Assembly (NCBI GenBank): GCA_044221045.1
Contig: JBGAPX010000003.1
Location: 1-64,000 of the forward strand
Source: Gemmatimonadales bacterium
Lineage (GTDB): Bacteria; Gemmatimonadota; Gemmatimonadetes; Gemmatimonadales; GWC2-71-9
Reading direction: 5' to 3'
Length of the DNA: 64,000 nucleotides
This document shows, piece by piece, positions 1 through 64,000 of this stretch; position 1 is the stretch's first letter; every line of letters starts with the position of its first letter. The notes under the pieces were generated by a model. It did not search any database, had not been told where the DNA came from, and saw only the letters and a list, made by a program, of their open reading frames with translations. A program made the translations under genes and the position numbers.

Positions 1-947
1 ATGGCGGCGGGATCGCGGAGCGGCGAGAGCACCATGCGGCGGAGCAGCCGGGCGCCCATGGGCGTCATGGTGGTGTCGAGCACCTCGAGCAGGGTGGTGT
101 TGCGGGCGCCGGCGCGCAGCGGCTCCACCAGCTCGAGGTTGCGGCGGGTCATGTCGTCCACCCAGAGGTGCACCTGGGAGCGGCGCACCTCGGGGCGGTG
201 CAGGTGGGGGAGGCCGGCGGGCTGCAGCTCGTGCACGTAGCGGAGCAGCGCGCCGGCGGCGCCCACCGCGGCGGCGTCCTCGGGGCCCAGGCCCAGCCCG
301 TCGAGGCTCGCCAGGCTGAAGCGGCGCGCCAGCTCGGTGCGGGCCAGCTCCGGGTCGAACTCCCACTTCTCGCGGGTGGTGCGGAGCACGCCGTCCTCGA
401 GCCGGAGCGCGGTGTCGCCGCTCAGCACGACCTCCGCCGGCGCCATCCGCGCCACCGCCTCCTCGAGGCCGCCCTCCGCCAGGCTCTCCATGATGAACTC
501 GCCGGTGGAGAGATCGATGGCGGCGAGGCCGGACGACGGCTCGGCGGCTCGGCGGCTCGGCGGCTCGGCCTCCGGGCTGCCGGCCGCCGAGACAGCGACC
601 AGAAAATTGTTGCGCACGCCGGGGAGGCAATGCTCGTCGAGCACGGCGCCGGGGGTGATGGTCTCGATCACCTCGCGGCGGACGATGCCCTTGGCGAGCT
701 TGGGATCCTCCACCTGCTCGCAGATGGCCACCCGGAAGCCGGCAGCGATGAACTGGCGCAGGTAGTCGGCGGCGGCCTTCACCGGCACGCCGGCGAGCGG
801 CACCCCGTCGCCGCGGGCGGTGAGGGTGATGTTGAGCACCCGCGCCGCCACCTCGGCGTCGTCGAAGAACATCTCGTAGAAGTCGCCCATGCGGAAGAAG
901 AGGATCGCGTCCCGGTGGCGGGACTTGATCTCCCGGTACTGCTGCAT
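1..947 (-). CDS. mutS: DNA mismatch repair protein MutS, N-terminal part. The gene continues past the window start and is not in the ORF track because there is no stop codon inside the window.
   Basis: Manual translation of the reverse complement gives ...TPLMQQYREIKSRHRDAILFFRMGDFYEMFFDDAEVAARVLNITLTARG...DLSTGEF..., the canonical MutS N-terminal mismatch-binding and connector sequence. ATG at 947; an alternative GTG lies at 983. Confidence 0.8.
   Translation of the reverse strand, partial: MQQYREIKSRHRDAILFFRMGDFYEMFFDDAEVAARVLNITLTARGDGVPLAGVPVKAAADYLRQFIAAGFRVAICEQVEDPKLAKGIVRREVIETITPGAVLDEHCLPGVRNNFLVAVSAAGSPEAEPPSRRAAEPSSGLAAIDLSTGEFIMESLAEGGLEEAVARMAPAEVVLSGDTALRLEDGVLRTTREKWEFDPELARTELARRFSLASLDGLGLGPEDAAAVGAAGALLRYVHELQPAGLPHLHRPEVRRSQVHLWVDDMTRRNLELVEPLRAGARNTTLLEVLDTTMTPMGARLLRRMVLSPLRDPAA
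538..569. repeat. 8-bp tandem repeat (GCTCGGCG, about 4 copies) lying in-frame inside mutS; it encodes an EAEPPSRRAAEP loop.
   Basis: Direct reading: tcggcggc tcggcggc tcggcggc tcggcc. The same repeat family recurs at about 1808, 1929 (inverted), 3068 and 13801. Confidence 0.7.
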
Positions 948-979
948 GAGCGGGGTGCCGCTGGCGTCGGCCGCCTTGC

Positions 980-1870
980 TCACGGCTCCGGCACCACGAA
1001 CGGCGAATGGCGGAGCTTGCGGCGGATCTGCTCCGCCGCCGCGGTGGCGGCGGCGCGGTCGGGGTACGGCCCGGCGCGCACCTTGAAGAGGGCGCCTTCC
1101 TTCACCGTATACGCCTGGAATCCGGCGTTGCGCAGGTCGCCCATGACCTTGTCGGCGGCGGCCTGGGTGTTCACCGCGGCCACCTGCACGCCGAAGCCGG
1201 TGCGGGCCGGGGTGGCGGGGGGCGCGGGCGTGGTGGCGGTGTCCGGCGCGGGGCGCGCGGTGTCGGCCGGCTGGGGATTGGTGCAGCGGCCGTTCAGGAA
1301 CTCGAGCCGGTTGCGGAGCTCCACGTCCTCGCCGGCGCGCTCCATGCCGATGGTCACCCAGGCGCAGGCCTCGTCGCGCTTCCGCTGGTCGAAGAAGGCG
1401 CGGGCGGCCCATTCCGCCGCGGCGCCGAGCGCGGGCGAGTCGGGGTAGTCGTTGCGGATGCGCTCGAGCTGCCGGGTGGCGCCGGGGAGGTTGCCGGCGG
1501 CGTAGTCGAGCAGCGCCAGGCGGTAGATGGCGTCGTCGGCCCAGTCGCTGGTGGCGTACTCCACCGACACCCGGGTGTAATTGCGGCGCATCTCGTCGAT
1601 GCTCCGGCTCACCAGCCCCATGGTGTAGAGCGCCTGAGGATAGAGGGTGTCGGTGGGCGGTGTCTGGCGCAGCAGGTTGGTGACGAGCACCCGGGCCGAG
1701 TCGCTGCCCCCTTCCTGCGCGATGCGCAGCGCGTCGACCAGGCGGGGGTCGGACTGGCTCGCCGCGGCCGTGGGGAGGAGGAGGGCGAGGGCGAGGAGTG
1801 CCGCGGCGGCGGCTCGGCGGCTCGGCGGCTGGTCGGCTCGGCAACGCGACTGCGGGAGAGTGTGCCTCAT
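980..1870 (-). CDS. SPOR-domain protein with a signal peptide and a TPR-like region.
   Basis: N-terminus MRHTLPQ...AAAAALLALALLLPTAAASQ looks like a signal peptide. C-terminus GFGVQVAAVNTQAAADKVMGDLRNAGFQAYTVKEGALFKVRAGPYPDRAAATAAAEQI is a SPOR fold. The start ATG overlaps the holA stop (ATGA). Confidence 0.7.
   Translation of the reverse strand: MRHTLPQSRCRADQPPSRRAAAAALLALALLLPTAAASQSDPRLVDALRIAQEGGSDSARVLVTNLLRQTPPTDTLYPQALYTMGLVSRSIDEMRRNYTRVSVEYATSDWADDAIYRLALLDYAAGNLPGATRQLERIRNDYPDSPALGAAAEWAARAFFDQRKRDEACAWVTIGMERAGEDVELRNRLEFLNGRCTNPQPADTARPAPDTATTPAPPATPARTGFGVQVAAVNTQAAADKVMGDLRNAGFQAYTVKEGALFKVRAGPYPDRAAATAAAEQIRRKLRHSPFVVPEP
1808..1842. repeat. 8-bp tandem repeat (GGCTCGGC)n, forward copy. 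It encodes QPPSRRAAAA in the SPOR-protein N-region.
   Basis: ggcggctcggcggctcggcggctggtcggctcggc read directly. It forms an inverted pair with 1929-1954. Confidence 0.65.
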
Positions 1871-2994
1871 CGTGTTGCTCCATGCATGGTCGAACTGTCC
1901 GAACGCCCGGCGGCCGGGCCGCCGGGTCGCCGAGTCGCCGAGCCGCCGAGCCGCAGCACCAGCCCCAGGATCACGCCGGTCTCGTCCGAGACGCGGGTGC
2001 CCTTGAGGGCGGCGTCGGCTTCCAAGGTAGCGCGGAGGGCGGCGCGGAGCCGTGCGCCGGACCACGTCTCGGCCCAGCGGCTCCAGTGGCGGGCGGCGGC
2101 CTTCCAGTCGCCGATGCCGAAGGGGCGGACGGCGCGGAAGCGCTCGAAGAGCACCCGCTCGAGCGCGCCGCCGCGGCTGCCCTTCTCGTAGTGGGCCCGG
2201 GCCAGGCGCACGCCCAGCAGGGTGGTGCCGAGGGTGGTGATCATCTTGACGCCGGTCATGCCGGCCTGGTCCAGCACCTGGCGGCCCAGGGTCACGGCGC
2301 GCGGGGTGTCGTCGTCGAGGAGCGCCTCGACCCAGTCCTCGACGGTCTCGCCGTGGCGGATGCCGACGAGCTCGCCGACGGTCTCCCGGCTCACGGGGCC
2401 CTGGTCGGCGAGGCTGGAGAATTTCTCCAGCTCCGCCCGCAGGGTGCCGAGGTCGTAGCCGGCGGCGAGGGCCAGGTGCTCGGCGGCCCCCTCACCGAAG
2501 GCCAGGCCCATCCCCTTGGCGTGCCAGGCGAGCCAGCGGGCGACGCGATCGGGCGGGAGGGGGTCCATCTGCACCGCGAAGCTCCGGGCGGCGATGGCCG
2601 CATCGGGCTCCCAGTTGCGGTCCTTCTCGGGGTTGGGCGCGCCCTCGACGAGGATGAGCACCGTCTCGGCCGCGGGGTTGGCGAGGTACTGCTGCAGCAC
2701 CTCGTGGATGGCGGCCTTCTTCTTCCACGCCTCGATGTCGCGGATCACCACCACCCGCCGGCTGGCGAGCATGGGCAGGGTGTTCACGAGGGCGTGGAGG
2801 TCCTCGGGGGCGAGACCCTGGGCGGCGCGCTGGTCGAAGTTGAAGTCGCGTTCGTGCGGCTCGAGGGCCCGGTCCACGATGGCGCGGACGGCCTCGTCCT
2901 TGAGGATGTCCTCGGAGCCGCAGAGGTAGTAGACGGGGGCCAGCTCGCCCTTACCCAGTGCGCGGAGGAGGTCATCGTAGGCACGGGCGGACAT
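1867..2994 (-). CDS. holA: DNA polymerase III delta subunit.
   Basis: MSARAYDDLLRALGKGELAPVYYLCGSEDILKDEAVRAIVDRALEP...RVVVIRDIEAW... matches the HolA clamp-loader delta subunit. I prefer the internal Met start at 2994 to the ORF-track start at 3054. Confidence 0.75.
   Translation of the reverse strand: MSARAYDDLLRALGKGELAPVYYLCGSEDILKDEAVRAIVDRALEPHERDFNFDQRAAQGLAPEDLHALVNTLPMLASRRVVVIRDIEAWKKKAAIHEVLQQYLANPAAETVLILVEGAPNPEKDRNWEPDAAIAARSFAVQMDPLPPDRVARWLAWHAKGMGLAFGEGAAEHLALAAGYDLGTLRAELEKFSSLADQGPVSRETVGELVGIRHGETVEDWVEALLDDDTPRAVTLGRQVLDQAGMTGVKMITTLGTTLLGVRLARAHYEKGSRGGALERVLFERFRAVRPFGIGDWKAAARHWSRWAETWSGARLRAALRATLEADAALKGTRVSDETGVILGLVLRLGGSATRRPGGPAAGRSDSSTMHGATR
1929..1954. repeat. 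Same 8-bp repeat in reverse orientation (GCCGAGYC)n. It encodes LRLGGSATRRPGG at the holA C-terminus.
   Basis: gccgagtcgccgagccgccgagccgc. It is an inverted partner of 1808-1842 and flanks the holA-stop / SPOR-start junction. Confidence 0.65.
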
Positions 2995-3067
2995 GGGGGA
3001 ATTGTACCGGGACGGGGCGGTGGGGCGGTAGGGGAAGGACGGTTCGGCATTCAAAGCACGTCACGGC

Positions 3068-3110
3068 GACTCGGCGGCTCGGCGGCTCGGCGACTCGGCG
3101 GCTCGGCCGC
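3068..3110. repeat. 8-bp tandem repeat (TCGGCGGC)n, about 5 copies, in the intergenic region between the anti-sigma gene end and the holA start.
   Basis: gactcggcggctcggcggctcggcgactcggcggctcggccgc read directly. Confidence 0.7.
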
Positions 3111-3115
3111 GGGGG

Positions 3116-3538
3116 TCAGGGGCGGGTGCGCTCGTAGATGATGAAGGGCATGGCCGGGATGACGCGCGGCTGGGCGACGACCATGGGCTGCACTTCGGCG
3201 GCGACGGGCTCGGGGAGGACGGTGAAGTCCCGGAAGTTCATCGCGGCGAGGATGGCGAGCAGGAGCACCGCGGCGGTGGCGGCCCAGGGGGAGACCCGGG
3301 GCGGGATCGGCTCGGGGACGACCTCGCCGCTCTGGATGCGCGCCTCGAGGCCCGCCAGGAAGGCGGGGGAGGGAGCGATCTCGCCACCGCGGAGGATCTC
3401 GGTGCCCTCACGCACGGCACGATCGAAGGCCGCGCAGCGGGCGCAGACCTCGAGGTGATCGTCCATGTCGGCGGCGAGCTCCGGGTCGTGGCCATCACGA
3501 TAGGCGGAGTAGCGGCGCCGGAAGTCCCGGCAGTCCAT
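3116..3538 (-). CDS. Membrane-anchored anti-sigma factor with a zinc-finger-type HxxxCxxC motif.
   Basis: MDCRDFRRRYSAYRDGH...HLEVCARCAAF... followed by one transmembrane helix (AATAAVLLLAILAAM). It lies immediately downstream of the ECF sigma gene. Confidence 0.6.
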   Translation of the reverse strand: MDCRDFRRRYSAYRDGHDPELAADMDDHLEVCARCAAFDRAVREGTEILRGGEIAPSPAFLAGLEARIQSGEVVPEPIPPRVSPWAATAAVLLLAILAAMNFRDFTVLPEPVAAEVQPMVVAQPRVIPAMPFIIYERTRP

Positions 3539-3678
3539 GAGGCTCGGATGTCTCAGTTGGCAATGTGTCGCCGCGAGGGAACCGGCGTCACTTCATGCCC
3601 TTATACCGCTTTTGCCGTCCAATGTTCCGGATATCGGTGGTGACCGGAGATCGGTCGCCCGGGTGTCCTGCGTGCGGC

Positions 3679-4335
3679 TCAGTCCAGGTGCGGGGCGATC
3701 AGTTCCGCGAAGCTCTGCCGGGCCCGGTTGAGCCGGCTCTTCACGGTGCCGAGGTTGCAGTGCATGATCTCGGCGATCTCCTCGTAGCTCTTCCCCTCGA
3801 GCTCCCGCAGCACGAACACCTCGCGATGGTGGCTCGAGAGCCGGGCCACCGTCTGGTCCACGAGGGCGCGCAGGTGGCGCTGCTCGTAGAGGTGGTCGGG
3901 GCGGCTGGCGGTGTCCTCGTACTCGACGGCGCGCGGCTCCTCCTCCTCGACGGCGCGGCCCTGGTCGAAGGCGATGAGCGGGGAGCGGCTGCGGTTGCGG
4001 AGCTCGTTCTTGGCGAGGTTGCTGGCGATGGTGTAGACCCAGGTGCTGAACTTCCGGGTCCGGTCGAAGCGGTCGAGGTGGCGGTAGACGCGGAGGAAGG
4101 CCTCCTGCACCAGGTCCTCCGCCCGCTCCCGGTCGCCGATCATCCGGTACACGAAGTTGAGCAGGCGGACCTGGTAGCGGCTCACGATCTGCCCGAAGGC
4201 GCGCCGGTCCCCCGCGAGATGCGCCTCGATCAGGGCGTTGATCTCGGGCTGGGGGCCGGGCGCGGCGACCGGCGCCGCCGCGGGGAGGCGGCGGCCACCG
4301 TTCAGGGCAGACTTGAGGAACCGCAGCAGCGCCAT
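3679..4335 (-). CDS. ECF (sigma-70 family) RNA polymerase sigma factor.
   Basis: Region 2 motif EDLVQEAFLRVYRHLDRF...TWVYTIASNLAKNELR and region 4 motif EVFVLRELEGKSYEEIAEIMHCNLGTVKSRLNRAR. Confidence 0.85.
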   Translation of the reverse strand: MALLRFLKSALNGGRRLPAAAPVAAPGPQPEINALIEAHLAGDRRAFGQIVSRYQVRLLNFVYRMIGDRERAEDLVQEAFLRVYRHLDRFDRTRKFSTWVYTIASNLAKNELRNRSRSPLIAFDQGRAVEEEEPRAVEYEDTASRPDHLYEQRHLRALVDQTVARLSSHHREVFVLRELEGKSYEEIAEIMHCNLGTVKSRLNRARQSFAELIAPHLD

Positions 4336-4339
4336 CGCG

Positions 4340-4897
4340 TCACCTCGCCTGGCCGCGCCCGGGGGCGCGGAAGGCCTGCAGGTACAACAGCGACACCAGG
4401 GTCTTGCCGTCCTGGATCTCGCCCCGCTCGATCAGGGCGAGCACCTCGGACCAGGGGGTGGGCCGGAGCTCGAGGAACTCGTCCTGCTCCCGCCGGTGCT
4501 GCCCCTCCTCTAATCCGCCGGCCACGAACAGGTGGATCCGTTCATCGGTGAAGCCCGGGGTGGTGTAGATCGTGGTGAGCCGCTCCAGCCGGCCCGCCCG
4601 CATCCCGGTCTCCTCCAGCAGTTCCCGCCGGGCGCACTGTTCCGGCTGCTCGCCCGGGTCCATCCGCCCCGCCGGGATCTCCCAGATGACGCCCCCCGCC
4701 GCGTGGCGGAACTGCCGGATCAGGAGCACCCGGGGGTCCGGGCCGGCCGGGTCATCCAGCATGGGGACGACGGCCGCGGCTCCGGGATGACGGATCATCT
4801 CCAGCTGGCCGGTGCTGCCGTCGGGGAACCGCACCGTTTCGAGGTCCAGGTGGATCACCCGCCCCGCGTACTTCCGCTCCGAGCCGATCAGCGTCAT
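4340..4897 (-). CDS. NUDIX hydrolase (ADP-ribose pyrophosphatase-like).
   Basis: NUDIX box GGVIWEIPAGRMDPGEQPEQCARRELLEETG. Internal Met start at 4897; the N-terminal extension in the ORF track is Arg-rich junk. It ends 4 bp from the sigma-factor start. Confidence 0.8.
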   Translation of the reverse strand: MTLIGSERKYAGRVIHLDLETVRFPDGSTGQLEMIRHPGAAAVVPMLDDPAGPDPRVLLIRQFRHAAGGVIWEIPAGRMDPGEQPEQCARRELLEETGMRAGRLERLTTIYTTPGFTDERIHLFVAGGLEEGQHRREQDEFLELRPTPWSEVLALIERGEIQDGKTLVSLLYLQAFRAPGRGQAR

Positions 4898-4990
4898 GGG
4901 GTGAACATGGACGCCCCGCCCCGGGGTCACAAGAGTACGCCCCGGGAAGGGGAGGGGCAATGTTGGGTAGGGGAAGGTTGGACAACCAAC

Positions 4991-5097
4991 GGGAAGCGGG
5001 AAGCGGCCTTCCCGCATGCGGGGATCAGGGACGACACCTGCCGGGAAACGGGCTCCAACCGGCCGCCGGAGCTCCGCTTCCCGTTTCCCGTTTCCCG
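4991..5097. repeat. Inverted repeats of the GGGAAGCGGGAAGCGG / CCGCTTCCCGTTTCCCG family between the M16 gene end and the NUDIX start.
   Basis: gggaagcgggaagcgg (4991-5006) and ccgcttcccgtttcccgtttcccg (5074-5097). A related pair flanks the gene at 60727. Confidence 0.55.
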
Positions 5098-6606
5098 TCA
5101 GTTCGTCGCCACCCCGTCCAGCCCCACCGCCACCACCGGTCCCAGGTTCAGCGCCTCGATGCCGGCGCGGATGCGGGCGGCGTCGCCGACCACGACCACG
5201 TGGAGGCGTTCGGGGTCGAAGCTGGCGCGGGCCACGCGCTGTACGTCGGCGGCGGTGACGGCCAGGACCTGCTTCACGTAGCCGTCGAACCAGGTGATGG
5301 GGAGGCCGTAGGTGAGCAGGTCGGCGACCTGGTCGCCCATCTGGCCCGCGGTCTCGAACTCGCCCGGGAGGCCGAAGGCGATGTAGTTGCGCGCCCGGGC
5401 CAGCTCGGCGTCGCTCACCGGGGTATCGCGGATGGCGTTGAGTTCCTTGAAGAACTCGACCAGGGAGCTGTCGGTCACGTCGCTGCGGACGGCGGAGCGG
5501 GCCGTGAAGGGTCCGGGGAGCGGGCGCCACGCGAAGCCGGAGCCGGCGCCGTAGGTGTAGCCCTTCGTCTCGCGCAGGTTCTGGTTGAGGCGGGAGGAGA
5601 ACGAGCCGCCGAGGATCGTGTTCATCACCTCGATGGCGGCGTAGTCGGGGGTGGAGCGGTCGAGGCCGGGGCGGCCGATCATGATCACCGACTGCGCGGC
5701 GCCGGGCTTGTCGACGAGGTAGATGACCCGGCGGCTGGGCGGCGTGGCGGCCGGGGGCACCGGGGCGCGGCGCGGCGCCATGCGGCTGGCGCGCCAGGCG
5801 CCGAAGCGGCGGCCGATCTCGGTGCGGGCCTCGGCCAGGGAGATGTCGCCCGTGATGATGAACTCGGCCTGGTCGGGGCGGACCACCCGCTGGTAGAACC
5901 CGCGCACGGTGGCCGAGTCGAGCCGGACGGTGCCGGCGGAGTCGCCATTGATGGGCCGGTGGTAGGGGTGCGCCGCCGGGTAGACGATCGCGCCGAAGGC
6001 CAGGCCGGCCATGCCGTTGGGCTGGTCGCGCGCGGCGAGGATGGCGGCCAGGCGGAGGTCGCGCTCGCGGCGGATGTCGCTGTCGCGGAAGGCGGGGCGG
6101 AGGGCCACGTCGGCCAGCAGGTCGAGCGCCGGGCCGAGGGTGCGGCGCGGGGTGTTGAGGCTGAGGTAGAGGTATTCCCAGTCGGCGCTGACGGAGAGCT
6201 CGGCGCCGAGGAAGGCGGCTTCGGCGGCGATGCCGAGGCCGTCCCGGGCGCCGGCGGCTTCATCGAGCATGCCGGCGGTGAAGGTGGCGAGGCCGGGGAG
6301 GTCACCGTCGAGGCGGCCGCCCCCCTTCACGCGGAGCGTGACCTGCACCAGCGGCACCTCGTGCATGGGGACCACCCGCAGGGCCGCGCCGTTGGGGAGC
6401 TTCGCCTGCTGGATGGCGGGAAGCGTGAGGCCGGCGGGCGGCGTCACCGCGGGGGCCTGGGTGCGGTCGAAGGCCTGGGCGTGGAGGCCGGTGGCGAGCA
6501 GCAGCGCGGAGGCGAGGGCAAGCGGCCGGGCCGCCGAGCCACCGTGGCGCCGGGAGAGGACCTTTCCCGTGGCGCCCGGGAGGACTGCGTTCGTGGGGCG
6601 GTTCAT
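5098..6606 (-). CDS. M16 family peptidase, probably the non-catalytic or second subunit (no HxxEH motif).
   Basis: Signal peptide. Insulinase-like domains with C-terminal RETKGYTYGAGSGF. 4-bp overlap with the upstream M16 gene. Confidence 0.8.
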   Translation of the reverse strand: MNRPTNAVLPGATGKVLSRRHGGSAARPLALASALLLATGLHAQAFDRTQAPAVTPPAGLTLPAIQQAKLPNGAALRVVPMHEVPLVQVTLRVKGGGRLDGDLPGLATFTAGMLDEAAGARDGLGIAAEAAFLGAELSVSADWEYLYLSLNTPRRTLGPALDLLADVALRPAFRDSDIRRERDLRLAAILAARDQPNGMAGLAFGAIVYPAAHPYHRPINGDSAGTVRLDSATVRGFYQRVVRPDQAEFIITGDISLAEARTEIGRRFGAWRASRMAPRRAPVPPAATPPSRRVIYLVDKPGAAQSVIMIGRPGLDRSTPDYAAIEVMNTILGGSFSSRLNQNLRETKGYTYGAGSGFAWRPLPGPFTARSAVRSDVTDSSLVEFFKELNAIRDTPVSDAELARARNYIAFGLPGEFETAGQMGDQVADLLTYGLPITWFDGYVKQVLAVTAADVQRVARASFDPERLHVVVVGDAARIRAGIEALNLGPVVAVGLDGVATN

Positions 6607-7973
6607 GGCGTTCCCTCCACCGGCCGGGCGGCGAGTTCGGGCTTGCCCTGCGGCACCACGCTCAGGGTGACGCGGGGCAGGCTCAGGTAGCGGGTGGCGA
6701 CGCGCTGGATGTCGGCGGCGGTCACCGCGCGGTAGCGGGCCAGGTCGGCGGCGAAGCCGTCGGCGTGGCCGGTGCGGACGAAGTAGCCGTTCAGCATGTC
6801 GGCCTTGCCGTTGACGGTCTCGATCCGGCGGAGGAACTGGGCCTCGAGGGCGTTGGTGGCCTGCTCCAGCTCGCGGGCAGTCGGGCCCTCGGCGGCGAGG
6901 CGGCGCAGCTCCCGGTCGATCGTCGGCTGCAGCCCGGCGAGCGCCTGCTCCGGCTTGGCGGTGGCCACCACCCAGAAGTCGCCGCCGATGCGCTTGCCGT
7001 CCTGGAACGCCCAGACGCTGGAGGCGGTCTGGTCGTTGTGCACCAGCGCCTCGGTGAGGCGGCTGTTCTTCTCGCCGGCGAGCAGGTAGGCGAGCAGCTC
7101 CAGCGGGGCGTCATCGGGGGTGAGCCCGGCGACGGTGGGCCAGACGTAGTAGAGCCGCGCCAGCTGCACCCGGTCCTCGAGCACCGCGGCGGTGTCGCGG
7201 GGGAGGGTCACGGCGGCGGCGGTGCTGCGCTCGATGGCCGGCCCGCGGGGGATCTCGCTGAAGTACTGCCGCGCCAGCCGGAAGACCTCCGCCGGCCGCA
7301 CGTCGCCGGCCACGACCAGCGAGGCGTTGTTGGGTGCGTAGTAGCGGCGGAAGAAGTCCTTCACGTCCTCGGGCGAGGCGGCGGAGAGATCGGCCATGGA
7401 GCCGATGACGGGCCAGGAGTAGGGGTGGCTGGCCGGGTAGAGCAGGGCGAGGATGGTCTCGGTGGCCAGGCCGTAGGGCTGGTTCTCGTAGCTCTGACGG
7501 CGCTCGTTCTTCACCACGTCGCGCTGCAGGTCCACCTTCTCGCCGGTCATGGTGGGGAGCAGCCAGCCCATGCGGTCGGCCTCGAGCCAGAGCATCAGCG
7601 GGAGGGCGGTGGCGGGGCCCCACTCGTAATAGTTGGTGCGGTCCTCGGTGGTGGAGCCGTTGTTGTTGGCGCCGGCGCCCTCGAGGAGGCGGTCGAAGGC
7701 GGGGTACTCGGCGTTCTGGGAGCCCATGAACATCAGGTGCTCGAACAGGTGCGCGAAGCCGGTGCGGCCGGCCTTTTCATCGCCCGAGCCGACGTGGTAC
7801 CAGAGGTTCACGGCCACGGTGGGGACGGAATGATCCTCGTGGACGATCACCGTGAGCCCGTTGGGCAGGGTGTCCACGGTGACGGGCACCCGGAGCGCCG
7901 GCGCCTGGGCCGCGGCCGGAGACGCGAGCAGGGCCGCCAGCAGGGCTGTGCGGGCGGGGGGTCGAAGCGGCAT
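6603..7973 (-). CDS. M16 family zinc peptidase (pitrilysin/insulinase-like), catalytic subunit.
   Basis: HxxEH motif in GFAHLFEHLMFMGS. Signal peptide MPLRPPARTALLAALLASPAAAQA. Internal Met start chosen. Confidence 0.85.
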   Translation of the reverse strand: MPLRPPARTALLAALLASPAAAQAPALRVPVTVDTLPNGLTVIVHEDHSVPTVAVNLWYHVGSGDEKAGRTGFAHLFEHLMFMGSQNAEYPAFDRLLEGAGANNNGSTTEDRTNYYEWGPATALPLMLWLEADRMGWLLPTMTGEKVDLQRDVVKNERRQSYENQPYGLATETILALLYPASHPYSWPVIGSMADLSAASPEDVKDFFRRYYAPNNASLVVAGDVRPAEVFRLARQYFSEIPRGPAIERSTAAAVTLPRDTAAVLEDRVQLARLYYVWPTVAGLTPDDAPLELLAYLLAGEKNSRLTEALVHNDQTASSVWAFQDGKRIGGDFWVVATAKPEQALAGLQPTIDRELRRLAAEGPTARELEQATNALEAQFLRRIETVNGKADMLNGYFVRTGHADGFAADLARYRAVTAADIQRVATRYLSLPRVTLSVVPQGKPELAARPVEGTP

Positions 7974-8080
7974 GGGATGGGCTCTCCTCACGGGACGCGG
8001 CGGGGTGCTGGCGTGAAACCCGCCATGAGCCGAGAATAATAGCGGGCCCGGTTCCCCTCCGGTCCCGGCAAGGATGGTCC

Positions 8081-9832
8081 ATGGCGGCGGTCGCGGGTGC
8101 GCCTGGCCGGCCTCGCGGCGGCGAGGCACGATGGCTGACGGCGGCGGTGGTGATCTGGGGCGGGTGGGCGCTGTTCGCGCTGCTCGGGCCCTTCTCCGCG
8201 TGGAGCATCCCCTGGCGCTACGCCGGGTTCGGCGCCTCCACCACGGTGGAGGGGGTGCTCTTCTGGCTGGCCTCCCGGCGCCCCGACCTGGGCCCGCGGC
8301 TCCGGGTGGCGCTCGGGATCTCCGCGGTGGCGTTCGCGGTGAGCAGCTTCTCCTACCTGTACACCGGCGCCGCCGAACTCGGGGCGCTGCCGCCCTTCCC
8401 CACGCTGCTGGACGACGTGCTCACCTTCGCCACCTACGGCATCGCGGTGGTGGGCCTGCTGTGCTGGCCGCTGGCGCCGCTGCCGCGGGGCCGCTGGTGG
8501 CACTTCGGGCTCGACGCCACGATCGGCATCGGGGGGATGGGCCTCTTCTTCTGGGTGCTCTCCACCCAGCCCGGCGACACCGCCGGCGACCCGTCGGAGC
8601 GGGGCTTCCTGCTGGCGCTGAGCGCGGCGCAGCTGCTGGACCTGGTGGCGATCAACGTGGTGCTGGTGCGGGGACTGCCGCTCCCCACCCGGCGCGCCTT
8701 CCGGTGGTACATGGCCGCGCTGGGCCTCGAGATCGTGAGCCTGGTGGTCATCCAGTACTTCGCGACGACCCTGCCGCCGAACGCCGTGAGCCGGTACGAC
8801 GACGCGCTCTACATCGTGGTCCAGCTGCTCTACGTCAGCGCGGGCCTCCTGATGCTGTTCGACCCGGTGGAGGAGCCGGCGCCGTCGCCGCTGCCGCCGT
8901 GGATGCTCACCTTCAACCCGCTGCCGCTGCTGGCCATCACGGGGGTGGCGGCGCTGTTCCTTTCGGAAGCGGCCCGGGGGGACGGGCCGCTGGAGGGCGT
9001 GCTCGCGCTCGGGCTGGTGGCGCTGGTGGCGCTGCAGACCATCCGCCTGCTGGCGACGGTGTGGGAGAACGCCCGCCTGGTGCGGCACGAGGCGGCGCTG
9101 CAGGCGGAGAAGCTGGAGGCGCTGCGCCGGATCTCGGGCGGGATCTCGCACGAGTTCAACAACATGCTCACGGCGGTGATCGGCCACGCGGAGCTGGGCC
9201 TGTCGGAGGTGGAGCCGAGCAGCCGGGTGGGCCGCGACCTGGAGGGCATCCGGACGGCCGCGGAGCGCGCCGCGGTGCTGACCCGGGAGCTGCTGGCGTA
9301 CAGCGGGGGCCAGTTCACCGGCCGGCAGGGGCTGGACCTGGCGGCGGGACTGCGGCGGCAGGCGCCGGAGCTCCGGCAGGCCGCGGGGAGCCGGGTCGCG
9401 GTGATCCTGCACCTGCCGTCCGACCCTGCCTGGGTGACCGGCGACGCCGCCCAGCTGGCCGAGATGATCCTGGTGCTGGCCCGGAACGCCGAGCGCCGGA
9501 TGCCGTCCGGGGGCACGCTGACGATGGAGCTGCAGCGGGCGCGCCTCGAGGCGCCGATCGGGATCACCGGCGGGGCGCTCCCGCCCGGGGACTACCTCCG
9601 GCTCGCGGTGGCTGACACCGGCCCGCCGGTTGCACGGGCCGCGGTGAACCGGATCTTCGAGCCCTTCTCCGCCGCGGGGAACGGCGGGATCCCGTCGCTC
9701 GGCCTGGCGGCGGTGCAGGGGGTGGTGACAGCGCACGGCGGCGGGATCGTGGCCGCCAGCGAGCCGGGCCAGGGGCTCGTGCTGACGCTGTACCTCCCGG
9801 AGGCCGCCCCGGCCACCGCCGGCCCCGCCTGA
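8081..9832 (+). CDS. Sensor histidine kinase with a multi-pass membrane N-terminal domain and no receiver domain.
   Basis: About 8 hydrophobic helices, then the HisKA H-box ISHEFNNMLTAVIGHAELG and an HATPase_c domain (...GGGIVAASEPGQGLVLTLYLP). Confidence 0.8.
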   Translation: MAAVAGAPGRPRGGEARWLTAAVVIWGGWALFALLGPFSAWSIPWRYAGFGASTTVEGVLFWLASRRPDLGPRLRVALGISAVAFAVSSFSYLYTGAAELGALPPFPTLLDDVLTFATYGIAVVGLLCWPLAPLPRGRWWHFGLDATIGIGGMGLFFWVLSTQPGDTAGDPSERGFLLALSAAQLLDLVAINVVLVRGLPLPTRRAFRWYMAALGLEIVSLVVIQYFATTLPPNAVSRYDDALYIVVQLLYVSAGLLMLFDPVEEPAPSPLPPWMLTFNPLPLLAITGVAALFLSEAARGDGPLEGVLALGLVALVALQTIRLLATVWENARLVRHEAALQAEKLEALRRISGGISHEFNNMLTAVIGHAELGLSEVEPSSRVGRDLEGIRTAAERAAVLTRELLAYSGGQFTGRQGLDLAAGLRRQAPELRQAAGSRVAVILHLPSDPAWVTGDAAQLAEMILVLARNAERRMPSGGTLTMELQRARLEAPIGITGGALPPGDYLRLAVADTGPPVARAAVNRIFEPFSAAGNGGIPSLGLAAVQGVVTAHGGGIVAASEPGQGLVLTLYLPEAAPATAGPA

Positions 9833-9981
9833 CCCGGCGAACCGGTCCCCCACGCAATCGGGAATCCGTCCCGGGGAGATGCACCGGGGGCCCACCTTCT
9901 GCGGCGGCGCGCGCGCGGTAGATTCCCCGGCGCGGCGGTCACGCCAGTGCGCCGCGCCTGCCACCGTCCCCGCGAACGCCG

Positions 9982-11718
9982 ATGACCGACGCCATCGCCG
10001 GATCCACATTGCACCCCGTTCCCCCCCGGACGCGCGCCAGCGCGCCGCCGTGGCTCTGGGCTGGCGGGGCGTTCCTGGTGCTCGCCGGCGTGGCGCTGGC
10101 GCTGCCGCGCTGGGCCCACCCGTCGGATCCCCAGCTGCTCGTGGTCTTCGAGGTGCGGCTGCTCATCGAGGGGGCGGCCTACCTCTGGGCGGCGGGGCGA
10201 CGGGAGCTGCCACCCGCGCTGCGCCGCGTGCTGCTCCTGACGGGCGGCATCTCGATCGTCTCGCTGCTCACGAACCTGCCGCTGCTCGGGCTCACCGGGC
10301 CCGCGCCGGAGTGGGTGGTGGACGCGCTGGACGTCTGGCTGTTCATCTCCTACATGCTCTCGGCGCTGGCGCTGCTGCTGTGGCCGCGCATCGAGACCCG
10401 GCGCTGGGACGCGCTCACCCTGCTGCTCGACCTGGTCATCACCGCCGGGGCGATGGGCGCGCTGGTGCTGATCGAGGTGACCTTCCCGCTCGCAGACGCC
10501 ACGCCCGGCGCGACGGAGGCGCGGTGGTCCCTGATCTACGGGCTGGCGCAGGTGGCCTCGCTGGCGGGCCTGTCGGTCATGGTGGTGCGGGGGCGTCCGC
10601 TGCCCTCGCGGCGGGCGTTCTGGTGGTTCGTGGCGGCGCAGGCGGCCTACCTCCCGGCGCTCCTCCTCTCCCAACTCGGCATGGCCGAGGTGATCACGCA
10701 GGTGGCGGGGCGGGTGCTCTACGTCGTGGGGGTGCTGCCGGCGCTGGTGGCGGCGGTGTTCATCCGGCGCGACCCGGTGACCCTGGACCGGGGTTCGGCG
10801 GGGCCGCCGTGGCTCCGCGACCTGAGCCCCCTCCCGCTGGTGACGCCGGTGCTGGTGGTGGTGGCCCTGCTCAACGCGATGGCCGCCGGCCCGGCCAGCC
10901 GGGTACAGCCGCTGATCGCGATGCTGATCATCACCACGCTGCTGCTGGTGATCCGGGTGCTGCTCTCCGCCGGGGAGAGCGCGGCGCGGCTGCGGGATGA
11001 GGGGGAGCGGGAGCGGCGGCTGCAGCGGGAGAAGCTGGCGACGGTGGGCCGGCTGGCCGGGGGCCTGGCGCACGAGTTCAACAACATGATGACGGTGGTG
11101 GCGGGCCACGCCGAGTTCGCCGAGCAGGCGGTGCCGGCGGGGCACGCGGCGCAGGCCGACCTGGCGGTCATCCGGGAGCAGTCGGAGCGGGCCGCGCGCC
11201 TGACCCGGCAGCTGCTCTCGTTCAGTGGCCAGCAGCTGTTCCAGCTGGAGGCGGTGCCGGTGGCCCGCCTGCTCGCGGAGCTGCGGGCGGCGCTCGAGCC
11301 CGCGGTCACCTGCGAGGCGGCGCCGGGGGTGGAGTTCCTCGCCATCCGGGCGGACCTGCCGCTGCTGGTCGCGGCGGTGCAGCAGCTGACGCGCAACGCG
11401 CTCGAGGCCGGCGGCGCGACGTCACCGGTGCTGCGGCTGGCGGCGGTGGCCTACGCGACCGCGCTCGACAGCCCCTACCTGCCGGTGCCGGCGGGGCGGC
11501 ACCTGTCCCTGTCGGTGCGGGACGCCGGCGGCGGGATCGCGCCCGAGGACCTGCCGCGGCTGTTCGATCCCTTCTTCACCCGCAAGCCGGTGCACAGCGC
11601 CGGGGGACTCGGCCTCGCGGAGGTGTATGGGGTGGCGGTGGGGCACCACGGCGGGATCACGGTGGCCAGCACGGTGGGACAGGGGACCACGGTGACGCTC
11701 TACCTGCCGTTCGCCTAG
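9982..11718 (+). CDS. Sensor histidine kinase, a tandem paralogue of the upstream kinase.
   Basis: Same architecture: multi-transmembrane N-terminus, H-box LAHEFNNMMTVVAGHAEFA, and HATPase_c (GGLGLAEVYGVAVGHHGGITVAS). Confidence 0.8.
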   Translation: MTDAIAGSTLHPVPPRTRASAPPWLWAGGAFLVLAGVALALPRWAHPSDPQLLVVFEVRLLIEGAAYLWAAGRRELPPALRRVLLLTGGISIVSLLTNLPLLGLTGPAPEWVVDALDVWLFISYMLSALALLLWPRIETRRWDALTLLLDLVITAGAMGALVLIEVTFPLADATPGATEARWSLIYGLAQVASLAGLSVMVVRGRPLPSRRAFWWFVAAQAAYLPALLLSQLGMAEVITQVAGRVLYVVGVLPALVAAVFIRRDPVTLDRGSAGPPWLRDLSPLPLVTPVLVVVALLNAMAAGPASRVQPLIAMLIITTLLLVIRVLLSAGESAARLRDEGERERRLQREKLATVGRLAGGLAHEFNNMMTVVAGHAEFAEQAVPAGHAAQADLAVIREQSERAARLTRQLLSFSGQQLFQLEAVPVARLLAELRAALEPAVTCEAAPGVEFLAIRADLPLLVAAVQQLTRNALEAGGATSPVLRLAAVAYATALDSPYLPVPAGRHLSLSVRDAGGGIAPEDLPRLFDPFFTRKPVHSAGGLGLAEVYGVAVGHHGGITVASTVGQGTTVTLYLPFA

Positions 11719-12311
11719 CGCTCCGCGCGGACGCCGAGCAGGACGACGGGGATCTTCCACGCCTCCTGGGCAAAGAAGAAGAGCTCGGAACTCCGGCGCT
11801 GGGAGATGGGGCTGGTGCGGGTGGGGGAGGTGGAGGCGGTGAGCCCGGCGCGGCTGGCCTCGATGCGCAGCCGCAGCATGTGGAAGGGATCGCTCACCAG
11901 CAGGACCCGCGGGGTGCCCCGTTCCAGGGCCCAGTCGGCCACCGAGCGCACCGACGACTGGGTGGAGCGGCCCTCGGGGCGCACCACCACGGCGGTATCC
12001 GGCACGCCGTGACCCACCAGGTACTGCTGCCCCACCGTCGCCTCGCTCACCCGGTCCCCCTCACCGATCCCGCCGGTCACCACCACGGTCGGCGCCAGGC
12101 CCTCACGGTAGAGCGTGAGCGCGTGCTCCAGCCGCGCGCGCAGCACCGGGGAGGGCTTGCCGTTGTACTGCGCGGCGCCGAGGACCACGATGGCGTCCAC
12201 CAGGCGGCGCTGGTCCTCGCGGCTGACGAGGTAGACGGCGAGGAGCGAGACGAGGTAGAGGACGGCCGGCGTGAGGACGGCGGCGAGCAGCAGGCGGCGG
12301 GAGCGAGTCAC
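11715..12311 (-). CDS. DUF218 (YdcF/SanA-like) protein.
   Basis: AIVVLGAAQYNGKPSPVLRARLEHALTLYREGLAPTVVVTGG matches the DUF218 family. N-terminal transmembrane helix. Confidence 0.7.
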   Translation of the reverse strand: MTRSRRLLLAAVLTPAVLYLVSLLAVYLVSREDQRRLVDAIVVLGAAQYNGKPSPVLRARLEHALTLYREGLAPTVVVTGGIGEGDRVSEATVGQQYLVGHGVPDTAVVVRPEGRSTQSSVRSVADWALERGTPRVLLVSDPFHMLRLRIEASRAGLTASTSPTRTSPISQRRSSELFFFAQEAWKIPVVLLGVRAER

Positions 12312-12330
12312 GGGCGGAAGTTAAGCGGGG

Positions 12331-12399
12331 GGGCGGTGGGGCGGTAAAGGCGGTAAGGGCGGTAAAGGCGGTAACTTACCGCCTTTACCGCCCTTACCG
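12331..12399. terminator. 9-bp tandem repeat (GGCGGTAAR)n about 5 copies, followed by its perfect inverted complement: a strong hairpin immediately downstream of the RNase gene stop.
   Basis: ggcggtaaaggcggtaagggcggtaaaggcggtaa|cttaccgcctttaccgcccttaccg read directly. A related array is at 62907-62997. Confidence 0.55.
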
Positions 12400-12400
12400 T

Positions 12401-13792
12401 CTAGGCGAGCTCGAAGCTCTCGCCCTGTGCCGGCACGTCCACCTGGCGCACCCCTTCCTCCTTGAGCAGCTGCGCCATGGCGAGGGTGGCCTCGCGCTCT
12501 CCGTGGACCACGAAGGCGCGCTTGATGGGGCCGCCGAGGCGACGGAGCCAGGCGCGCAGCTCGTTCCGGTCGGCGTGGGCGGAGTAGCCGCCGATGGTCT
12601 CGACGGTGGCGCGGACCGGCAGCTCCTCGCCGAAGATCTTCACCACCCGCGCGCCGTCCTGGATGCGCCGGCCGAGGGTGTTCTCCCCCTGGAAGCCGAC
12701 GAAGAGGACCACGGTCTTGTGGTCGCCGACGTGGTTGGCCAGGTGGTGCAGGATGCGGCCCGACTCGGCCATGCCGCTCGCGGCGATGATGATCGCGGGG
12801 CCGGGCATGCCGTTGAGCTTCTTGGAGTCGCTGACGTCGCGGACGTACTGCACCAGCGGGAAGTCGAACAGCGCGGTGGTGCGCTCGATCAGGCGCTCGT
12901 CGCGGTCGAACAGGTCGGGGTGCAGCCGGAAGACGGCGGTGGCGTCCACCGCGAGCGGGCTGTCCACGAAGATCGGGATGCCGGGGATCTGCCCCGCGCG
13001 GAAGAGCTGGTGCAGGCTGTACACCAGCTCCTGGGTGCGGCCCACCGCGAAGGAGGGGATGAGGATCTTGCCGCCGCGGCCCGCCACCTGGCGCACGATG
13101 CCGCCCAGCCGCGTCTCGGCGTCGGTGACGGTCTCGTGGGTGCGGTTGGCGTAGGTGGACTCGATGATCAGCGTGTCCACCGGGCCGGCCGGCGGGTCGG
13201 GGTCGCGGATGATGGGCAGCCCGGGCCGGCCGATGTCGCCGGAGAAGACCAGCCGGTGGGTGGCGCCCTCGGTGAGGCGCAGGTCCACCGACGCGGAGCC
13301 GAGGATGTGGCCGGCGTCGGTGAACTCGAAGGCGATGTGCTTGCGCAGGTGCTGCACCCGGCGGTAGGGCAGCCCGACCATCAGGTCCTGCACCGCCACG
13401 GCGTCGGCCAGGGTGTAGAGCGGCTCGCTCTCGGGCCCGACCTTCCGGCGCCGCGCCAGGAACTCCGCATCCTTCTCCTGGATGTGGGCCGCGTCGGGGA
13501 GCATCACCGCGGAGAGGTCGCGGGTGGCGGCGGTGGCGTAGATGGGGCCGTGGAAGCCGCGGCGCACCAGCAGCGGCAGCCGTCCCGCGTGATCGATGTG
13601 GGCGTGGGAGAGGATCACCCCATCGAGGGTGCGGGGATCGATGGGGAGGTTGGCGTTCTGCGCGTGCGATTCCGCGCGCCGCCCCTGGAACAGCCCGGCG
13701 TCGAGCAGGAAGCGCGCGCCGGCGGCCTCGAGGAGGTGCATCGAGCCGGTGACCTGGCCGGCGGCGCCGTGAAAGGTGAGGCGGAGGGGCAT
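12401..13792 (-). CDS. MBL-fold metallo-hydrolase of the beta-CASP ribonuclease type.
   Basis: MPLRLTFHGAAGQVTGSMHLL, then the HxHxDH motif (SHAHIDHAG) and C-terminal beta-CASP / RNA-metabolising domains. Internal Met start at 13792. Confidence 0.8.
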   Translation of the reverse strand: MPLRLTFHGAAGQVTGSMHLLEAAGARFLLDAGLFQGRRAESHAQNANLPIDPRTLDGVILSHAHIDHAGRLPLLVRRGFHGPIYATAATRDLSAVMLPDAAHIQEKDAEFLARRRKVGPESEPLYTLADAVAVQDLMVGLPYRRVQHLRKHIAFEFTDAGHILGSASVDLRLTEGATHRLVFSGDIGRPGLPIIRDPDPPAGPVDTLIIESTYANRTHETVTDAETRLGGIVRQVAGRGGKILIPSFAVGRTQELVYSLHQLFRAGQIPGIPIFVDSPLAVDATAVFRLHPDLFDRDERLIERTTALFDFPLVQYVRDVSDSKKLNGMPGPAIIIAASGMAESGRILHHLANHVGDHKTVVLFVGFQGENTLGRRIQDGARVVKIFGEELPVRATVETIGGYSAHADRNELRAWLRRLGGPIKRAFVVHGEREATLAMAQLLKEEGVRQVDVPAQGESFELA

Positions 13793-13800
13793 GGTGGTTC

Positions 13801-13843
13801 GCTCGGCGGCTCGGCGGCTCGGCGGCTCGGCAGCTCGGCGCTT
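13801..13843. repeat. 8-bp tandem repeat (TCGGCGGC)n, about 5 copies, in the 5' region of the RNase gene.
   Basis: gctcggcggctcggcggctcggcggctcggcagctcggcgct read directly. Confidence 0.7.
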
Positions 13844-13866
13844 GGGGTTAGGGGAACGGTGGGCGG

Positions 13867-14787
13867 CTACCGTGCCGCCTGGACCCAATCTGGCACCTCG
13901 GGCTCGCCGCGGAAGGTGCTGCCGGGCATGCCGCGGGTGATGGCCCAGCGGTGCAGCCAGCTGATGCCGGCGGGGCCGGTGTAGCGGTCCGGCGAACGAT
14001 ACACCGGGTCGGCGAGCGCCTGCGCCAGCGGGATGGCGGCGTAGCCGCGGCCGGCGAGCATCGCCGCGAGCCGGGAGAAGGTGGCGGCGTTGAGGGCGTT
14101 GGCGTGCAGGAGCAGCACCTGGGGAATCTCCCGCCCCGTGATGGCCACCGACTGCCCCTCCCAGAAGGCCACCACCCGTTCCATGTAGTCCAGGTACTCC
14201 GTGGCGACGCGGTCCGCGGCGGAGGCGTCGCCGCGGTCCCGCGCCAGGTCGTACGCGCGGGCAAAGAGGTAGTCGCCGTTGTCCATCGTCACCGGCGCCA
14301 CCTGGTAGCCGTGCGCCTCGAGGAAGGCGAGCAGCGCGTCGCGCACCTCGAGGGAGCGCCCGGTGTGCAGGTAGGGGTGGCGGAAGTAGCGGGGCACGGC
14401 GCCGCGCGCGGCGAGCAGCGGCCGGAGCACCGCCTCGCCGGCCAGCAGGTCGGCCTCGACGTCGGCGAGCGGCACCTGGTGCAGGTCGGGGTGGGTGGCG
14501 GTGTGATTGCCCAGCTCGAGCCCGGCGTCGAGCCAGCGGGTGAGCAGCGCCACGCGGCGGGGGTCCACCCGGCGGTCGTCGTCGCGGAGTTTGCCCTCGT
14601 TCACGAAGCCGATCGCGGGGACGCGCGCGGCGGTGATCGCCGCGAGCAGCGCGACGGTGAGCGACTCCTGGGCCGCCACCGGGGTGGCGCTGCGGCTCAG
14701 CGGGAGGTCATCGAAGGTGATCGCGACGCGGCGGCCGGGGTCACCCTGGGTCATGAGCGAGGCCGCCATGAGGGTGGCGGCGAGCAT
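13867..14787 (-). CDS. Polysaccharide deacetylase (NodB homology domain), secreted.
   Basis: Signal peptide [13 protein letters not shown], then VAITFDDLP (TFDD motif) and GNHTATHPDL. The start overlaps the upp stop (TGATG). Confidence 0.75.
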   Translation of the reverse strand: MLAATLMAASLMTQGDPGRRVAITFDDLPLSRSATPVAAQESLTVALLAAITAARVPAIGFVNEGKLRDDDRRVDPRRVALLTRWLDAGLELGNHTATHPDLHQVPLADVEADLLAGEAVLRPLLAARGAVPRYFRHPYLHTGRSLEVRDALLAFLEAHGYQVAPVTMDNGDYLFARAYDLARDRGDASAADRVATEYLDYMERVVAFWEGQSVAITGREIPQVLLLHANALNAATFSRLAAMLAGRGYAAIPLAQALADPVYRSPDRYTGPAGISWLHRWAITRGMPGSTFRGEPEVPDWVQAAR

Positions 14788-15464
14788 CACCGGGTGCCGA
14801 AGAGGCGGTCGCCGGCGTCGCCGAGCCCGGGCACGATGTAGCCCTGGGCGTTGAGGCCGCGGTCGAGCGCCGCGGCGAAGACGCGGACGTCGGGGTGGCC
14901 CTCGAGCATCCGGCGCACCCCCTCGGGGGCGGCCACGATGCACAGCAGCCGGATGCGGCGCGCGCCGGCGGTCTTGAGCGTGGTCACCGCCGCGGTGGCG
15001 GAACCGCCGGTGGCGAGCATCGGGTCGAGGATGAAGAACTCGCGCTCGTGCGCCATGCCGGCGAGCGCGGCGGAGCCCTCGCGCTCATCGCCCGGGATCT
15101 TGGCGTAGTAGTGGTGCGGCTCGAGGCTCTGCTCGTCGCGCGCCACGCCGATGTGCCCGACGCGCGCGGTGGGCAGCAGCTCCGAGACGCCGTCCACCAT
15201 GCCGAGCCCGGCGCGGAGGATGGGGACCAGGGTGAGCTTCTTGTCGGAGACCATGCGCCCCGTCATGTGCTCGAGCGGGGTGTCGATCTCGTGGGCTTCG
15301 GTCGGCAGGTCCTTGGTGGCCTCGTAGGCCATGAGCATCGCGATCTCGCTGACCAGCTGCTTGAAGTCACGGGTGCTGGTGGCCCGGTCGCGCAGCAGGG
15401 TCAGCTTGTGCTGGATGAGCGGGTGCTCGAGGACCGTGAGGTTCGGGTGGCTGGGGTGGGGCAT
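14787..15464 (-). CDS. upp: Uracil phosphoribosyltransferase.
   Basis: Full-length match to UPRTase: [18 protein letters not shown]...ILRAGLGM...[12 protein letters not shown]...[17 protein letters not shown]. Confidence 0.9.
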
Positions 15465-15529
15465 GCCTCAAGATGGGGCGGGGGGCGGGAGGCGGGAAGG
15501 GGCGGCGCGCGTGCAGGAACGGTGAGCAG

Positions 15530-15865
15530 CTATGGAATATCGAAAATGACCGGGCGGCAGACGTACTCGCCGCTGGGGCAGACGGAGGCCACGACGCGGC
15601 CGGCGGTGGGGCCGATGACCAGGGCCACGGGCGGCTCGGCGAAGTAGGCTGAGTCGGGGGTGAGGGCCGTGGCGTCGAAGTGCACCTCGGTGCTGTCGGG
15701 GCGCCGGAGCACGGGCCGTTGCTGGGCGTTGATCCGGGCCCCGGCCGCCGGCACCAGCCGGAGCCGGGTGCCCTCCGGCACCGGCTGCCGCTCCACGGAC
15801 AGGTAGGGATTGGGCGCGGGGGCGCAGCCGAGGATGAGGGCCGCGAGGAGCAGGGGACGGAGCAT
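15530..15865 (-). CDS. Small putative lipoprotein of unknown function.
   Basis: MLRPLLLAALILGCAP has a lipobox-like sequence. It sits in the tail of a 928-aa Arg-rich spurious ORF that I reject. Confidence 0.45.
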   Translation of the reverse strand: MLRPLLLAALILGCAPAPNPYLSVERQPVPEGTRLRLVPAAGARINAQQRPVLRRPDSTEVHFDATALTPDSAYFAEPPVALVIGPTAGRVVASVCPSGEYVCRPVIFDIP

Positions 15866-15997
15866 GGCCGGGAGGATACCCCGCCCGGCGGCCGTGCGGG
15901 AGGCATGGCCCCGTAAGGGTTTGCGGGGGCGGGGTTTCCGGGGTGGCCCCCGCCCCTTTCACCACCCCCCTCCGATCCTTATATTCCCGCCCCTCGC

Positions 15998-16070
<73 letters not shown>

Positions 16071-16111
16071 TGTCGTGACCGACGCCGCTCCCCGTGGGGC
16101 GGCGTTTGGCG

Positions 16112-17923
16112 TTACTTCCCCACCGCTTCCTTCTTCGTGGCGTCCCGCAGCGCCATGGCCAGCAGCACGTCGAGCGGGCCGCCGGAGCCGCCGCCGCCGG
16201 CCACCGCGATGTCCGGCACCAGCCTGAGCTGGCTCGTGGCCAGGTTCCGGAAGATGTCCATCGCCGCGTAGTACTGCGGATCCACCGACTCCACCTTCCG
16301 CTTGAGCACCTCCGCCTCCGCGGCGCCGACGGCCTTGATCCGTCCCGCCTCCGCGGTGCCGGTCACGGTGGTCACCTCGGCGTCGGCGGCGGCGTTGGTG
16401 GTCTTGGCCTCGGCCTCGCCCTTGGCCTTCTTCACCGCCGACTGCGCGTGGAACTCGGCGATCTGCACGCTCCGCTCCGCGTCCACCACCTGCGCCTGGG
16501 TGTTGGCCAGCGCGCGCGACTGCTCCAGCGCCTGCCGGGTGGCCTCGGCCTCGCGCTGGGTCTCGTAGGTGATGCGCTCCTGCTCCGCCAGCTTCCGGTC
16601 GGTCAGGGTCTTCATCAGGCTCTCCGGCGGCGTGATGTCGCCGATGAGCGTGTCCACCGCCTGCACGTCGTACTGCTCCAGCGCGTGCTGGATGTGCTCG
16701 CGCGCCTCGCCCTGCCGCTGGGTGCGCTCCTTGAGGAAGGAGATCGCGTCCGACTTCTGCGCCGCGTTGCGGAAGTAGTTGCCGATGGTCGGCTCCAGCA
16801 CCTGGGTGACCAGGTTGTCCATGCTCCCGAAGCGGGCGATCACCTTGGGCGCGGACGAGCGCGGGATGTGGATGATCTGGGAGACGTCGAGGTTGAAGGT
16901 GAAGCCGTCGGAGGAGCGCACCGTGATGGTGGAGAGCTTGGCGTCGAGCTTGTGGGCCTCGGTCTTTCCGGTGGCCCAGTTGAGCACCACGTTGGTGGTG
17001 GGGACCGCGACGACGTGGTTGGTCTTGGGGTTGATCGGGTACATGCCCGGGTCGAGCGGCTCGACCCACACGCCGCGCTGGCCCGGCTTCACCAGGTTGC
17101 CGTGCTTGAAGCCCTCGCCGGTGACGTCGGCGCCGGGCTCGCCCACGAAGGCGATGACCACGCCGGCGTGCCCGATGGTCACCTCGGTCATGTTGGCCAG
17201 CTCGACCGTGGCGAAGTTGGGATTCAGGTAGTAGGAGCCCGGCATCATCACCTGCGCCTGCAGCCCCTTGGTGCCGCCGCTGGTGACGAAGGCCTCGCCG
17301 TCCTGGAATGTGTTGTGGCCGGGCACCTCGCGGCCGGCGATCTCGCCGGTCTTGAGCGGCGCGCCGTCCTGGGTGGTGACCATGCCCAGCTTGCCCTCGG
17401 GGATCTCCAGCACCGGCACCAGCTTCACCGTGAAGAGCGCGGTGTTCACGCGGTACGTGCCGGGCGGGATGATGGCGATCTGGGGCCCGCGCTGCCCGCC
17501 CTTGAGCAGGAAGCCGCGGGCGTTCTGGAAGGCGTCGCAATCGACCTCGCGGCCGAAGACGCGCTTGGTGAGGGGCGCGCCGTCCTTGGCGTCGACGACG
17601 CCGAGCTTGCCCTCGGGGATGTCGATGAAGGGGACGACGCTGATCTCGTACTGCCAGGGCCAGAAGCCCCAGTGGAGCCCCGGCGCGAGGGTGTCGGCCT
17701 GGAAGCCAGCCTCGCCGTGGAGCGCGATGATCTTGCCGTCGGGGAGGGTGCGGGTGCTGCCGAGGAGGACCCAGCGCTTGCGGACCACGCCGATGGCGGT
17801 GCCGGGGATGATCACCGCGCCGAAGAGCCGCAGCACCACCTTGTAGAAGACCACCAGCACGGCCAGCAGCACCAGCCACCAGGCGCTCGAGAGCACACCT
17901 GCCACCGTGTCCAGGACGTCCAT
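16112..17923 (-). CDS. SPFH/band-7 (flotillin-like, YqiK-type) membrane protein.
   Basis: N-terminal transmembrane helix, repeated EIPEGKLG...DGAPL motifs, and a long coiled-coil C-terminus (EAEATRQALEQSRALANTQAQV...). Confidence 0.75.
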   Translation of the reverse strand: MDVLDTVAGVLSSAWWLVLLAVLVVFYKVVLRLFGAVIIPGTAIGVVRKRWVLLGSTRTLPDGKIIALHGEAGFQADTLAPGLHWGFWPWQYEISVVPFIDIPEGKLGVVDAKDGAPLTKRVFGREVDCDAFQNARGFLLKGGQRGPQIAIIPPGTYRVNTALFTVKLVPVLEIPEGKLGMVTTQDGAPLKTGEIAGREVPGHNTFQDGEAFVTSGGTKGLQAQVMMPGSYYLNPNFATVELANMTEVTIGHAGVVIAFVGEPGADVTGEGFKHGNLVKPGQRGVWVEPLDPGMYPINPKTNHVVAVPTTNVVLNWATGKTEAHKLDAKLSTITVRSSDGFTFNLDVSQIIHIPRSSAPKVIARFGSMDNLVTQVLEPTIGNYFRNAAQKSDAISFLKERTQRQGEAREHIQHALEQYDVQAVDTLIGDITPPESLMKTLTDRKLAEQERITYETQREAEATRQALEQSRALANTQAQVVDAERSVQIAEFHAQSAVKKAKGEAEAKTTNAAADAEVTTVTGTAEAGRIKAVGAAEAEVLKRKVESVDPQYYAAMDIFRNLATSQLRLVPDIAVAGGGGSGGPLDVLLAMALRDATKKEAVGK

Positions 17924-18141
17924 GGGAGACTCCACGACGGAAGAGGGGGACCGCGCCACGCCGCCGGCCGTCGCGGCGGACCGGACGGCGGCAACGCAAT
18001 GGCCGTGGGTACGGCACTAAAGCTATCAGGATCGGCGCCGGAGGGCGCGACGGCGCGCCGCTCGTGGACAGCCTCCGCGGCGCGGGGTAGGTTAGCGGGC
18101 GTCGCAGTCCGCAGCCGACTCCCCACCGCGCGGAGGTCCCC

Positions 18142-18672
18142 GTGGCGACTCCCACGAGTACGGTCCTGAAGGTCCTGGTCCCGGCCGCCATCGCGGTGTT
18201 CGTGGTGGCGCTGGCGCGGCGGCAGCGCCTCGACCCGCGGCAGGACCTCGGCATGCGGTGGCCCGGGGCGCTGCCGGTGCTGGCCTGGCTCGGGGCGTAC
18301 GCCGCCTACATGCTGGGCACCGACGCGCTGTTCCACTGGCGGGGACCATTCGACTTTGCCCCCTGGCGGGCCATCCCGCTGGCGGTGGCGGCGGCGCGGG
18401 TACTGGCGGTCGGGGTGATCGGCCCGACGGCGGAGGAACTCGTCTTCCGGGGATACGGCTACGCCCGGCTTACCCGCACCCGCCTCGGCGTGGGGAGGAG
18501 CATCGGGCTGCTGGCGGCGGCGTGGTCGGTGGTGCACATCGAGTATGGCTGGCAGGTGCTGCTGCTGCTCTTCGGCGCCGGGCTCCTGCTCGGGGCGGCG
18601 CGCCACCGCACCGGCTCGGTGGTGACTCCCGTGGCCATGCACGTCCTCTGGAACCTCTACGCCATCTGGTAG
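18142..18672 (+). CDS. CPBP (CAAX protease / Abi) family intramembrane metalloprotease.
   Basis: PTAEELVFRGYGY (EExxxR motif) plus conserved His residues in later transmembrane helices. Members of this family are often bacteriocin immunity proteins. Confidence 0.7.
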   Translation: MATPTSTVLKVLVPAAIAVFVVALARRQRLDPRQDLGMRWPGALPVLAWLGAYAAYMLGTDALFHWRGPFDFAPWRAIPLAVAAARVLAVGVIGPTAEELVFRGYGYARLTRTRLGVGRSIGLLAAAWSVVHIEYGWQVLLLLFGAGLLLGAARHRTGSVVTPVAMHVLWNLYAIW

Positions 18673-20756
18673 GGCCCGGGTCCGGCCGTCGGCGCTGGCT
18701 CGAACAGCCATCCCGTCCGCTCCGAGCCATAGCGGTCCGCAATCGCCTGGATCCCGGGGATCCTCCGGTAGGTCGCCTCCGAATTCAGTCGCACCGCCGC
18801 CGGGTCGAGGTGACCCGTGATGCGGGCCTCGATGTCGGGGTCGTCCGGAGGCCGGACCTCCAGGAACCGCAGGATCTCCGCCAGGACCGCGCGGCGGCGC
18901 GCGGGATCGTGCGGGTCGTAGAGCGCCTCATACTCCACCGCCAGCAGGCTGCCTCCCCGCGACACCAGCTGTGCCTCCCATGCCTGCAGCTGCGCCAGCT
19001 CATGGTCCAGGTGCCAGGCCACCACTGCCTCGCGTACCGGTGCATAGGCGAACGTCGCCACCCGCTCCCGGTGCGCCGGGCCGAGTGGCGTCCAGACCTG
19101 GGTCTGGCCACTGATCTCGTTGGACACCACCCGCTGCAGCACGTTCCGCCGTCGCAGGAAGACGACGCGCTGCCCTTCGAGGCAGAGCAGCTGGCCGTTC
19201 AGGTCGGGGCGGCCGGGAAAGGGCCAGCCATCCGGCTCGCAGACGTGCTTGATCCCGGTGTGGGTCTGGTGGATGGCCTCGACCGCCCGTGGCAGGCCGT
19301 CGTGCGCGAGCGCGCGGGCATGCCAGGCGCCCTCAAAGTTGAGCGGGTTGAAGGGCTCCTTCATGCACCGGACGCCGGGGCAGAGATTGAGCACCCGCAT
19401 CAGCGTGGTGCTTCCCGAACGTCGCAGGGAGAAGAGCAGGAATGGCGCGGGGCCGCCGCGGGTCGTCCGCGGGGCGGGCGGCGACGGCCGGGGACGGACG
19501 GCGTCCACCAGTCGGGGAAGTGTCTCCGCGGCGATGGCGGCCCATTCCAGGTGGGGGACCGTCTCGCGCCGGCCCGATCGGGCCCAGTCCATGCGGTCGA
19601 GGGCGCCGGCGATCCCGGTCACGCCCGGGTCATCCACGCGGGTGGCGGCTGGCCAGCCCCCGAGATACTCCCCCATCCCGCCGACGTCCGTGTAGAGCAC
19701 GTGACGGCCGTAACTCAGGGCCATCAGCAGCTGGCCGCTGCCTGAACTCTCCCGGTAGGGCAGGGCCACCACGTCGCAGGCCTCGAACAGCTCCGCCGTC
19801 TGCTCGATCCCGAAGGGTCCCGGCAGGAGCCGGATTCGGGCGCCGAGTCCCGCCGCGTCCACCCGTCGCCGCAATCGTCCGAGCCGATCGCCGGGGACGA
19901 GGTCGGGGTATCCCCACTCCCATCCCGCCACCAGGAGCACGAGGTCGCGGCGTCTCGCGGTCGCGAGCGCGTCGACGAGGGCGTCGAGGTTCTTGTAGGG
20001 CCGCACGCCGCCGAAGGCCAGGAGCACACCCGTGCGCTCGTCGACGCCGAGCAGGGCGCGCACGGCGGCGCGCCGCCCGGGGCGCCGGGGGTAGATGGTA
20101 TAGAGGCCGTGCGCCATGCGGAGCGCCCGGGCCCCGGTCCCGGGAAACCGGCGCTCGAGTTCCGCCCTGGCCGTGTCGCTGTGGACCACGAGGGCGCGGG
20201 CGCCGGCATAGAGCGCGGCGGTCCGGCGCGGAGCGTCCGGGGTGGCCTCATGCGGCAGCACGTTGTGCACCGTGTGCGCGAGCGGAAGGCCCGCCGCCGC
20301 CGCCAGCGCCCAGAGGCGCGGGGTGGCGCCGGGGAGTTCGGGCCACTGGCTCCAGACGAGATCATAGGGTCGCAGGCGGCGCAGCCAGTCGTCGTCGGCC
20401 GCCGCCGGCGGCGCTGCAGCGGGGACGTGACTCGGGGGCGGGGGCGGGGTCACCGTCGCTCGCGGCCGCCACCGGGCCAGTCGTTCGAGGTAGGGCGCCA
20501 GCGCCGGTTCCGGCCGGGGCGGCGCGGGAGCGGGCGGTGCCGCGGGGGCCGGCAGCCGCCAGGCCGCGTCGGCGGCGGGGAGTCCCAGCGCGGCGTAGAG
20601 GCGATAGTCGCGGTGCAGCGTCCGGGCGAAGCTGGAGGGCAGGCCGAAGCAGTCGACCTCTGCACCGGCCGTCACCAGGGCCTGGGCGAGCTCGTGGGTG
20701 TAGCCGGCGATGCCGGCGTCGCCGACCGGCTCGAGCAGGGCCACGCGGACGGGCAC
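18657..20756 (-). CDS. Two-domain glycosyltransferase (GT4-like) with a C-terminal sulfotransferase-like domain.
   Basis: N-terminal GT-B fold (GGVRPYKNLDALVDA...LVLLVAGW...ALPYRESSGSGQLLMALSYGRHVL). C-terminal LFSLRRSGSTTLMRVLNLCPGVRCMKEPFNP and VVFLRRRNVLQRVVSNEIS look like sulfotransferase PAPS-binding motifs. Confidence 0.65.
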   Translation of the reverse strand: MPVRVALLEPVGDAGIAGYTHELAQALVTAGAEVDCFGLPSSFARTLHRDYRLYAALGLPAADAAWRLPAPAAPPAPAPPRPEPALAPYLERLARWRPRATVTPPPPPSHVPAAAPPAAADDDWLRRLRPYDLVWSQWPELPGATPRLWALAAAAGLPLAHTVHNVLPHEATPDAPRRTAALYAGARALVVHSDTARAELERRFPGTGARALRMAHGLYTIYPRRPGRRAAVRALLGVDERTGVLLAFGGVRPYKNLDALVDALATARRRDLVLLVAGWEWGYPDLVPGDRLGRLRRRVDAAGLGARIRLLPGPFGIEQTAELFEACDVVALPYRESSGSGQLLMALSYGRHVLYTDVGGMGEYLGGWPAATRVDDPGVTGIAGALDRMDWARSGRRETVPHLEWAAIAAETLPRLVDAVRPRPSPPAPRTTRGGPAPFLLFSLRRSGSTTLMRVLNLCPGVRCMKEPFNPLNFEGAWHARALAHDGLPRAVEAIHQTHTGIKHVCEPDGWPFPGRPDLNGQLLCLEGQRVVFLRRRNVLQRVVSNEISGQTQVWTPLGPAHRERVATFAYAPVREAVVAWHLDHELAQLQAWEAQLVSRGGSLLAVEYEALYDPHDPARRRAVLAEILRFLEVRPPDDPDIEARITGHLDPAAVRLNSEATYRRIPGIQAIADRYGSERTGWLFEPAPTAGPGPYQMA

Positions 20757-20765
20757 GGGCTTTCC

Positions 20766-21938
20766 TCAGTAGCGGGGGCGGGAAGGGTCGACCTCCTCAC
20801 TCCAGCGCTGCATGCCGCCGACCATGTTCCACACCTCCCGGAAGCCCGCACGGTGCAGCTCCCGCGCGGCATCAGCGCTGCGGGCGCCGGTGCGGCAGAT
20901 CAGCACGACCGGGCGGTCGGGATCGAGTTCCCGGCGCCGTGCGTTGAGCTGGCCCAGCGGGAGGAGGCGCGCGCCGAGGTCGGCCAGGTTGGTGATGTCC
21001 CATTCGTGGGGTTCGCGGACATCCACCAGCTGCAGGGCATCGCCCGCGGCGAGCCGGGCGGCGACCTCGCGGGGCGCGAGACCCGGCACGGGCGGTGGCG
21101 TGAGGCTGCAATGGTGGGCCTCGTCGCGCAGGCTGGTGATGCTCGGGGAGGCGCCGCAGATGGGGCAGTCGGGGTCCTTGCGGATGGTGAGCGGCTGCCA
21201 GGCCTGCTCCAGGGCGTCGAAGAGGAGCAGGCTGCCGATCGCGGGCCGGCCGATGCCGAGCAGGAGCTTGAGGGTCTCCAGGGCCTGCATGGTGCCGATG
21301 ATGCCCGGGAGCACGCCGAGCACGCCCCCCTCCGCGCAGCTGGGCACGAGGCCGGGCGGCGGCAGCTCGCGGTAGAGGCAGCGATAGCAGGGGCCGACCC
21401 GGGCATCGAAGACGGCGAGCTGCCCCTCGAAGCGGAAGATGGAGCCGTAGACGTTGGGCTTGCCGAGGAGGACGCAGGCGTCGTTGACGAGGAAGCGCGT
21501 GGGGAAGTTGTCGGTGCCGTCCACGATGACGTCGTAGGGCGCCAGCAGCTCGAGGGCGTTGTCGGCCGCGAGGCGGGTGTCGTGGAGCACCACCCGGACC
21601 TCGGGATTCAGGGCGGTGATCCGGCGGCGCGCGGACTCGAGCTTGGGGCGGCCGACGTCTTCCGTCCCGTGGAGGATCTGCCGCTGCAGGTTGGTGAGGT
21701 CGACGTCGTCGAAGTCGACGAGGCCGATGGTCCCCACGCCGGCGGCGGCGAGGTACAGGGCGAGGGGCGAGCCCAGGCCGCCGGTACCGACGCACAGCAC
21801 GCTGGCGGCCTTGAGCCGGCGCTGCCCGGACATGCCGACCTCGGGGATGATCAGGTGCCGGCTGTAGCGCTGGATTTCCCCGGGGGCCAGGGGCACGGCC
21901 GCCGGGGGCGCGGCGGGCTCGGTCAGGGTGGCGGTCAT
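20766..21938 (-). CDS. moeZ: MoeB/ThiF-type adenylyltransferase with a C-terminal rhodanese domain (MoeZ-like).
   Basis: YSRHLIIPEVGMSGQRRLKAASVLCVGTGGLGSP...CYRC...CPIC. C-terminal rhodanese domain with the active-site Cys in LICRTGARS. Confidence 0.85.
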   Translation of the reverse strand: MTATLTEPAAPPAAVPLAPGEIQRYSRHLIIPEVGMSGQRRLKAASVLCVGTGGLGSPLALYLAAAGVGTIGLVDFDDVDLTNLQRQILHGTEDVGRPKLESARRRITALNPEVRVVLHDTRLAADNALELLAPYDVIVDGTDNFPTRFLVNDACVLLGKPNVYGSIFRFEGQLAVFDARVGPCYRCLYRELPPPGLVPSCAEGGVLGVLPGIIGTMQALETLKLLLGIGRPAIGSLLLFDALEQAWQPLTIRKDPDCPICGASPSITSLRDEAHHCSLTPPPVPGLAPREVAARLAAGDALQLVDVREPHEWDITNLADLGARLLPLGQLNARRRELDPDRPVVLICRTGARSADAARELHRAGFREVWNMVGGMQRWSEEVDPSRPRY

Positions 21939-21962
21939 GGGCGCACTCGCGGGAGGGAGGGT

Positions 21963-22238
21963 TCAGCCACCGGCGATCGTGGGGACGATCGTGAGGACGT
22001 CTTCGGCGTGGACGGCGGTCCGGACGCCGTCCAGGTCGCGGACGTTGTCGCGGTTGCGGAAGACATTGATGAAGCCGCGCAGTTCGCCGTTGTCGGCGAA
22101 GAGGTGGCGACGGAGCGAGGGAAAGCGATCCACGAGCGCGGTCAGCGCCTCGGCCACGGTCGCGGCCTCGGTGGTGAAGCGCTGCTCGCCGGCGGTATAG
22201 GGACGGAAGGTGGACGGGATCGCGAAGGTCACGGCCAT
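21963..22238 (-). CDS. MoaD/ThiS/CysO-type ubiquitin-like sulfur-carrier protein.
   Basis: 91 aa ending in ...IVPTIAGG (C-terminal Gly-Gly). It lies directly upstream of moeZ on the same strand. Confidence 0.75.
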   Translation of the reverse strand: MAVTFAIPSTFRPYTAGEQRFTTEAATVAEALTALVDRFPSLRRHLFADNGELRGFINVFRNRDNVRDLDGVRTAVHAEDVLTIVPTIAGG

Positions 22239-22468
22239 TGGCGGCTCCAGGGTCGGGGGACGGCGGGCACGGCGAGTCGGGGGTCTATCGGATCGAGCGC
22301 AGCCTCTACCAGGCGACGAGGACGCAGGCCCGCGATCTCCCGCCCGCCTCTGGGAACGCGCCGGTCGTCACGTGGCACCCCGCTTGCCCGCCGGAGGTGC
22401 ATCCACCGTGCCACCCGGTTCGAGGCGGGCGGCGGGGCGTGGGACATCCCGGGACCGTGGAGGACACC

Positions 22469-22630
22469 ATGCAGGTCAAGTTCCTGGCGCTGGGCGTGCT
22501 GTTCCTGATTCTGGGCGTGGCGATTCCCCTGCAGCGGTGGCCGGGCCAGCGCCTCCCGCAGGTGCTGCTGCCGCTGCTGGCCGGGGTGCTGGCGGGATTG
22601 CTCCTGGCGCGAGTGCGGCCCAGCGCGTGA
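22469..22630 (+). CDS. Small (53 aa) two-helix membrane protein.
   Basis: MQVKFLALGVLFLILGVAIPLQRW...LLPLLAGVLAGLLLA, preceded by GGAGGA (tggaggacaccATG). It is the first plus-strand gene of the cluster. Confidence 0.45.
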   Translation: MQVKFLALGVLFLILGVAIPLQRWPGQRLPQVLLPLLAGVLAGLLLARVRPSA

Positions 22631-22760
22631 GGCGCCGAGTGCACCCTCTACTGCGTGGAGGCCATGCTCTATCCCCGCCAGCTGCACGTGCCGGGGGCGC
22701 GGCGGGGCCGGCGCGCACAAGTGCCGTGACGGTCCCGTGTTAGGTGCTGCGCGGAGGGTA

Positions 22761-22776
22761 CGGCATGGCGCTTGCC
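22761..22776 (+). promoter_or_regulatory. Candidate sigma-54 (-24/-12) promoter upstream of the Nif11-type precursor gene.
   Basis: cGGCATggcgcTTGCc has a GG-N10-GC spacing like the TGGCAC-N5-TTGC consensus. It lies about 85 bp upstream of the ATG at 22860. A near-identical element is at 34186. Confidence 0.4.
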
Positions 22777-22859
22777 TCCGGGTCGGTACGCCGCACCCGC
22801 CGGGACCCGGCTCGGGTCCCCGCACCCTATCACCCACCTTCTTCACCGGAGTCACCGTC

Positions 22860-23141
22860 ATGCCCATCACTCGCGCGGAAGAGCTCATCCAGAAGCTCGG
22901 CACCGACCAGGCGTTTCGCTCCAAGCTGCAGAACGCGGCGGATCCCGAGGCGCGGCGCAAGGTGCTGAACGAGTACGGGTTCTCGGACGTGCAGCGCGCC
23001 GATCTCGAAGCCTACGCCAAGACGCACGCGACGGAGCTCTCCGACGCCGAGCTCGAGGCGGTCGCCGGTGGCCGCACCACCAGCTGGATCTCGGTGGTGA
23101 TCGAGTCGATCGGGCTGTCGCTGGCGGCGGCGGCGCTGTAG
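22860..23141 (+). CDS. RiPP precursor peptide with a Nif11-like leader (71 aa) and a 22-aa core RTTSWISVVIESIGLSLAAAAL.
   Basis: MPITRAEELIQKLGTDQAFRSKLQNAADPEARRKVLNEYGFSDVQRADLEAYAKTHATELSDAELEAVAGG is a Nif11-family leader ending in the LSDxELExVAGG double-glycine cleavage motif. The core has Ser/Thr but no Cys. Confidence 0.8.
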   Translation: MPITRAEELIQKLGTDQAFRSKLQNAADPEARRKVLNEYGFSDVQRADLEAYAKTHATELSDAELEAVAGGRTTSWISVVIESIGLSLAAAAL

Positions 23142-23280
23142 TCCAGGCCCCGGCCGCGCCGGTCGCCGGGTTCCCGCCGTCCCCCCGGGCGGCGGCACCC
23201 CCGGCCGGCGCCCGGTGCCGCCCGCGGACCGATTCCGGTCCGCGTCCCACATCCGCTTCCCCAGTCGCGAGCACCCGCCG

Positions 23281-24600
23281 ATGACCAGTACCTGCATGCC
23301 GAGGTCCGCGGAGCGGTCGCCGGCGCCGGGCGAACCCGCCCCGGCGCCCCCGATCCGTTTCCGGGGCCAGGACTACCGGGCACGGAAGGAGTTCTTCGGC
23401 GGTACCCACCGGGTCGTCCCGCCCGAGGAGACGCTGGAGCGCGCGCGACCCCACTTCCGGCGCGCGGGAATCACCCGGCTCGGTGACATCACGGGGCTCG
23501 ACGTGATCGGGTTGCCGACGGTGCTGGCGTACCGTCCCAACGGCAAGACGCTCTCGAGCGCGGGGGGCAAGGGCTTCACGACCGTCGCCGCGACGGTCTC
23601 GGCGGTGATGGAGGGGATCGAACTCCACCACGCCGAGAACGTGCGCCTGCCGGTCCGCCGCGCGAGCTACCAGGAGCTGGCGGCCGACGGCGCGGTCATC
23701 CCGCGCGCGCAACTCCCGCTGGCCCGGCACGGCCTGTTCCGGGACCACCGGCCGGAGCTGTGGGTCGAGGGATGGGACCTGCTGGGGCAGCACCCGGTGT
23801 GGGTGCCCTTCATCGGCGTATCGCTGGTCCGGCATCCGGCGCAGAAGCCGCTGTGGGGCCGCCCGTTCGTGTGCGACAGCAACGGCCTGGCCTCGGGCAA
23901 CGTGCTGCTGGAGGCGATGGCCGCCGCGCTCTATGAAGTGATCGAGCGTGACGCGATCTCCAGCTTCAAGTGCGCCGAGCACCGCGGCCTGCTGGAGCCG
24001 CGGCGGGTGCGCCTGGAGACGATCCGCCACCCGCTCGTCCGGCAACTGATCGACCAGTGCCAGCGGGCCGAGATCGAGCCGGTGATCTACGACCGGACGA
24101 CCGACCTCGAGGTGCCGGTCTACGAGGCCCACATCTACGATCGCTACCGCCGCCACACCGGGGTCTTCGGCGGCTATGGCTGCCACCTCGACCCGGAGAT
24201 CGCGATGATCCGGGCCCTGACCGAGGCGGCGCAGTCCCGGCTGGTGATCATCGCCGGCGCCCGCGACGACATCTTCCGCCATGAGGAGCTGTCGATGAAG
24301 CTCGCTGACGACGACGGCGCGGTGGAGCGCTACGAACGGACCCCCGCCACCCTCGACGCCCGGGACCGCGCCGCGGTCACGACGTCCTCGTTCGAGGGCG
24401 ACCTCGGCGTGCTGCTGGCGCGCCTGGCCGGGGCGGGGATCGGCCAGGTGATCGCGGTGGACCTCACCCACGAGGAGATCGGCCTGCCGGTCGTGCGGGT
24501 GATCGTCCCGGGGCTCGAGGGGTACATGTCGCAGCACTACGAGCCGGGGCCGCGGGCCCGCGCCTTCGTCGCGGCCGCCAAGGCCCGGAAGGGGGCCTGA
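23281..24600 (+). CDS. YcaO-domain protein of the TfuA-associated type (thioamide-forming / cyclodehydratase family).
   Basis: FFGGTHRVVPPEETLERARPHFRRAGITRLGDITGLDVIGLP...SNGLASGNVLLEAMAAALYEVIERDA matches YcaO ATP-binding motifs. Its stop overlaps the TfuA start (TGATG). The start (23281 or 23215) is uncertain. Confidence 0.85.
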   Translation: MTSTCMPRSAERSPAPGEPAPAPPIRFRGQDYRARKEFFGGTHRVVPPEETLERARPHFRRAGITRLGDITGLDVIGLPTVLAYRPNGKTLSSAGGKGFTTVAATVSAVMEGIELHHAENVRLPVRRASYQELAADGAVIPRAQLPLARHGLFRDHRPELWVEGWDLLGQHPVWVPFIGVSLVRHPAQKPLWGRPFVCDSNGLASGNVLLEAMAAALYEVIERDAISSFKCAEHRGLLEPRRVRLETIRHPLVRQLIDQCQRAEIEPVIYDRTTDLEVPVYEAHIYDRYRRHTGVFGGYGCHLDPEIAMIRALTEAAQSRLVIIAGARDDIFRHEELSMKLADDDGAVERYERTPATLDARDRAAVTTSSFEGDLGVLLARLAGAGIGQVIAVDLTHEEIGLPVVRVIVPGLEGYMSQHYEPGPRARAFVAAAKARKGA

Positions 24601-26000
24601 TGCGCGCGGTCGTCTTCCTCGGGCCCACCCTGCCGGTCGCGGAGGCCCGCCGCATCCTCGACGCGACCTACCTGCCGCCGGTGCGGCAGTCCGACCTGGT
24701 GAGCGCGGTGGGCATCCACCGCCCGGACGTCATCGCGATCGTCGACGGCGAGTTCCGGCACACCCTGTCGGTATGGCACAAGGAGATCCTGTTCGCCCTG
24801 GAGCGCGGGATCGCAGTCTACGGCGCGAGCAGCATGGGCGCGCTGCGCGCGGCCGAGTGCGACGCCTTCGGCATGGTTGGCGTGGGCGAGGTCTACCGCC
24901 AGTACGCCGACGGGACGATCGTCGACGACGACGAGGTCGCCCTGGCGCACGCACTCGACGAAGACGGCTACCGTCCCTTGTCGGAGCCGATGGTCAACCT
25001 CCGTGCCACCTTCGCCGCGGCGCGGGCCGCGGGCGTGGTGCGTCAGGCCGAACACGACACCCTGGTCCGCGTGGCCAAGGCCCGGTTCTTCGCCGAGCGG
25101 ACCCTGCCGGCGATCCTGCGGGACGCCGGCGCCGCCGGGGTGGCCGAGGCCACCCTCGAGGGGCTGCGGCGGTTCCTCGGCACCGGCTACGTGGACCAGA
25201 AGCGACTCGACGCGATCCGGCTGCTGGAGATGCTGCGGGACCGGCCCGAGCCCGGACCCGCCCCGGTCCCCTGCCGGGTGGAGCGCACCAGCCAGTTCCT
25301 GAGCCTGTACGAGCGTGACCGCCGGGTGCGCCACGACGGCGTCGAGGTGCCCCTGGCCGCGATCGCGAGCCACGCTGCACTCCACGATCCGGACTTCAAC
25401 GAGATCAACGACGCCGCGCTCGGCCGGGAGCTGGTTGCGATCCTGGCCGACCTGCTCGAGGTGAGCCCCACGGAGGAGGAAGTGGCGGAGGAGACCCGGC
25501 GGTTCCGGCTGCGGCGCCGCCTGCGGACCGACGCCGCCCTGGAGGAGTGGCAGGCGAGGAACGACCTGTTCCCGGAGGAGTTCGAGCGCCTGATGGCGCA
25601 GCGCGCCACCACCCGGGTGATGGAACAGTGGCTGGTCACACGGACCGGCTGGATGCGCCCCACCCGCTTCCTGCTGGACGAGCTGCGCCTGCGTGGTCGC
25701 TACGAGCAGGCCGCCGCGGCGGCCGCCGGGCTGGCCCGCACCTGCCAGGAGTACTTCCCGCACTTCGACCAGACCGGCACCGACCCGGCTCCCACGGAGG
25801 CGCTGGTCATCCGGCACCTGCGCGCGACGCGGTGCGCCATGGACACGCACTACTCGCGATGGTCGGAAGAGGCCGGCTTCCCCCGGCTGCTCGACCTGCG
25901 GAACGAACTGATCCGGTCCCAGCGGGTGCGGGAGCGGGTGGAGTCCCTGGCCCTCGAGGTCCTGGCCGGCGACCCCGCGGCCGCTGCGGCGCCGGCATGA
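24600..26000 (+). CDS. TfuA-like protein (YcaO partner) with an extra C-terminal domain of about 230 aa.
   Basis: The N-terminus MRAVVFLGPTLPVAEARRILDATYLPPVRQSDLVSAV...IAIVDGEF...SMGALRAAEC matches the TfuA domain. At 466 aa it is about twice the usual TfuA length. Confidence 0.8.
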   Translation: MRAVVFLGPTLPVAEARRILDATYLPPVRQSDLVSAVGIHRPDVIAIVDGEFRHTLSVWHKEILFALERGIAVYGASSMGALRAAECDAFGMVGVGEVYRQYADGTIVDDDEVALAHALDEDGYRPLSEPMVNLRATFAAARAAGVVRQAEHDTLVRVAKARFFAERTLPAILRDAGAAGVAEATLEGLRRFLGTGYVDQKRLDAIRLLEMLRDRPEPGPAPVPCRVERTSQFLSLYERDRRVRHDGVEVPLAAIASHAALHDPDFNEINDAALGRELVAILADLLEVSPTEEEVAEETRRFRLRRRLRTDAALEEWQARNDLFPEEFERLMAQRATTRVMEQWLVTRTGWMRPTRFLLDELRLRGRYEQAAAAAAGLARTCQEYFPHFDQTGTDPAPTEALVIRHLRATRCAMDTHYSRWSEEAGFPRLLDLRNELIRSQRVRERVESLALEVLAGDPAAAAAPA

Positions 26001-27931
26001 TCTCCCTGCTGCGCATCGCCCGGCCGTCGACGCTGGTGACGGCGCAGGTGTTCGAGGATCTCTTCGCGCGGGAATTCGGCGCGGCGTTCCGCCTGCGCCA
26101 CGTCACCCCCGCCGCCTGGGCGGACGCGATCCTCGGTCCGCCCGGCGCGCCGGCCAGCCCGGCGGCGGCCGCGCGGGCGTTCCGGGAGGCGGTGCGCGGG
26201 GTCGACGTCTGGTGTCCGGGCTACGAATGCCTGTCGCTGGTGCCCGAGTACACCTGGCTGCGCAACCGTGCGGGCGCCCGCGCCCGGCTGCTGCTGATCG
26301 CCCATTCCGGCGGGGCCACGCCCCTCGAGTGGGCGCTTCTCGCGCCGCTGCTGGCGCCCGGCGACGTGGTGGTCGCGCCCAGCGCCTCGGCGCGCGCGGC
26401 GATCGTGGCGCTCCATCCCGGACTCGCGCCCTTCCTGCACGTCATTCACCATCCCATGGCGCCCCTGCCCGGCGGTCCCCGCGCCCCGCAGCCGCTGCTG
26501 GTCAGCCTGGGCCGCCTGCACGCGGGAAAGTTCCTGCACCGGCAGCTCGATGCGCTCGCCTGGCTGCACGACCACGGCCGTGCGGTGCCGGATCTGGTGA
26601 TCGCGGGGCCGCTGGCCGAGGGGGGGCGCACCGAGCCGATGGCCTACGTGCAGGGCCTCCGGGCCCAGGCGGCGCGACTCGGGCTGGGCGGGCGGGTCCG
26701 CTTCAGCGGCGCGGTGATCGGGCCGGCGGCGAAGGGGCAGCTGCTCGGCGCCGCCCACCTGGTGCTCAATCTCTCCGGGACCCTCGAGGAGTCGTTCCCG
26801 AAGACGCCGGTGGAGGCGCTGGGCGTCGGCACGCCGGTGCTCGGGACCTGGTGGAACGGCGTGCGCGATACCGTGGGCGACTGCGGCACCCTGCTGCCGA
26901 TCCAGTTCGCCGGCACGCTCCCCGAGGTGCCCGACGTCGCGGTGCCCGCGCTGGCGGAGGCAATCGAGGCGCTGCTGGACCATCCGGTATCCCCGGAGCG
27001 CTGCCGGGCCCGCGCGGCGCAGTTCACCCCGGAGCGCATGATCGCGGCCTACCAGCGCACCCTCACGGCCGCCCTCGAGGGGGCGGGCCCGGGTCCGGAT
27101 GAGCCGCCGGCGGACCGACCGGCGGCGCCCGCCACGGGCCTGCTCTCGGCGGCCGCCCCGCTGCCCCAGGTGAGCTGGGCCTCGCTGTTCGGGGCGGCCC
27201 GCGCGGCGTCGGGCTGGTGGCGGGCGCAATGGGCGGCGCCGGGGAGCGGCACGCCTCCCGCCATCGAGCTGTATCGCCGCGTCGTGGAGGAAGCCGTGCG
27301 GCCGGCCCTTGAGCGCACCTTCGCCGGGCAGCCGGCGGGAGCGGCCGCCATGGCGTGCGGCGCGCCTGGCCAGCGGTTCGCCGATGCGGCGGATTCGGTG
27401 GCCGTCATGCATGCCGCGGCCACCGGCCGGGGCCTGCCGAGCGGCCGCTGCGCGGCGCTCCGGGTGCTGGTGGCCATGGGCGAAACCTCACGGGCGGCGG
27501 AGGGCCTCGCGTCGGTGCGCGCGGATGGAGCTGACGGTCCGGCCACGAGCCTGATCGCGCGCGACCTGCTCGCGCTGGCGGGCCGGCCGGGCGCGGCGCT
27601 GTCCGAGGCGCTCGCCGCCCTGGCGCCCAGCCGCCTGACGGACCGGGAGGTGGCGCCGCTCCGGCAGCTGGCGGTCCTCGCGCGGCAGGCGGGGGCCCCG
27701 GCCATCGCGATGCCGAGCCTGGCGGAGTGGCTCGACCGCCACCCCGACAGCCAGGAGTCCGGCCCCGTCTGGCTGGAACTCGCGGCCAATGGGCTGCAGG
27801 CGGGAGGCGCCGCCCTGCCGCTCGCGGCGCGGGCGCTGGAGCGGGCCCGCGCCCTGCTCGGCCAGCACCCCGTCGTGCTCCGCCTGACGGCAGCCCTGGA
27901 CCAGGCCCTGTTGCTCCACACCGCGGCCTGA
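25997..27931 (+). CDS. Glycosyltransferase family 1 (GT4-like) with a C-terminal alpha-helical region of about 290 aa.
   Basis: ATGA overlap with the TfuA stop. Glycos_transf_1 core: PDLVIAGPLAEGG...EESFPKTPVEALGVGTPVLGTWWNGVRDTVGD. Confidence 0.75.
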   Translation: MISLLRIARPSTLVTAQVFEDLFAREFGAAFRLRHVTPAAWADAILGPPGAPASPAAAARAFREAVRGVDVWCPGYECLSLVPEYTWLRNRAGARARLLLIAHSGGATPLEWALLAPLLAPGDVVVAPSASARAAIVALHPGLAPFLHVIHHPMAPLPGGPRAPQPLLVSLGRLHAGKFLHRQLDALAWLHDHGRAVPDLVIAGPLAEGGRTEPMAYVQGLRAQAARLGLGGRVRFSGAVIGPAAKGQLLGAAHLVLNLSGTLEESFPKTPVEALGVGTPVLGTWWNGVRDTVGDCGTLLPIQFAGTLPEVPDVAVPALAEAIEALLDHPVSPERCRARAAQFTPERMIAAYQRTLTAALEGAGPGPDEPPADRPAAPATGLLSAAAPLPQVSWASLFGAARAASGWWRAQWAAPGSGTPPAIELYRRVVEEAVRPALERTFAGQPAGAAAMACGAPGQRFADAADSVAVMHAAATGRGLPSGRCAALRVLVAMGETSRAAEGLASVRADGADGPATSLIARDLLALAGRPGAALSEALAALAPSRLTDREVAPLRQLAVLARQAGAPAIAMPSLAEWLDRHPDSQESGPVWLELAANGLQAGGAALPLAARALERARALLGQHPVVLRLTAALDQALLLHTAA

Positions 27932-27974
27932 ACGGCACCCGCCCTTACCGACCCTGCGGGGACGAGAGCTCACG

Positions 27975-29096
27975 ATGCGCAGCCTGGCCATCTGTCATCC
28001 CGCCGATCCGGACCTGGATCTGGCCACCGTCACCATCGCCGGCACGCCAGTCGCCACGGCCGCCCGGGAGATCGCCGACCCGCCCTTCGATCCTGAGGAG
28101 CCGGCCAACCGGTCGCTGGTCCGCCTCCGGGTGCTGGCTTTCTCGTGCAACTATCGGGACCGGGCCCGGATCATCGCCCTGGCGCAGAACATTCCCCCGG
28201 CGCGCTTCGCGACCTTCGGGTCGGAGTTCGTCGCGCTCGTGGAGGAGACCGGGGCCGACGTGACCCGGGTGCGGGCCGGCGAGCGCGTGATCGGGGACAA
28301 CCATTACGACATGCCGTTCCGCCTGGCCCAGCGCGATCCGGCCCGCCCGATCGGCATTCCCTCGGTGCAGGCCTCGCGCCGCTCGCTGCTGCTGCACGAG
28401 CGGGCGGTGGTGCCGGTCCCGAGCGTCATGCCGGATCCGGTCGCGGCGGCGTTCAGCCTGAATGCGCAGACGGCGTACAGCATGGTGCGCAAGCTGAGCC
28501 CCCCGCCCGGCGCGCCGATCCTGGTGACGGCCGGCAGCTCCAACACCTCGCTGTTCCTGCTGTCGGCCCTCTGCACCCGGCAGGCCGAGGTCTACGTGAC
28601 CACGACCTGTCCGCGCTGGATTCCCCGGCTCCGGGAGCTGGGGGCACGGGCGGTGTTCGACGTGCGGCGGGCCCCGAATGCGCTGGAGGAGCACGCCGCC
28701 CTGCGTCAGGCGGCCAACGCCGTCGGCGGGTTCTACGCGGTCTGCGACCCGTTCTTCGACCTCTACCTCCGCCAGTCGCTGCCGCTGGTCGCGCCCGGTG
28801 GGCGCTACATCACGTGCGGGCTGGAACGGCAGGGCCCCAACGCGGATGGGGAAGGCGGGAGCGACCCGGGCGAGGTGGCGATCGCGATGCAGATCGCGCT
28901 GTTCCGCAACCTCCAGCTCATCGGCAACTGCCTCGGGATGAGCGACGACCTGGCGCTGGCGCTGCGCGACTACGAGGCGGGGCGCCTTCCGGTCGTGGTG
29001 GACTCGGCGTTCGGCGGGGAGGATGCGGGCCCGTTCCTGGCCCGGACCTACACCACCGCCGACCGGTTCGGGAAGGTGGTCTTCCGGTATGACTAG
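27975..29096 (+). CDS. Medium-chain dehydrogenase/reductase (zinc-ADH/quinone-oxidoreductase fold); a candidate LanJ-type dehydro-amino-acid reductase.
   Basis: MDR fold: N-terminal GroES-like region (ERVIGD..), then a Rossmann region GAPILVTAGSSNTSLFLLSAL. It sits between the GT and LanM genes; its stop overlaps the LanM start by 8 nt. Confidence 0.65.
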   Translation: MRSLAICHPADPDLDLATVTIAGTPVATAAREIADPPFDPEEPANRSLVRLRVLAFSCNYRDRARIIALAQNIPPARFATFGSEFVALVEETGADVTRVRAGERVIGDNHYDMPFRLAQRDPARPIGIPSVQASRRSLLLHERAVVPVPSVMPDPVAAAFSLNAQTAYSMVRKLSPPPGAPILVTAGSSNTSLFLLSALCTRQAEVYVTTTCPRWIPRLRELGARAVFDVRRAPNALEEHAALRQAANAVGGFYAVCDPFFDLYLRQSLPLVAPGGRYITCGLERQGPNADGEGGSDPGEVAIAMQIALFRNLQLIGNCLGMSDDLALALRDYEAGRLPVVVDSAFGGEDAGPFLARTYTTADRFGKVVFRYD

Positions 29097-32000
29097 CCCG
29101 GCCGCCACGCGCCGCCGTTCCCGCCGCCCGCCACCGCCCGAGGTGGCGCGCATCATCGTCCGGGCGGCATCGCCCTGGGAGCGGGCCTCCCATCCCGCCT
29201 TCGCCCCCTGCGTCCCCGCCGATCCGGCCCTGGTGGGCGCGCGGCGTGCGGCGTGGGCCCGCGCCCTTGGCGTGGGCGACCCGGCGGCGCTGGCGGCGCG
29301 GCTCCGCGACCGGGGCCACGACGCGCCGGACTTCGAGCGCGCGCTCGCCGAGGTCGAGATCGCCCGGCCGGAGCGGCTCCCGCGCTGGGCGAGGGACCTG
29401 GCGCGGCTGCTGGAACCCGGGGTGGACCGGGATCCGATCGCGCCGTTCCGGAACGCGGAGGTGCTTGACGCCCAGACCCTGCGCACCGCCGGCGTGGACC
29501 CCGACCAGCCGTGGGCATGCCAGGGTGCCATCGCCCCGTTCCTGCGGCACGCGCGACGGCGGCTGCGCCGCGCCGCGCGCCGCAGTGGCGAGGCGCTGAC
29601 GCCGCCGGTGGAACGCCAGCTCCTCCTGGCCCTCACCCAACGGCTGGCGATGCTGGTGGGACGGGTCTTCCTGGCCCGGGTCGAGGCCGAGCACCTGCTG
29701 GCCGGCTTTCCCGGCGCGGCGGGCATGACGATCTATCGTGCCTGCTTCGGCGATGATGTCCCCGTGGCGCTGCAATGGCGACGCCTGCTGTTGCACTACC
29801 CGGTGCTCGGCCGTTTGCTTGCCGTGGCCCTCCGGCACTGGGGCGATGCGTCCGCCGAACTGCTGCAGCGGCTGGCGCAGGACCGCCAGGCGCTGACCGA
29901 GGCCTTCGGCGGTGGCGAGCCGCTGGGCCCCCTAGCCTCCATCCGCTCCGACACTGGCGACAGTCACGAACAGGGGCGAGCGGTCGCCATTCTCGGATTT
30001 GCCGGCGGCCAGCGGGTGGTGTACAAGCCCAAGGATCTGCGGATCGCGGCGGCGGCGCTCTCGCTGCTCCGGTGGTGCAATGACGCCGGGCTGTCGCTGC
30101 CGCTGCCGGTGCGGACCATCCTGTTGCGGCGGGATTACGCGTGGGAGGCGTTCGCCGTGGAGCGCCCCTGCGGGAGCCGGGCGGAGGTCGAGCGCTACTA
30201 CCGCCGCATGGGGCAGTACGCGCGCCTGCTGCAGCTCACGGACGGGATGGACTTCACCACCGACAACGTCCTGGCACAGGGGGAAACCCCGGTGCTGGTC
30301 GACCTCGAGATGTTCGTGGCGCCCCGGTACCGGAGCGCGATCGCGGGGGAGGAAGGCCACGGCGGCCTGGGCGCCCTCACCAGCGACCTGCCGCTGCGCA
30401 GCGCCCTGGTCACCAGCAAGGTGTACGGTGAGGCGGGGCGCCGGCCGGCCGACCTCGGCGCGCTGGCCGGGTCGTCCCAGCGCCTTGCGCCGTTCAAGCT
30501 GCCGGTGCCGCTCCGGCGGCCCGGCGAGGCCCCCGCGTTCGAGTGGGGATATCTCCCGTTCTCGGGGGGCTCAGCCGCGCCGGTGATGGATGGGGCCCCC
30601 GTGCCGGTGGAGGAATTCGCGGACCAGGTGATCGCGGGATACGCGGAGATGGCGGCGCTCCTGCGCGATCACCGGCAGGAACTGGCCGCGGCCGACGGAC
30701 CACTCGCGCCGCTCCGGTCCGCGCCGATCCGGGCGCTGTGCCGGGACACTCACATCTACGCCCGGATCCTCGGCGAGAGCCTCTGGCCCGACCGCCTGCG
30801 CGACGGCGTGCTCCGTGAACTCTGCCTGGAGCGGCTCTGGCGGGGACGGTTCGCCGACCCGGCCATCAACGCCGCCGAGATCGAGAGCATCCGCGACCTC
30901 GACATCCCCCTCTTCCGCGCCGTGCCGGACCGCAACGCCCTCTATACGGAGCGGGGACACGAAGTGCCCGACTTCTTCGAGGCCGCGCCGTGGGCGCGGA
31001 TCGCCGCGCACCTCGAGGCACTCGGGGGCCGGACGGTCGGGGCAGAGGTCGAGGAGCTGCGCTCGGCGCTGTTCACGCTGGCGCCGTGGACCCGCGTCAC
31101 CACCACGCCGGTGCCGCGCCCGCCCGCCGCGCCGGACTTCGCCGCCGCCGCGCGCGAGATCGGACGGGAGCTGGTGCGGAGTGAGTCCGTCGGCGGGCAG
31201 GCCGCGGGCTGGCTCGGGCTCCGCTACCAGCCGGAGTTCGACGCCTGGGAGTTCACGGTGCTGCACGCCGACCTGCTGAGCGGGACCGTCGGCATCGCGG
31301 TGCTGCTCGCCGACCTGGCCAGGGGAGCGCGCGGGGCGCCCTCGCCGACGCTCGAGCGCCTGCTGGCGCGCCTCGAGCGCCGGCTCACGCTTCGTCTTGG
31401 CGGCGAGCCCGACGCGGACCCCTGGGAGAGCCCGGGGGCGTTCCACGGCTGGGGCAGCTGGTACTACGGCCTGGTCCGGGCGCACGTGGCGCTGGGGGAC
31501 CGTGCCGCCGTGTCCCGCGCGGTGTCCCTGGTGGAGGGGCTCGACGTCGACCACCTCGACGCGGTGACGGGCGATGTCATCGATGGCCCCGCCGGCCTCC
31601 TCGCCGTCCTCGGCAGTACCCCCGCGTGGGCCATGACCCCGGCGCTCGCGCGCCTGATGCGCGCCGTGGCGCTCCGGGTCGGAGCCCAACTGACCGGAGG
31701 GGATACGCCGGGACCGGCACCCCTGCGGCCCGAGGGCGCCACCGGGCTCGACGCGCTCCCCGCCGGGAGGACTGGCGTGGTCTGGAGCCTCTGCCGGGCC
31801 GCGCGGCAGCTGGGTGATGCCACCCTGGCTCCAGCCGATGCGCTCGTGCAGCAGGCACTTCCGCCCGAGCCCGGAGTCGGGCCCGCCGGCCAGGCCGCGC
31901 TCCTGCTGGATCTCGCGGACCATGCGCCCGTCGCGCGCGATGCGGCGGTCCATCACGCGACGGCTGTGCTCGACCGGATGGGCGCGCCTGCCACCGGCGC

Positions 32001-32256
32001 GGAGTTGCTTGAGGCGGGCGAACTCGCGCTGGGGCTCGCCCGCCTGACGATGGACGCCCGCTATCTCGCGACCGCCCGTCGGTTCGGCGCCGGCCTTGTG
32101 GCCCGGCGCGCGGCGACGGGACGATGGTTTCCGGAGCGCCTTGCCTCCGACCGGCACCTGGTGTCGGCGATCAGCGGCACCGCCTCCGTGGCGCACCTCT
32201 GCCTGCGGCTGGCCGAGCCGGGACGGCACGCCTCGATCCGGCTGCTGGGCTGTTGA
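29089..32256 (+). CDS. Class II lanthipeptide synthetase-like protein (LanM-like): an N-terminal dehydratase domain and a C-terminal LanC-like domain.
   Basis: GDSHEQGRAVAILGFAGGQRVVYKPKDLRIAAA and TTDNVLAQGETPVLVDLEMFVAP match LanM kinase-like dehydratase motifs. The C-terminus has LanC-like Gly-rich repeats (SGTVGIAVLLADL, AFHGWGSWYYG, DGPAGLLAVLG, GTASVAHLCL). Confidence 0.8.
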   Translation: MTSPAATRRRSRRPPPPEVARIIVRAASPWERASHPAFAPCVPADPALVGARRAAWARALGVGDPAALAARLRDRGHDAPDFERALAEVEIARPERLPRWARDLARLLEPGVDRDPIAPFRNAEVLDAQTLRTAGVDPDQPWACQGAIAPFLRHARRRLRRAARRSGEALTPPVERQLLLALTQRLAMLVGRVFLARVEAEHLLAGFPGAAGMTIYRACFGDDVPVALQWRRLLLHYPVLGRLLAVALRHWGDASAELLQRLAQDRQALTEAFGGGEPLGPLASIRSDTGDSHEQGRAVAILGFAGGQRVVYKPKDLRIAAAALSLLRWCNDAGLSLPLPVRTILLRRDYAWEAFAVERPCGSRAEVERYYRRMGQYARLLQLTDGMDFTTDNVLAQGETPVLVDLEMFVAPRYRSAIAGEEGHGGLGALTSDLPLRSALVTSKVYGEAGRRPADLGALAGSSQRLAPFKLPVPLRRPGEAPAFEWGYLPFSGGSAAPVMDGAPVPVEEFADQVIAGYAEMAALLRDHRQELAAADGPLAPLRSAPIRALCRDTHIYARILGESLWPDRLRDGVLRELCLERLWRGRFADPAINAAEIESIRDLDIPLFRAVPDRNALYTERGHEVPDFFEAAPWARIAAHLEALGGRTVGAEVEELRSALFTLAPWTRVTTTPVPRPPAAPDFAAAAREIGRELVRSESVGGQAAGWLGLRYQPEFDAWEFTVLHADLLSGTVGIAVLLADLARGARGAPSPTLERLLARLERRLTLRLGGEPDADPWESPGAFHGWGSWYYGLVRAHVALGDRAAVSRAVSLVEGLDVDHLDAVTGDVIDGPAGLLAVLGSTPAWAMTPALARLMRAVALRVGAQLTGGDTPGPAPLRPEGATGLDALPAGRTGVVWSLCRAARQLGDATLAPADALVQQALPPEPGVGPAGQAALLLDLADHAPVARDAAVHHATAVLDRMGAPATGAELLEAGELALGLARLTMDARYLATARRFGAGLVARRAATGRWFPERLASDRHLVSAISGTASVAHLCLRLAEPGRHASIRLLGC

Positions 32257-32269
32257 GGGCGCAGGGGTC

Positions 32270-33034
32270 GTGCGAATCCTCGACCTGGACCTGGACTTCT
32301 TCCTCGATCGCGTCGGTTTTCGACGGCCGGATGGCGGCCGACTGGACCCGGACCGGTATCACCCCTGGCCGGAGCCGGAACTGGAGTCCTGGCTCGACCG
32401 CTGCCTCCCGCCGAGTGCACCGCGCCCGCGGGGGCGGGTGGTGACCCACCATCGCGAGGCGTTCTACGTCTGGCGGGAGCTGGTGGAGCGGGGCGCGCTC
32501 GTGCCCCCCCTGGAGATCGTCCATGTGGACGCCCATGCGGACCTCGGCGTGAGCAATGATGGCCACCGGTACCTCATGACGGACCTGCTGCACCGGCCGC
32601 CCGCGGACCGGCGCGCCCCCGCCGCGGAGAAGCTCCGCGACGGCAACTACCTGCTCTTCGCCGTGGCGTGCCGATGGGTTGGGGCCCTCACCTACGTGAC
32701 CCACCCGCAGAGGGAGCGGGCCGGCCGGCTGTGGCAGGACGACCGGCCGACCTGTCTCTTCCGCGACGACGACCCGGAGAGCGGCATCCTGGAGCTTCGA
32801 CGCATGGCCTCGCGGGAGCTCGCGTTCCTTCCCCCGGTCCTGCACGGCTATGGCCGGACCGCGACCACCCCCCTCGGGCTCGAGCCCGCGGTGACGTTCC
32901 GGACCATCGCGGCCCGCGAGTTCGCGGTCGAGGCGCCGTTCGACTTCGTGCTGGTGGCGCGATCGCCTGACTACACGCCGGAGACCGCGGACCGCCTGCT
33001 GCCCCGCATCATGGCCCGGCTCGCCCCGGGCTGA
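32270..33034 (+). CDS. Hypothetical protein, possibly a metal-dependent (UPF0489-like) enzyme.
   Basis: GTG start just after the LanM stop. Motifs VVTHHREAFYVWREL and VHVDAHADLG suggest a His/Asp metal site. The family assignment is tentative. Confidence 0.45.
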   Translation: MRILDLDLDFFLDRVGFRRPDGGRLDPDRYHPWPEPELESWLDRCLPPSAPRPRGRVVTHHREAFYVWRELVERGALVPPLEIVHVDAHADLGVSNDGHRYLMTDLLHRPPADRRAPAAEKLRDGNYLLFAVACRWVGALTYVTHPQRERAGRLWQDDRPTCLFRDDDPESGILELRRMASRELAFLPPVLHGYGRTATTPLGLEPAVTFRTIAAREFAVEAPFDFVLVARSPDYTPETADRLLPRIMARLAPG

Positions 33035-33058
33035 TCCCTCCCGGTCCCGAGCGCGCGC

Positions 33059-34099
33059 ATGCACACCCTGCTCGACAGCCTGCTCACCGTCGGTCATCCG
33101 GCCGTCGCGACGCTGGTCTCTCCCGTCGCGTGGGAGCGCATTTCGGCGGTGGCAGACCGACTGCCCGCCCCGCTCGCCCGATGGCTCTACCTCGAGCGGC
33201 GACTGGACCTTTCCGACGAGCGGGTGGACCTGATCGTCGGGGTGGAGCGAACCGAGGCTCGCCGCCTCGCGGAACCGGGCCGGCCTTTCGAGCCGATGCC
33301 GCGCGGCATCCGCCGCCTTGCCCGGGCCTGGTCAACCGACCAGCGGTATCGGTCCATCGAGCGATGCTGGCTGGAATACGATGTCCTGCCCGACGGAGCG
33401 GCGCCTGCGCCGGGCGTCTTCCTCGACCTGGAGCCGGCTGCCGCGGTGCTCGGCCCGGCGGGCCCGTTCCCGGCCGTGCACCCGGGCCTGGCGTGTCTCG
33501 GTCTCCCGCCTGACCGGCTCCGCCCAGCCCTCCAGCTCCTGGCGCGGCTCCAGGGGCGGGCCCCGGGGCTGCTCCTTCCTTATGTAGGGTATTTCCCCGA
33601 TCGCGCCGATGCCCCGCTCCGGGTGTGCCTTTCGGGCGTCGCGGAGGACACCATCGCCGCGCTGCTCACCGACCTGTCGTGGCCGGGTGAGGTCAGCCGG
33701 GTCGTGACCGTGCTGGCCGCGGCCGGCAGGGCCCCGAGCGTGATCCATCTTGATCTCGGTCCGGAGCTCCTGCCGAGTGTCGGGTTCGAGTTCGGGCTGG
33801 ATCACGGCGCGCAGCTCGAAGGCCGGCTGGCCGAGGGGGCCTGGCTCACTGAGTGGGTTCGCCGGGGATGGTGCCGGCCCGAACTGGTCGCCGGACTCTG
33901 CCGCTGGCCCGAGGTGACCACCGGCGTGATGAGCCATGAGGTGTGGCCGAGCCTTCTGGTCCGCCGGGTCAACCACCTCAAGCTGGTCCTGGACGCTGCC
34001 GGTCGACTGGCGTGCAAGGGGTACCTCTGCTTCACGCACGCGCCACTCTCCGCCCACCGCCCGCGGCGGGCCGAGTCGAGGCAGCTCTCTATCCGTTAG
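33059..34099 (+). CDS. Hypothetical protein with no recognisable domain.
   Basis: A 346-aa ORF in the cluster orientation, with GC3 skew consistent with coding. No motif recognised. Confidence 0.45.
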   Translation: MHTLLDSLLTVGHPAVATLVSPVAWERISAVADRLPAPLARWLYLERRLDLSDERVDLIVGVERTEARRLAEPGRPFEPMPRGIRRLARAWSTDQRYRSIERCWLEYDVLPDGAAPAPGVFLDLEPAAAVLGPAGPFPAVHPGLACLGLPPDRLRPALQLLARLQGRAPGLLLPYVGYFPDRADAPLRVCLSGVAEDTIAALLTDLSWPGEVSRVVTVLAAAGRAPSVIHLDLGPELLPSVGFEFGLDHGAQLEGRLAEGAWLTEWVRRGWCRPELVAGLCRWPEVTTGVMSHEVWPSLLVRRVNHLKLVLDAAGRLACKGYLCFTHAPLSAHRPRRAESRQLSIR

Positions 34100-34185
34100 A
34101 TCGAGCGCTCGGCCCGGGCCGGATCCGCCGGGTGGTCCATGCTCGATGTTGTGGCCCTGACAGCAGTTGCTCACCGCGCCCCCGA

Positions 34186-34201
34186 CGGTACGGGCCTTGC
34201 C
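34186..34201 (+). promoter_or_regulatory. Candidate sigma-54 (-24/-12) promoter upstream of the NHLP precursor gene.
   Basis: cGGTACgggccTTGCc, about 60 bp upstream of the ATG at 34261. Same GG-N10-GC TTGC arrangement as at 22761. Confidence 0.4.
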
Positions 34202-34260
34202 TTCCTGCGATCAGCAAGTCGTCTGGTCTCCGCGTCACTGCCACGACATCCGGAGTAGCG

Positions 34261-34635
34261 ATGCCCACGTCCAATGATCGGGAGCGCCAGGTCCTCGAAG
34301 CCGTCGTGGATCGGGCGTCGAAGGACCCAGTGTTCCGCAAGCTGCTGCTCACCGACCCGCGGGGCACCATCGACGCGAACTTCGGCGTCCGGATCCCGGA
34401 GACATTCCGGATCCGGTTCATCGAGCGGGACCCGGATCTCGACGCCCTCATCGTCCTGCCGGACCTGCAGGTCACCAACGCGGAGCTGTCGGACCAGGAC
34501 CTCGAGGCGGTGACTGGCGGTGCCCAGCAGTCGGCATGGGCGGGCGAGCTGGGCCCGATCTCGGTTCCTGCGGCCGGCTTCATCCTCAACGGCGCGTACG
34601 TGCAGAGTCGTGGCACGCTCGGGCGCCGTTCCTAG
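34261..34635 (+). CDS. RiPP precursor peptide with an NHLP (nitrile hydratase leader peptide) leader of 87 aa and a 37-aa core.
   Basis: MPTSNDRERQVLEAVVDRASKDPVFRKLLLTDPRGTIDANFGVRIPETFRIRFIERDPDLDALIVLPDLQVTNAELSDQDLEAVTGG | AQQSAWAGELGPISVPAAGFILNGAYVQSRGTLGRRS. The leader is NHLP-like with a GG cleavage site. The core has no Cys. Confidence 0.8.
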   Translation: MPTSNDRERQVLEAVVDRASKDPVFRKLLLTDPRGTIDANFGVRIPETFRIRFIERDPDLDALIVLPDLQVTNAELSDQDLEAVTGGAQQSAWAGELGPISVPAAGFILNGAYVQSRGTLGRRS

Positions 34636-34669
34636 CGGATTGCCCACCTCCCAACCCAGGAGCATCCCC

Positions 34670-34867
34670 GTGACCCCTCCGTCCGTGAACTCACCGGAGC
34701 GCCCGTCCCAGCCGTCGCCGACCCTGGCCGGGCTGGATGAACTGAGCGACGCGGACCTCGAGCATGCGGTCGGCGGGCTGGCGCGGGTCTGGCTGGGGGC
34801 GGACCTGCCCCGGTCCGAGGACGTCCTGTTCCGGTCCGCGCTGCCGGCGCATCCGGCCGTGTCGTGA
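34670..34867 (+). CDS. Third small precursor-like peptide (65 aa) with a short double-glycine leader.
   Basis: GTG start after AGGAG. VTPPSVNSPERPSQPSPTLAGLDELSDADLEHAVGG | LARVWLGADLPRSEDVLFRSALPAHPAVS. LSDADLEHAVGG resembles class-II bacteriocin GG leaders. The core has no Cys. Confidence 0.5.
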   Translation: MTPPSVNSPERPSQPSPTLAGLDELSDADLEHAVGGLARVWLGADLPRSEDVLFRSALPAHPAVS

Positions 34868-34874
34868 GGATGTG

Positions 34875-36434
34875 ATGACGGTCGCATCGTCCTGCGTCGT
34901 GCGACGGTCCGGCGCTGGCTGGTGGCTGCGCGGCGTCCCGCTCGGGCCGCTGTTCTGGCTGCTGTTGCCCACGGCGCTGGCCGCACAGGAGGAGGCGCCG
35001 CCCGGGGCCCTGCACCTGCGGGACGCGCTGCGACTGGCCCGCGGCGGGAACACCGCCATCCGCCTGGCGACGGAGCAGACCCGTGTGGCCTGGGCGGGCT
35101 CGCTGCAGGCGAGCGCCCCCTACGACCTCAACTTCACGACGTCGTTCACCTCGGTCACCAGCCGCAGCCCGGTGCAGGTGCCGGGGGCCGTCGCCTCGCT
35201 GCCGGACGTGAGCGCGCTGAAGCAGCTGGACTACAGCGTGGGACTGAGCAAGACCTTCCGCTCCGGCCTGCAGCTCTCGCCTTCGGTCACGGTGCAGCGG
35301 ATCGACCTCTCGACGACGCCGGGCGCCCCGGTGGCGCGCTCCACCGTGGCGCTCAATGCGCTGGTGCCGTTGCTGCGCGACCGGGCCGCCCTGAACCTCC
35401 GCGCGTCCGGCGAGGTAGCCGACGCCGAGGTGCTCGCGTCGGAGGATGACCGGCGGCACGCGACGGCGGTGGCGCTGCAGTCGGTGGCGGCGGCCTACTG
35501 GACCTACGTGGGAGGGGTGCGGCGACTCGCCGCGCAGCAGGCCGCCGAGGCGCGGGCCCAGCGCACGGTGGAGGTGACCCGCCGGCTCATCGAGGCGGAC
35601 GAAAGGACCCCGTCCGACCTCGACCAGGTGATCGCCAACGCGACCCAGAAGACGGTGCTGCGGCTGGCGGCGGAACAGGCGCTGGTCCAGGCCCGCCAGC
35701 AGCTCGGGGTCGCGATGGGGCTCGACCCCGGGGCGATCGCCACGCTGCCGCTGCCGGCGGACAGCTTCCCCATGGCCGCCGGGAATGCCGCGGTGCCGCG
35801 CCTGGCCGATTGGCAGGCGCAGGCGGTGGCGGGGCGGCGCGACCTGTCGGCCGCCACGACGCGGGCCCGTGCCACTGACTGGCTGGAGCGGTCGGCCGCG
35901 AACGACCTGCGACCCCGGCTCGACCTCTCGGTCGGGGTGGGCTACCAGGGCATCGACCAGGGCAACGAGGCCGACCACACCCTGGGCGCGCTGTTTCGGA
36001 ACGTGCCCGGGCTGCAGGCCACCGTGCAGGTCCGCTTCCAGCAACCGACGAGCGGGACCCTCGGTCACGCGCGGCTGGTCCAGGCGGAGGCCACCACGGC
36101 CCAGCGGGAGGCCACCCTGGCAGACCTGCGCCGGCGCGTCCTCTCGTCGGTGGAGGTGGCGGCGCGGGGCCTCGATAACGCCCGGGTCAGCGTGGACGCG
36201 GCCGGCACGGCGGTGGCGATGGCGCGCCGCGGCGTGGACCACCAGGAGCGCAAGTTTGCGCTCGGGTTGGCCACGCTCTTCGACGTCATCCAGGCCCAGG
36301 ACGCGCTCACCGCGGCCGAACTGAGCGAGATCACCAGCCAGCAGGCCTTCGCCGTCGCGATCGCGCAGCTCCGCCTCGAAACGGCCACCCTGGTGCTGGA
36401 CGACGCGCCGGTGGACCTGCTGCAGGCGCCGTAG
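34875..36434 (+). CDS. TolC-like outer-membrane efflux protein.
   Basis: Signal peptide (LGPLFWLLLPTALAAQEE), then two repeats of the OEP fold with conserved coiled regions (LATLFDVIQAQDALTAAE...). Confidence 0.8.
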   Translation: MTVASSCVVRRSGAGWWLRGVPLGPLFWLLLPTALAAQEEAPPGALHLRDALRLARGGNTAIRLATEQTRVAWAGSLQASAPYDLNFTTSFTSVTSRSPVQVPGAVASLPDVSALKQLDYSVGLSKTFRSGLQLSPSVTVQRIDLSTTPGAPVARSTVALNALVPLLRDRAALNLRASGEVADAEVLASEDDRRHATAVALQSVAAAYWTYVGGVRRLAAQQAAEARAQRTVEVTRRLIEADERTPSDLDQVIANATQKTVLRLAAEQALVQARQQLGVAMGLDPGAIATLPLPADSFPMAAGNAAVPRLADWQAQAVAGRRDLSAATTRARATDWLERSAANDLRPRLDLSVGVGYQGIDQGNEADHTLGALFRNVPGLQATVQVRFQQPTSGTLGHARLVQAEATTAQREATLADLRRRVLSSVEVAARGLDNARVSVDAAGTAVAMARRGVDHQERKFALGLATLFDVIQAQDALTAAELSEITSQQAFAVAIAQLRLETATLVLDDAPVDLLQAP

Positions 36435-36474
36435 CCGCCGACCGATCCGGACGACCCATCCCCGTGAGGATTCC

Positions 36475-37731
36475 GTGAGCCAGATCTTCCGCAAAGTCTC
36501 GCTCGACCGCCTGGCCTCACCCGAGCAGCTGGACCAACTGATGCGCGTCACCGACTCGCGCGGGTGGATCGCGCTGGCCGGGATCGCGCTGGTACTGCTG
36601 ACCGGCGTGGTCTGGGGCTGGCTGGGGCGGCTGCCCGAGCGGGTCGTGGGCCAGGGCATGCTGGTGCGCAGCGGCGGCGTGCTGCAGGTCATTCCCTCGG
36701 CCGGCGGACGAGTGGTCGACGTAGCCGTCGGGGTGGGGGACCATGTCACCGAGGGCCAGGTGGTGGCGCGGGTGGAACAGCCGGGGCTGGCGGACCGCCT
36801 GCGGAGCGCCCGGGCGACGCTCGCCAACCTGCAGGAGGCCGGGCGGGTGGCGGCGATGTACGGCCGCCGGGACAGCGACCTTCGCGGCACCATCCTGGCG
36901 CAGCAGCGGGCCAACCTGGAACGGGCGATCACCGCGGCCCGGGAGGATCTCGGGTGGCTCGGCGAGAAGATCACGAGCCAGGAACGCCTGGTGGCGGAGG
37001 GGCTGCTGACACGCACGACGCTGCTGGGGACCCGGCAGCAGTACGAGGCGACCCGCTCGCGCATCGCGGAATCAGAGAACCAGCTCACCCAGCTGGCCCA
37101 GCAGGGGCTGGCGCTGCAGAACCAGGCCGAAGGCGACGCCATCGCGGCCGGATTCCGGTTGCGCGAAGCGGCGGCGCAGGTGGAGCAGCTGGAGCGGGAG
37201 CTGAACGAAAGCTCGCGGGTGACCGCGCCGGCGACGGGGCGGATCCTGGAGCTGCTGACCGAGCGGGGCAGCCTGGTGGCCCCGGGCGAGCCGATCCTGG
37301 CGCTCGACCTCGTGGGCAAGGAAGTGAAGGACCTGGAGGCGGTGCTGTACGTGCCCGCCATCCATGGCAAGCAGATCCGGCCCGGCATGACCATCCAGAT
37401 CGCCCCCTCGACGGTGAAGCAGGAGGAGTACGGCCTGATGCTGGGGCGGGTGACCTACGTCTCCGACTTCCCCGCGACGAGCAAGGGCATGATGCGGGTG
37501 CTCAAGAACGACAAGCTGGTGTCGGCCCTGTCCGGGGGCGGCGCGCCCTACGAGGTGCACGCCGACCTGATCGTGGACCCGACCACCGTCAGCCAGTACC
37601 GGTGGTCGTCGTCCCAGGGCCCGCCGGTCAAGATCGAGAGCGGCACGCTCGCCATGGGCAACATCGTGGTGTCGTCGAAGCGTCCGCTGGAGATGGTGAT
37701 CCCGCTGGTTCGCAAGTCCACGGGCCTGTAG
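36475..37731 (+). CDS. HlyD-family secretion (membrane fusion) protein of the NHLP/Nif11 bacteriocin export-system type.
   Basis: N-terminal transmembrane helix, then LVRSGGVLQVIPSAGGRVVDVAVGVGDHVTEGQVVARVEQP (a biotinyl-lipoyl-like barrel) and a long coiled coil. Confidence 0.85.
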   Translation: MSQIFRKVSLDRLASPEQLDQLMRVTDSRGWIALAGIALVLLTGVVWGWLGRLPERVVGQGMLVRSGGVLQVIPSAGGRVVDVAVGVGDHVTEGQVVARVEQPGLADRLRSARATLANLQEAGRVAAMYGRRDSDLRGTILAQQRANLERAITAAREDLGWLGEKITSQERLVAEGLLTRTTLLGTRQQYEATRSRIAESENQLTQLAQQGLALQNQAEGDAIAAGFRLREAAAQVEQLERELNESSRVTAPATGRILELLTERGSLVAPGEPILALDLVGKEVKDLEAVLYVPAIHGKQIRPGMTIQIAPSTVKQEEYGLMLGRVTYVSDFPATSKGMMRVLKNDKLVSALSGGGAPYEVHADLIVDPTTVSQYRWSSSQGPPVKIESGTLAMGNIVVSSKRPLEMVIPLVRKSTGL

Positions 37732-37750
37732 CCCCGCTCCCGGTGCCCTC

Positions 37751-40042
37751 ATGACTGCACCCATCGCCGAACCCACCCTGGCGGGCCGCCTGCAGCGGGT
37801 CGTGGCCGGGGGCCGGGCCCGCATGGAGGCCTGGCTGCCGGGCGGCCGCCCCGCGTCGCCAGCCGGGGACGAACCGGCCCCGCCGCCGGCCCGTCCGCAC
37901 CGACGGGTGCGGACGCCGACGGTGCTCCAGATGGAAGCGGTCGAGTGCGGCGCGGCCTCGCTGGCCATGATCCTCGCGCATTTCGGCCGGCACGTGCCGC
38001 TGGAGGAACTGCGGCTGGCCTGCGGGGTGTCCCGCGACGGCAGCAAGGCCAACAACGTGCTCAAGGCGGCCCGGGAATACGGGCTGGTGGCGAAGGGGTT
38101 CAAGCGGGAGCCGGCCGACCTGGCGACGATGCCGGTCCCGATGATCCTGCACTGGAACTTCAACCACTTCATCGTCTTCGAGGGATTCCGGAAGGGGCGG
38201 GCGTACCTCAACGACCCCAACTCCGGCCCGGCGTCGACCACGCTCGAGGAGTTCGACCAGGCCTTCACCGGGGTGTGCCTGACCTTCAGTCCGGGGCCGG
38301 CGTTCGCGCCGGGTGGGGAGTCGCCCAGCCTGCTGGCGCCGCTGCGCCGGCGGCTCGCGGGCTCGGGCGGCGCGGTGGTGTTCGTGGTGCTGGCCGGCTT
38401 GTCGCTGCTGCTGCCCGGGCTGGTGGCGCCGACCTTCAACCGCATCTACCTCGACGACCTCCTGGTGAAGGGGCTGCACGAGTGGCTGCGTCCGCTGCTG
38501 TGGGTCATGGGCCTCACGGCGACGGTCACCTTCGGGCTGGTGCTCCTGCAGCAGCGCTACCTGCTGCGCTTCGAGAGCAAGCTGTCGCTGGATACCTCCG
38601 GCAAGTTCCTGTGGCACGTCCTGCGGCTCCCGGTGGAGTTCTTCACCCAGCGGTACGCGGGCGAGATCGGGAACCGGGTGGGGATCAACGACAAGATCGC
38701 CCGGCTGCTGTCCGGCGACCTGGCCACCACCACCCTGAACGTCCTGGTGATCGCGGGCTACGCCGCGCTGCTGGTGCAGTACGACGGGCTGCTGACGGCG
38801 CTGTGCGTGGGCACGGCGGTGCTCAACATCCTGGCGCTGCGTTACGTCTCGCGGCGGCGCACCGACCTGAACCAGCGGATCCTGCAGGACCGCGGCAAGC
38901 TGATGGGGACCGCGATGGGCGGGCTGCAGACCATCGAGACCCTGAAGGCGACGGGCTCGGAGTCGGACTTCTTCGCCCGCTGGTCGGGGTACCAGGCGAA
39001 GGTCTCCAATGCCTTCCAGGACCTGCAGCTCACCACGCTCTTCCTCTCCAACGTCCCGCCGCTCCTGCTGGGCGTGACCACGGCGCTGGTGCTGGGCGTG
39101 GGCGGGGCGCGGGTGATGGACGGCTACCTGACGATGGGCATGCTGATCGCCTTCCAGTCGCTGATGTTCGCGTTCCTGGCGCCGGTCAACAAGCTGGTGG
39201 AGCTGGGCAGCACGCTGCAGGAGGTCCGCGGCGACATGAACCGGCTCGACGACGTGCTGCGCTACCGCACCGATCCCGGCCTGGAGGCGCTCGCCCCGGT
39301 GCCCGCGGAGGGCCACGTCAAGCTCGAGGGCTACCTGGAGCTGCGCGGGGTCACCTTCGGGTACAACCGGCTCGACCCGCCGCTCATCCAGGACTTCAAC
39401 CTCCGGCTGACACCGGGCATGCGGGTGGCGCTGGTCGGCGGCTCCGGCTGCGGCAAGACCACCGTGGCCAAGCTGGTCGCGGGGCTGTACCAGCCGTGGA
39501 GCGGCGAGATCCTCTTCGACGGCAAGCCGCGGACCGAGGTGCCGCGGCCGGTCCTGGTCAACTCGTTCGCCGTGGTGGATCAGGAAGTGAGCATGTTCGA
39601 GGAGTCGATCAAGGACAACCTGACGCTCTGGAACCACACCGTGCAGGAGCATGACCTGGTGCAGGCGGCCCGCGACGCGGCGATCCACGCCGACCTGGCC
39701 GACCGCCCGGGCGGCTACGCCTCGATGGTCGAGGAGGGCGGCCGGAACTTCAGCGGCGGGCAGCGCCAGCGCATGGAGATCGCGCGAGCGCTGGTGCTCA
39801 ATCCCGCGATCATGGTGCTCGACGAGGCGACCAGCGCGCTCGACGCCACGACGGAGAAGGAGATCGATGAGAGCCTGCGACGTCGCGGCTGCACCTGCCT
39901 CATCGTGGCGCACCGGCTGAGCACCATCCGCGACTGCGACGAGATCCTGGTGCTGGACAAGGGCCGCATCGCGCAGCGCGGCACCCATGCCGAGCTGATG
40001 GCGGTGGCCGGCCACTACCGTGACCTGATCGCCGCCGAGTAA
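37751..40042 (+). CDS. ABC transporter with an N-terminal C39 peptidase domain (double-glycine leader peptidase, permease and ATPase).
   Basis: C39 catalytic Cys in LQMEAVECGAASLAMIL and His in NHFIVFEG. Six-helix transmembrane domain. Walker A GGSGCGKTT, signature FSGGQRQR, Walker B MVLDEATSALD. Confidence 0.9.
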   Translation: MTAPIAEPTLAGRLQRVVAGGRARMEAWLPGGRPASPAGDEPAPPPARPHRRVRTPTVLQMEAVECGAASLAMILAHFGRHVPLEELRLACGVSRDGSKANNVLKAAREYGLVAKGFKREPADLATMPVPMILHWNFNHFIVFEGFRKGRAYLNDPNSGPASTTLEEFDQAFTGVCLTFSPGPAFAPGGESPSLLAPLRRRLAGSGGAVVFVVLAGLSLLLPGLVAPTFNRIYLDDLLVKGLHEWLRPLLWVMGLTATVTFGLVLLQQRYLLRFESKLSLDTSGKFLWHVLRLPVEFFTQRYAGEIGNRVGINDKIARLLSGDLATTTLNVLVIAGYAALLVQYDGLLTALCVGTAVLNILALRYVSRRRTDLNQRILQDRGKLMGTAMGGLQTIETLKATGSESDFFARWSGYQAKVSNAFQDLQLTTLFLSNVPPLLLGVTTALVLGVGGARVMDGYLTMGMLIAFQSLMFAFLAPVNKLVELGSTLQEVRGDMNRLDDVLRYRTDPGLEALAPVPAEGHVKLEGYLELRGVTFGYNRLDPPLIQDFNLRLTPGMRVALVGGSGCGKTTVAKLVAGLYQPWSGEILFDGKPRTEVPRPVLVNSFAVVDQEVSMFEESIKDNLTLWNHTVQEHDLVQAARDAAIHADLADRPGGYASMVEEGGRNFSGGQRQRMEIARALVLNPAIMVLDEATSALDATTEKEIDESLRRRGCTCLIVAHRLSTIRDCDEILVLDKGRIAQRGTHAELMAVAGHYRDLIAAE

Positions 40043-40054
40043 CCCTCCGGTCCC

Positions 40055-43045
40055 TTGCGGGAGCCCACGCGCATGGCTGACACGCTTTCGACATCCCCCG
40101 ACGCGCCCGCGGTCGACGCCCGGCTCTTCGACGCCGATGGCGGGCAGTCGCTCGACGTGGGCAGCGACCAGCCGTTCCTGCTCGATGACGACCGGATGTG
40201 GCTGGTGCAGCAGGGCCACGTGGAGGTCTTCTGCGTCCGGCTGGACCGGGGGAAGGCCACCGGCGCGCGCCACCACCTGCTGCGGGTCGGCGCCGGGCAG
40301 CCCCTGTTCGGGCTCGGGCCCGAGGCCACCGGGGGCGAGTGGGGCCTCCTCGCCGTCGGGACGTCGGGGACGCGGCTGCTACCGGTCCGCCGGGCCGCGC
40401 TGCGCGCGCTGGGCCGCGATCCGGCGCACGCCGGGGAAGTGGCGGCCCTGCTCGATCACTGGATCCACGCCCTGTGCGCCGCGATCACCGGCGACCTGCG
40501 GCCGAAGCGCGTCACCGAGCTCGCCGCGGGTGAGCCCCACGTGGTCGAGGAACGCGGCGCCGCCCGGCCCCGGCCGCCGATCGGCTGGATCCGGCACTCG
40601 GCGGGGCACGCCCTCCTGCTGGGGCGGCCCGAACTCGAGGTGAACGGGCACGGGTTCACCCCCGTGGCGCGGTCGGCCTGGCTCGAGCTGCTGCCGGAGA
40701 GCCGCTTCGAACTGGTGGAGACGGGGACCCTGGTGGCGGACGACGATGCCTGGTTCGGGCTGAGCCGGCTGCATGCCCTCGTGCTCCGCTATATGGGGCT
40801 CCAGATCCTGGAGTCGCAGGGCCGGGAGCGCGAGCGGCTGGAAGCGAAGGCGGCGCACGACCGGTCGGCGCTGCAGCAGGCCTGCGCCCGGCTGGCGGTG
40901 AGTCTCGACCCGGAGCTGGCCGAGGGCGAGGAGCTCGCCGGCCCCACGGAGGCCGAGCGCCGAACCGACCCGCGCGCGCCAGACGCCCTGTTCCTCGCCT
41001 GCCGCCTGGTGGGCCGGGCCGCCGGCGTCACCGTCGTGCCGCACCCGGCCGGTGAGGGGTCGGCCGTGCCGCGGGATCCGCTGGAGGCGATCGCGCGGGC
41101 CAGCCGCCTGCGGATGCGCCGCCTGGCGCTGCGCGGCGAGTGGTGGCGGGAGGACAACGGGCCGATGGTCGCCCGGCTGGCCGACGGCGACCACCCCGTG
41201 GCCCTGCTGCGCGACCGGAAGGGACAGTACCGGCTGCACCATCCGGTCGACCGCACCGAGGTCACGGTCACCCGTGAGGTGGCCGACACGCTCCACCCCT
41301 TCGCCCATGCCTTCTACCGTCCGTTCGCCGCCACCCGGCTCGGCGTGCGGGATGTGCTCCAGTTCGGCTTCCGCGGCTGCCAGCGCGACCTGTGGATGCT
41401 GCTCGCCTGTGGCCTCGCGGCCGCGGCGCTCGGCATGGTCCCGTCGATCGCCACCGGGGTGCTGTTCAACGACGTCATCCCCGCGGCCGCGCGCCCGGCG
41501 CTGGTGCAGATGACCGTCATCCTGATCGTCTGCGCGCTCGTCACCAGCCTGTTCACCGTGGCCCGCGGCATCGCCCTCCTCCGCATCGAAAGCCGGATGG
41601 GTGCCAGTGTCCAGGCGGCGGTCTGGGACCGGCTGCTGGGGCTGCCGCTGGCGTTCTTCCGGCCGTACACCGCCGGCGACCTCGCGGTGCGGGCGATGTC
41701 CATCGACGCCATGCGCCAGGTCATCTCGGGCACCACGGTGACCGCGCTGATGGGCGGCCTCTTCTCGGTTGGCAACGTCGCCCTGATGTTCTGGTACAGC
41801 GCCTCGATGGCGTGGCGGGCCTCCCTGCTGATCGGACTGGTGATCCTGCTGACCGGCATCGGCAGCTACTTCCAGCTCCGCTACAACCGGCAGATCTACA
41901 CCCTGCAGTCCAAGGTCTCGGGCCTGGTCCTGCAGCTCCTGGGCGCGATCGCGAAGCTCCGGGTGGCCGGCGCCGAGGTCCAGGCGTTCGCCCGCTGGGC
42001 CGACCGCTTCGCCGAGCAGCGCCGGCTCCAGTACGGCGTGCGCCGGATCCAGAACTGGGTCAGCGCCCTCAATGCCGCATTCCCGGTCCTGGCCTACCTG
42101 GTCATCTTCTGGATCGCCCTCCCGCTGATCACCGAGGGCCAGGAGATGCGGACCGGCGACTTCATGGCCTTCCTCTCCGCCTACGCTTCGTCCTCGGCCG
42201 CTCTCCTCTCCACCTGCATGGCGCTGCTCTCGACCCTCAACATCGTGCCGCTGTACGAGCAGGCGCGGCCGATCCTCGAGGCCCTGCCCGAGGTCGGCGC
42301 CGGCAAGGCGGACCCCGGGGTGCTCACCGGCGAGATCGAGGTCCAGCACGCCGTGTTCCGCTACAACCCGGATGGCCCGCCGGTGCTCCGCGACGTGACG
42401 CTGCAGATCCAGCCGGGGCAGTTCCTCGCCCTGGTCGGACCCTCCGGTTCCGGCAAGTCGACGATCCTCCGGCTGCTGCTGGGCTTCGAGACCCTGGAGT
42501 CGGGCGCCATCTACTTCGACGGGCAGGAGCTCGGTGGCCTCGACGTTCAGGCGGTGCGGCGCCAGATCGGGGTGGTGCTGCAGAGCGGGCGGCTGATGTC
42601 CGGGGACATCTTCACGAACATCGTCGGGTCCTCGCTGGCCACCCTGGACGAGGCGTGGGACGCGGCCCGCATGGCGGGCCTCGACGACGACGTCCGGGCC
42701 ATGCCGATGGGGATGCACACCGTGATCAGCGAGGGGGGAGGCACCCTCTCCGGCGGCCAGCGGCAGCGGCTCCTGATCGCCCGGGCCATCGTGCACCGGC
42801 CCCGGCTGCTGTTCTTCGACGAGGCGACGAGCGCGCTGGACAACCGCACGCAGGCGATCGTCAGCCGAAGCCTGGAGCAGCTGCAGGCCACCCGGATCGT
42901 GGTGGCCCACCGGCTCAGTACCATCGTGAACGCGGACCGGATCATCGTCCTGGACCGTGGCCGCATCGTCCAGAGCGGCCGCTACGAGGAGCTGATGGCC
43001 CGCGAGGGACTGTTTCGCGAACTCGCTCGACGGCAGATCGCCTGA
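40055..43045 (+). CDS. ABC transporter permease/ATPase with an N-terminal cyclic-nucleotide-binding-like domain (NHLP export-system second ABC subunit).
   Basis: The N-terminal roughly 330 aa are cNMP-binding-like (no peptidase motifs). Then a transmembrane domain, Walker A GPSGSGKST, LSGGQRQR and FFDEATSALD. Confidence 0.85.
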   Translation: MREPTRMADTLSTSPDAPAVDARLFDADGGQSLDVGSDQPFLLDDDRMWLVQQGHVEVFCVRLDRGKATGARHHLLRVGAGQPLFGLGPEATGGEWGLLAVGTSGTRLLPVRRAALRALGRDPAHAGEVAALLDHWIHALCAAITGDLRPKRVTELAAGEPHVVEERGAARPRPPIGWIRHSAGHALLLGRPELEVNGHGFTPVARSAWLELLPESRFELVETGTLVADDDAWFGLSRLHALVLRYMGLQILESQGRERERLEAKAAHDRSALQQACARLAVSLDPELAEGEELAGPTEAERRTDPRAPDALFLACRLVGRAAGVTVVPHPAGEGSAVPRDPLEAIARASRLRMRRLALRGEWWREDNGPMVARLADGDHPVALLRDRKGQYRLHHPVDRTEVTVTREVADTLHPFAHAFYRPFAATRLGVRDVLQFGFRGCQRDLWMLLACGLAAAALGMVPSIATGVLFNDVIPAAARPALVQMTVILIVCALVTSLFTVARGIALLRIESRMGASVQAAVWDRLLGLPLAFFRPYTAGDLAVRAMSIDAMRQVISGTTVTALMGGLFSVGNVALMFWYSASMAWRASLLIGLVILLTGIGSYFQLRYNRQIYTLQSKVSGLVLQLLGAIAKLRVAGAEVQAFARWADRFAEQRRLQYGVRRIQNWVSALNAAFPVLAYLVIFWIALPLITEGQEMRTGDFMAFLSAYASSSAALLSTCMALLSTLNIVPLYEQARPILEALPEVGAGKADPGVLTGEIEVQHAVFRYNPDGPPVLRDVTLQIQPGQFLALVGPSGSGKSTILRLLLGFETLESGAIYFDGQELGGLDVQAVRRQIGVVLQSGRLMSGDIFTNIVGSSLATLDEAWDAARMAGLDDDVRAMPMGMHTVISEGGGTLSGGQRQRLLIARAIVHRPRLLFFDEATSALDNRTQAIVSRSLEQLQATRIVVAHRLSTIVNADRIIVLDRGRIVQSGRYEELMAREGLFRELARRQIA

Positions 43046-43066
43046 TCCGCCGATCCCATCCGGAGA

Positions 43067-44248
43067 ATGCCCATGCCGCGCCCGCTCTCGTCCCCGTCAC
43101 TCCGCCTGCTGCTGCCGGCGCTCGCCGCGCTCCTGGGTTGCCAGGGGGGCCCGGCGCGCGGCCCGAACGACCCGATCGTCCTGGGGGTGGCGTGGCCCTG
43201 GCAGGCCCGGCAGGGCCTGCGCTTCGAGGACGGCCTGACCCTGGCGATCGAGGAGACCAACGCGGCGGGCGGGGTGCTGGGCCGGCCGCTGTCCCTGCGG
43301 CGGGTCGATGACGAGGAGTCCGTGGACGCCGGGCGCCTCGCAGCCCAGGCGCTCGCGGCCGATCCCGAGGTGACGGCGGTGATCGGGCACCTGCAGTCGT
43401 ACGTGGCCGTGCCCGCGGCGGCGATCTACGACCTGGCGGGCAAGGTCCTCCTGGCGCCGGCGGCCACCGACCCGCGCCTCACCGCCCTGGGCTACCCGCG
43501 GGTGTTCCGGGCCACCTTCACCGACCGGGTCGTCGGTGAGACCCTGGCGAGCTACGCCCGGGCGCAGGGCTATCGCCGGATCGCGATCTGCTACATCCGC
43601 AACACCTACGGCCGCAACCTGGCCAACGCCTTCGAGGAGGACGCCATCGCCCATGGCCTGCAGATCGTGGCCCGCCAATCCTACGATCCCAGCGACCAGG
43701 TGAGCGAGCGCACGTTCAGCGAGATGGTGGCCGACTGGCGGCACGAACCGCTCGATGCCGTGTTCCTCGCCGGTGAAACCCCCTCGGCCGGCCACTTCCT
43801 GGTCGAGGCCCGCCGCCAGGGGCTGCAGGTGCCCGTCCTCGGTGGTGACGCGCTGAGTTCCCCCGAACTGCTGCAGGTGGCCGGCGCCGACGCCGAGGGG
43901 GTGGTGGTCGCCACGATCTTCCATCCCGACGATCCGCGCCCCGAAGTCCGCCGCTTCACGGACGCCTTCCGCCGACGCTTCGGCATCGCCCCGGACCCGG
44001 GCGCGGCGATCGGCTACGACGCGGTCCGCCTGCTCGCGGACGCCATGACGCGCGCCGGCTCGGTGGACCCGGCCCCCCTGGCCACGGCCCTGCACGCCAC
44101 GCGCGACTTCACGGGGGTGACCGGCACCTTCACCTTCGGCCCCGACGGCGACCTGATCGGCAAGGCACCGGTCATCGTCCAGGTGCGCCAGGGCGAGTTC
44201 GCCTTCCGGGGCGCGCCCGCGCCCGGCGCGCAGATGGCCGCGCGATGA
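43067..44248 (+). CDS. Periplasmic substrate-binding lipoprotein (type I PBP, LivK / branched-chain amino acid-binding-like); an orphan with no permease genes.
   Basis: Lipobox ALLGCQGG. Peripla_BP_6-type sequence IVLGVAWPWQARQG...AVIGHLQSYVAV... Confidence 0.75.
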   Translation: MPMPRPLSSPSLRLLLPALAALLGCQGGPARGPNDPIVLGVAWPWQARQGLRFEDGLTLAIEETNAAGGVLGRPLSLRRVDDEESVDAGRLAAQALAADPEVTAVIGHLQSYVAVPAAAIYDLAGKVLLAPAATDPRLTALGYPRVFRATFTDRVVGETLASYARAQGYRRIAICYIRNTYGRNLANAFEEDAIAHGLQIVARQSYDPSDQVSERTFSEMVADWRHEPLDAVFLAGETPSAGHFLVEARRQGLQVPVLGGDALSSPELLQVAGADAEGVVVATIFHPDDPRPEVRRFTDAFRRRFGIAPDPGAAIGYDAVRLLADAMTRAGSVDPAPLATALHATRDFTGVTGTFTFGPDGDLIGKAPVIVQVRQGEFAFRGAPAPGAQMAAR

Positions 44249-45417
44249 CGAGCGCCAGGGCCTGCCCCGCCGGCGCGCAGCACGACCCGGACTACCGCGC
44301 AGCCATCCTGCGGCGCCACGGGGCCGATGCCGGCACCCTCGCGGAGCTGCTGGCGTACACGGCGAGTGCGTTCTCGCGGCCCGACGTGATGCCGGCCGAC
44401 TATCCCCTGCCCGACGAGCGATTCGTTGCGGCCTGGGAGCGCTACGCCGCGTCGGCCGCGGAGCGCGGCGTGGTGCCCGTGCTCCGCGAGGCGCTGGTAC
44501 AGCTGCGCTTTCCCATCGTCGAGGGCATCAGCCAGACCGAGGCCTACCGCGCCGCGACCCAGCGGGGCGCAGGCCCGACGGAGGGGGCAGTGCATCCGGG
44601 GCTGGCCTTCGTCGCCCCCGACCGGATCGAGCTGCTGCTCTATCCCACGCCCGCGGGCCGGATCCCGGTGATCATCGCCCGGGAGCGCGCCGATTTCGAG
44701 ACCCTGGTCCGCGCCCTCACGCGGAAGAATGAGCCGGCGCCGGTGCCCCCGTCCATGGGCGCGTGCATCGTGGGCGGCTACAACAACTGGGAACGGGTGG
44801 CCCGGCTGCGGGAGGCGTGGCAGGCGGAGGTGGCGGAGCCGTCGGAGGCGGCGTGGGCGGAGGAATTCCGGGCCCTCGTGCCGCGAAAGGAGATGTACCA
44901 GGACCGGTTCATCCTGCTGAGCGCCGGCCCCTACAGCGCCGTGCCCGGCGCCGCCCTCGGCCTGAGCGCCACCGCCTGGGCCGAGCGCTCCCTGGTCCTG
45001 CGGCTGGAGCATGAATGCGCCCACTACTTCACGCGGCGGGTCTTCCAGTCCATGAGGAACGTGCTGCTCGACGAGCTGCTCGCCGATTTCATGGGAATCG
45101 TGGCGGTCCGCGGACGTTACTCTGCTGGCTGGTTCCTCCACTTCCTCGGGCTGGAGCAGTACCCCCAGTGCCGCGCCGGCGGCCGGATGGAGAACTACCG
45201 TGGCTCCCCGCCGCTCTCCGCCGCTGCCCTCGACGTGCTGTCGTCGCTGGTCCGGGCCGCAGCCTTCAACCTTGAACGGCTGGACCTGGAGCGATCCGCG
45301 CCGGCCTGGGGGCTGGTGGAAAAGGGCCGCACGCTCGCGACACTGACCGAAATGTCACTCGAGGCCCTCGGCGACCCGGCGATGGTCACGAGGGTGTGGA
45401 AAACGGCGCTGGGATGA
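44245..45417 (+). CDS. Hypothetical protein with an HExxH motif (putative metallopeptidase).
   Basis: RLEHECAHYFTRRVF contains HECAH. 4-bp overlap with the upstream gene. It is the last plus-strand gene before the regulatory gap. Confidence 0.55.
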   Translation: MTSARACPAGAQHDPDYRAAILRRHGADAGTLAELLAYTASAFSRPDVMPADYPLPDERFVAAWERYAASAAERGVVPVLREALVQLRFPIVEGISQTEAYRAATQRGAGPTEGAVHPGLAFVAPDRIELLLYPTPAGRIPVIIARERADFETLVRALTRKNEPAPVPPSMGACIVGGYNNWERVARLREAWQAEVAEPSEAAWAEEFRALVPRKEMYQDRFILLSAGPYSAVPGAALGLSATAWAERSLVLRLEHECAHYFTRRVFQSMRNVLLDELLADFMGIVAVRGRYSAGWFLHFLGLEQYPQCRAGGRMENYRGSPPLSAAALDVLSSLVRAAAFNLERLDLERSAPAWGLVEKGRTLATLTEMSLEALGDPAMVTRVWKTALG

Positions 45418-45419
45418 GA

Positions 45420-45757
45420 ACTGCCACGGAGGTGGCGAGATAGGCGCCTCACCGCACGCTGCGTGTTGACAGTGATTGTCGTGGATGTGGGTTTGTTGAC
45501 AGGCGGCGACTTCATGAACGCGCCGTTGCTGTGGATAACGAGCGTGAGGGAGCCTCGACGACGCGTCGTGCTGTGGATATGTACGCGCTTGACGAGTCTC
45601 AGGCTGAATCGAATATTGCGAACCGCTCCCACTGGCTAACAAGTCACGCCGGTGCATGTCCACGGACGGACACCCCCATCCTGCCGGCCCAGTCCACCGA
45701 AGGTCACCACCCTCGCGTGCTGGCGAACGGACGGATTCCCCACAGATCGGAGCCGCC
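45420..45757. promoter_or_regulatory. 338-bp lower-GC intergenic regulatory region upstream of the sigma-54 activator gene.
   Basis: Two TTGACA hexamers (gtgTTGACAgtg, gtttgTTGACAgg), a direct repeat GCTGTGGATA x2 (about 45527 and 45572), and A/T-rich tracts that are rare in this genome. Confidence 0.5.
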
Positions 45758-46897
45758 ATGCTAGCATCTGCCGTTCCCACGACGTACGACCGGATGCAGG
45801 CGCAGCTGCCGCTGGCACGCACCATCGGCGCGCTGGCGGAGCGGGAGTGGGGAGGGCAGCGACCCACCGTGATCATCGGGCGCCATCCGTCCCTCGAGGA
45901 CGCGCTGCAGCGGGCGGAGAAGTACTCCAAGGCGTCGAGCCCGATCCTGCTCACCGGAGAGACCGGCACGGGCAAGGAGCTGTTCGCCCAGGCCATTTAC
46001 CTGCTCTCCAACCGCGCCCACGGACCCTACATCAGCGTCAACTGCGCCCAGTACCATGAGTCCCACCTCATGGCCAGCGAACTGTTCGGGCACCGCAAGG
46101 GGAGCTTCACCGGCGCGGTGGCCGACCATCGCGGCATCTTCGAGGAGGCGGACGGGGGCGTGGTGTTCCTGGACGAGATCGGGGAGCTCTCGGCCCAGGC
46201 CCAGGCCATGCTGCTGCGGGCGCTGAGCGAGGGCGAGATCATGCCGGTGGGCGCCACCCGGCCCAAGCGGGTGAATGTCCGCGTCATCGCGGCGACCAGC
46301 CGGGACCTGTCGGTCATGATCGAGCAGGGGACCTTCCGCCCCGACCTGTACTACCGCCTGCGTCACCTGCGGATCTGCGTGCCGCCGGTGCGGGCTCGGG
46401 GGACGGACTGGGGGCTCATCACGCAGCACTTCCTGGCGGAGCAGCGGGATCAGAGCGAGATCGACAAGCGCTTCTCGTTGCGGGCCCAGGACCTGCTGGC
46501 GGCCTATCACTGGCCGGGCAACGTACGCGAGATCCGCAGCGTGGTGGACACCGGGTTCCACATGAGCGACAAGACCATCATCGAGCCCTCCGACTTCGCG
46601 GAGGCGCTCGAGCGGGTCACCAGCGTGGCGGAGTTCTCGCGGGCCCTCGCCGCTACGGAGGTCGCCGTCCGGTTCGAGCGGATGGTGGGAGGCGGCGAGA
46701 CCTTCTGGGAGGTGGTGCACCGGCCGTACCTCGACCGCCAGATCAGCCGCGACGACGCCCGCGCCATCGTGAGTCGGGGACTCGACCAGACACGCGGGAG
46801 CTTCAAGCGGTTGCTGCCGCTGTTCCACATCCGTCCCGAAGAGTATCTCCGCTTCATGGATTTCCTTCGCCACCAGCGCCTGAAGCCCGAGCCCTGA
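45758..46897 (+). CDS. Sigma-54-dependent transcriptional activator (AAA+ domain), lacking an N-terminal receiver domain.
   Basis: Walker A ILLTGETGTGKELFA. GAFTGA-type motif (GSFTGA). Walker B VVFLDEIGEL. R-finger region. RBS GGAG 5 nt upstream of the ATG. Confidence 0.85.
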   Translation: MLASAVPTTYDRMQAQLPLARTIGALAEREWGGQRPTVIIGRHPSLEDALQRAEKYSKASSPILLTGETGTGKELFAQAIYLLSNRAHGPYISVNCAQYHESHLMASELFGHRKGSFTGAVADHRGIFEEADGGVVFLDEIGELSAQAQAMLLRALSEGEIMPVGATRPKRVNVRVIAATSRDLSVMIEQGTFRPDLYYRLRHLRICVPPVRARGTDWGLITQHFLAEQRDQSEIDKRFSLRAQDLLAAYHWPGNVREIRSVVDTGFHMSDKTIIEPSDFAEALERVTSVAEFSRALAATEVAVRFERMVGGGETFWEVVHRPYLDRQISRDDARAIVSRGLDQTRGSFKRLLPLFHIRPEEYLRFMDFLRHQRLKPEP

Positions 46898-46911
46898 CCC
46901 CCGGAGGTCCC

Positions 46912-48144
46912 GTGCCCGAACCACACGCGGACGGCGTCGCGGTGTATTGCGACTACGCGGCCACCACGCCGGTCCATCCCGAAGTGCTCGAGGCCATGGC
47001 GCCGTACTTCCACGGCGGTTTCGGCAACCCCTCGAGCGCGCACCACTTCGGCCGCCGCGCGCGGGCCGCGCTGGAAGACGCTCGCGCCCGCCTCGCGGCC
47101 GCGCTCGAGGCCGAGCCCGACGAGATCGTCTTCACCGGCGGCGGGACCGAGGCGGACAACCTCGCCATCCTGGGCGTCAGCCGCGGGCTCGCACGCGCGG
47201 GAGCCCGGCCCTTCGTCTGTTGCTCGCCCATCGAGCACAAGGCCGTGCTCGCCGCGGTCGAGCGGGCGGCGGCCGCCGGCGCCCGCACGGCGCTGCTCCC
47301 GCTGCGACCCACCGGCGTCGTCGACCTCGCCGGCTTCGATGCCCTGGCCCCGTCGGCCCCCGGACTCTGTTCCCTCATGTGGGTGAACAACGAAGTCGGG
47401 ACGCTGCAGCCGGTGCCGGCGCTCGTCGCGCGCTGCCGTGCCCGCGGGCTGCTCTGCCACACCGACGCCGTGCAGGCCTTCGGCAAGCTCCCGATCAGCG
47501 TCCGGCAGACGCCGGTCGACCTGCTCTCGCTGTCCGGCCACAAGATCGGGGCCCCCAAGGGCGTTGGCGCCCTCTACCTGCGGCGCGGTACCCCGATCGA
47601 GCCGATGGTGGTCGGAGGCGGCCAGGAGTCCGGGCTGCGTCCCGGTACCGAGAACGTCGCCTTCGCCATCGGGCTGGCCCGGGCGGCGGAGCTGGCGCTG
47701 GCGGACCGGGACCGGGAACAGGCCCGACTGGGCGAATTGCGCGACGGCTTCGAGGCGGCCCTCCGCGCCTGCTGCCCCGAGGTCCAGGTGCACGGCGCCG
47801 CGGGCGACCGGGTCCCCTACATCTCCAGCCTGGCCCTGCCGAACCCCTCGGGGCAGTCGCCCACGGTGCTGCTCGACCAGCTGGGCGTGGCCTGTTCCGC
47901 CGGGTCGGCCTGTTCCGCCCGCTCCCCGAAGCCCTCCCACGTGCTGACGGCCATGGGAGTGAGTACGGAGGTGGCCCGCAACACGGTGCGGGTCAGCTTC
48001 GGGCGCGAGACCACCAGCGCCCACGTCGACCGCCTGGTCGCAGCCATGATCGATGTCATCGCCCAGCTGCGGGACGCCCCCGCACCGCTCACGGGCGACT
48101 GGAACCAGGTCGAGCCCGAATCCCGTGAGGTCCTCGCGCGCTGA
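46912..48144 (+). CDS. Cysteine desulfurase (NifS/IscS family, class V aminotransferase).
   Basis: VYCDYAATTPVHPEVLEAM...GNPSSAHHFGRRA...LSGHKIGAPKGVGALYLRRG (PLP-lysine motif SGHK). Active-site Cys region GSACSA. Confidence 0.85.
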   Translation: MPEPHADGVAVYCDYAATTPVHPEVLEAMAPYFHGGFGNPSSAHHFGRRARAALEDARARLAAALEAEPDEIVFTGGGTEADNLAILGVSRGLARAGARPFVCCSPIEHKAVLAAVERAAAAGARTALLPLRPTGVVDLAGFDALAPSAPGLCSLMWVNNEVGTLQPVPALVARCRARGLLCHTDAVQAFGKLPISVRQTPVDLLSLSGHKIGAPKGVGALYLRRGTPIEPMVVGGGQESGLRPGTENVAFAIGLARAAELALADRDREQARLGELRDGFEAALRACCPEVQVHGAAGDRVPYISSLALPNPSGQSPTVLLDQLGVACSAGSACSARSPKPSHVLTAMGVSTEVARNTVRVSFGRETTSAHVDRLVAAMIDVIAQLRDAPAPLTGDWNQVEPESREVLAR

Positions 48145-48244
48145 TGGCGAGGGTCACAGCGGTCTCTTGCGCGGGCGGGGACGACTCCCCACCTTCCTGC
48201 CCCATTTGCCGTTCCGGCCCTCGACCCATGTTCCGTCACCAGCC

Positions 48245-48652
48245 ATGACCACGACGACCGACGACATCCTGCTCGAAACCCCATCCCTCCTGGTCCGCCG
48301 GGATCCGCTCAAGGGCCGCGGGGTGTACGCCGCCCGGGCCATCGCCGAGGGGGAGATCCTCGACCTCGCCCCGGTCTCGATCATCACGACCGCGGAGGCC
48401 GAGCTGCTGGAGCGCACCCCCCTGGCGCACCACTACTTCCATTGGGATGGGGACGAGGCCAACGAGGCGGAGTGGCGCGGGGCGATCGCCTACGGGCTGG
48501 TGAGCCTGGTGAACCACGCCGAGGAGGCCAACGCGGGCGTGTGGCCTGAATACGAGCGGGAACTGGTGGTGCTCGAGGCGCTGCGGCCCATCGCGGCCGG
48601 CGAGGAGATCACCATCCACTACGACGTGGAACTCTGGTTCGACGCGGTCTAG
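48245..48652 (+). CDS. SET-domain protein (putative protein lysine methyltransferase).
   Basis: GRGVYAARAIAEGEIL..., NHAEEANA (NHSxxPN-like) and GEEITIHY, the SET signature order. Internal Met start chosen. Confidence 0.65.
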   Translation: MTTTTDDILLETPSLLVRRDPLKGRGVYAARAIAEGEILDLAPVSIITTAEAELLERTPLAHHYFHWDGDEANEAEWRGAIAYGLVSLVNHAEEANAGVWPEYERELVVLEALRPIAAGEEITIHYDVELWFDAV

Positions 48653-49368
48653 CGATTCTCCGCCAGCACCTGCCGCGCCACCTCCTGCAGTCGGCGCACC
48701 GCCCCGGCGCCGATCTCCGGGTGGCCCGGCACCGCGGCGGGGAGCATCACGGGATCGGCGCCGGTGAGCACCGCCACCAGCACCACCGCCGCCAGGTACG
48801 TCCCCGCCACCGAGGGGTGGAAGCCATCCCCTGAGGCCACGCCCGGGCTGGGCGCCGCGGTGAGCGCCAGCCGCCAGCCGGCGCCCACCGGCGCGAACCG
48901 CCCCGCCACCGCGCGCGCCGCGTCCCGGTAGTTCACCCGCGCATCCTCCGTCGCCGCCACCCGCTCCACCCCCGGCCAGACCATGTAGAGCACCGGCTCC
49001 GCCCCGGCCTGCCGGACGAGCGGGGCCCACTGCCGCGTCCACTCGATCAGGTGCACGCGACTGTCGGGCTGGGTCGAGGGCCCCTGCTGCAGCACCACGA
49101 AGTCCCACCGCGCCGCCTGCAGCCGCGCCCGCGCCGACCCTTCCGCCATCAGGTCCTCGAGCGACGCGTTGGGCAGCGCCACCATGTCGGTGACAGGCCG
49201 CGGCACCCCCGCCTGCTCCGCGACCGCGGCGACCATCGCGGGGAGGTCGTTGACGTAGGTGAACGAGTTGCCGAGGAACAGGATCCGGGCCGGCTCGGCG
49301 GGCGCGCCATCGGCTGGGGCCTGGCAGCCGAGGAGCGTGAGGCAGAGCGAGAGGAGGGCGAAGGGCAT
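48649..49368 (-). CDS. SGNH/GDSL-type hydrolase lipoprotein.
   Basis: Lipobox LTLLGCQA. ILFLGNSFTY (GDS(L)-like block I). DxxH near the C-terminus (GDGFHPS). Confidence 0.7.
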   Translation of the reverse strand: MPFALLSLCLTLLGCQAPADGAPAEPARILFLGNSFTYVNDLPAMVAAVAEQAGVPRPVTDMVALPNASLEDLMAEGSARARLQAARWDFVVLQQGPSTQPDSRVHLIEWTRQWAPLVRQAGAEPVLYMVWPGVERVAATEDARVNYRDAARAVAGRFAPVGAGWRLALTAAPSPGVASGDGFHPSVAGTYLAAVVLVAVLTGADPVMLPAAVPGHPEIGAGAVRRLQEVARQVLAENR

Positions 49369-49432
49369 GCGCCAAACTACGGCGCCGCCCGCCGCCAGGC
49401 GTGTTCGAGTCCGGTAAGCCGCGCACGGCGGC

Positions 49433-50278
49433 TCAGTCGTCCCCGCCGCCCTCGTGGTCGCTGGCCGAGCGGTGACAGCGGACGCAGTCGGCGAGGTTGC
49501 GGATCCCTTCCTCGCGGTGCTCGCCCAGGATGTTCTGCGGGGTGTGCTCGTGGCAGCCGTAGCAGGTGTAGCTGCGGTAGCTGCCGGGCTGGTCGTGGCA
49601 GGTGGCGCAGCGGGCGTTGTGGTCGCGGTCGAGCACGAAGTACCGCTCATGGGCGAAATCGGCGGGCGACCAGGCGCGGGTGGTGTGGCAGTCGGCGCAG
49701 CTGGCGGCGGCGTCCGCATGGAGGCCGTCGTCGGGGCGGTCGGAGTCGTGGCAGGCGGCGCAGCGGCGCGTCCCGGCGTAGCGCTGGTGGTCGAACTGCG
49801 CCGGGGTCCACGCCTCGGTGGTGTGGCAGTCGCCGCACTCGCCGGGGAGCCGCTCGTGGGTGGCGTCGGCGGGGCGGCTGGCCTCGTGGCAGGTGCCGCA
49901 GCGCTGGCGGTCGGCGGCGGCGAGGCCGTCGTGCGCGAAGGGCCGCGTGGCCCGGGCCGGGTCGGCGCCGGCATGGTCGGTGTGGCACGCCAGGCAGTCG
50001 GCGGCGCCGGGCGAGCGGTGCAGTCCCACCAGACCCGGCCGCGGTTCCCACCCGGCCGGGCGGACGGTGCGCGCGAGCCCGATGCTGTCGGGGGCGTGGC
50101 AGGCGGTGCAGCGCGCGGCCGGCGTGCCCTGGAATGGTGCGTGGCAGCCGAGGCAGTCGGCGGCGATGGCCGCGTGACCGGCCACCAGCGGGCCCGGGTT
50201 GAGGGCGGAGGCGGGGGTGAGCAGGGCGAGCGCGGTGCCGAGCACCAGGGTCAGCAGGAAGACGGTCCGGGCGCGCAT
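49433..50278 (-). CDS. Deca-haem c-type cytochrome.
   Basis: Ten CxxCH motifs (CLGCH, CTACH, CLACH, CGTCH, CGDCH, CAACH, CADCH, CATCH, CYGCH, CVRCH) after a signal peptide. Confidence 0.8.
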   Translation of the reverse strand: MRARTVFLLTLVLGTALALLTPASALNPGPLVAGHAAIAADCLGCHAPFQGTPAARCTACHAPDSIGLARTVRPAGWEPRPGLVGLHRSPGAADCLACHTDHAGADPARATRPFAHDGLAAADRQRCGTCHEASRPADATHERLPGECGDCHTTEAWTPAQFDHQRYAGTRRCAACHDSDRPDDGLHADAAASCADCHTTRAWSPADFAHERYFVLDRDHNARCATCHDQPGSYRSYTCYGCHEHTPQNILGEHREEGIRNLADCVRCHRSASDHEGGGDD

Positions 50279-50281
50279 GGG

Positions 50282-50833
50282 CTACCAGTCCCGCAGCACG
50301 ACGACGCTCAGGATGTGCACCAGCGCGAGGGCCACGAAGACGGCGTTGAGCGGCATGTGGATCACCCGCCACTGCCGCATGAGGTCCACGGTGGTGGCGT
50401 CGAGGAGGCGGTTGTCCTCCGGCTCGGGCCGGGCCTCCTGCGCCTTGAGGGTATCGACCGCGCGGCGGAGCAGCACCGCGCCGGTGATGCCGCTCGCCAC
50501 GACGATGAGCATGGCCGCGAGCGCGAGCCACGGCAGGATCGCGTTGAAGTGAATGCCGCTGTGCAGGATGATGCAGAGGGTGCCGAGCCAGCCCAGGGTC
50601 TCATGCAGCTCGAGCAGCCGCTTGGGCGAGCCGGTGCGGAGCAGCTTCCGCTTGCGGAGCGAGTAGAGGAACGAGACGATGACCAGCAGGGTCCCGACGG
50701 GCCCGAGGTACCACCCGATGGCGGCCAGGCCGGCGAGGTGCAGGGCGTAGTCGAATGCGATCCCGGCGAGGATCAGGCCCAGGAAGAGTGCGGCGTTGGG
50801 CAGCAGCTGTCGGACCACGAGCGAGCGGTGCAT
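50282..50833 (-). CDS. Four-helix integral membrane protein; candidate cytochrome partner (b-type or DUF4405-like).
   Basis: Four hydrophobic helices with conserved His (HLAG, HSGIH, VHIL). Its stop lies 4 bp from the cytochrome start. Confidence 0.5.
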   Translation of the reverse strand: MHRSLVVRQLLPNAALFLGLILAGIAFDYALHLAGLAAIGWYLGPVGTLLVIVSFLYSLRKRKLLRTGSPKRLLELHETLGWLGTLCIILHSGIHFNAILPWLALAAMLIVVASGITGAVLLRRAVDTLKAQEARPEPEDNRLLDATTVDLMRQWRVIHMPLNAVFVALALVHILSVVVLRDW

Positions 50834-50896
50834 CGGCGGAAGCCTCCGGGACGTGGCCCAAGGCTAGTCCCGGTGGATGAACCCACGATGAGCGCG

Positions 50897-51742
50897 CTAG
50901 CGTCCCTCCACCAGGACGCCCAGCGGCACCTTGCGCCAGCCGCGCCAGGCCTGCCAGTCGCCGGCGGGTGCGCGCACGGCGAGCTGGGCCGAGATGCCGC
51001 CGTCGAGCGCGACCGCGCGCCGGCAGCCCTCATCCCGCAGCAGCCGCGCGGTCTCCGCGAGGGTGAGGCCGAAGGGGATCGCGCCGCCGGCCTCGCCCAG
51101 GCCGTCGAAGCGGGTCAGCAGCACCAGGAGGCGGCCGTCGGCCAGGTGGCAGATGGCGAGGCGCGCGTCCCGATGGGTGATGCCCACGCCGCTCCCCGGC
51201 GTAGTGAGCGCCGCCGGCACCTCGCCCTCGCCGACGAGCAGGGCGGGGTAGGACTGGAACGCGAGCGCGATCCCCCCGGCGGCGCGCACGGCGGCGATGC
51301 TGTCCGGCGGCAGGAAGCGCACGCCGCCGGCGCTATCCACGGCCACCGCCTGCGAGAGGGGGCCGCTCCCCGGCGGGCGGAGCTCCACGCCGTCCATCAC
51401 GGTCCAGCCCCAGGGCGCGATGCCGCTGAACTGGCCGGCATTGAACGCGGCGAGCGCGGTGGCGGGCGCGCTGTCGACCGTCCACACGCCCTGGTCGAAC
51501 CCGGCGCTGAGCCGGGGTTGCAGCCGCAGGCGCACCCGCACCGGGTCGAGCCGGAGCAGGCGCAGCTCGGTCCAGCGACCCTCACCCGCCGCCGCGACCG
51601 TGCGATCCCCCAGCTCGACGCCGGGGCGCACCGCCCGCCACCGGGTGACGCCCGCCGTGGCGGGCGCGCGGCTCCCCGCGCCGGTAAAGAGCAGCAACGC
51701 TCCCCCCAGCGCGGCGAGCAGCAGGCTCCGGCCGGTGGTCAC
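50897..51742 (-). CDS. Phosphodiester glycosidase family (DUF2233) protein, secreted.
   Basis: Signal peptide. NAGQFSG...GWTVMDG and ALDGGIS resemble DUF2233 / NAGPA motifs. Confidence 0.55.
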   Translation of the reverse strand: MTTGRSLLLAALGGALLLFTGAGSRAPATAGVTRWRAVRPGVELGDRTVAAAGEGRWTELRLLRLDPVRVRLRLQPRLSAGFDQGVWTVDSAPATALAAFNAGQFSGIAPWGWTVMDGVELRPPGSGPLSQAVAVDSAGGVRFLPPDSIAAVRAAGGIALAFQSYPALLVGEGEVPAALTTPGSGVGITHRDARLAICHLADGRLLVLLTRFDGLGEAGGAIPFGLTLAETARLLRDEGCRRAVALDGGISAQLAVRAPAGDWQAWRGWRKVPLGVLVEGR

Positions 51743-52455
51743 CCGAGCCCCACGGCCTTGAGCCGCTCACGCAGCTCACGCTTCTTCGCGTCGACGGCCT
51801 GCTTCTCCTTGTCGGCCAGGCCGGCACGATTGCCCGCGTTGAGGTAGGTGAAGATCAGCTCCTTGAACTGGGCGTAGTCCGTGAGCGACATCCCCGCCGC
51901 CCGCGCGCCGGCCTCCTCCGGATTGCCCGCCGGCTGCCGCTGCATGGCCTGCTGCTCGGCGGTGGGCTGGGCCGGCGCGGCGCAGGCGGCCTGGATGCGC
52001 GCCTGCATCTCGTTGGCCAGCACCGCCATCCGCTGCCCGATCTGGGAGGCCTTGGCGTAGTCGCCCTTGTCGGCGGCTTCCTTCCCCTGGGCCTCGAGCC
52101 GCTGCAGCTCGGGCCACGCGGGGTCGCTGGCCTTCTTGTCCTCGAAACATTGCGATTGCTGCGAGGAGGCGTTGCGCGCCGCCTCCTCCCGTTCGTGCCG
52201 CAGCCGTTCCTGCTCCGCCTGCTGCTGGCGCACGGTGGCCTCGGCCTTGAGCCCGGCGAGCAGGTGGTCAACGGATTCGGGAGTGGCCTCCGGCCCGGCC
52301 ATCCGGGCCGGCTGGTCGGTGGACTGGATGCCCGCGGCCTGGGTGGCCTTCTCCTTGGCCTTCCGGGTGAGGCCGCCGAGCTGGGCCTCCGCGGGCTGGG
52401 CAACGAGGGACAGGGCGACCAGCAGGCTGGTCAGGGCGAGCGAACGGCCGAACAT
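51739..52455 (-). CDS. Secreted coiled-coil hypothetical protein.
   Basis: Signal peptide MFGRSLALTSLLVALSLVAQPAEA, then Ala/Glu/Gln-rich helical sequence. Internal Met start chosen. Confidence 0.45.
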   Translation of the reverse strand: MFGRSLALTSLLVALSLVAQPAEAQLGGLTRKAKEKATQAAGIQSTDQPARMAGPEATPESVDHLLAGLKAEATVRQQQAEQERLRHEREEAARNASSQQSQCFEDKKASDPAWPELQRLEAQGKEAADKGDYAKASQIGQRMAVLANEMQARIQAACAAPAQPTAEQQAMQRQPAGNPEEAGARAAGMSLTDYAQFKELIFTYLNAGNRAGLADKEKQAVDAKKRELRERLKAVGLG

Positions 52456-52752
52456 GGTGCGGCTCCGAGGAATGGGTGACGGGCGAAAGGTACTCAACCA
52501 CATCACCCGCAGGTCACCCCCGGATCACCCGGGGTGATGAGGGGTAAGCCCATGACGATTAAAGACATAGGATAAACACCCTCGAGCGGTTGGCCGGCGC
52601 TTTCGGGGGCTGGCTGGCGCCGGTTCTGACCCGCTCGATCAGCGATCGTGATGGCGCCGTGACGCCGCGTGGCGTGATTCACCCCCGTGCCGAAGTCCCG
52701 GGTGCTCCGCCCGGACCTGGCCGGCCATGCGGAACCGAGACGGGAGTAAGCG

Positions 52753-53355
52753 ATGCTCCTCATTGCCCTGGCCGGATCGCCCGGCCCGACCCCGAGTCCG
52801 TTGTTGCTGCTAGCGGGCGCGGGAGCCGTCAGCGCGGTGGGATGGGCCACGCTGGCGGTAGCCAGGTCACATGCCAGGCTCCGGACCGAGCTCGAGGAGT
52901 ACAAGGAATCCCAGCGGCCGGCGCCGGCAGCGGCCCCGCCGGGACACCCGCGGCGACCGAGTGCGCCGACCTTTGGTGCGCTGTACCAGGCGCGCCCATC
53001 CCCGATCGCCGGCCTGGGTGAGCATCCTTGGACACTTCCCCTGGTCGGGGGCGGCGCCTGCATCATGCTGACCCTGCTGCTCGGCTTCTCGAGCCGGCAG
53101 GCGGCCCCTGAGGGTGCGGACCCGTCGCGGGAGGTCGCGGCGGTCCGCAATGCGCTCGACTCGGTTGCGAGCCGAGTGAAGCTCCTGGAGGATTCACTGC
53201 AGAGGCTGCGGACCGTTCCGGTTGCCGCCCCCGCGCGTACCACGCTCGCGGCGCGGACGCCGCGCCAGTCGGCGGAGATCCCGCCGGCGCCCGTCCTTCC
53301 TCCCGCGCCCACCATCCGCCCCGCGCCGGCCACGCCCTCCAGCATCACGCCGTGA
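52753..53355 (+). CDS. Hypothetical membrane-anchored protein.
   Basis: Good RBS (GGGAGTAAgcgATG). Two hydrophobic segments and a helical region ELEEYKESQ / VKLLEDSLQRL. The overlapping minus ORF looks spurious. Confidence 0.4.
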   Translation: MLLIALAGSPGPTPSPLLLLAGAGAVSAVGWATLAVARSHARLRTELEEYKESQRPAPAAAPPGHPRRPSAPTFGALYQARPSPIAGLGEHPWTLPLVGGGACIMLTLLLGFSSRQAAPEGADPSREVAAVRNALDSVASRVKLLEDSLQRLRTVPVAAPARTTLAARTPRQSAEIPPAPVLPPAPTIRPAPATPSSITP

Positions 53356-53469
53356 GGCCGGCGCGACGCGGCCGCTGGTTTCGGAGGGTTCGAGACGGAA
53401 CATCCAAACCGGGAGGCGACGGGCCTCGTAGGTGCCCGGGTCCCGTCCACGCCACTTCCCGGAGGCTCC

Positions 53470-54519
53470 ATGCTGACTCGCCGTCGGCCGTTGCTGCTGT
53501 GCGTCCTGCTCCTCGGCACATCCCTCCCCGCCGCCGCCCAGCAGGGCGCCCCCACGATGGTCCTCCCCTGGGCGAGCCAGCGGGCGGGGGTGCGGCAGAC
53601 CATCGGGCTCACCGACATCTCGATCGACTACAGTCGTCCGGCGGTGAAGGGCCGCAAGGTCTGGGGCGACCTGGTCCCCTTCGACTCGGTCTGGCGCGCG
53701 GGCGCCAACATGAACACGGTGCTGGCGGTGACCTCGCCGTTCACGGTGGGGGGCACGCGGCTGGCGGCGGGGCGGTACGGGCTGCACACCATCCCGGGCC
53801 CGCAGGAGTGGACGATCATCCTCAACCGGGAGGCGGAGAACTGGGGCAGCTTCAGCTATGACGCGACGCGCGACGCGCTGCGCTTCACGGTGACGCCGCA
53901 CCCCGCCGACCACGTCGAATTCCTGCAGTACACCCTCGACGCCCCCGGCGACTCCTCGGTGACGGTGACGCTGCGCTGGGAGAAACTGGCAGTGGCCTTC
54001 CCGCTTGGCGTGCCCACCAACGAGGTGGTCCTCGACAGCCTGAGCCACCAGCTGGCGGGGATCCAGCAGTTCTGGCCCACCGGGTGGCTCGAGGCGGCGC
54101 GCTGGGCGCTGGCGCACAACACGGGGCTGGACCGCGCCGCGGCGTGGGCGGACCGCGCCGTCGCCATCCAGCCGAGCTTCGCGACGCTGCGGACCAAGGC
54201 GGCGGTGCTGGAGCGGCAGGGACGGAAGGCGCAGGCCGATTCGCTGCGCGCGCGGGCGCTCACGCTGGCCACCGAGGCGGACGTGAACGTGCTGGGCTAC
54301 CAGTACCTGGGCGAGCGGAAGGTGGACGAGGCGATCGCGCTCTTCCGGCAGAACGTGCGCGACTACCCGCGGTCGTGGAACGTCTACGACAGCCTGGCGG
54401 AGGCGCTGGCGGTGAAGGGGGAGAAGAAGGACGCGCTGGCCAACTACCAGAAGGCGCTCGACCTGGCGCCGCCGGGCCAGCACGCCCGGATCCGGGCGGC
54501 GATGGCGGCGCTGCGGTAG
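53470..54519 (+). CDS. DUF2911 family protein with C-terminal TPR repeats, secreted.
   Basis: Signal peptide. DISIDYSRPAVKGRKVWGDLVPFDSVWRAGAN is the DUF2911 signature. C-terminal TPR-like sequence (NVYDSLAEALAVKGEKKDALANYQKALDL). Confidence 0.7.
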   Translation: MLTRRRPLLLCVLLLGTSLPAAAQQGAPTMVLPWASQRAGVRQTIGLTDISIDYSRPAVKGRKVWGDLVPFDSVWRAGANMNTVLAVTSPFTVGGTRLAAGRYGLHTIPGPQEWTIILNREAENWGSFSYDATRDALRFTVTPHPADHVEFLQYTLDAPGDSSVTVTLRWEKLAVAFPLGVPTNEVVLDSLSHQLAGIQQFWPTGWLEAARWALAHNTGLDRAAAWADRAVAIQPSFATLRTKAAVLERQGRKAQADSLRARALTLATEADVNVLGYQYLGERKVDEAIALFRQNVRDYPRSWNVYDSLAEALAVKGEKKDALANYQKALDLAPPGQHARIRAAMAALR

Positions 54520-54540
54520 GACCGGTCGGGAGCGGGGCGC

Positions 54541-54870
54541 TCAGCCGTTGAAGAGCTTCTTCCGGCTGTGCGCCTCCTTCTCCAGGCGGCCGCACATCAG
54601 CTCGCAGAGCCTGAGCACGTCGTTGTCGGCCAGGCGGTAGTAGGTGCTGACGCCGTCCTTGCGCCGCTCCACGAAGCCGGCGGCGTGGAGCAGCTGCAGG
54701 TGCTTGGAGACGTTGGCCTGGCCGAAGCCGGTCAGGGTGAGGATCTCCGAGACGTTCCGCTCGCCGGCCTTGAGCGCCTGGAGGATCTCCAGGCGCGAGG
54801 GCTCGGCCAGCGCCTTGAAGCGATCGGCGATGTGGAGCAGCTGGTCCTGGGTCAGTGCCTTGCCGGCCAT
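54541..54870 (-). CDS. ArsR/SmtB-family metalloregulator.
   Basis: LAEPSRLEILQALKAGERNVSEILTLTGFGQANVSKHLQLLHAAGFV is an ArsR-type winged helix. C-terminal Cys pair (LCELMCG). Confidence 0.8.
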   Translation of the reverse strand: MAGKALTQDQLLHIADRFKALAEPSRLEILQALKAGERNVSEILTLTGFGQANVSKHLQLLHAAGFVERRKDGVSTYYRLADNDVLRLCELMCGRLEKEAHSRKKLFNG

Positions 54871-55037
54871 GGGATCGGGGCAGTCCCCGCGGTTGATGAC
54901 CATATAATGATGTAGTGAAAGCGGGCCGCCCGGCAACCGGCCCCCGTCCGCGGCCGTGGGCGGGGGTTGACGTGTTGTATATATGACTATATGGTTATAT
55001 GGTCTTTCGCAAGGGGCTGACGCCCCGGGTCGCCGCC
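54871..55037. promoter_or_regulatory. Divergent promoter/operator region between the arsR-like gene and the RND efflux operon.
   Basis: AT-rich catataatgatgtag; TTGACG-N17-TATATA; direct repeats tatatgac / tatatggt / tatatggt that could serve as an operator. Confidence 0.5.
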
Positions 55038-56405
55038 ATGCCGCTCCTGTTCCGCCGTGCACCGTTCCGCCTGGCCCTTGGCGCCCTGCTGGCCGCCGCG
55101 CCCCTGGCGGCCCAGCAGCCGCTCACCTTGGGCGAGGCCCTCGCCCGCGCCGACACGGCCGGCTACGCCAACCGGATCGCCGCCGGGGCCACCCAGGCCC
55201 GCGCCGGGGACGCGCTGGCGCCCTATCGCGGCATCCTGCCGTCGGTCCGCCTGGAGGCTGCGTACCTCCGCACCACCGACCCGCTCAACAGCTTCGGCTT
55301 CCTGCTCCGGCAGCGGGCGGTCACCCCGGCCGCGTTCAACCCGGCCACGCTCAATGATCCCGCCGCGATCGGCAACCTGATGACCGGGGTCGTGGTGGAA
55401 CAGCCGCTGCTCAACGCCGACGCGTGGCTGGGACGGACGGCGGCGCGGGCGGCCCGCGACGCGACGGCCGCCGCCGAGGCGTGGACCCGGGGCGGCACGG
55501 CGGTGCAGGTGGTGCAGGCGTACTTCGGGGCGGTCCTGGCCGCGGAGCAGGTGACGACGCTGCGCGCGGCGAGTGCCGCCGGCGCGGCGCACGTGCGGCA
55601 GGCGGAGGCGATGGTGCGGCAGGGCATGGCCACCCGCTCCGACGCACTGCTGGCCGCGGTGAAGGCCGGCGAGGTCGACGCCCAGCTGCTCGAGGCCGAG
55701 AGCCGGGCGCGGCTGGCGCGGCGGGGCCTCGCCACGCTCCTCGGCCAGCCGGGCGACACCGGGTGGACGCTGCCAGACTCGTTGCCGCCGGCGGACGCGG
55801 TGCGGGCGGTGGCCGCCGTGGCGGCGGAGGGGCAGGGCGGCGCGGCCGCCCGGGCTGACGTACGGGCCGCGGAGCGGGGTCGCGCCGCCGCGGAGGCCGA
55901 CGCCCGCCGGGCGGCGGCTCTCTACCTGCCGCGCCTCAACGGGTTCGGCCGGCTGGACTGGAACTCCGCGGACGCCCCCTTCAACGGCAAGAGCGCCTGG
56001 ACGCTGGGCGTGATGCTCTCCTGGTCGCCGTTCGCGGGGGCGCAGGAGCTGGCGGAGCGGCGCAGCGCGGCGGGCCGCCGGGCAGGGGCGCGGGCGATGG
56101 CCGAGGCGGCGACGGCGCAGGCGGACCTCGAGATCGCGACGGCCCGCGATCGTCAGGCAGTGACGCTGGCGCGGCTGGCGATCGCGGAGCGGTCGGTGGC
56201 GCAGACGGCGGAGGCGCACCGGATCGTAGGACGGAAGTACGACGGCGGGCTGGCCACGGTGAGCGAGCTCCTGGACGCGGCCACCATGGAGACCGCCACC
56301 CGCCTGGGGCTGTCGGCGGCGCGCTACGACCTGATCGTGGCGGCGGCTGAAGCGCGGCAGGCCCAGGGACTCGACCTCGGCGCGCTCGTCGCGCTCGATC
56401 GCTGA
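55038..56405 (+). CDS. Outer-membrane efflux protein (TolC/OprM family).
   Basis: Signal peptide, then two OEP repeats and the conserved C-terminus (LDAATMETATRLGLSAARYDLIVAAAEARQAQG). Confidence 0.8.
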   Translation: MPLLFRRAPFRLALGALLAAAPLAAQQPLTLGEALARADTAGYANRIAAGATQARAGDALAPYRGILPSVRLEAAYLRTTDPLNSFGFLLRQRAVTPAAFNPATLNDPAAIGNLMTGVVVEQPLLNADAWLGRTAARAARDATAAAEAWTRGGTAVQVVQAYFGAVLAAEQVTTLRAASAAGAAHVRQAEAMVRQGMATRSDALLAAVKAGEVDAQLLEAESRARLARRGLATLLGQPGDTGWTLPDSLPPADAVRAVAAVAAEGQGGAAARADVRAAERGRAAAEADARRAAALYLPRLNGFGRLDWNSADAPFNGKSAWTLGVMLSWSPFAGAQELAERRSAAGRRAGARAMAEAATAQADLEIATARDRQAVTLARLAIAERSVAQTAEAHRIVGRKYDGGLATVSELLDAATMETATRLGLSAARYDLIVAAAEARQAQGLDLGALVALDR

Positions 56406-56441
56406 CACTTTGAGCCGGGCCGCTGGCCCGGGAGCATACGC

Positions 56442-57464
56442 ATGCGGACGCAGAACTGGCTGGTTCCGATGATGGTGGTGATGGCGCAGGCCTGCGGCGG
56501 GTCCGGCGAGGCCGAACCGGCCGTGAGCCCGGGGGGGACCGTGGCGGGCGCCACGCTCACCGTCCGGGACACCACGATCACCGCCGGGTTCGACGCCACC
56601 GGGGTGGCGGAGCCGGTGGAGCGCGCCACCCTGAGCACGAAACTCATGGGCAGCGTCACCGCGGTCCTGGTGCAGGAGGGCGACCAAGTGCGCCGGGGCC
56701 AGGTCCTGGTCCGGATCGACGCGCGCGACGTCGAGGCGAAGCGCGCTCAGGTGGAGGCGGGCATCGCCGCGGCCGAAGCCATGTACGCCGACGCGGAGAC
56801 CCAGGCCGGCCGCTTCCGCGCGCTGTACGCCGACAGCGCGGCCACCCGCTACCAGCTGGACCAGGTGGAGACGGGGCTCGCCCGGGCCGAGGCCGGGCTG
56901 CGGACGGCGCGGGCGGCCCGCAGCGAACTCGACGCGGTGGGTTCCTACGCCGCGGTGGTGGCGCCGTTCGGCGGCGTGGTCACCATGCGGCACGTGGACC
57001 CGGGCGCGTTCGCCGCGCCGGGGGCGCCGCTCGTGGAGGTGCAGGACGCGAGCCGCCTGCGGGTGAGTGTCAGCGTGCCGGCGCGGGTCGCGCGGGGCCT
57101 GCGGGCGGGGCAGGCGCTCGAGGCCATGATCGAGGGCCGGCCCGCCTCCGCGGTGCTCGAGGGACTGGTGCCGGCGCCCGCGGGCGGGGTCTACACCGTG
57201 AACGCGCTGGTGCGGAACCCCGACGGCGCGTTCCTCCCCGGAGGCGCCGCGACGCTGCGGGTGCCGGACGGGACCCGCACGGCGATCCTCGTGCCGGCGC
57301 GCGCGCTGGTGCGCGAGGGCGACCTCGTCGGGGTGCGGGTGATGTCGGGCGGCACTCCCATGCTGCGCTGGGTGCGCCCCGGCGGCGAGACCCCGGCGGC
57401 GGGCCTGGTCGAGGTGCTCTCGGGGCTCACCGCGGGTGACGTGATCCTGGCCGGGAGTAACTGA
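56442..57464 (+). CDS. RND efflux membrane fusion (periplasmic adaptor) protein.
   Basis: Lipoyl/barrel motif GSVTAVLVQEGDQVRRGQVLVRID, a coiled-coil hairpin, and beta-barrel segments. Confidence 0.85.
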   Translation: MRTQNWLVPMMVVMAQACGGSGEAEPAVSPGGTVAGATLTVRDTTITAGFDATGVAEPVERATLSTKLMGSVTAVLVQEGDQVRRGQVLVRIDARDVEAKRAQVEAGIAAAEAMYADAETQAGRFRALYADSAATRYQLDQVETGLARAEAGLRTARAARSELDAVGSYAAVVAPFGGVVTMRHVDPGAFAAPGAPLVEVQDASRLRVSVSVPARVARGLRAGQALEAMIEGRPASAVLEGLVPAPAGGVYTVNALVRNPDGAFLPGGAATLRVPDGTRTAILVPARALVREGDLVGVRVMSGGTPMLRWVRPGGETPAAGLVEVLSGLTAGDVILAGSN

Positions 57465-57465
57465 C

Positions 57466-60636
<3,171 letters not shown>

Positions 60637-60643
60637 GGGAAGA

Positions 60644-60660
60644 GGGAAACGGGAAGCGGG
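60644..60660. repeat. GGGAAACGGGAAGCGGG repeat, the left arm flanking the DUF2892 gene.
   Basis: Partner ccgcttcccgcttcccttttccccgtttcccgg at 60991-61023 (inverted). Same family as 4991-5097. Confidence 0.55.
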
Positions 60661-60726
60661 CAGAGGGGAATGGGGAACGGAACACGGGGCAGGGTCGTGC
60701 CCGTCACGGAATACAAGGAGGCACCG

Positions 60727-60939
60727 GTGTGCAATGAAATGGTCATCCGGCGGATCGCCGGCACGTTCATCCTGCTGTCGCTGGCGCTGGCGCACTGGGT
60801 GAATCCCTACTGGCTGCTGTTCACGGCGTTCGTGGGCTTCAACCTGATCCAGTCGAGCCTCACCGGGTTCTGCCCGCTGGAGCGGATCCTGGGGCGGTTC
60901 GGGCTGTTCGGTTGCAGCCCCCACACGCCGACGCGCTGA
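60727..60939 (+). CDS. DUF2892 (YgaP-like) small membrane protein.
   Basis: IRRIAGTFILLSLALAHWVNPYWLLFTAFVGFNLIQSSLTGFCPLERIL is the DUF2892 signature with GFCP. RBS AAGGAGG 7 nt before a GTG at 60727; an alternative ATG is at 60739. Confidence 0.6.
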   Translation: MCNEMVIRRIAGTFILLSLALAHWVNPYWLLFTAFVGFNLIQSSLTGFCPLERILGRFGLFGCSPHTPTR

Positions 60940-60990
60940 GGGAGAAGCGCGAACAGGGGAAGGGCGAAGGGGGAGTCTGGAGGTAGCCGA

Positions 60991-61023
60991 CCGCTTCCCG
61001 CTTCCCTTTTCCCCGTTTCCCGG
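60991..61023. repeat. CCGCTTCCCGCTTCCC...CCGTTTCCCGG inverted partner of 60644-60660.
   Basis: Read directly. Together the pair bracket a 330-bp segment carrying only the DUF2892 gene. Confidence 0.55.
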
Positions 61024-61147
61024 CTCATGCCCGGTGCTCCACCGGCCAGGAAGTGTGATGCAGGTCACGACTTAACACGGGTGGTGGGACGGCGTCTCCG
61101 GGGCAGATGGTTGGCCGCGATCCCCGATGACCCTGAAGGAGTGTCCC

Positions 61148-62062
61148 ATGACTGGAACCCGTTTCCCGCGGCGGCTCGCCCTGGCGGCGACGCTCACCCT
61201 GCTCCTCGGCGCGTGCGCCGACGGCAGCGCTCCCTCCGGCAGCAGTGGCAACATCCTCACCCAGGTCCAGGCCAACGACATCAGCGCCGACGTGACGTCG
61301 GATCTCGACGAGCTGGCCGAGCTGTCCACCTATGACGCGGCGAACGGCGTGCCGCTGTCGGCCCCGGCCCCGGCCGCGATCCTGGGGGCGCCGCCGGCGC
61401 CATGCGTGACCATTGCGCCGAACCCGCCGGTCAACAGCGACGGCGACGCGGTGCCCGACTCGGTGCGCTTCGGCTATGACGCCTGCGTCTTCACGCGCGG
61501 GGCGGGTGTGGTGACCGATTCGCTCGGCGGCACGATCGACTTCATCGATCCGCTGCCGAACACGACCAGCCTCGGCGTCCGCCACGTCTTCACCAACTTC
61601 ACCCGCGCCCGGATCAACACCGCCGTCCCGCTGCGCAGCTTCATGGCGGTGCACAACGGCACCCGCGAGTGGGGCGGCAACGCCGACACCCTGGGGCACA
61701 CCATCACCGGCTTCACCTCGGTGTGGACCCATCCGAGCGGCCGGACCACGACCCACACCAAGGACTGGGTGGCGACCTTCACCGCCACCACCCCGGGCAC
61801 GATCTCGCTGCTCACCCCGCTCCCGGCCGGCAGCTTCGTGGTCGGCGGGACCGGCAGCTGGGCCACCGCCAACCGCAGCTGGAGCGTGAGCACCAGCACC
61901 GTGACGCCGCTGGCGTACGATCCCAGCTGCACGGTGGCGCCGCGGTTCACCGCGGGCGAGCTCGACCTGGTGGTGACCCGCGGCGGCGAGACGACCTACG
62001 TGAACATCCTCTTCACCCAGTGCGGGCAGTACCTGGTGACGCGCACGACGGGGGCGGTGTAG
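61148..62062 (+). CDS. Hypothetical lipoprotein.
   Basis: Lipobox LLLGACADG. Thr/Ser-rich beta-type sequence. No family recognised. Confidence 0.45.
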   Translation: MTGTRFPRRLALAATLTLLLGACADGSAPSGSSGNILTQVQANDISADVTSDLDELAELSTYDAANGVPLSAPAPAAILGAPPAPCVTIAPNPPVNSDGDAVPDSVRFGYDACVFTRGAGVVTDSLGGTIDFIDPLPNTTSLGVRHVFTNFTRARINTAVPLRSFMAVHNGTREWGGNADTLGHTITGFTSVWTHPSGRTTTHTKDWVATFTATTPGTISLLTPLPAGSFVVGGTGSWATANRSWSVSTSTVTPLAYDPSCTVAPRFTAGELDLVVTRGGETTYVNILFTQCGQYLVTRTTGAV

Positions 62063-62275
62063 GCGGTTCGGCGGCGACCGAGCGCCCGTCAGGCGCCGCG
62101 CCGCGGCGACCCGGGCGCGAGGGAGTGGGCGGCAGGGCAGCAGGACGGTAGCGAGGGGGCGGGGCGGGGCAGGTTCCCGCGCCGCCCCCTCGTACGTTGC
62201 GACCCTACCGGATCGGGAAGGGGGGCCCTAAGCTCGGTGCGAGCGCAGGCGACCATCGGTCCGGGGAGGTGCGTG

Positions 62276-62905
62276 GTGCAGATCGCGATCATCGGTGCGG
62301 GCAGCGTGGGCGGAACCCTGGCGATCGGCTGGTCGGGGTGCGGCCACCAGGTGCGGCTCGGGGTCCGGAACCCCGCCGACCCGAAGGTGCAGGCGCTGCT
62401 CGGCAAGTTCGCCGCCCCCGGGGTGGCATTGCCGCCGGCGGAAGCAGTGGCGGATGCGCCGGTCGTGGTGCTGGCCACGCCATGGGACGCGACGCTCGAG
62501 GTGGTGCGCGGGCTGCCGCTCGCGGGGAAGGTGGTCATCGACACCACCAACCCGCTGCTGCCCAACCTGGCGGGGCTCGCGGTGGCGGGCGGGACGTCGG
62601 GGGCGGAGGAGATCGCCCGCGCGGCACCGGGGGCCCGGGTGGTCAAGTGCTTCAACACGACCGGCGCCAACAACTTCCTGGCCCCCGACTACCCGGAGGG
62701 CGCGGTGACGATGCTCTACGCCGGGGACGACCCGGAGGCCAAGGGCACCGTGGCGGAGCTGGGCCGAGAGCTGGGCTTCGCGATGCTCGATGCCGGGCCA
62801 CTGGCGCGGGCGCGCCTGCTCGAGCCCTTCGCGATGCTGTGGATCACGCTGGCATACCCGCAGGGGCAGGGCCGCGAGATCGCGTGGCGGCTGATGCGGC
62901 GCTAG
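62276..62905 (+). CDS. NADP-binding Rossmann-fold oxidoreductase (NADPH-dependent F420 reductase / ProC-like).
   Basis: VQIAIIGAGSVGGTLAIGWSGCGHQVRLGVRNP is a GxGxxG Rossmann motif. GTG start with GGGGAGG 6 nt upstream. Confidence 0.65.
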   Translation: MQIAIIGAGSVGGTLAIGWSGCGHQVRLGVRNPADPKVQALLGKFAAPGVALPPAEAVADAPVVVLATPWDATLEVVRGLPLAGKVVIDTTNPLLPNLAGLAVAGGTSGAEEIARAAPGARVVKCFNTTGANNFLAPDYPEGAVTMLYAGDDPEAKGTVAELGRELGFAMLDAGPLARARLLEPFAMLWITLAYPQGQGREIAWRLMRR

Positions 62906-62906
62906 A

Positions 62907-62997
62907 CGGTAAAGGCGGTAAGGGCGGTAAAGGCGGTAAAGGCGGTAGAGGCGGTAGGGGCGGTACGGATGGTGGCCTGGTGCCCCGCCGTACCGCC
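62907..62997. terminator. 9-bp tandem repeat (GGCGGTARR)n about 7 copies, followed by a hairpin, directly after the oxidoreductase stop.
   Basis: acggtaaaggcggtaagggcggtaaaggcggtaaaggcggtagaggcggtaggggcggtacgg...ccgtaccgcc. Same family as 12331-12399. Confidence 0.55.
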
Positions 62998-63066
62998 CTC
63001 CTGCGTTCCCGCCTATATTCCCGCCCGTCCAAGGCAGTCCCCAGACCCCCTGATTTCGGAGTTTCC

Positions 63067-63762
63067 ATGAAGATCCTGGCCCTTGCCGCCATCGGATCGC
63101 TTGCGTTCGGCGCGTGCCAGGGAGGCGGCGCGGTCGGCGGTGGCAGCCTTGCCACCCAGGACGACAGCGTCAGCTACATCCTCGGCTACAAGATGGGCGA
63201 GAACCTGAAGCAGCAGTCCGTGCCGGTGAAGCCGGAGCTCATCTTCCGGGGGCTCAAGGAGGGGATGGCGGGGACGCTGGCCTCGATCCCGGATTCCGCG
63301 ATGCAGGCCACCATGATGGCCTTCCAGGTGCGCATGATGGGGATCCAGCACCAGAAGGACTCGGTGGCCGCGATCAGCAACCGGACCGACGGCGAGAAGT
63401 TCCTGGCCGACAACAAGGGCAAGGACGGCGTGAAGACCACGCCGAGCGGGCTGCAGTACAAGGTGCTCAAGGAAGGCACCGGCCCGCGGCCCAAGGCCAC
63501 CAGCACGGTGACCGTGAACTACAAGGGCACCCTGATCGACGGCACCAAGTTCGACGCCTCCGAGGACCATGGCGGCCCGGCGTCGCTGCTGCTCAACCAG
63601 ATGATCCCGGGCTGGACCGAGGGGCTGCAGCTGATGAACGTGGGCTCCAAGTACGAGTTCTGGATCCCGGCCGAGCTCGGGTGGGGACCGCAGGGTTCCC
63701 CCCCGACGATCCCGCCCAACGCGGTGGTGTACTTCGAGGTCGAGCTCCTCTCCTTCAAGTGA
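63067..63762 (+). CDS. FKBP-type peptidyl-prolyl cis-trans isomerase (FkpA/Mip-like), lipoprotein.
   Basis: Lipobox FGACQGG. N-terminal dimerisation helix. FKBP domain GLQYKVLKEGTGPRPKATSTVTVNYKGTLIDGTKFDAS...FEVELLSF. Confidence 0.85.
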   Translation: MKILALAAIGSLAFGACQGGGAVGGGSLATQDDSVSYILGYKMGENLKQQSVPVKPELIFRGLKEGMAGTLASIPDSAMQATMMAFQVRMMGIQHQKDSVAAISNRTDGEKFLADNKGKDGVKTTPSGLQYKVLKEGTGPRPKATSTVTVNYKGTLIDGTKFDASEDHGGPASLLLNQMIPGWTEGLQLMNVGSKYEFWIPAELGWGPQGSPPTIPPNAVVYFEVELLSFK

Positions 63763-63783
63763 GCCACGACCAGGCTCCGGGCC

Positions 63784-64000
63784 ATGGCTGAGGCCCTGCC
63801 GCAGGAACTGACCGACGCGCTCGCGGGGCGATACGCCCTCGAGCGCGTTGTCGGTCGCGGGGGCATGGCGGTGGTGTACCGGGCCCGCGACGTGCGCCAC
63901 AACCGCCCGGTCGCGGTGAAGGTCCTGCACGACGAGCTGTCCGCCACCCTCGGCGCCGAGCGCTTCCAGCGCGAGATCCAGATCGCGGCGCGGTTGCAGC
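63784..64000 (+). CDS. Serine/threonine protein kinase, N-terminal fragment that continues beyond the window.
   Basis: YALERVVGRGGMAVVYRARDVRHNRPVAVKVL has the Gly-rich loop GxGxxG and the VAVK lysine. Not in the ORF track because no stop falls in the window. Confidence 0.7.
   Translation, partial: MAEALPQELTDALAGRYALERVVGRGGMAVVYRARDVRHNRPVAVKVLHDELSATLGAERFQREIQIAARLQ

Follow-up and report, generated by a model that had tools for sequence, protein, structure and literature searches.

In this study, we analysed a RiPP gene cluster carried by a soil-type Gemmatimonadales MAG within a 64-kb stretch of DNA (hereafter, the window), and on balance we favour a reading in which the cluster makes non-lanthionine, probably linear and heavily tailored peptides by thioamidation, dehydration, reduction, possible glycosylation and C39 export. 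The window was identified as contig JAXLXY010000011.1 of Gemmatimonadales STL-GEM4. The product is most likely not a lanthipeptide but a linear peptide containing D-amino acids and backbone bonds substituted with sulfur, because the ring-forming metal site has been lost and the substrates are without Cys. The original prediction is largely supported, each part of it that computation could address having been upheld. Each of the parts has precedent and their combination is so far uncharacterised; we regard the cluster as a variation on known RiPP logic that has yet to be characterised. All of its genes are intact and have a strong coding GC3 signal. Positions below are those of the window, on the forward strand unless marked (-).

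Precursor peptides and their Cys-free cores

A motif scan of the window in six frames identified only three GG-leader peptides, and the reading frames of all three precursor ORFs are backed by third-position GC. The Nif11-leader precursor (22860..23141; TIGR03798, E 2.8e-15, and Pfam Nif11) has the core RTTSWISVVIESIGLSLAAAAL after AVAGG, and the NHLP-leader precursor (34261..34635; TIGR03793, E 1e-14) has the core AQQSAWAGELGPISVPAAGFILNGAYVQSRGTLGRRS (AQQSAW...GRRS) after AVTGG. The third is a short GG-leader precursor (~34685..34867), recognised by GC3 frame support and a TIGR03898 match at the end of the leader (25 bits against a cut-off of 23.5), whose core is LARVWLGADLPRSEDVLFRSALPAHPAVS (LARVWL...AVS). 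The ORFs translate exactly as given in the original prediction, which had noted that none of the three cores contains Cys. That observation holds: alternative start sites cannot add Cys because the cores are C-terminal, and the reading frames are borne out by the homologous cores of related clusters. The absence of Cys is by itself not significant, the chance of finding none in 88 residues being 0.46 at the window's Cys frequency of 0.88%; it is meaningful because it is conserved in relatives and accompanied by loss of the zinc site.

Nine Nif11 cores were compared, one from this cluster and eight from related copies, and none has a Cys. They follow the pattern x-(T/S)-x-x-W, with a short polar head and then a hydrophobic tail of 10–22 residues; position 2 is Ser or Thr in all nine and W5 is invariant. 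Thr predominates among the conserved hydroxy residues, and two cores (those of L002 and L004/L085) have Thr but no Ser. With 1–7 Ser/Thr per core set against at least five tailoring enzymes, which enzyme acts on which residue can only be guessed.

Covariation with the core enzyme set is limited to the Nif11 peptide; the NHLP and short third peptides are part of a variable add-on module. Homologues of the NHLP precursor were found in L002 (core GDLDLAHW) and L086 (core AQTANWADPIDPTG), and the latter locus also has a homologue of the short precursor (MSNPKRA...EHVVGG/LTRRFVG...). Two further genes of this module precede these peptides. One encodes a UPF0489/peptide-arginase-like protein (32267..33034; Pfam UPF0489, 32.7 bits against a cut-off of 27 bits) with a weak match to the peptide-arginase model NF052474 and the motifs LDLDLDFF, HHREAF and DAHAD, which correspond to the Mn motifs of OspR (PMC10028609). 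It is confined to this cluster, with no homologue in the related loci, and in this genome only might convert Arg to Orn. The other encodes an unannotated ABBA (PT-barrel) prenyltransferase-like protein (33059..34099), whose likely target would be the core Trp, found at position 5 or 6.

A LanM-like enzyme without a zinc site and its reductase partner

The LanM-like protein (29089..32256) is a DUF4135 dehydratase (E 2e-90) fused to a zinc-less LanC-like domain and is a member of the published LanMbC class, the zinc-less LanM fused enzymes encoded beside a YcaO (dehydrazoles, Pei et al. 2023). Its TIGR03897 match covers only model positions 3–778 of 932, no LANC_like match above threshold was obtained, and the SHG, WCxG and C(H/C)G motifs were all absent in alignments with canonical LanMs. 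The three zinc ligands, which had been suspected to be lacking, are indeed missing here and throughout the clade, as is the catalytic LanC His, replaced by Ala in this protein, and the C-terminal domain has no conserved Cys or His. A model of that domain predicts that the LanC-like toroid fold is retained (pLDDT 91.8), with matches to LicM2, LanCL, CuvL, NisC and ThurKC.

The dehydratase half is conserved at its catalytic positions. The phosphorylation residues D252/H254/K274/D347/N352/D364/E366 of CylM are D292/H294/K314/D389/N394/D406/E408 in the LanM-like protein, the elimination residues R506/T512 are R549/T555 and nearly invariant across the clade, and the LicM2 catalytic residues are likewise conserved; His349 of CylM is Thr391. 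The enzyme had been proposed to act as a Ser/Thr dehydratase or a kinase. Since the residues for both phosphorylation and elimination are kept, a full dehydratase is favoured and a kinase only is less likely. CcaM, the only characterised LanMbC, yields Dha without lanthionine, needs its zinc-less domain and dehydrates Ser only where a YcaO-made azole follows (PMC10676384); LanMbC activity on an unmodified or thioamidated peptide would be an extrapolation from CcaM.

The MDR reductase (27975..29096) was placed in the LanJA (LtnJ/SacJ) family by tblastn, reciprocal search and shared motifs, its Pfam matches being weak. Searched by tblastn against 72,556 plasmids, it had its top matches in Azospirillum pAB510a (46%) and Pseudanabaena (38%), and next in Pediococcus (E 2e-39), staphylococcin C55 plasmids (E 3e-36) and LtnJ of pMRC01 (E 6e-33); one Actinomyces oris record was also matched (35.5%, E 1e-26), and generic ADHs scored only 1e-4. 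The reciprocal search with LtnJ found this MDR gene alone (E 2e-42). The predicted resemblance to LanJ-type enzymes can therefore be made more precise: judged by sequence, the protein is specifically homologous to LtnJ and to the reductase of staphylococcin C55, and is a true LanJA homologue whose closest characterised relatives, LtnJ and SacJ, share family-specific motifs with it. Most LanJA enzymes reduce Dha only, RodJA being the exception among those characterised (PMC11519912). In two related clusters (L083 and L084) the MDR is absent and a methyltransferase-like gene takes its place, so reduction is not obligatory for the family.

Sulfur relay, accessory genes and related clusters

The thioamide-type YcaO (23215..24600; Pfam YcaO, E 1.5e-76) has the McrA-glycine thioamidation YcaO as its top NCBIfam match (237 bits). 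Its stop is overlapped by the start of TfuA (24600..26000; Pfam TfuA, E 1e-45), whose NF033432 match (E 8e-66) spans residues 3–213 of 466 and is followed by a C-terminal extension of ~250 aa. Nearby are a ThiF/MoeB-type adenylyltransferase with a rhodanese domain (20766..21938 (-); Pfam ThiF, E 5e-81; Rhodanese, E 8e-15), to which a role in sulfur-carrier activation is assigned by its domains, and a ThiS-family sulfur carrier (21963..22238 (-); Pfam ThiS, E 1e-9). The latter ends in Gly-Gly (...IAGG) and adjoins ThiF, an arrangement kept in relatives, and homologues of the ThiF-rhodanese protein are 58–78% identical in L003, L004 and L083–L087. The adjacency of YcaO and TfuA, together with this dedicated pair, supports the thioamide component of the original prediction. 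In contrast, dehydrazole-type loci have an E1-fused YcaO, a fusion typical of azoline-forming YcaOs, and a ThcOx dehydrogenase; here, the only YcaO is TfuA-paired, lacks the E1-like fusion and is served by its own relay, and neither an azoline dehydrogenase nor azole-forming machinery is present in the cluster.

Two glycosyltransferases are encoded, one of the GT4 family (18657..20756 (-); Pfam Glyco_trans_1_4 and Glyco_transf_4), which is conserved at the equivalent position in L002, L004 and L083–L087, and a glycosyltransferase-like protein (25997..27931; Pfam Glycos_transf_1, E 3e-13) kept at 41–50% identity across all related clusters. In the latter the GT1/GT4 domain occupies residues 164–342 and the following ~300 aa have no family match. 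Export genes follow the precursors: a TolC-like outer-membrane efflux protein (34875..36434; Pfam OEP, E 4e-19), an HlyD-type membrane fusion protein (36475..37731; Pfam HlyD_3 and HlyD_D23), a Peptidase-C39 ABC transporter (37751..40042; Pfam Peptidase_C39, E 1e-33, ABC_membrane, ABC_tran), by its domains of the type that cleaves after Gly-Gly and exports, and a further ABC transporter belonging to the NHLP/Nif11 export set (40055..43045; Pfam ABC_membrane and ABC_tran), kept in L086 at 56% identity. A CPBP/Rce1-like intramembrane protease (18142..18672; Pfam Rce1-like, E 5e-19) is a candidate immunity protein with a homologue upstream in L003. A small two-segment hydrophobic protein of 53 aa (22469..22630; GC3 frame support) is possibly an immunity or accessory protein; it has no sequence match and is conserved by position only, as hydrophobic ORFs of 51–59 aa in L083, L084 and L087.

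The core gene set is shared by eight further cluster copies (~7 distinct), from Gemmatimonadota where named. The block, GT4, ThiF-rhodanese and ThiS on one side and the small TM protein, Nif11 precursor, YcaO, TfuA, glycosyltransferase, MDR (not always present) and LanMbC on the other, recurs from GT4 to LanMbC in L002, L003, L004/L085, L083, L084, L086 and L087, and gene order and core motif persist at 37–66% protein identity across the eight. In addition, a related cluster is present on the Azospirillum plasmid pAB510a. A LanJA-like MDR, a zinc-less LanM and Cys-free cores occur together both there and in a separate, cyanobacterial LanM lineage (L050, L060), and the pairing is therefore recurrent. 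Cys-free cores with a LanM and a LanJ reductase were proposed in 2015 for Nostoc punctiforme, whose npn cluster is a precedent for linear D-amino-acid peptides (PMC5808125). Unlike the Nostoc proposal and the published LanMbC class, the present cluster has two glycosyltransferases and, as its conserved substrate, a Nif11 peptide with the x-(T/S)-x-x-W head and hydrophobic tail.

Proposed pathway and alternatives

Potentially, the ThiF-rhodanese protein loads sulfur onto ThiS-GG and TfuA hands it to YcaO, which would turn at least one backbone amide into a thioamide. The LanMbC-type enzyme would then phosphorylate and eliminate Thr/Ser of the core head, giving Dhb/Dha, possibly in dependence on the earlier YcaO modification. 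No thioether ring would form, because the LanC-like domain lacks a zinc site and the cores lack Cys; the domain probably serves in substrate binding, as in CcaM. The LanJA-type MDR, with NADPH, would reduce the dehydro residue(s) to D-Abu/D-Ala, and the core head may be decorated by one or both glycosyltransferases. Cleavage after Gly-Gly and export of the peptide would fall to the C39-ABC transporter together with HlyD and TolC.

An unlikely alternative is that the zinc-less domain cyclises through a nucleophile other than Cys, making the product cyclic: thioamide sulfur could attack a neighbouring Dhb/Dha, forming a thiazoline with no cysteine involved, or Dhb could be attacked by the indole of the invariant Trp or by the N-terminal amine. 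Such a role would suit a well-folded, conserved domain (W709, G733, G736, G788, G837, P892, W1014, S1027, G1031, R1052), the invariance of W5 and the position-2 Ser/Thr in the nine cores, the constant company of YcaO/TfuA and the LanMbC-type enzyme within the clade, and the zinc-independent cyclisation by class III LanKC domains (PMC7268733). However, the like domain of CcaM is required for dehydration and makes no ring (PMC10676384), Ala stands in place of the catalytic His, the LanJA reductase of most clusters speaks for one or more dehydro residues staying free for reduction, and the literature searched held no precedent for such crosslinks.

We consider it very improbable that the enzyme is solely a Ser/Thr kinase, an alternative named in the original prediction, with a phosphopeptide as product or intermediate for another enzyme and the MDR doing other work, such as sugar-nucleotide metabolism for the glycosyltransferases. 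Thr391, the weak Pfam matches of the MDR and the two glycosyltransferases are compatible with it, but R549 and T555 are kept, the MDR is nearest to LtnJ and SacJ and not to sugar-modifying MDRs, and L050, L060 and L082 pair this MDR type with LanM-like enzymes where glycosyltransferases are absent. Relative to the favoured dehydratase reading, we give hardly any credence to a decaying lanthipeptide locus that lost its cyclase domain and Cys by drift and has no defined product. Degenerate LanC motifs, the lack of a LANC_like match above threshold, and an organism known from a MAG only would fit decay, but the intact genes with their GC3 signal, the conserved gene order and core motif, and the confidently predicted C-terminal domain speak against it, as does the zinc-less state being common to >40 loci, a biochemically active relative class among them (PMC10676384).

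Conserved cysteine-free precursor peptides

At a GC content of 73%, the window contains numerous spurious open reading frames, from which genes were told apart by their third-position GC. It is identical to contig JAXLXY010000011.1 of the MAG Gemmatimonadales bacterium STL-GEM4; this match and the TolC/HlyD genes led to rejection of an actinomycete origin, for which the GC content had seemed to speak. All genes between 22.8 and 43 kb lie on the plus strand, starting with a Nif11-leader precursor (22860–23141), which is followed by YcaO (23215–24600; E 1.5e-76), a TfuA gene overlapping it (24600–26000; E 1e-45), a gene for a glycosyltransferase-like protein (25997–27931) and the MDR reductase gene (27975–29096), which abuts the gene of the LanM-like protein (29089–32256). 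Farther 3' are genes for a UPF0489 protein (32267–33034), a 346-aa protein of no assigned family (33059–34099), an NHLP precursor (34261–34635) and a short GG-leader peptide (approximately 34685–34867), and the block closes, at ~43 kb, with genes for TolC-like, HlyD and C39-ABC proteins and a second ABC transporter. Upstream, and divergently oriented, are genes for a ThiS protein with a Gly-Gly end, a ThiF-rhodanese protein, a GT4 glycosyltransferase and a CPBP-type protease.

The three window cores, as translated from their ORFs, are identical to those originally predicted and contain no Cys; Arg is present in all three. As the cores are C-terminal, alternative start sites are irrelevant to their Cys content, and the reading frames are backed by homologous peptides in other loci. 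A six-frame motif scan of the 64-kb window identified no further Gly-Gly-leader peptide, including none with Cys. The missing Cys is by itself not significant, as the chance of finding none in 88 residues is ~0.46 at the window Cys frequency of 0.88%, and its meaning comes from context, namely the LanM-like enzyme and conservation.

Relatives of the cluster were obtained from a clade-alignment scan, with one genome per species, together with look-ups of metagenomic homologues. Apart from the window, the core architecture was identified in eight copies (L002, L003, L004, L083, L084, L085, L086 and L087), of which the three named copies are from Gemmatimonadales, Longimicrobium and Gemmatimonadaceae, and two (L004 and L085) are near-duplicates with an identical core. 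Their common block consists of GT4, ThiF-rhodanese and ThiS genes, then a small hydrophobic ORF, the Nif11 precursor, YcaO, TfuA (463–497 aa), a glycosyltransferase (~640 aa), the MDR and the LanM-like (LanMbC) enzyme.

The nine Nif11 cores of this architecture are RTTSWISVVIESIGLSLAAAAL; ATTAWLTAIILILVA; TSASWVLVSLAAIALAVA; RTATWTVVIATTVAATIVGAATVGLIP; ATSTWVLVIIALAVA; QTSTWVAIAVALAVAA; RTSIWIAIAVAIIVA; KTSTWILVSLAALALA; and ESASWAAVIIAAVALALM. None of the nine has Cys, and likewise none was found in five other cores of the relatives. The Nif11 cores are 15–27 residues long with two to seven Ser/Thr, the remainder being Ala/Val/Ile/Leu, and their tails are strongly hydrophobic (GRAVY 1.9–3.5). 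All nine have a Ser or Thr at position 2 and, without exception, a Trp at position 5. A Trp is also found at core position 5 or 6 in each of the three window cores (RTTSW, AQQSAW and LARVW), and its position there together with its invariance among the Nif11 cores suggests that this residue may be a site of modification, possibly by prenylation or glycosylation, or of recognition.

A zinc-less LanM-like enzyme and its LanJA-type neighbor

The LanM-like protein has an N-terminal DUF4135 kinase/lyase domain (E 2e-90) whose HMMER alignments to LicM2 and CylM revealed conservation of the phosphorylation residues (query D292, H294, K314, D389, N394, D406 and E408, corresponding to CylM D252, H254, K274, D347, N352, D364 and E366) and of the elimination pair (R549 and T555, corresponding to R506 and T512). 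The sole CylM residue that differs is H349, which is Thr391 in the query. It had been proposed that this protein acts only as a Ser/Thr dehydratase or as a kinase, and retention of the CylM catalytic residues makes a complete dehydratase the likelier of the two.

The match to the LanM model ends at position 778 of 932, and the LANC_like match was below threshold. In an alignment of 46 homologs, canonical LanMs display the motifs GxSHG, WCHG and C(H/C)G, whereas the zinc ligands and catalytic His are absent from the query and its clade: SHG is replaced by PAG, with Ala for His, the WC region is deleted and the third site has neither Cys nor His. The canonical Cys-Cys-His ligands that could not be found by inspection of the protein are thus gone at all three motifs throughout the clade. 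The same ligand loss was seen for the LanM-like genes of loci L001–L037 and also in a more careful local alignment, and among 20 clade members the C-terminal domain has no conserved Cys or His at all. Nevertheless, the domain is real, as its AlphaFold model (pLDDT 91.8) is predicted to have kept the LanC-like fold despite the loss of ligands, with Foldseek matches to LicM2 (E 1e-7, TM 0.70), LanCL1/2, GCR2, CuvL, MadC, NisC and ThurKC.

Of the features of class II lanthipeptide biosynthesis, the cluster therefore has DUF4135, and has neither a cyclase domain with zinc ligands nor Cys in its cores. Very probably, the enzyme is a zinc-independent dehydratase that makes no thioether. Three other explanations were weighed against this one. 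Since a LanC-like domain has been retained, it might perform a cyclization that does not involve Cys, which we consider unlikely. That the enzyme is a kinase only, leaving its substrates phosphorylated, is less likely still, as the pair equivalent to CylM R506/T512, with which elimination is carried out, has been kept. Least credible, to the point of being nearly negligible, is that the locus is decaying. The original prediction's reading of Cys-free cores beside a LanM-like enzyme is a real finding whose interpretation is supported, with the cores, the loss of zinc ligands and the identity of the adjacent reductase all upheld.

The identity of that reductase, which had been likened to LanJ-type enzymes such as LtnJ, was not evident from Pfam, as the MDR had weak matches to ADH_N and ADH_zinc_N. 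Searches by tblastn of 72,556 plasmids were more informative. The top matches, at 46% and 38%, were from Azospirillum pAB510a and a Pseudanabaena plasmid, respectively. Leaving aside one Actinomyces oris record (35.5%, E 1e-26), the next best were staphylococcin C55-type Staphylococcus aureus plasmids (31%, E 3e-36), Pediococcus plasmids (E 2e-39) and Lactococcus lactis pMRC01 (29%, E 6e-33), in which the matched gene is LtnJ, immediately 3' of ltnM2. Generic alcohol dehydrogenases matched only at 1e-4. In the reverse search, the MDR gene was the sole match to LtnJ in the window (E 2e-42). The MDR is 29–31% identical to LanJA enzymes across ~95% of its length, and it and LtnJ have in common the motifs SCN(Y/F)RDK, GSEF, RVIxD, G(I/V)P(S/T)N, SxTSLF, DPFFD, YxTCGL, IIGNCxG and GKxV. 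Membership in the LanJA family is therefore well supported by the plasmid matches, the reverse search and family-specific motifs. Characterized LanJA enzymes other than RodJA reduce Dha only (PMC11519912), and several related cores have Thr and no Ser, with the conserved hydroxy positions being mostly Thr. We lean towards the view that dehydro residues are reduced to D-residues in this system.

Putative thioamidation genes and comparison with known systems

The YcaO gene is 4.5 kb 5' of the LanM-like gene in the same operon direction, an arrangement that is kept in the relatives. The best NCBIfam models of YcaO and TfuA are those of the McrA thioamidation pair, and genes for ThiS (E 1e-9) and ThiF-rhodanese, a putative sulfur relay, are divergently adjacent and also kept in the relatives. 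As an adjacent TfuA and a ThiS-type carrier are both present, thioamidation is quite likely to occur. No azoline dehydrogenase or second YcaO was found in the 16–44 kb region of the window. The TfuA proteins of the clade (window, L002–L004 and L083–L087) are 463–497 aa in length, with the TfuA domain confined to the first ~210 residues and a C-terminal extension of ~250 aa that had no family match. The extension is missing from the 217-aa TfuA of the dehydrazole-type metagenomic locus L088, and in Azospirillum only the TfuA-domain part was matched. Two glycosyltransferase-like genes (25997–27931 and 18657–20756) are kept in all related clusters, and the product of the former has a ~300-aa C-terminal part with no assigned function.

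The closest characterized counterpart of the LanM-like enzyme is the LanMbC of dehydrazole clusters, in which DUF4135 is likewise fused to a LanC-like domain free of zinc ligands, YcaO is syntenic, leaders are long and of the NHLP/Nif11 type, and dehydro residues without lanthionine are expected. The window enzyme is 28–31% identical over its full length to dehydrazole-type LanMbCs, versus 22–27% to canonical LanMs. CcaM, of the carnazolamide pathway, dehydrates only Ser that precedes an azole made by YcaO, ignores the leader, requires its zinc-less domain and forms no lanthionine (Pei, Zhu & Nair 2023; PMC10676384). Approximately 50 LanMbC clusters have been catalogued, one of which has an additional YcaO-TfuA (PMC10676384). 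The dehydrazole-type locus L088 (metagenome contig Ga0207099_1121) resembles the Nakamurella example of Pei et al.; in it, a YcaO-TfuA pair is encoded separately, along with a B12-radical SAM enzyme and an S8 peptidase.

There are also differences. The window YcaO is paired with TfuA and has no E1-like fusion, a ThcOx/nitroreductase dehydrogenase is missing, and the cluster has a LanJA reductase, glycosyltransferases and ThiS/ThiF as additional components. Dehydrazole cores are rich in Ser/Thr/Cys, whereas those of the window are hydrophobic, lack Cys and have few Ser/Thr. When the ThcOx dehydrogenase and E1-fused YcaO of L088 were used as tblastn probes for azole machinery, both were found in 36 LanMbC loci, including those of Nostoc, Bacteroidota, Herbidospora, Nonomuraea and Sphaerisporangium, and neither in the window or in loci L002–L004 and L082–L087. 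The E1-fused YcaO of L088 is only 26% identical to the window YcaO, and in its YcaO part. Without E1-fused YcaO and dehydrogenase, the azoles that CcaM requires cannot be made, and in the Gemmatimonadota clade the sole YcaO/TfuA partner of LanMbC is thus of the thioamide type and comes with a sulfur relay, an association that the papers searched do not report.

Cys-free substrates are also found with LanM-type dehydratases and reductases in the npn system of Nostoc punctiforme and for the bicereucin alpha peptide. As summarized in two reviews, the npn products, made with NpnJA, have been proposed to be linear D-amino-acid peptides with D-Ala derived from Ser (PMC5808125, PMC12328550). In the npn-like cyanobacterial loci L050 and L060, the MDR is 38–39% identical to that of the window and an ABBA-like homolog is present. 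Based on pairwise identities and partner-gene content, however, their LanMs are a separate lineage that has lost its ligands by substitution (GFAGG/SWATG/MWGNCG) rather than deletion, there is no YcaO/TfuA and there are no glycosyltransferases, and their cores end in KW, whereas the cores here begin x-T-S-T-W. This second, independent zinc-less lineage includes L030, L042, L050 and L060, in which all three motifs are found at their usual sites in mutated form (GFAGG or NYWRG, SWATG, MWGNCG). In L050 and L060 the mutated LanM is beside a LanJA-type MDR, a 346-aa protein homolog and KW-terminated cores that lack Cys, and L030 also has the MDR.

A second recurrence is plasmid pAB510a of Azospirillum sp. 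B510, which has a zinc-less LanM-like protein (34% in the dehydratase domain), MDR (46%), YcaO (38%), TfuA (44%) and an ABBA-like protein (27%), along with HlyD and C39-ABC. Its eight precursors have NHLP rather than Nif11 leaders. Seven of these read as hydrophobic, Ser/Thr-rich cores of 34–45 residues ending in Trp, mostly KW, in which Cys is largely absent (2 among 272 residues); the eighth reads otherwise and may be frameshifted. Unlike in the window, many Ser/Thr are present, and the 31 kb examined contained neither glycosyltransferases nor ThiS/ThiF. This cluster had been pointed out by Haft et al. (2010), who could not assign a chemical fate (PMC2887384). The cyanobacterial and Azospirillum recurrences indicate that LanJA, a dehydratase-only LanM and Cys-free substrates came together more than once, which is the strongest comparative support for the logic of the original prediction.

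LtnJ (lacticin 3147), SacJ (staphylococcin C55) and RodJA (rodencin) are, like the window MDR, encoded directly beside a LanM-type gene, although their substrates are true ringed lanthipeptides. Thioamidated RiPPs such as thioamitides and thiovarsolins also have adjacent YcaO-TfuA; in thioamitides the dehydration enzymes are unrelated and AviCys is present. Malit et al. (2021) reported Nif11-like precursors among TfuA-related clusters, and in the legend to figure 4, which has several panels, they name MoeB and a family-4 glycosyltransferase among accessory genes without assigning them to a panel (PMC8120280). Each component class has a precedent. Their combination in Gemmatimonadota, LanMbC with a TfuA-type YcaO, LanJA and glycosyltransferases and with a hydrophobic x-T-S-T-W core as substrate, is an uncharacterized variant; a literature search, which was not exhaustive, identified no characterized example or product of LanMbC with LanJA and YcaO/TfuA. 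The full scheme, with thioamidation, dehydration, D-reduction and its other steps all operating, is marginally favored.

The main uncertainty about this scheme is that CcaM, the one LanMbC to have been studied, needs a neighboring azole. As the mark made by YcaO here would be a thioamide, analogy suggests that dehydration may be thioamide-dependent. The YcaO/TfuA pair would convert the carbonyl of Thr/Ser at core position 2–4 to a thiocarbonyl and only after this would dehydration follow, giving an alpha,beta-unsaturated thioamide. Its fate would be either reduction by the LanJA homolog, which would leave a thioamidated residue in the D configuration, or closure to a thiazoline with no need for Cys, catalyzed by the zinc-less LanC-like domain. 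We view as rather improbable, yet worth stating, the proposal that the LanMbCs of this clade are thioamide-dependent dehydratases, and thus a sulfur counterpart of CcaM, with these fates for the product. If true, then with glycosylation and Trp prenylation it would represent a new class of RiPPs, made up of lipid-like peptides that insert into membranes, in the Gemmatimonadota, a phylum with almost no characterized natural products.

Lanthipeptide genome-mining pipelines discard Cys-free precursors (PMC7268733), and as a result clusters such as this one are systematically overlooked. Thioamidation, dehydration and D-reduction, three chemistries that edit backbone or stereochemistry, would here be joined in one small operon that also supplies a sulfur relay and whose target is a conserved core motif of very short length, making it a compact test case, including for the role of zinc-less LanC-like domains and for the reading of YcaO-installed marks by LanMbC.

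Variable tailoring genes and accessory proteins

Not all genes of the cluster are constant. The MDR is missing in L083 and L084, which have a methyltransferase-like gene in the same place (8736–9926 and 8446–9663, respectively), and such a gene accompanies the LanJA reductase in L003, L086 (9331–10008) and L087 (7732–8871). This replacement or accompaniment indicates that tailoring steps are swapped in a modular manner. The methyltransferase-like protein (380–405 aa) has a weak N-terminal match to TIGR04290 (E ~1e-3). The NHLP peptide, 346-aa protein and third peptide were found only in the window, L086 and L002, the last without the third peptide, and the UPF0489 gene only in the window among the relatives examined.

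Searches of Pfam and NCBIfam and a word-indexed homolog search returned nothing useful on the 346-aa protein, and only structure prediction with a fold search and a full HMMER scan were informative. The predicted structure has five alpha-beta-beta-alpha repeats that form a PT barrel, as in ABBA prenyltransferases. Some members of the ABBA family, such as PatF, are inactive. The full HMMER scan identified 3,403 clusters (50% identity) at E ≤ 1e-3; among sampled members, none of six with a single domain had a Pfam match, one was fused to a complete LanM, one to DUF7005, and two had a terminal NHLP-like leader. The cluster thus leads to a large RiPP-associated ABBA prenyltransferase-like family of ~3,400 clusters without a Pfam model, some of which are fused to LanM. 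A precedent is the ABBA enzyme MppC, which was reported in 2025 to prenylate Trp in Nif11-type lanthipeptides in a manner that depends on the leader (PMC12715784).

Peptide arginases of the OspR family (PF12640) have the Mn motifs EEH(N/H)EAF, DxHxD and LDIDLDYF (PMC10028609). The peptide-arginase-like UPF0489 protein has HHREAF, DAHAD and LDLDLDFF with low HMM scores, and its LDLDLDFF is at the extreme N-terminus, not ~120 residues after DxHxD. HHREAF and DAHAD are in the usual order, and the placement of LDLDLDFF resembles a permutation.

A 53-aa ORF with two hydrophobic segments (22469–22630) is directly 5' of the Nif11 precursor, a position kept in L083, L084 and L087, and a CPBP/Rce1-like protease gene (18142–18672) is farther upstream. 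Both are candidate self-immunity factors against a membrane-active peptide. A sigma-54-dependent activator (45656–46897) is encoded 2.6 kb 3' of the window's transport genes, and may regulate the cluster, since a 54%-identical homolog in L002 (13156–14301) is immediately 3' of the LanM-like gene.
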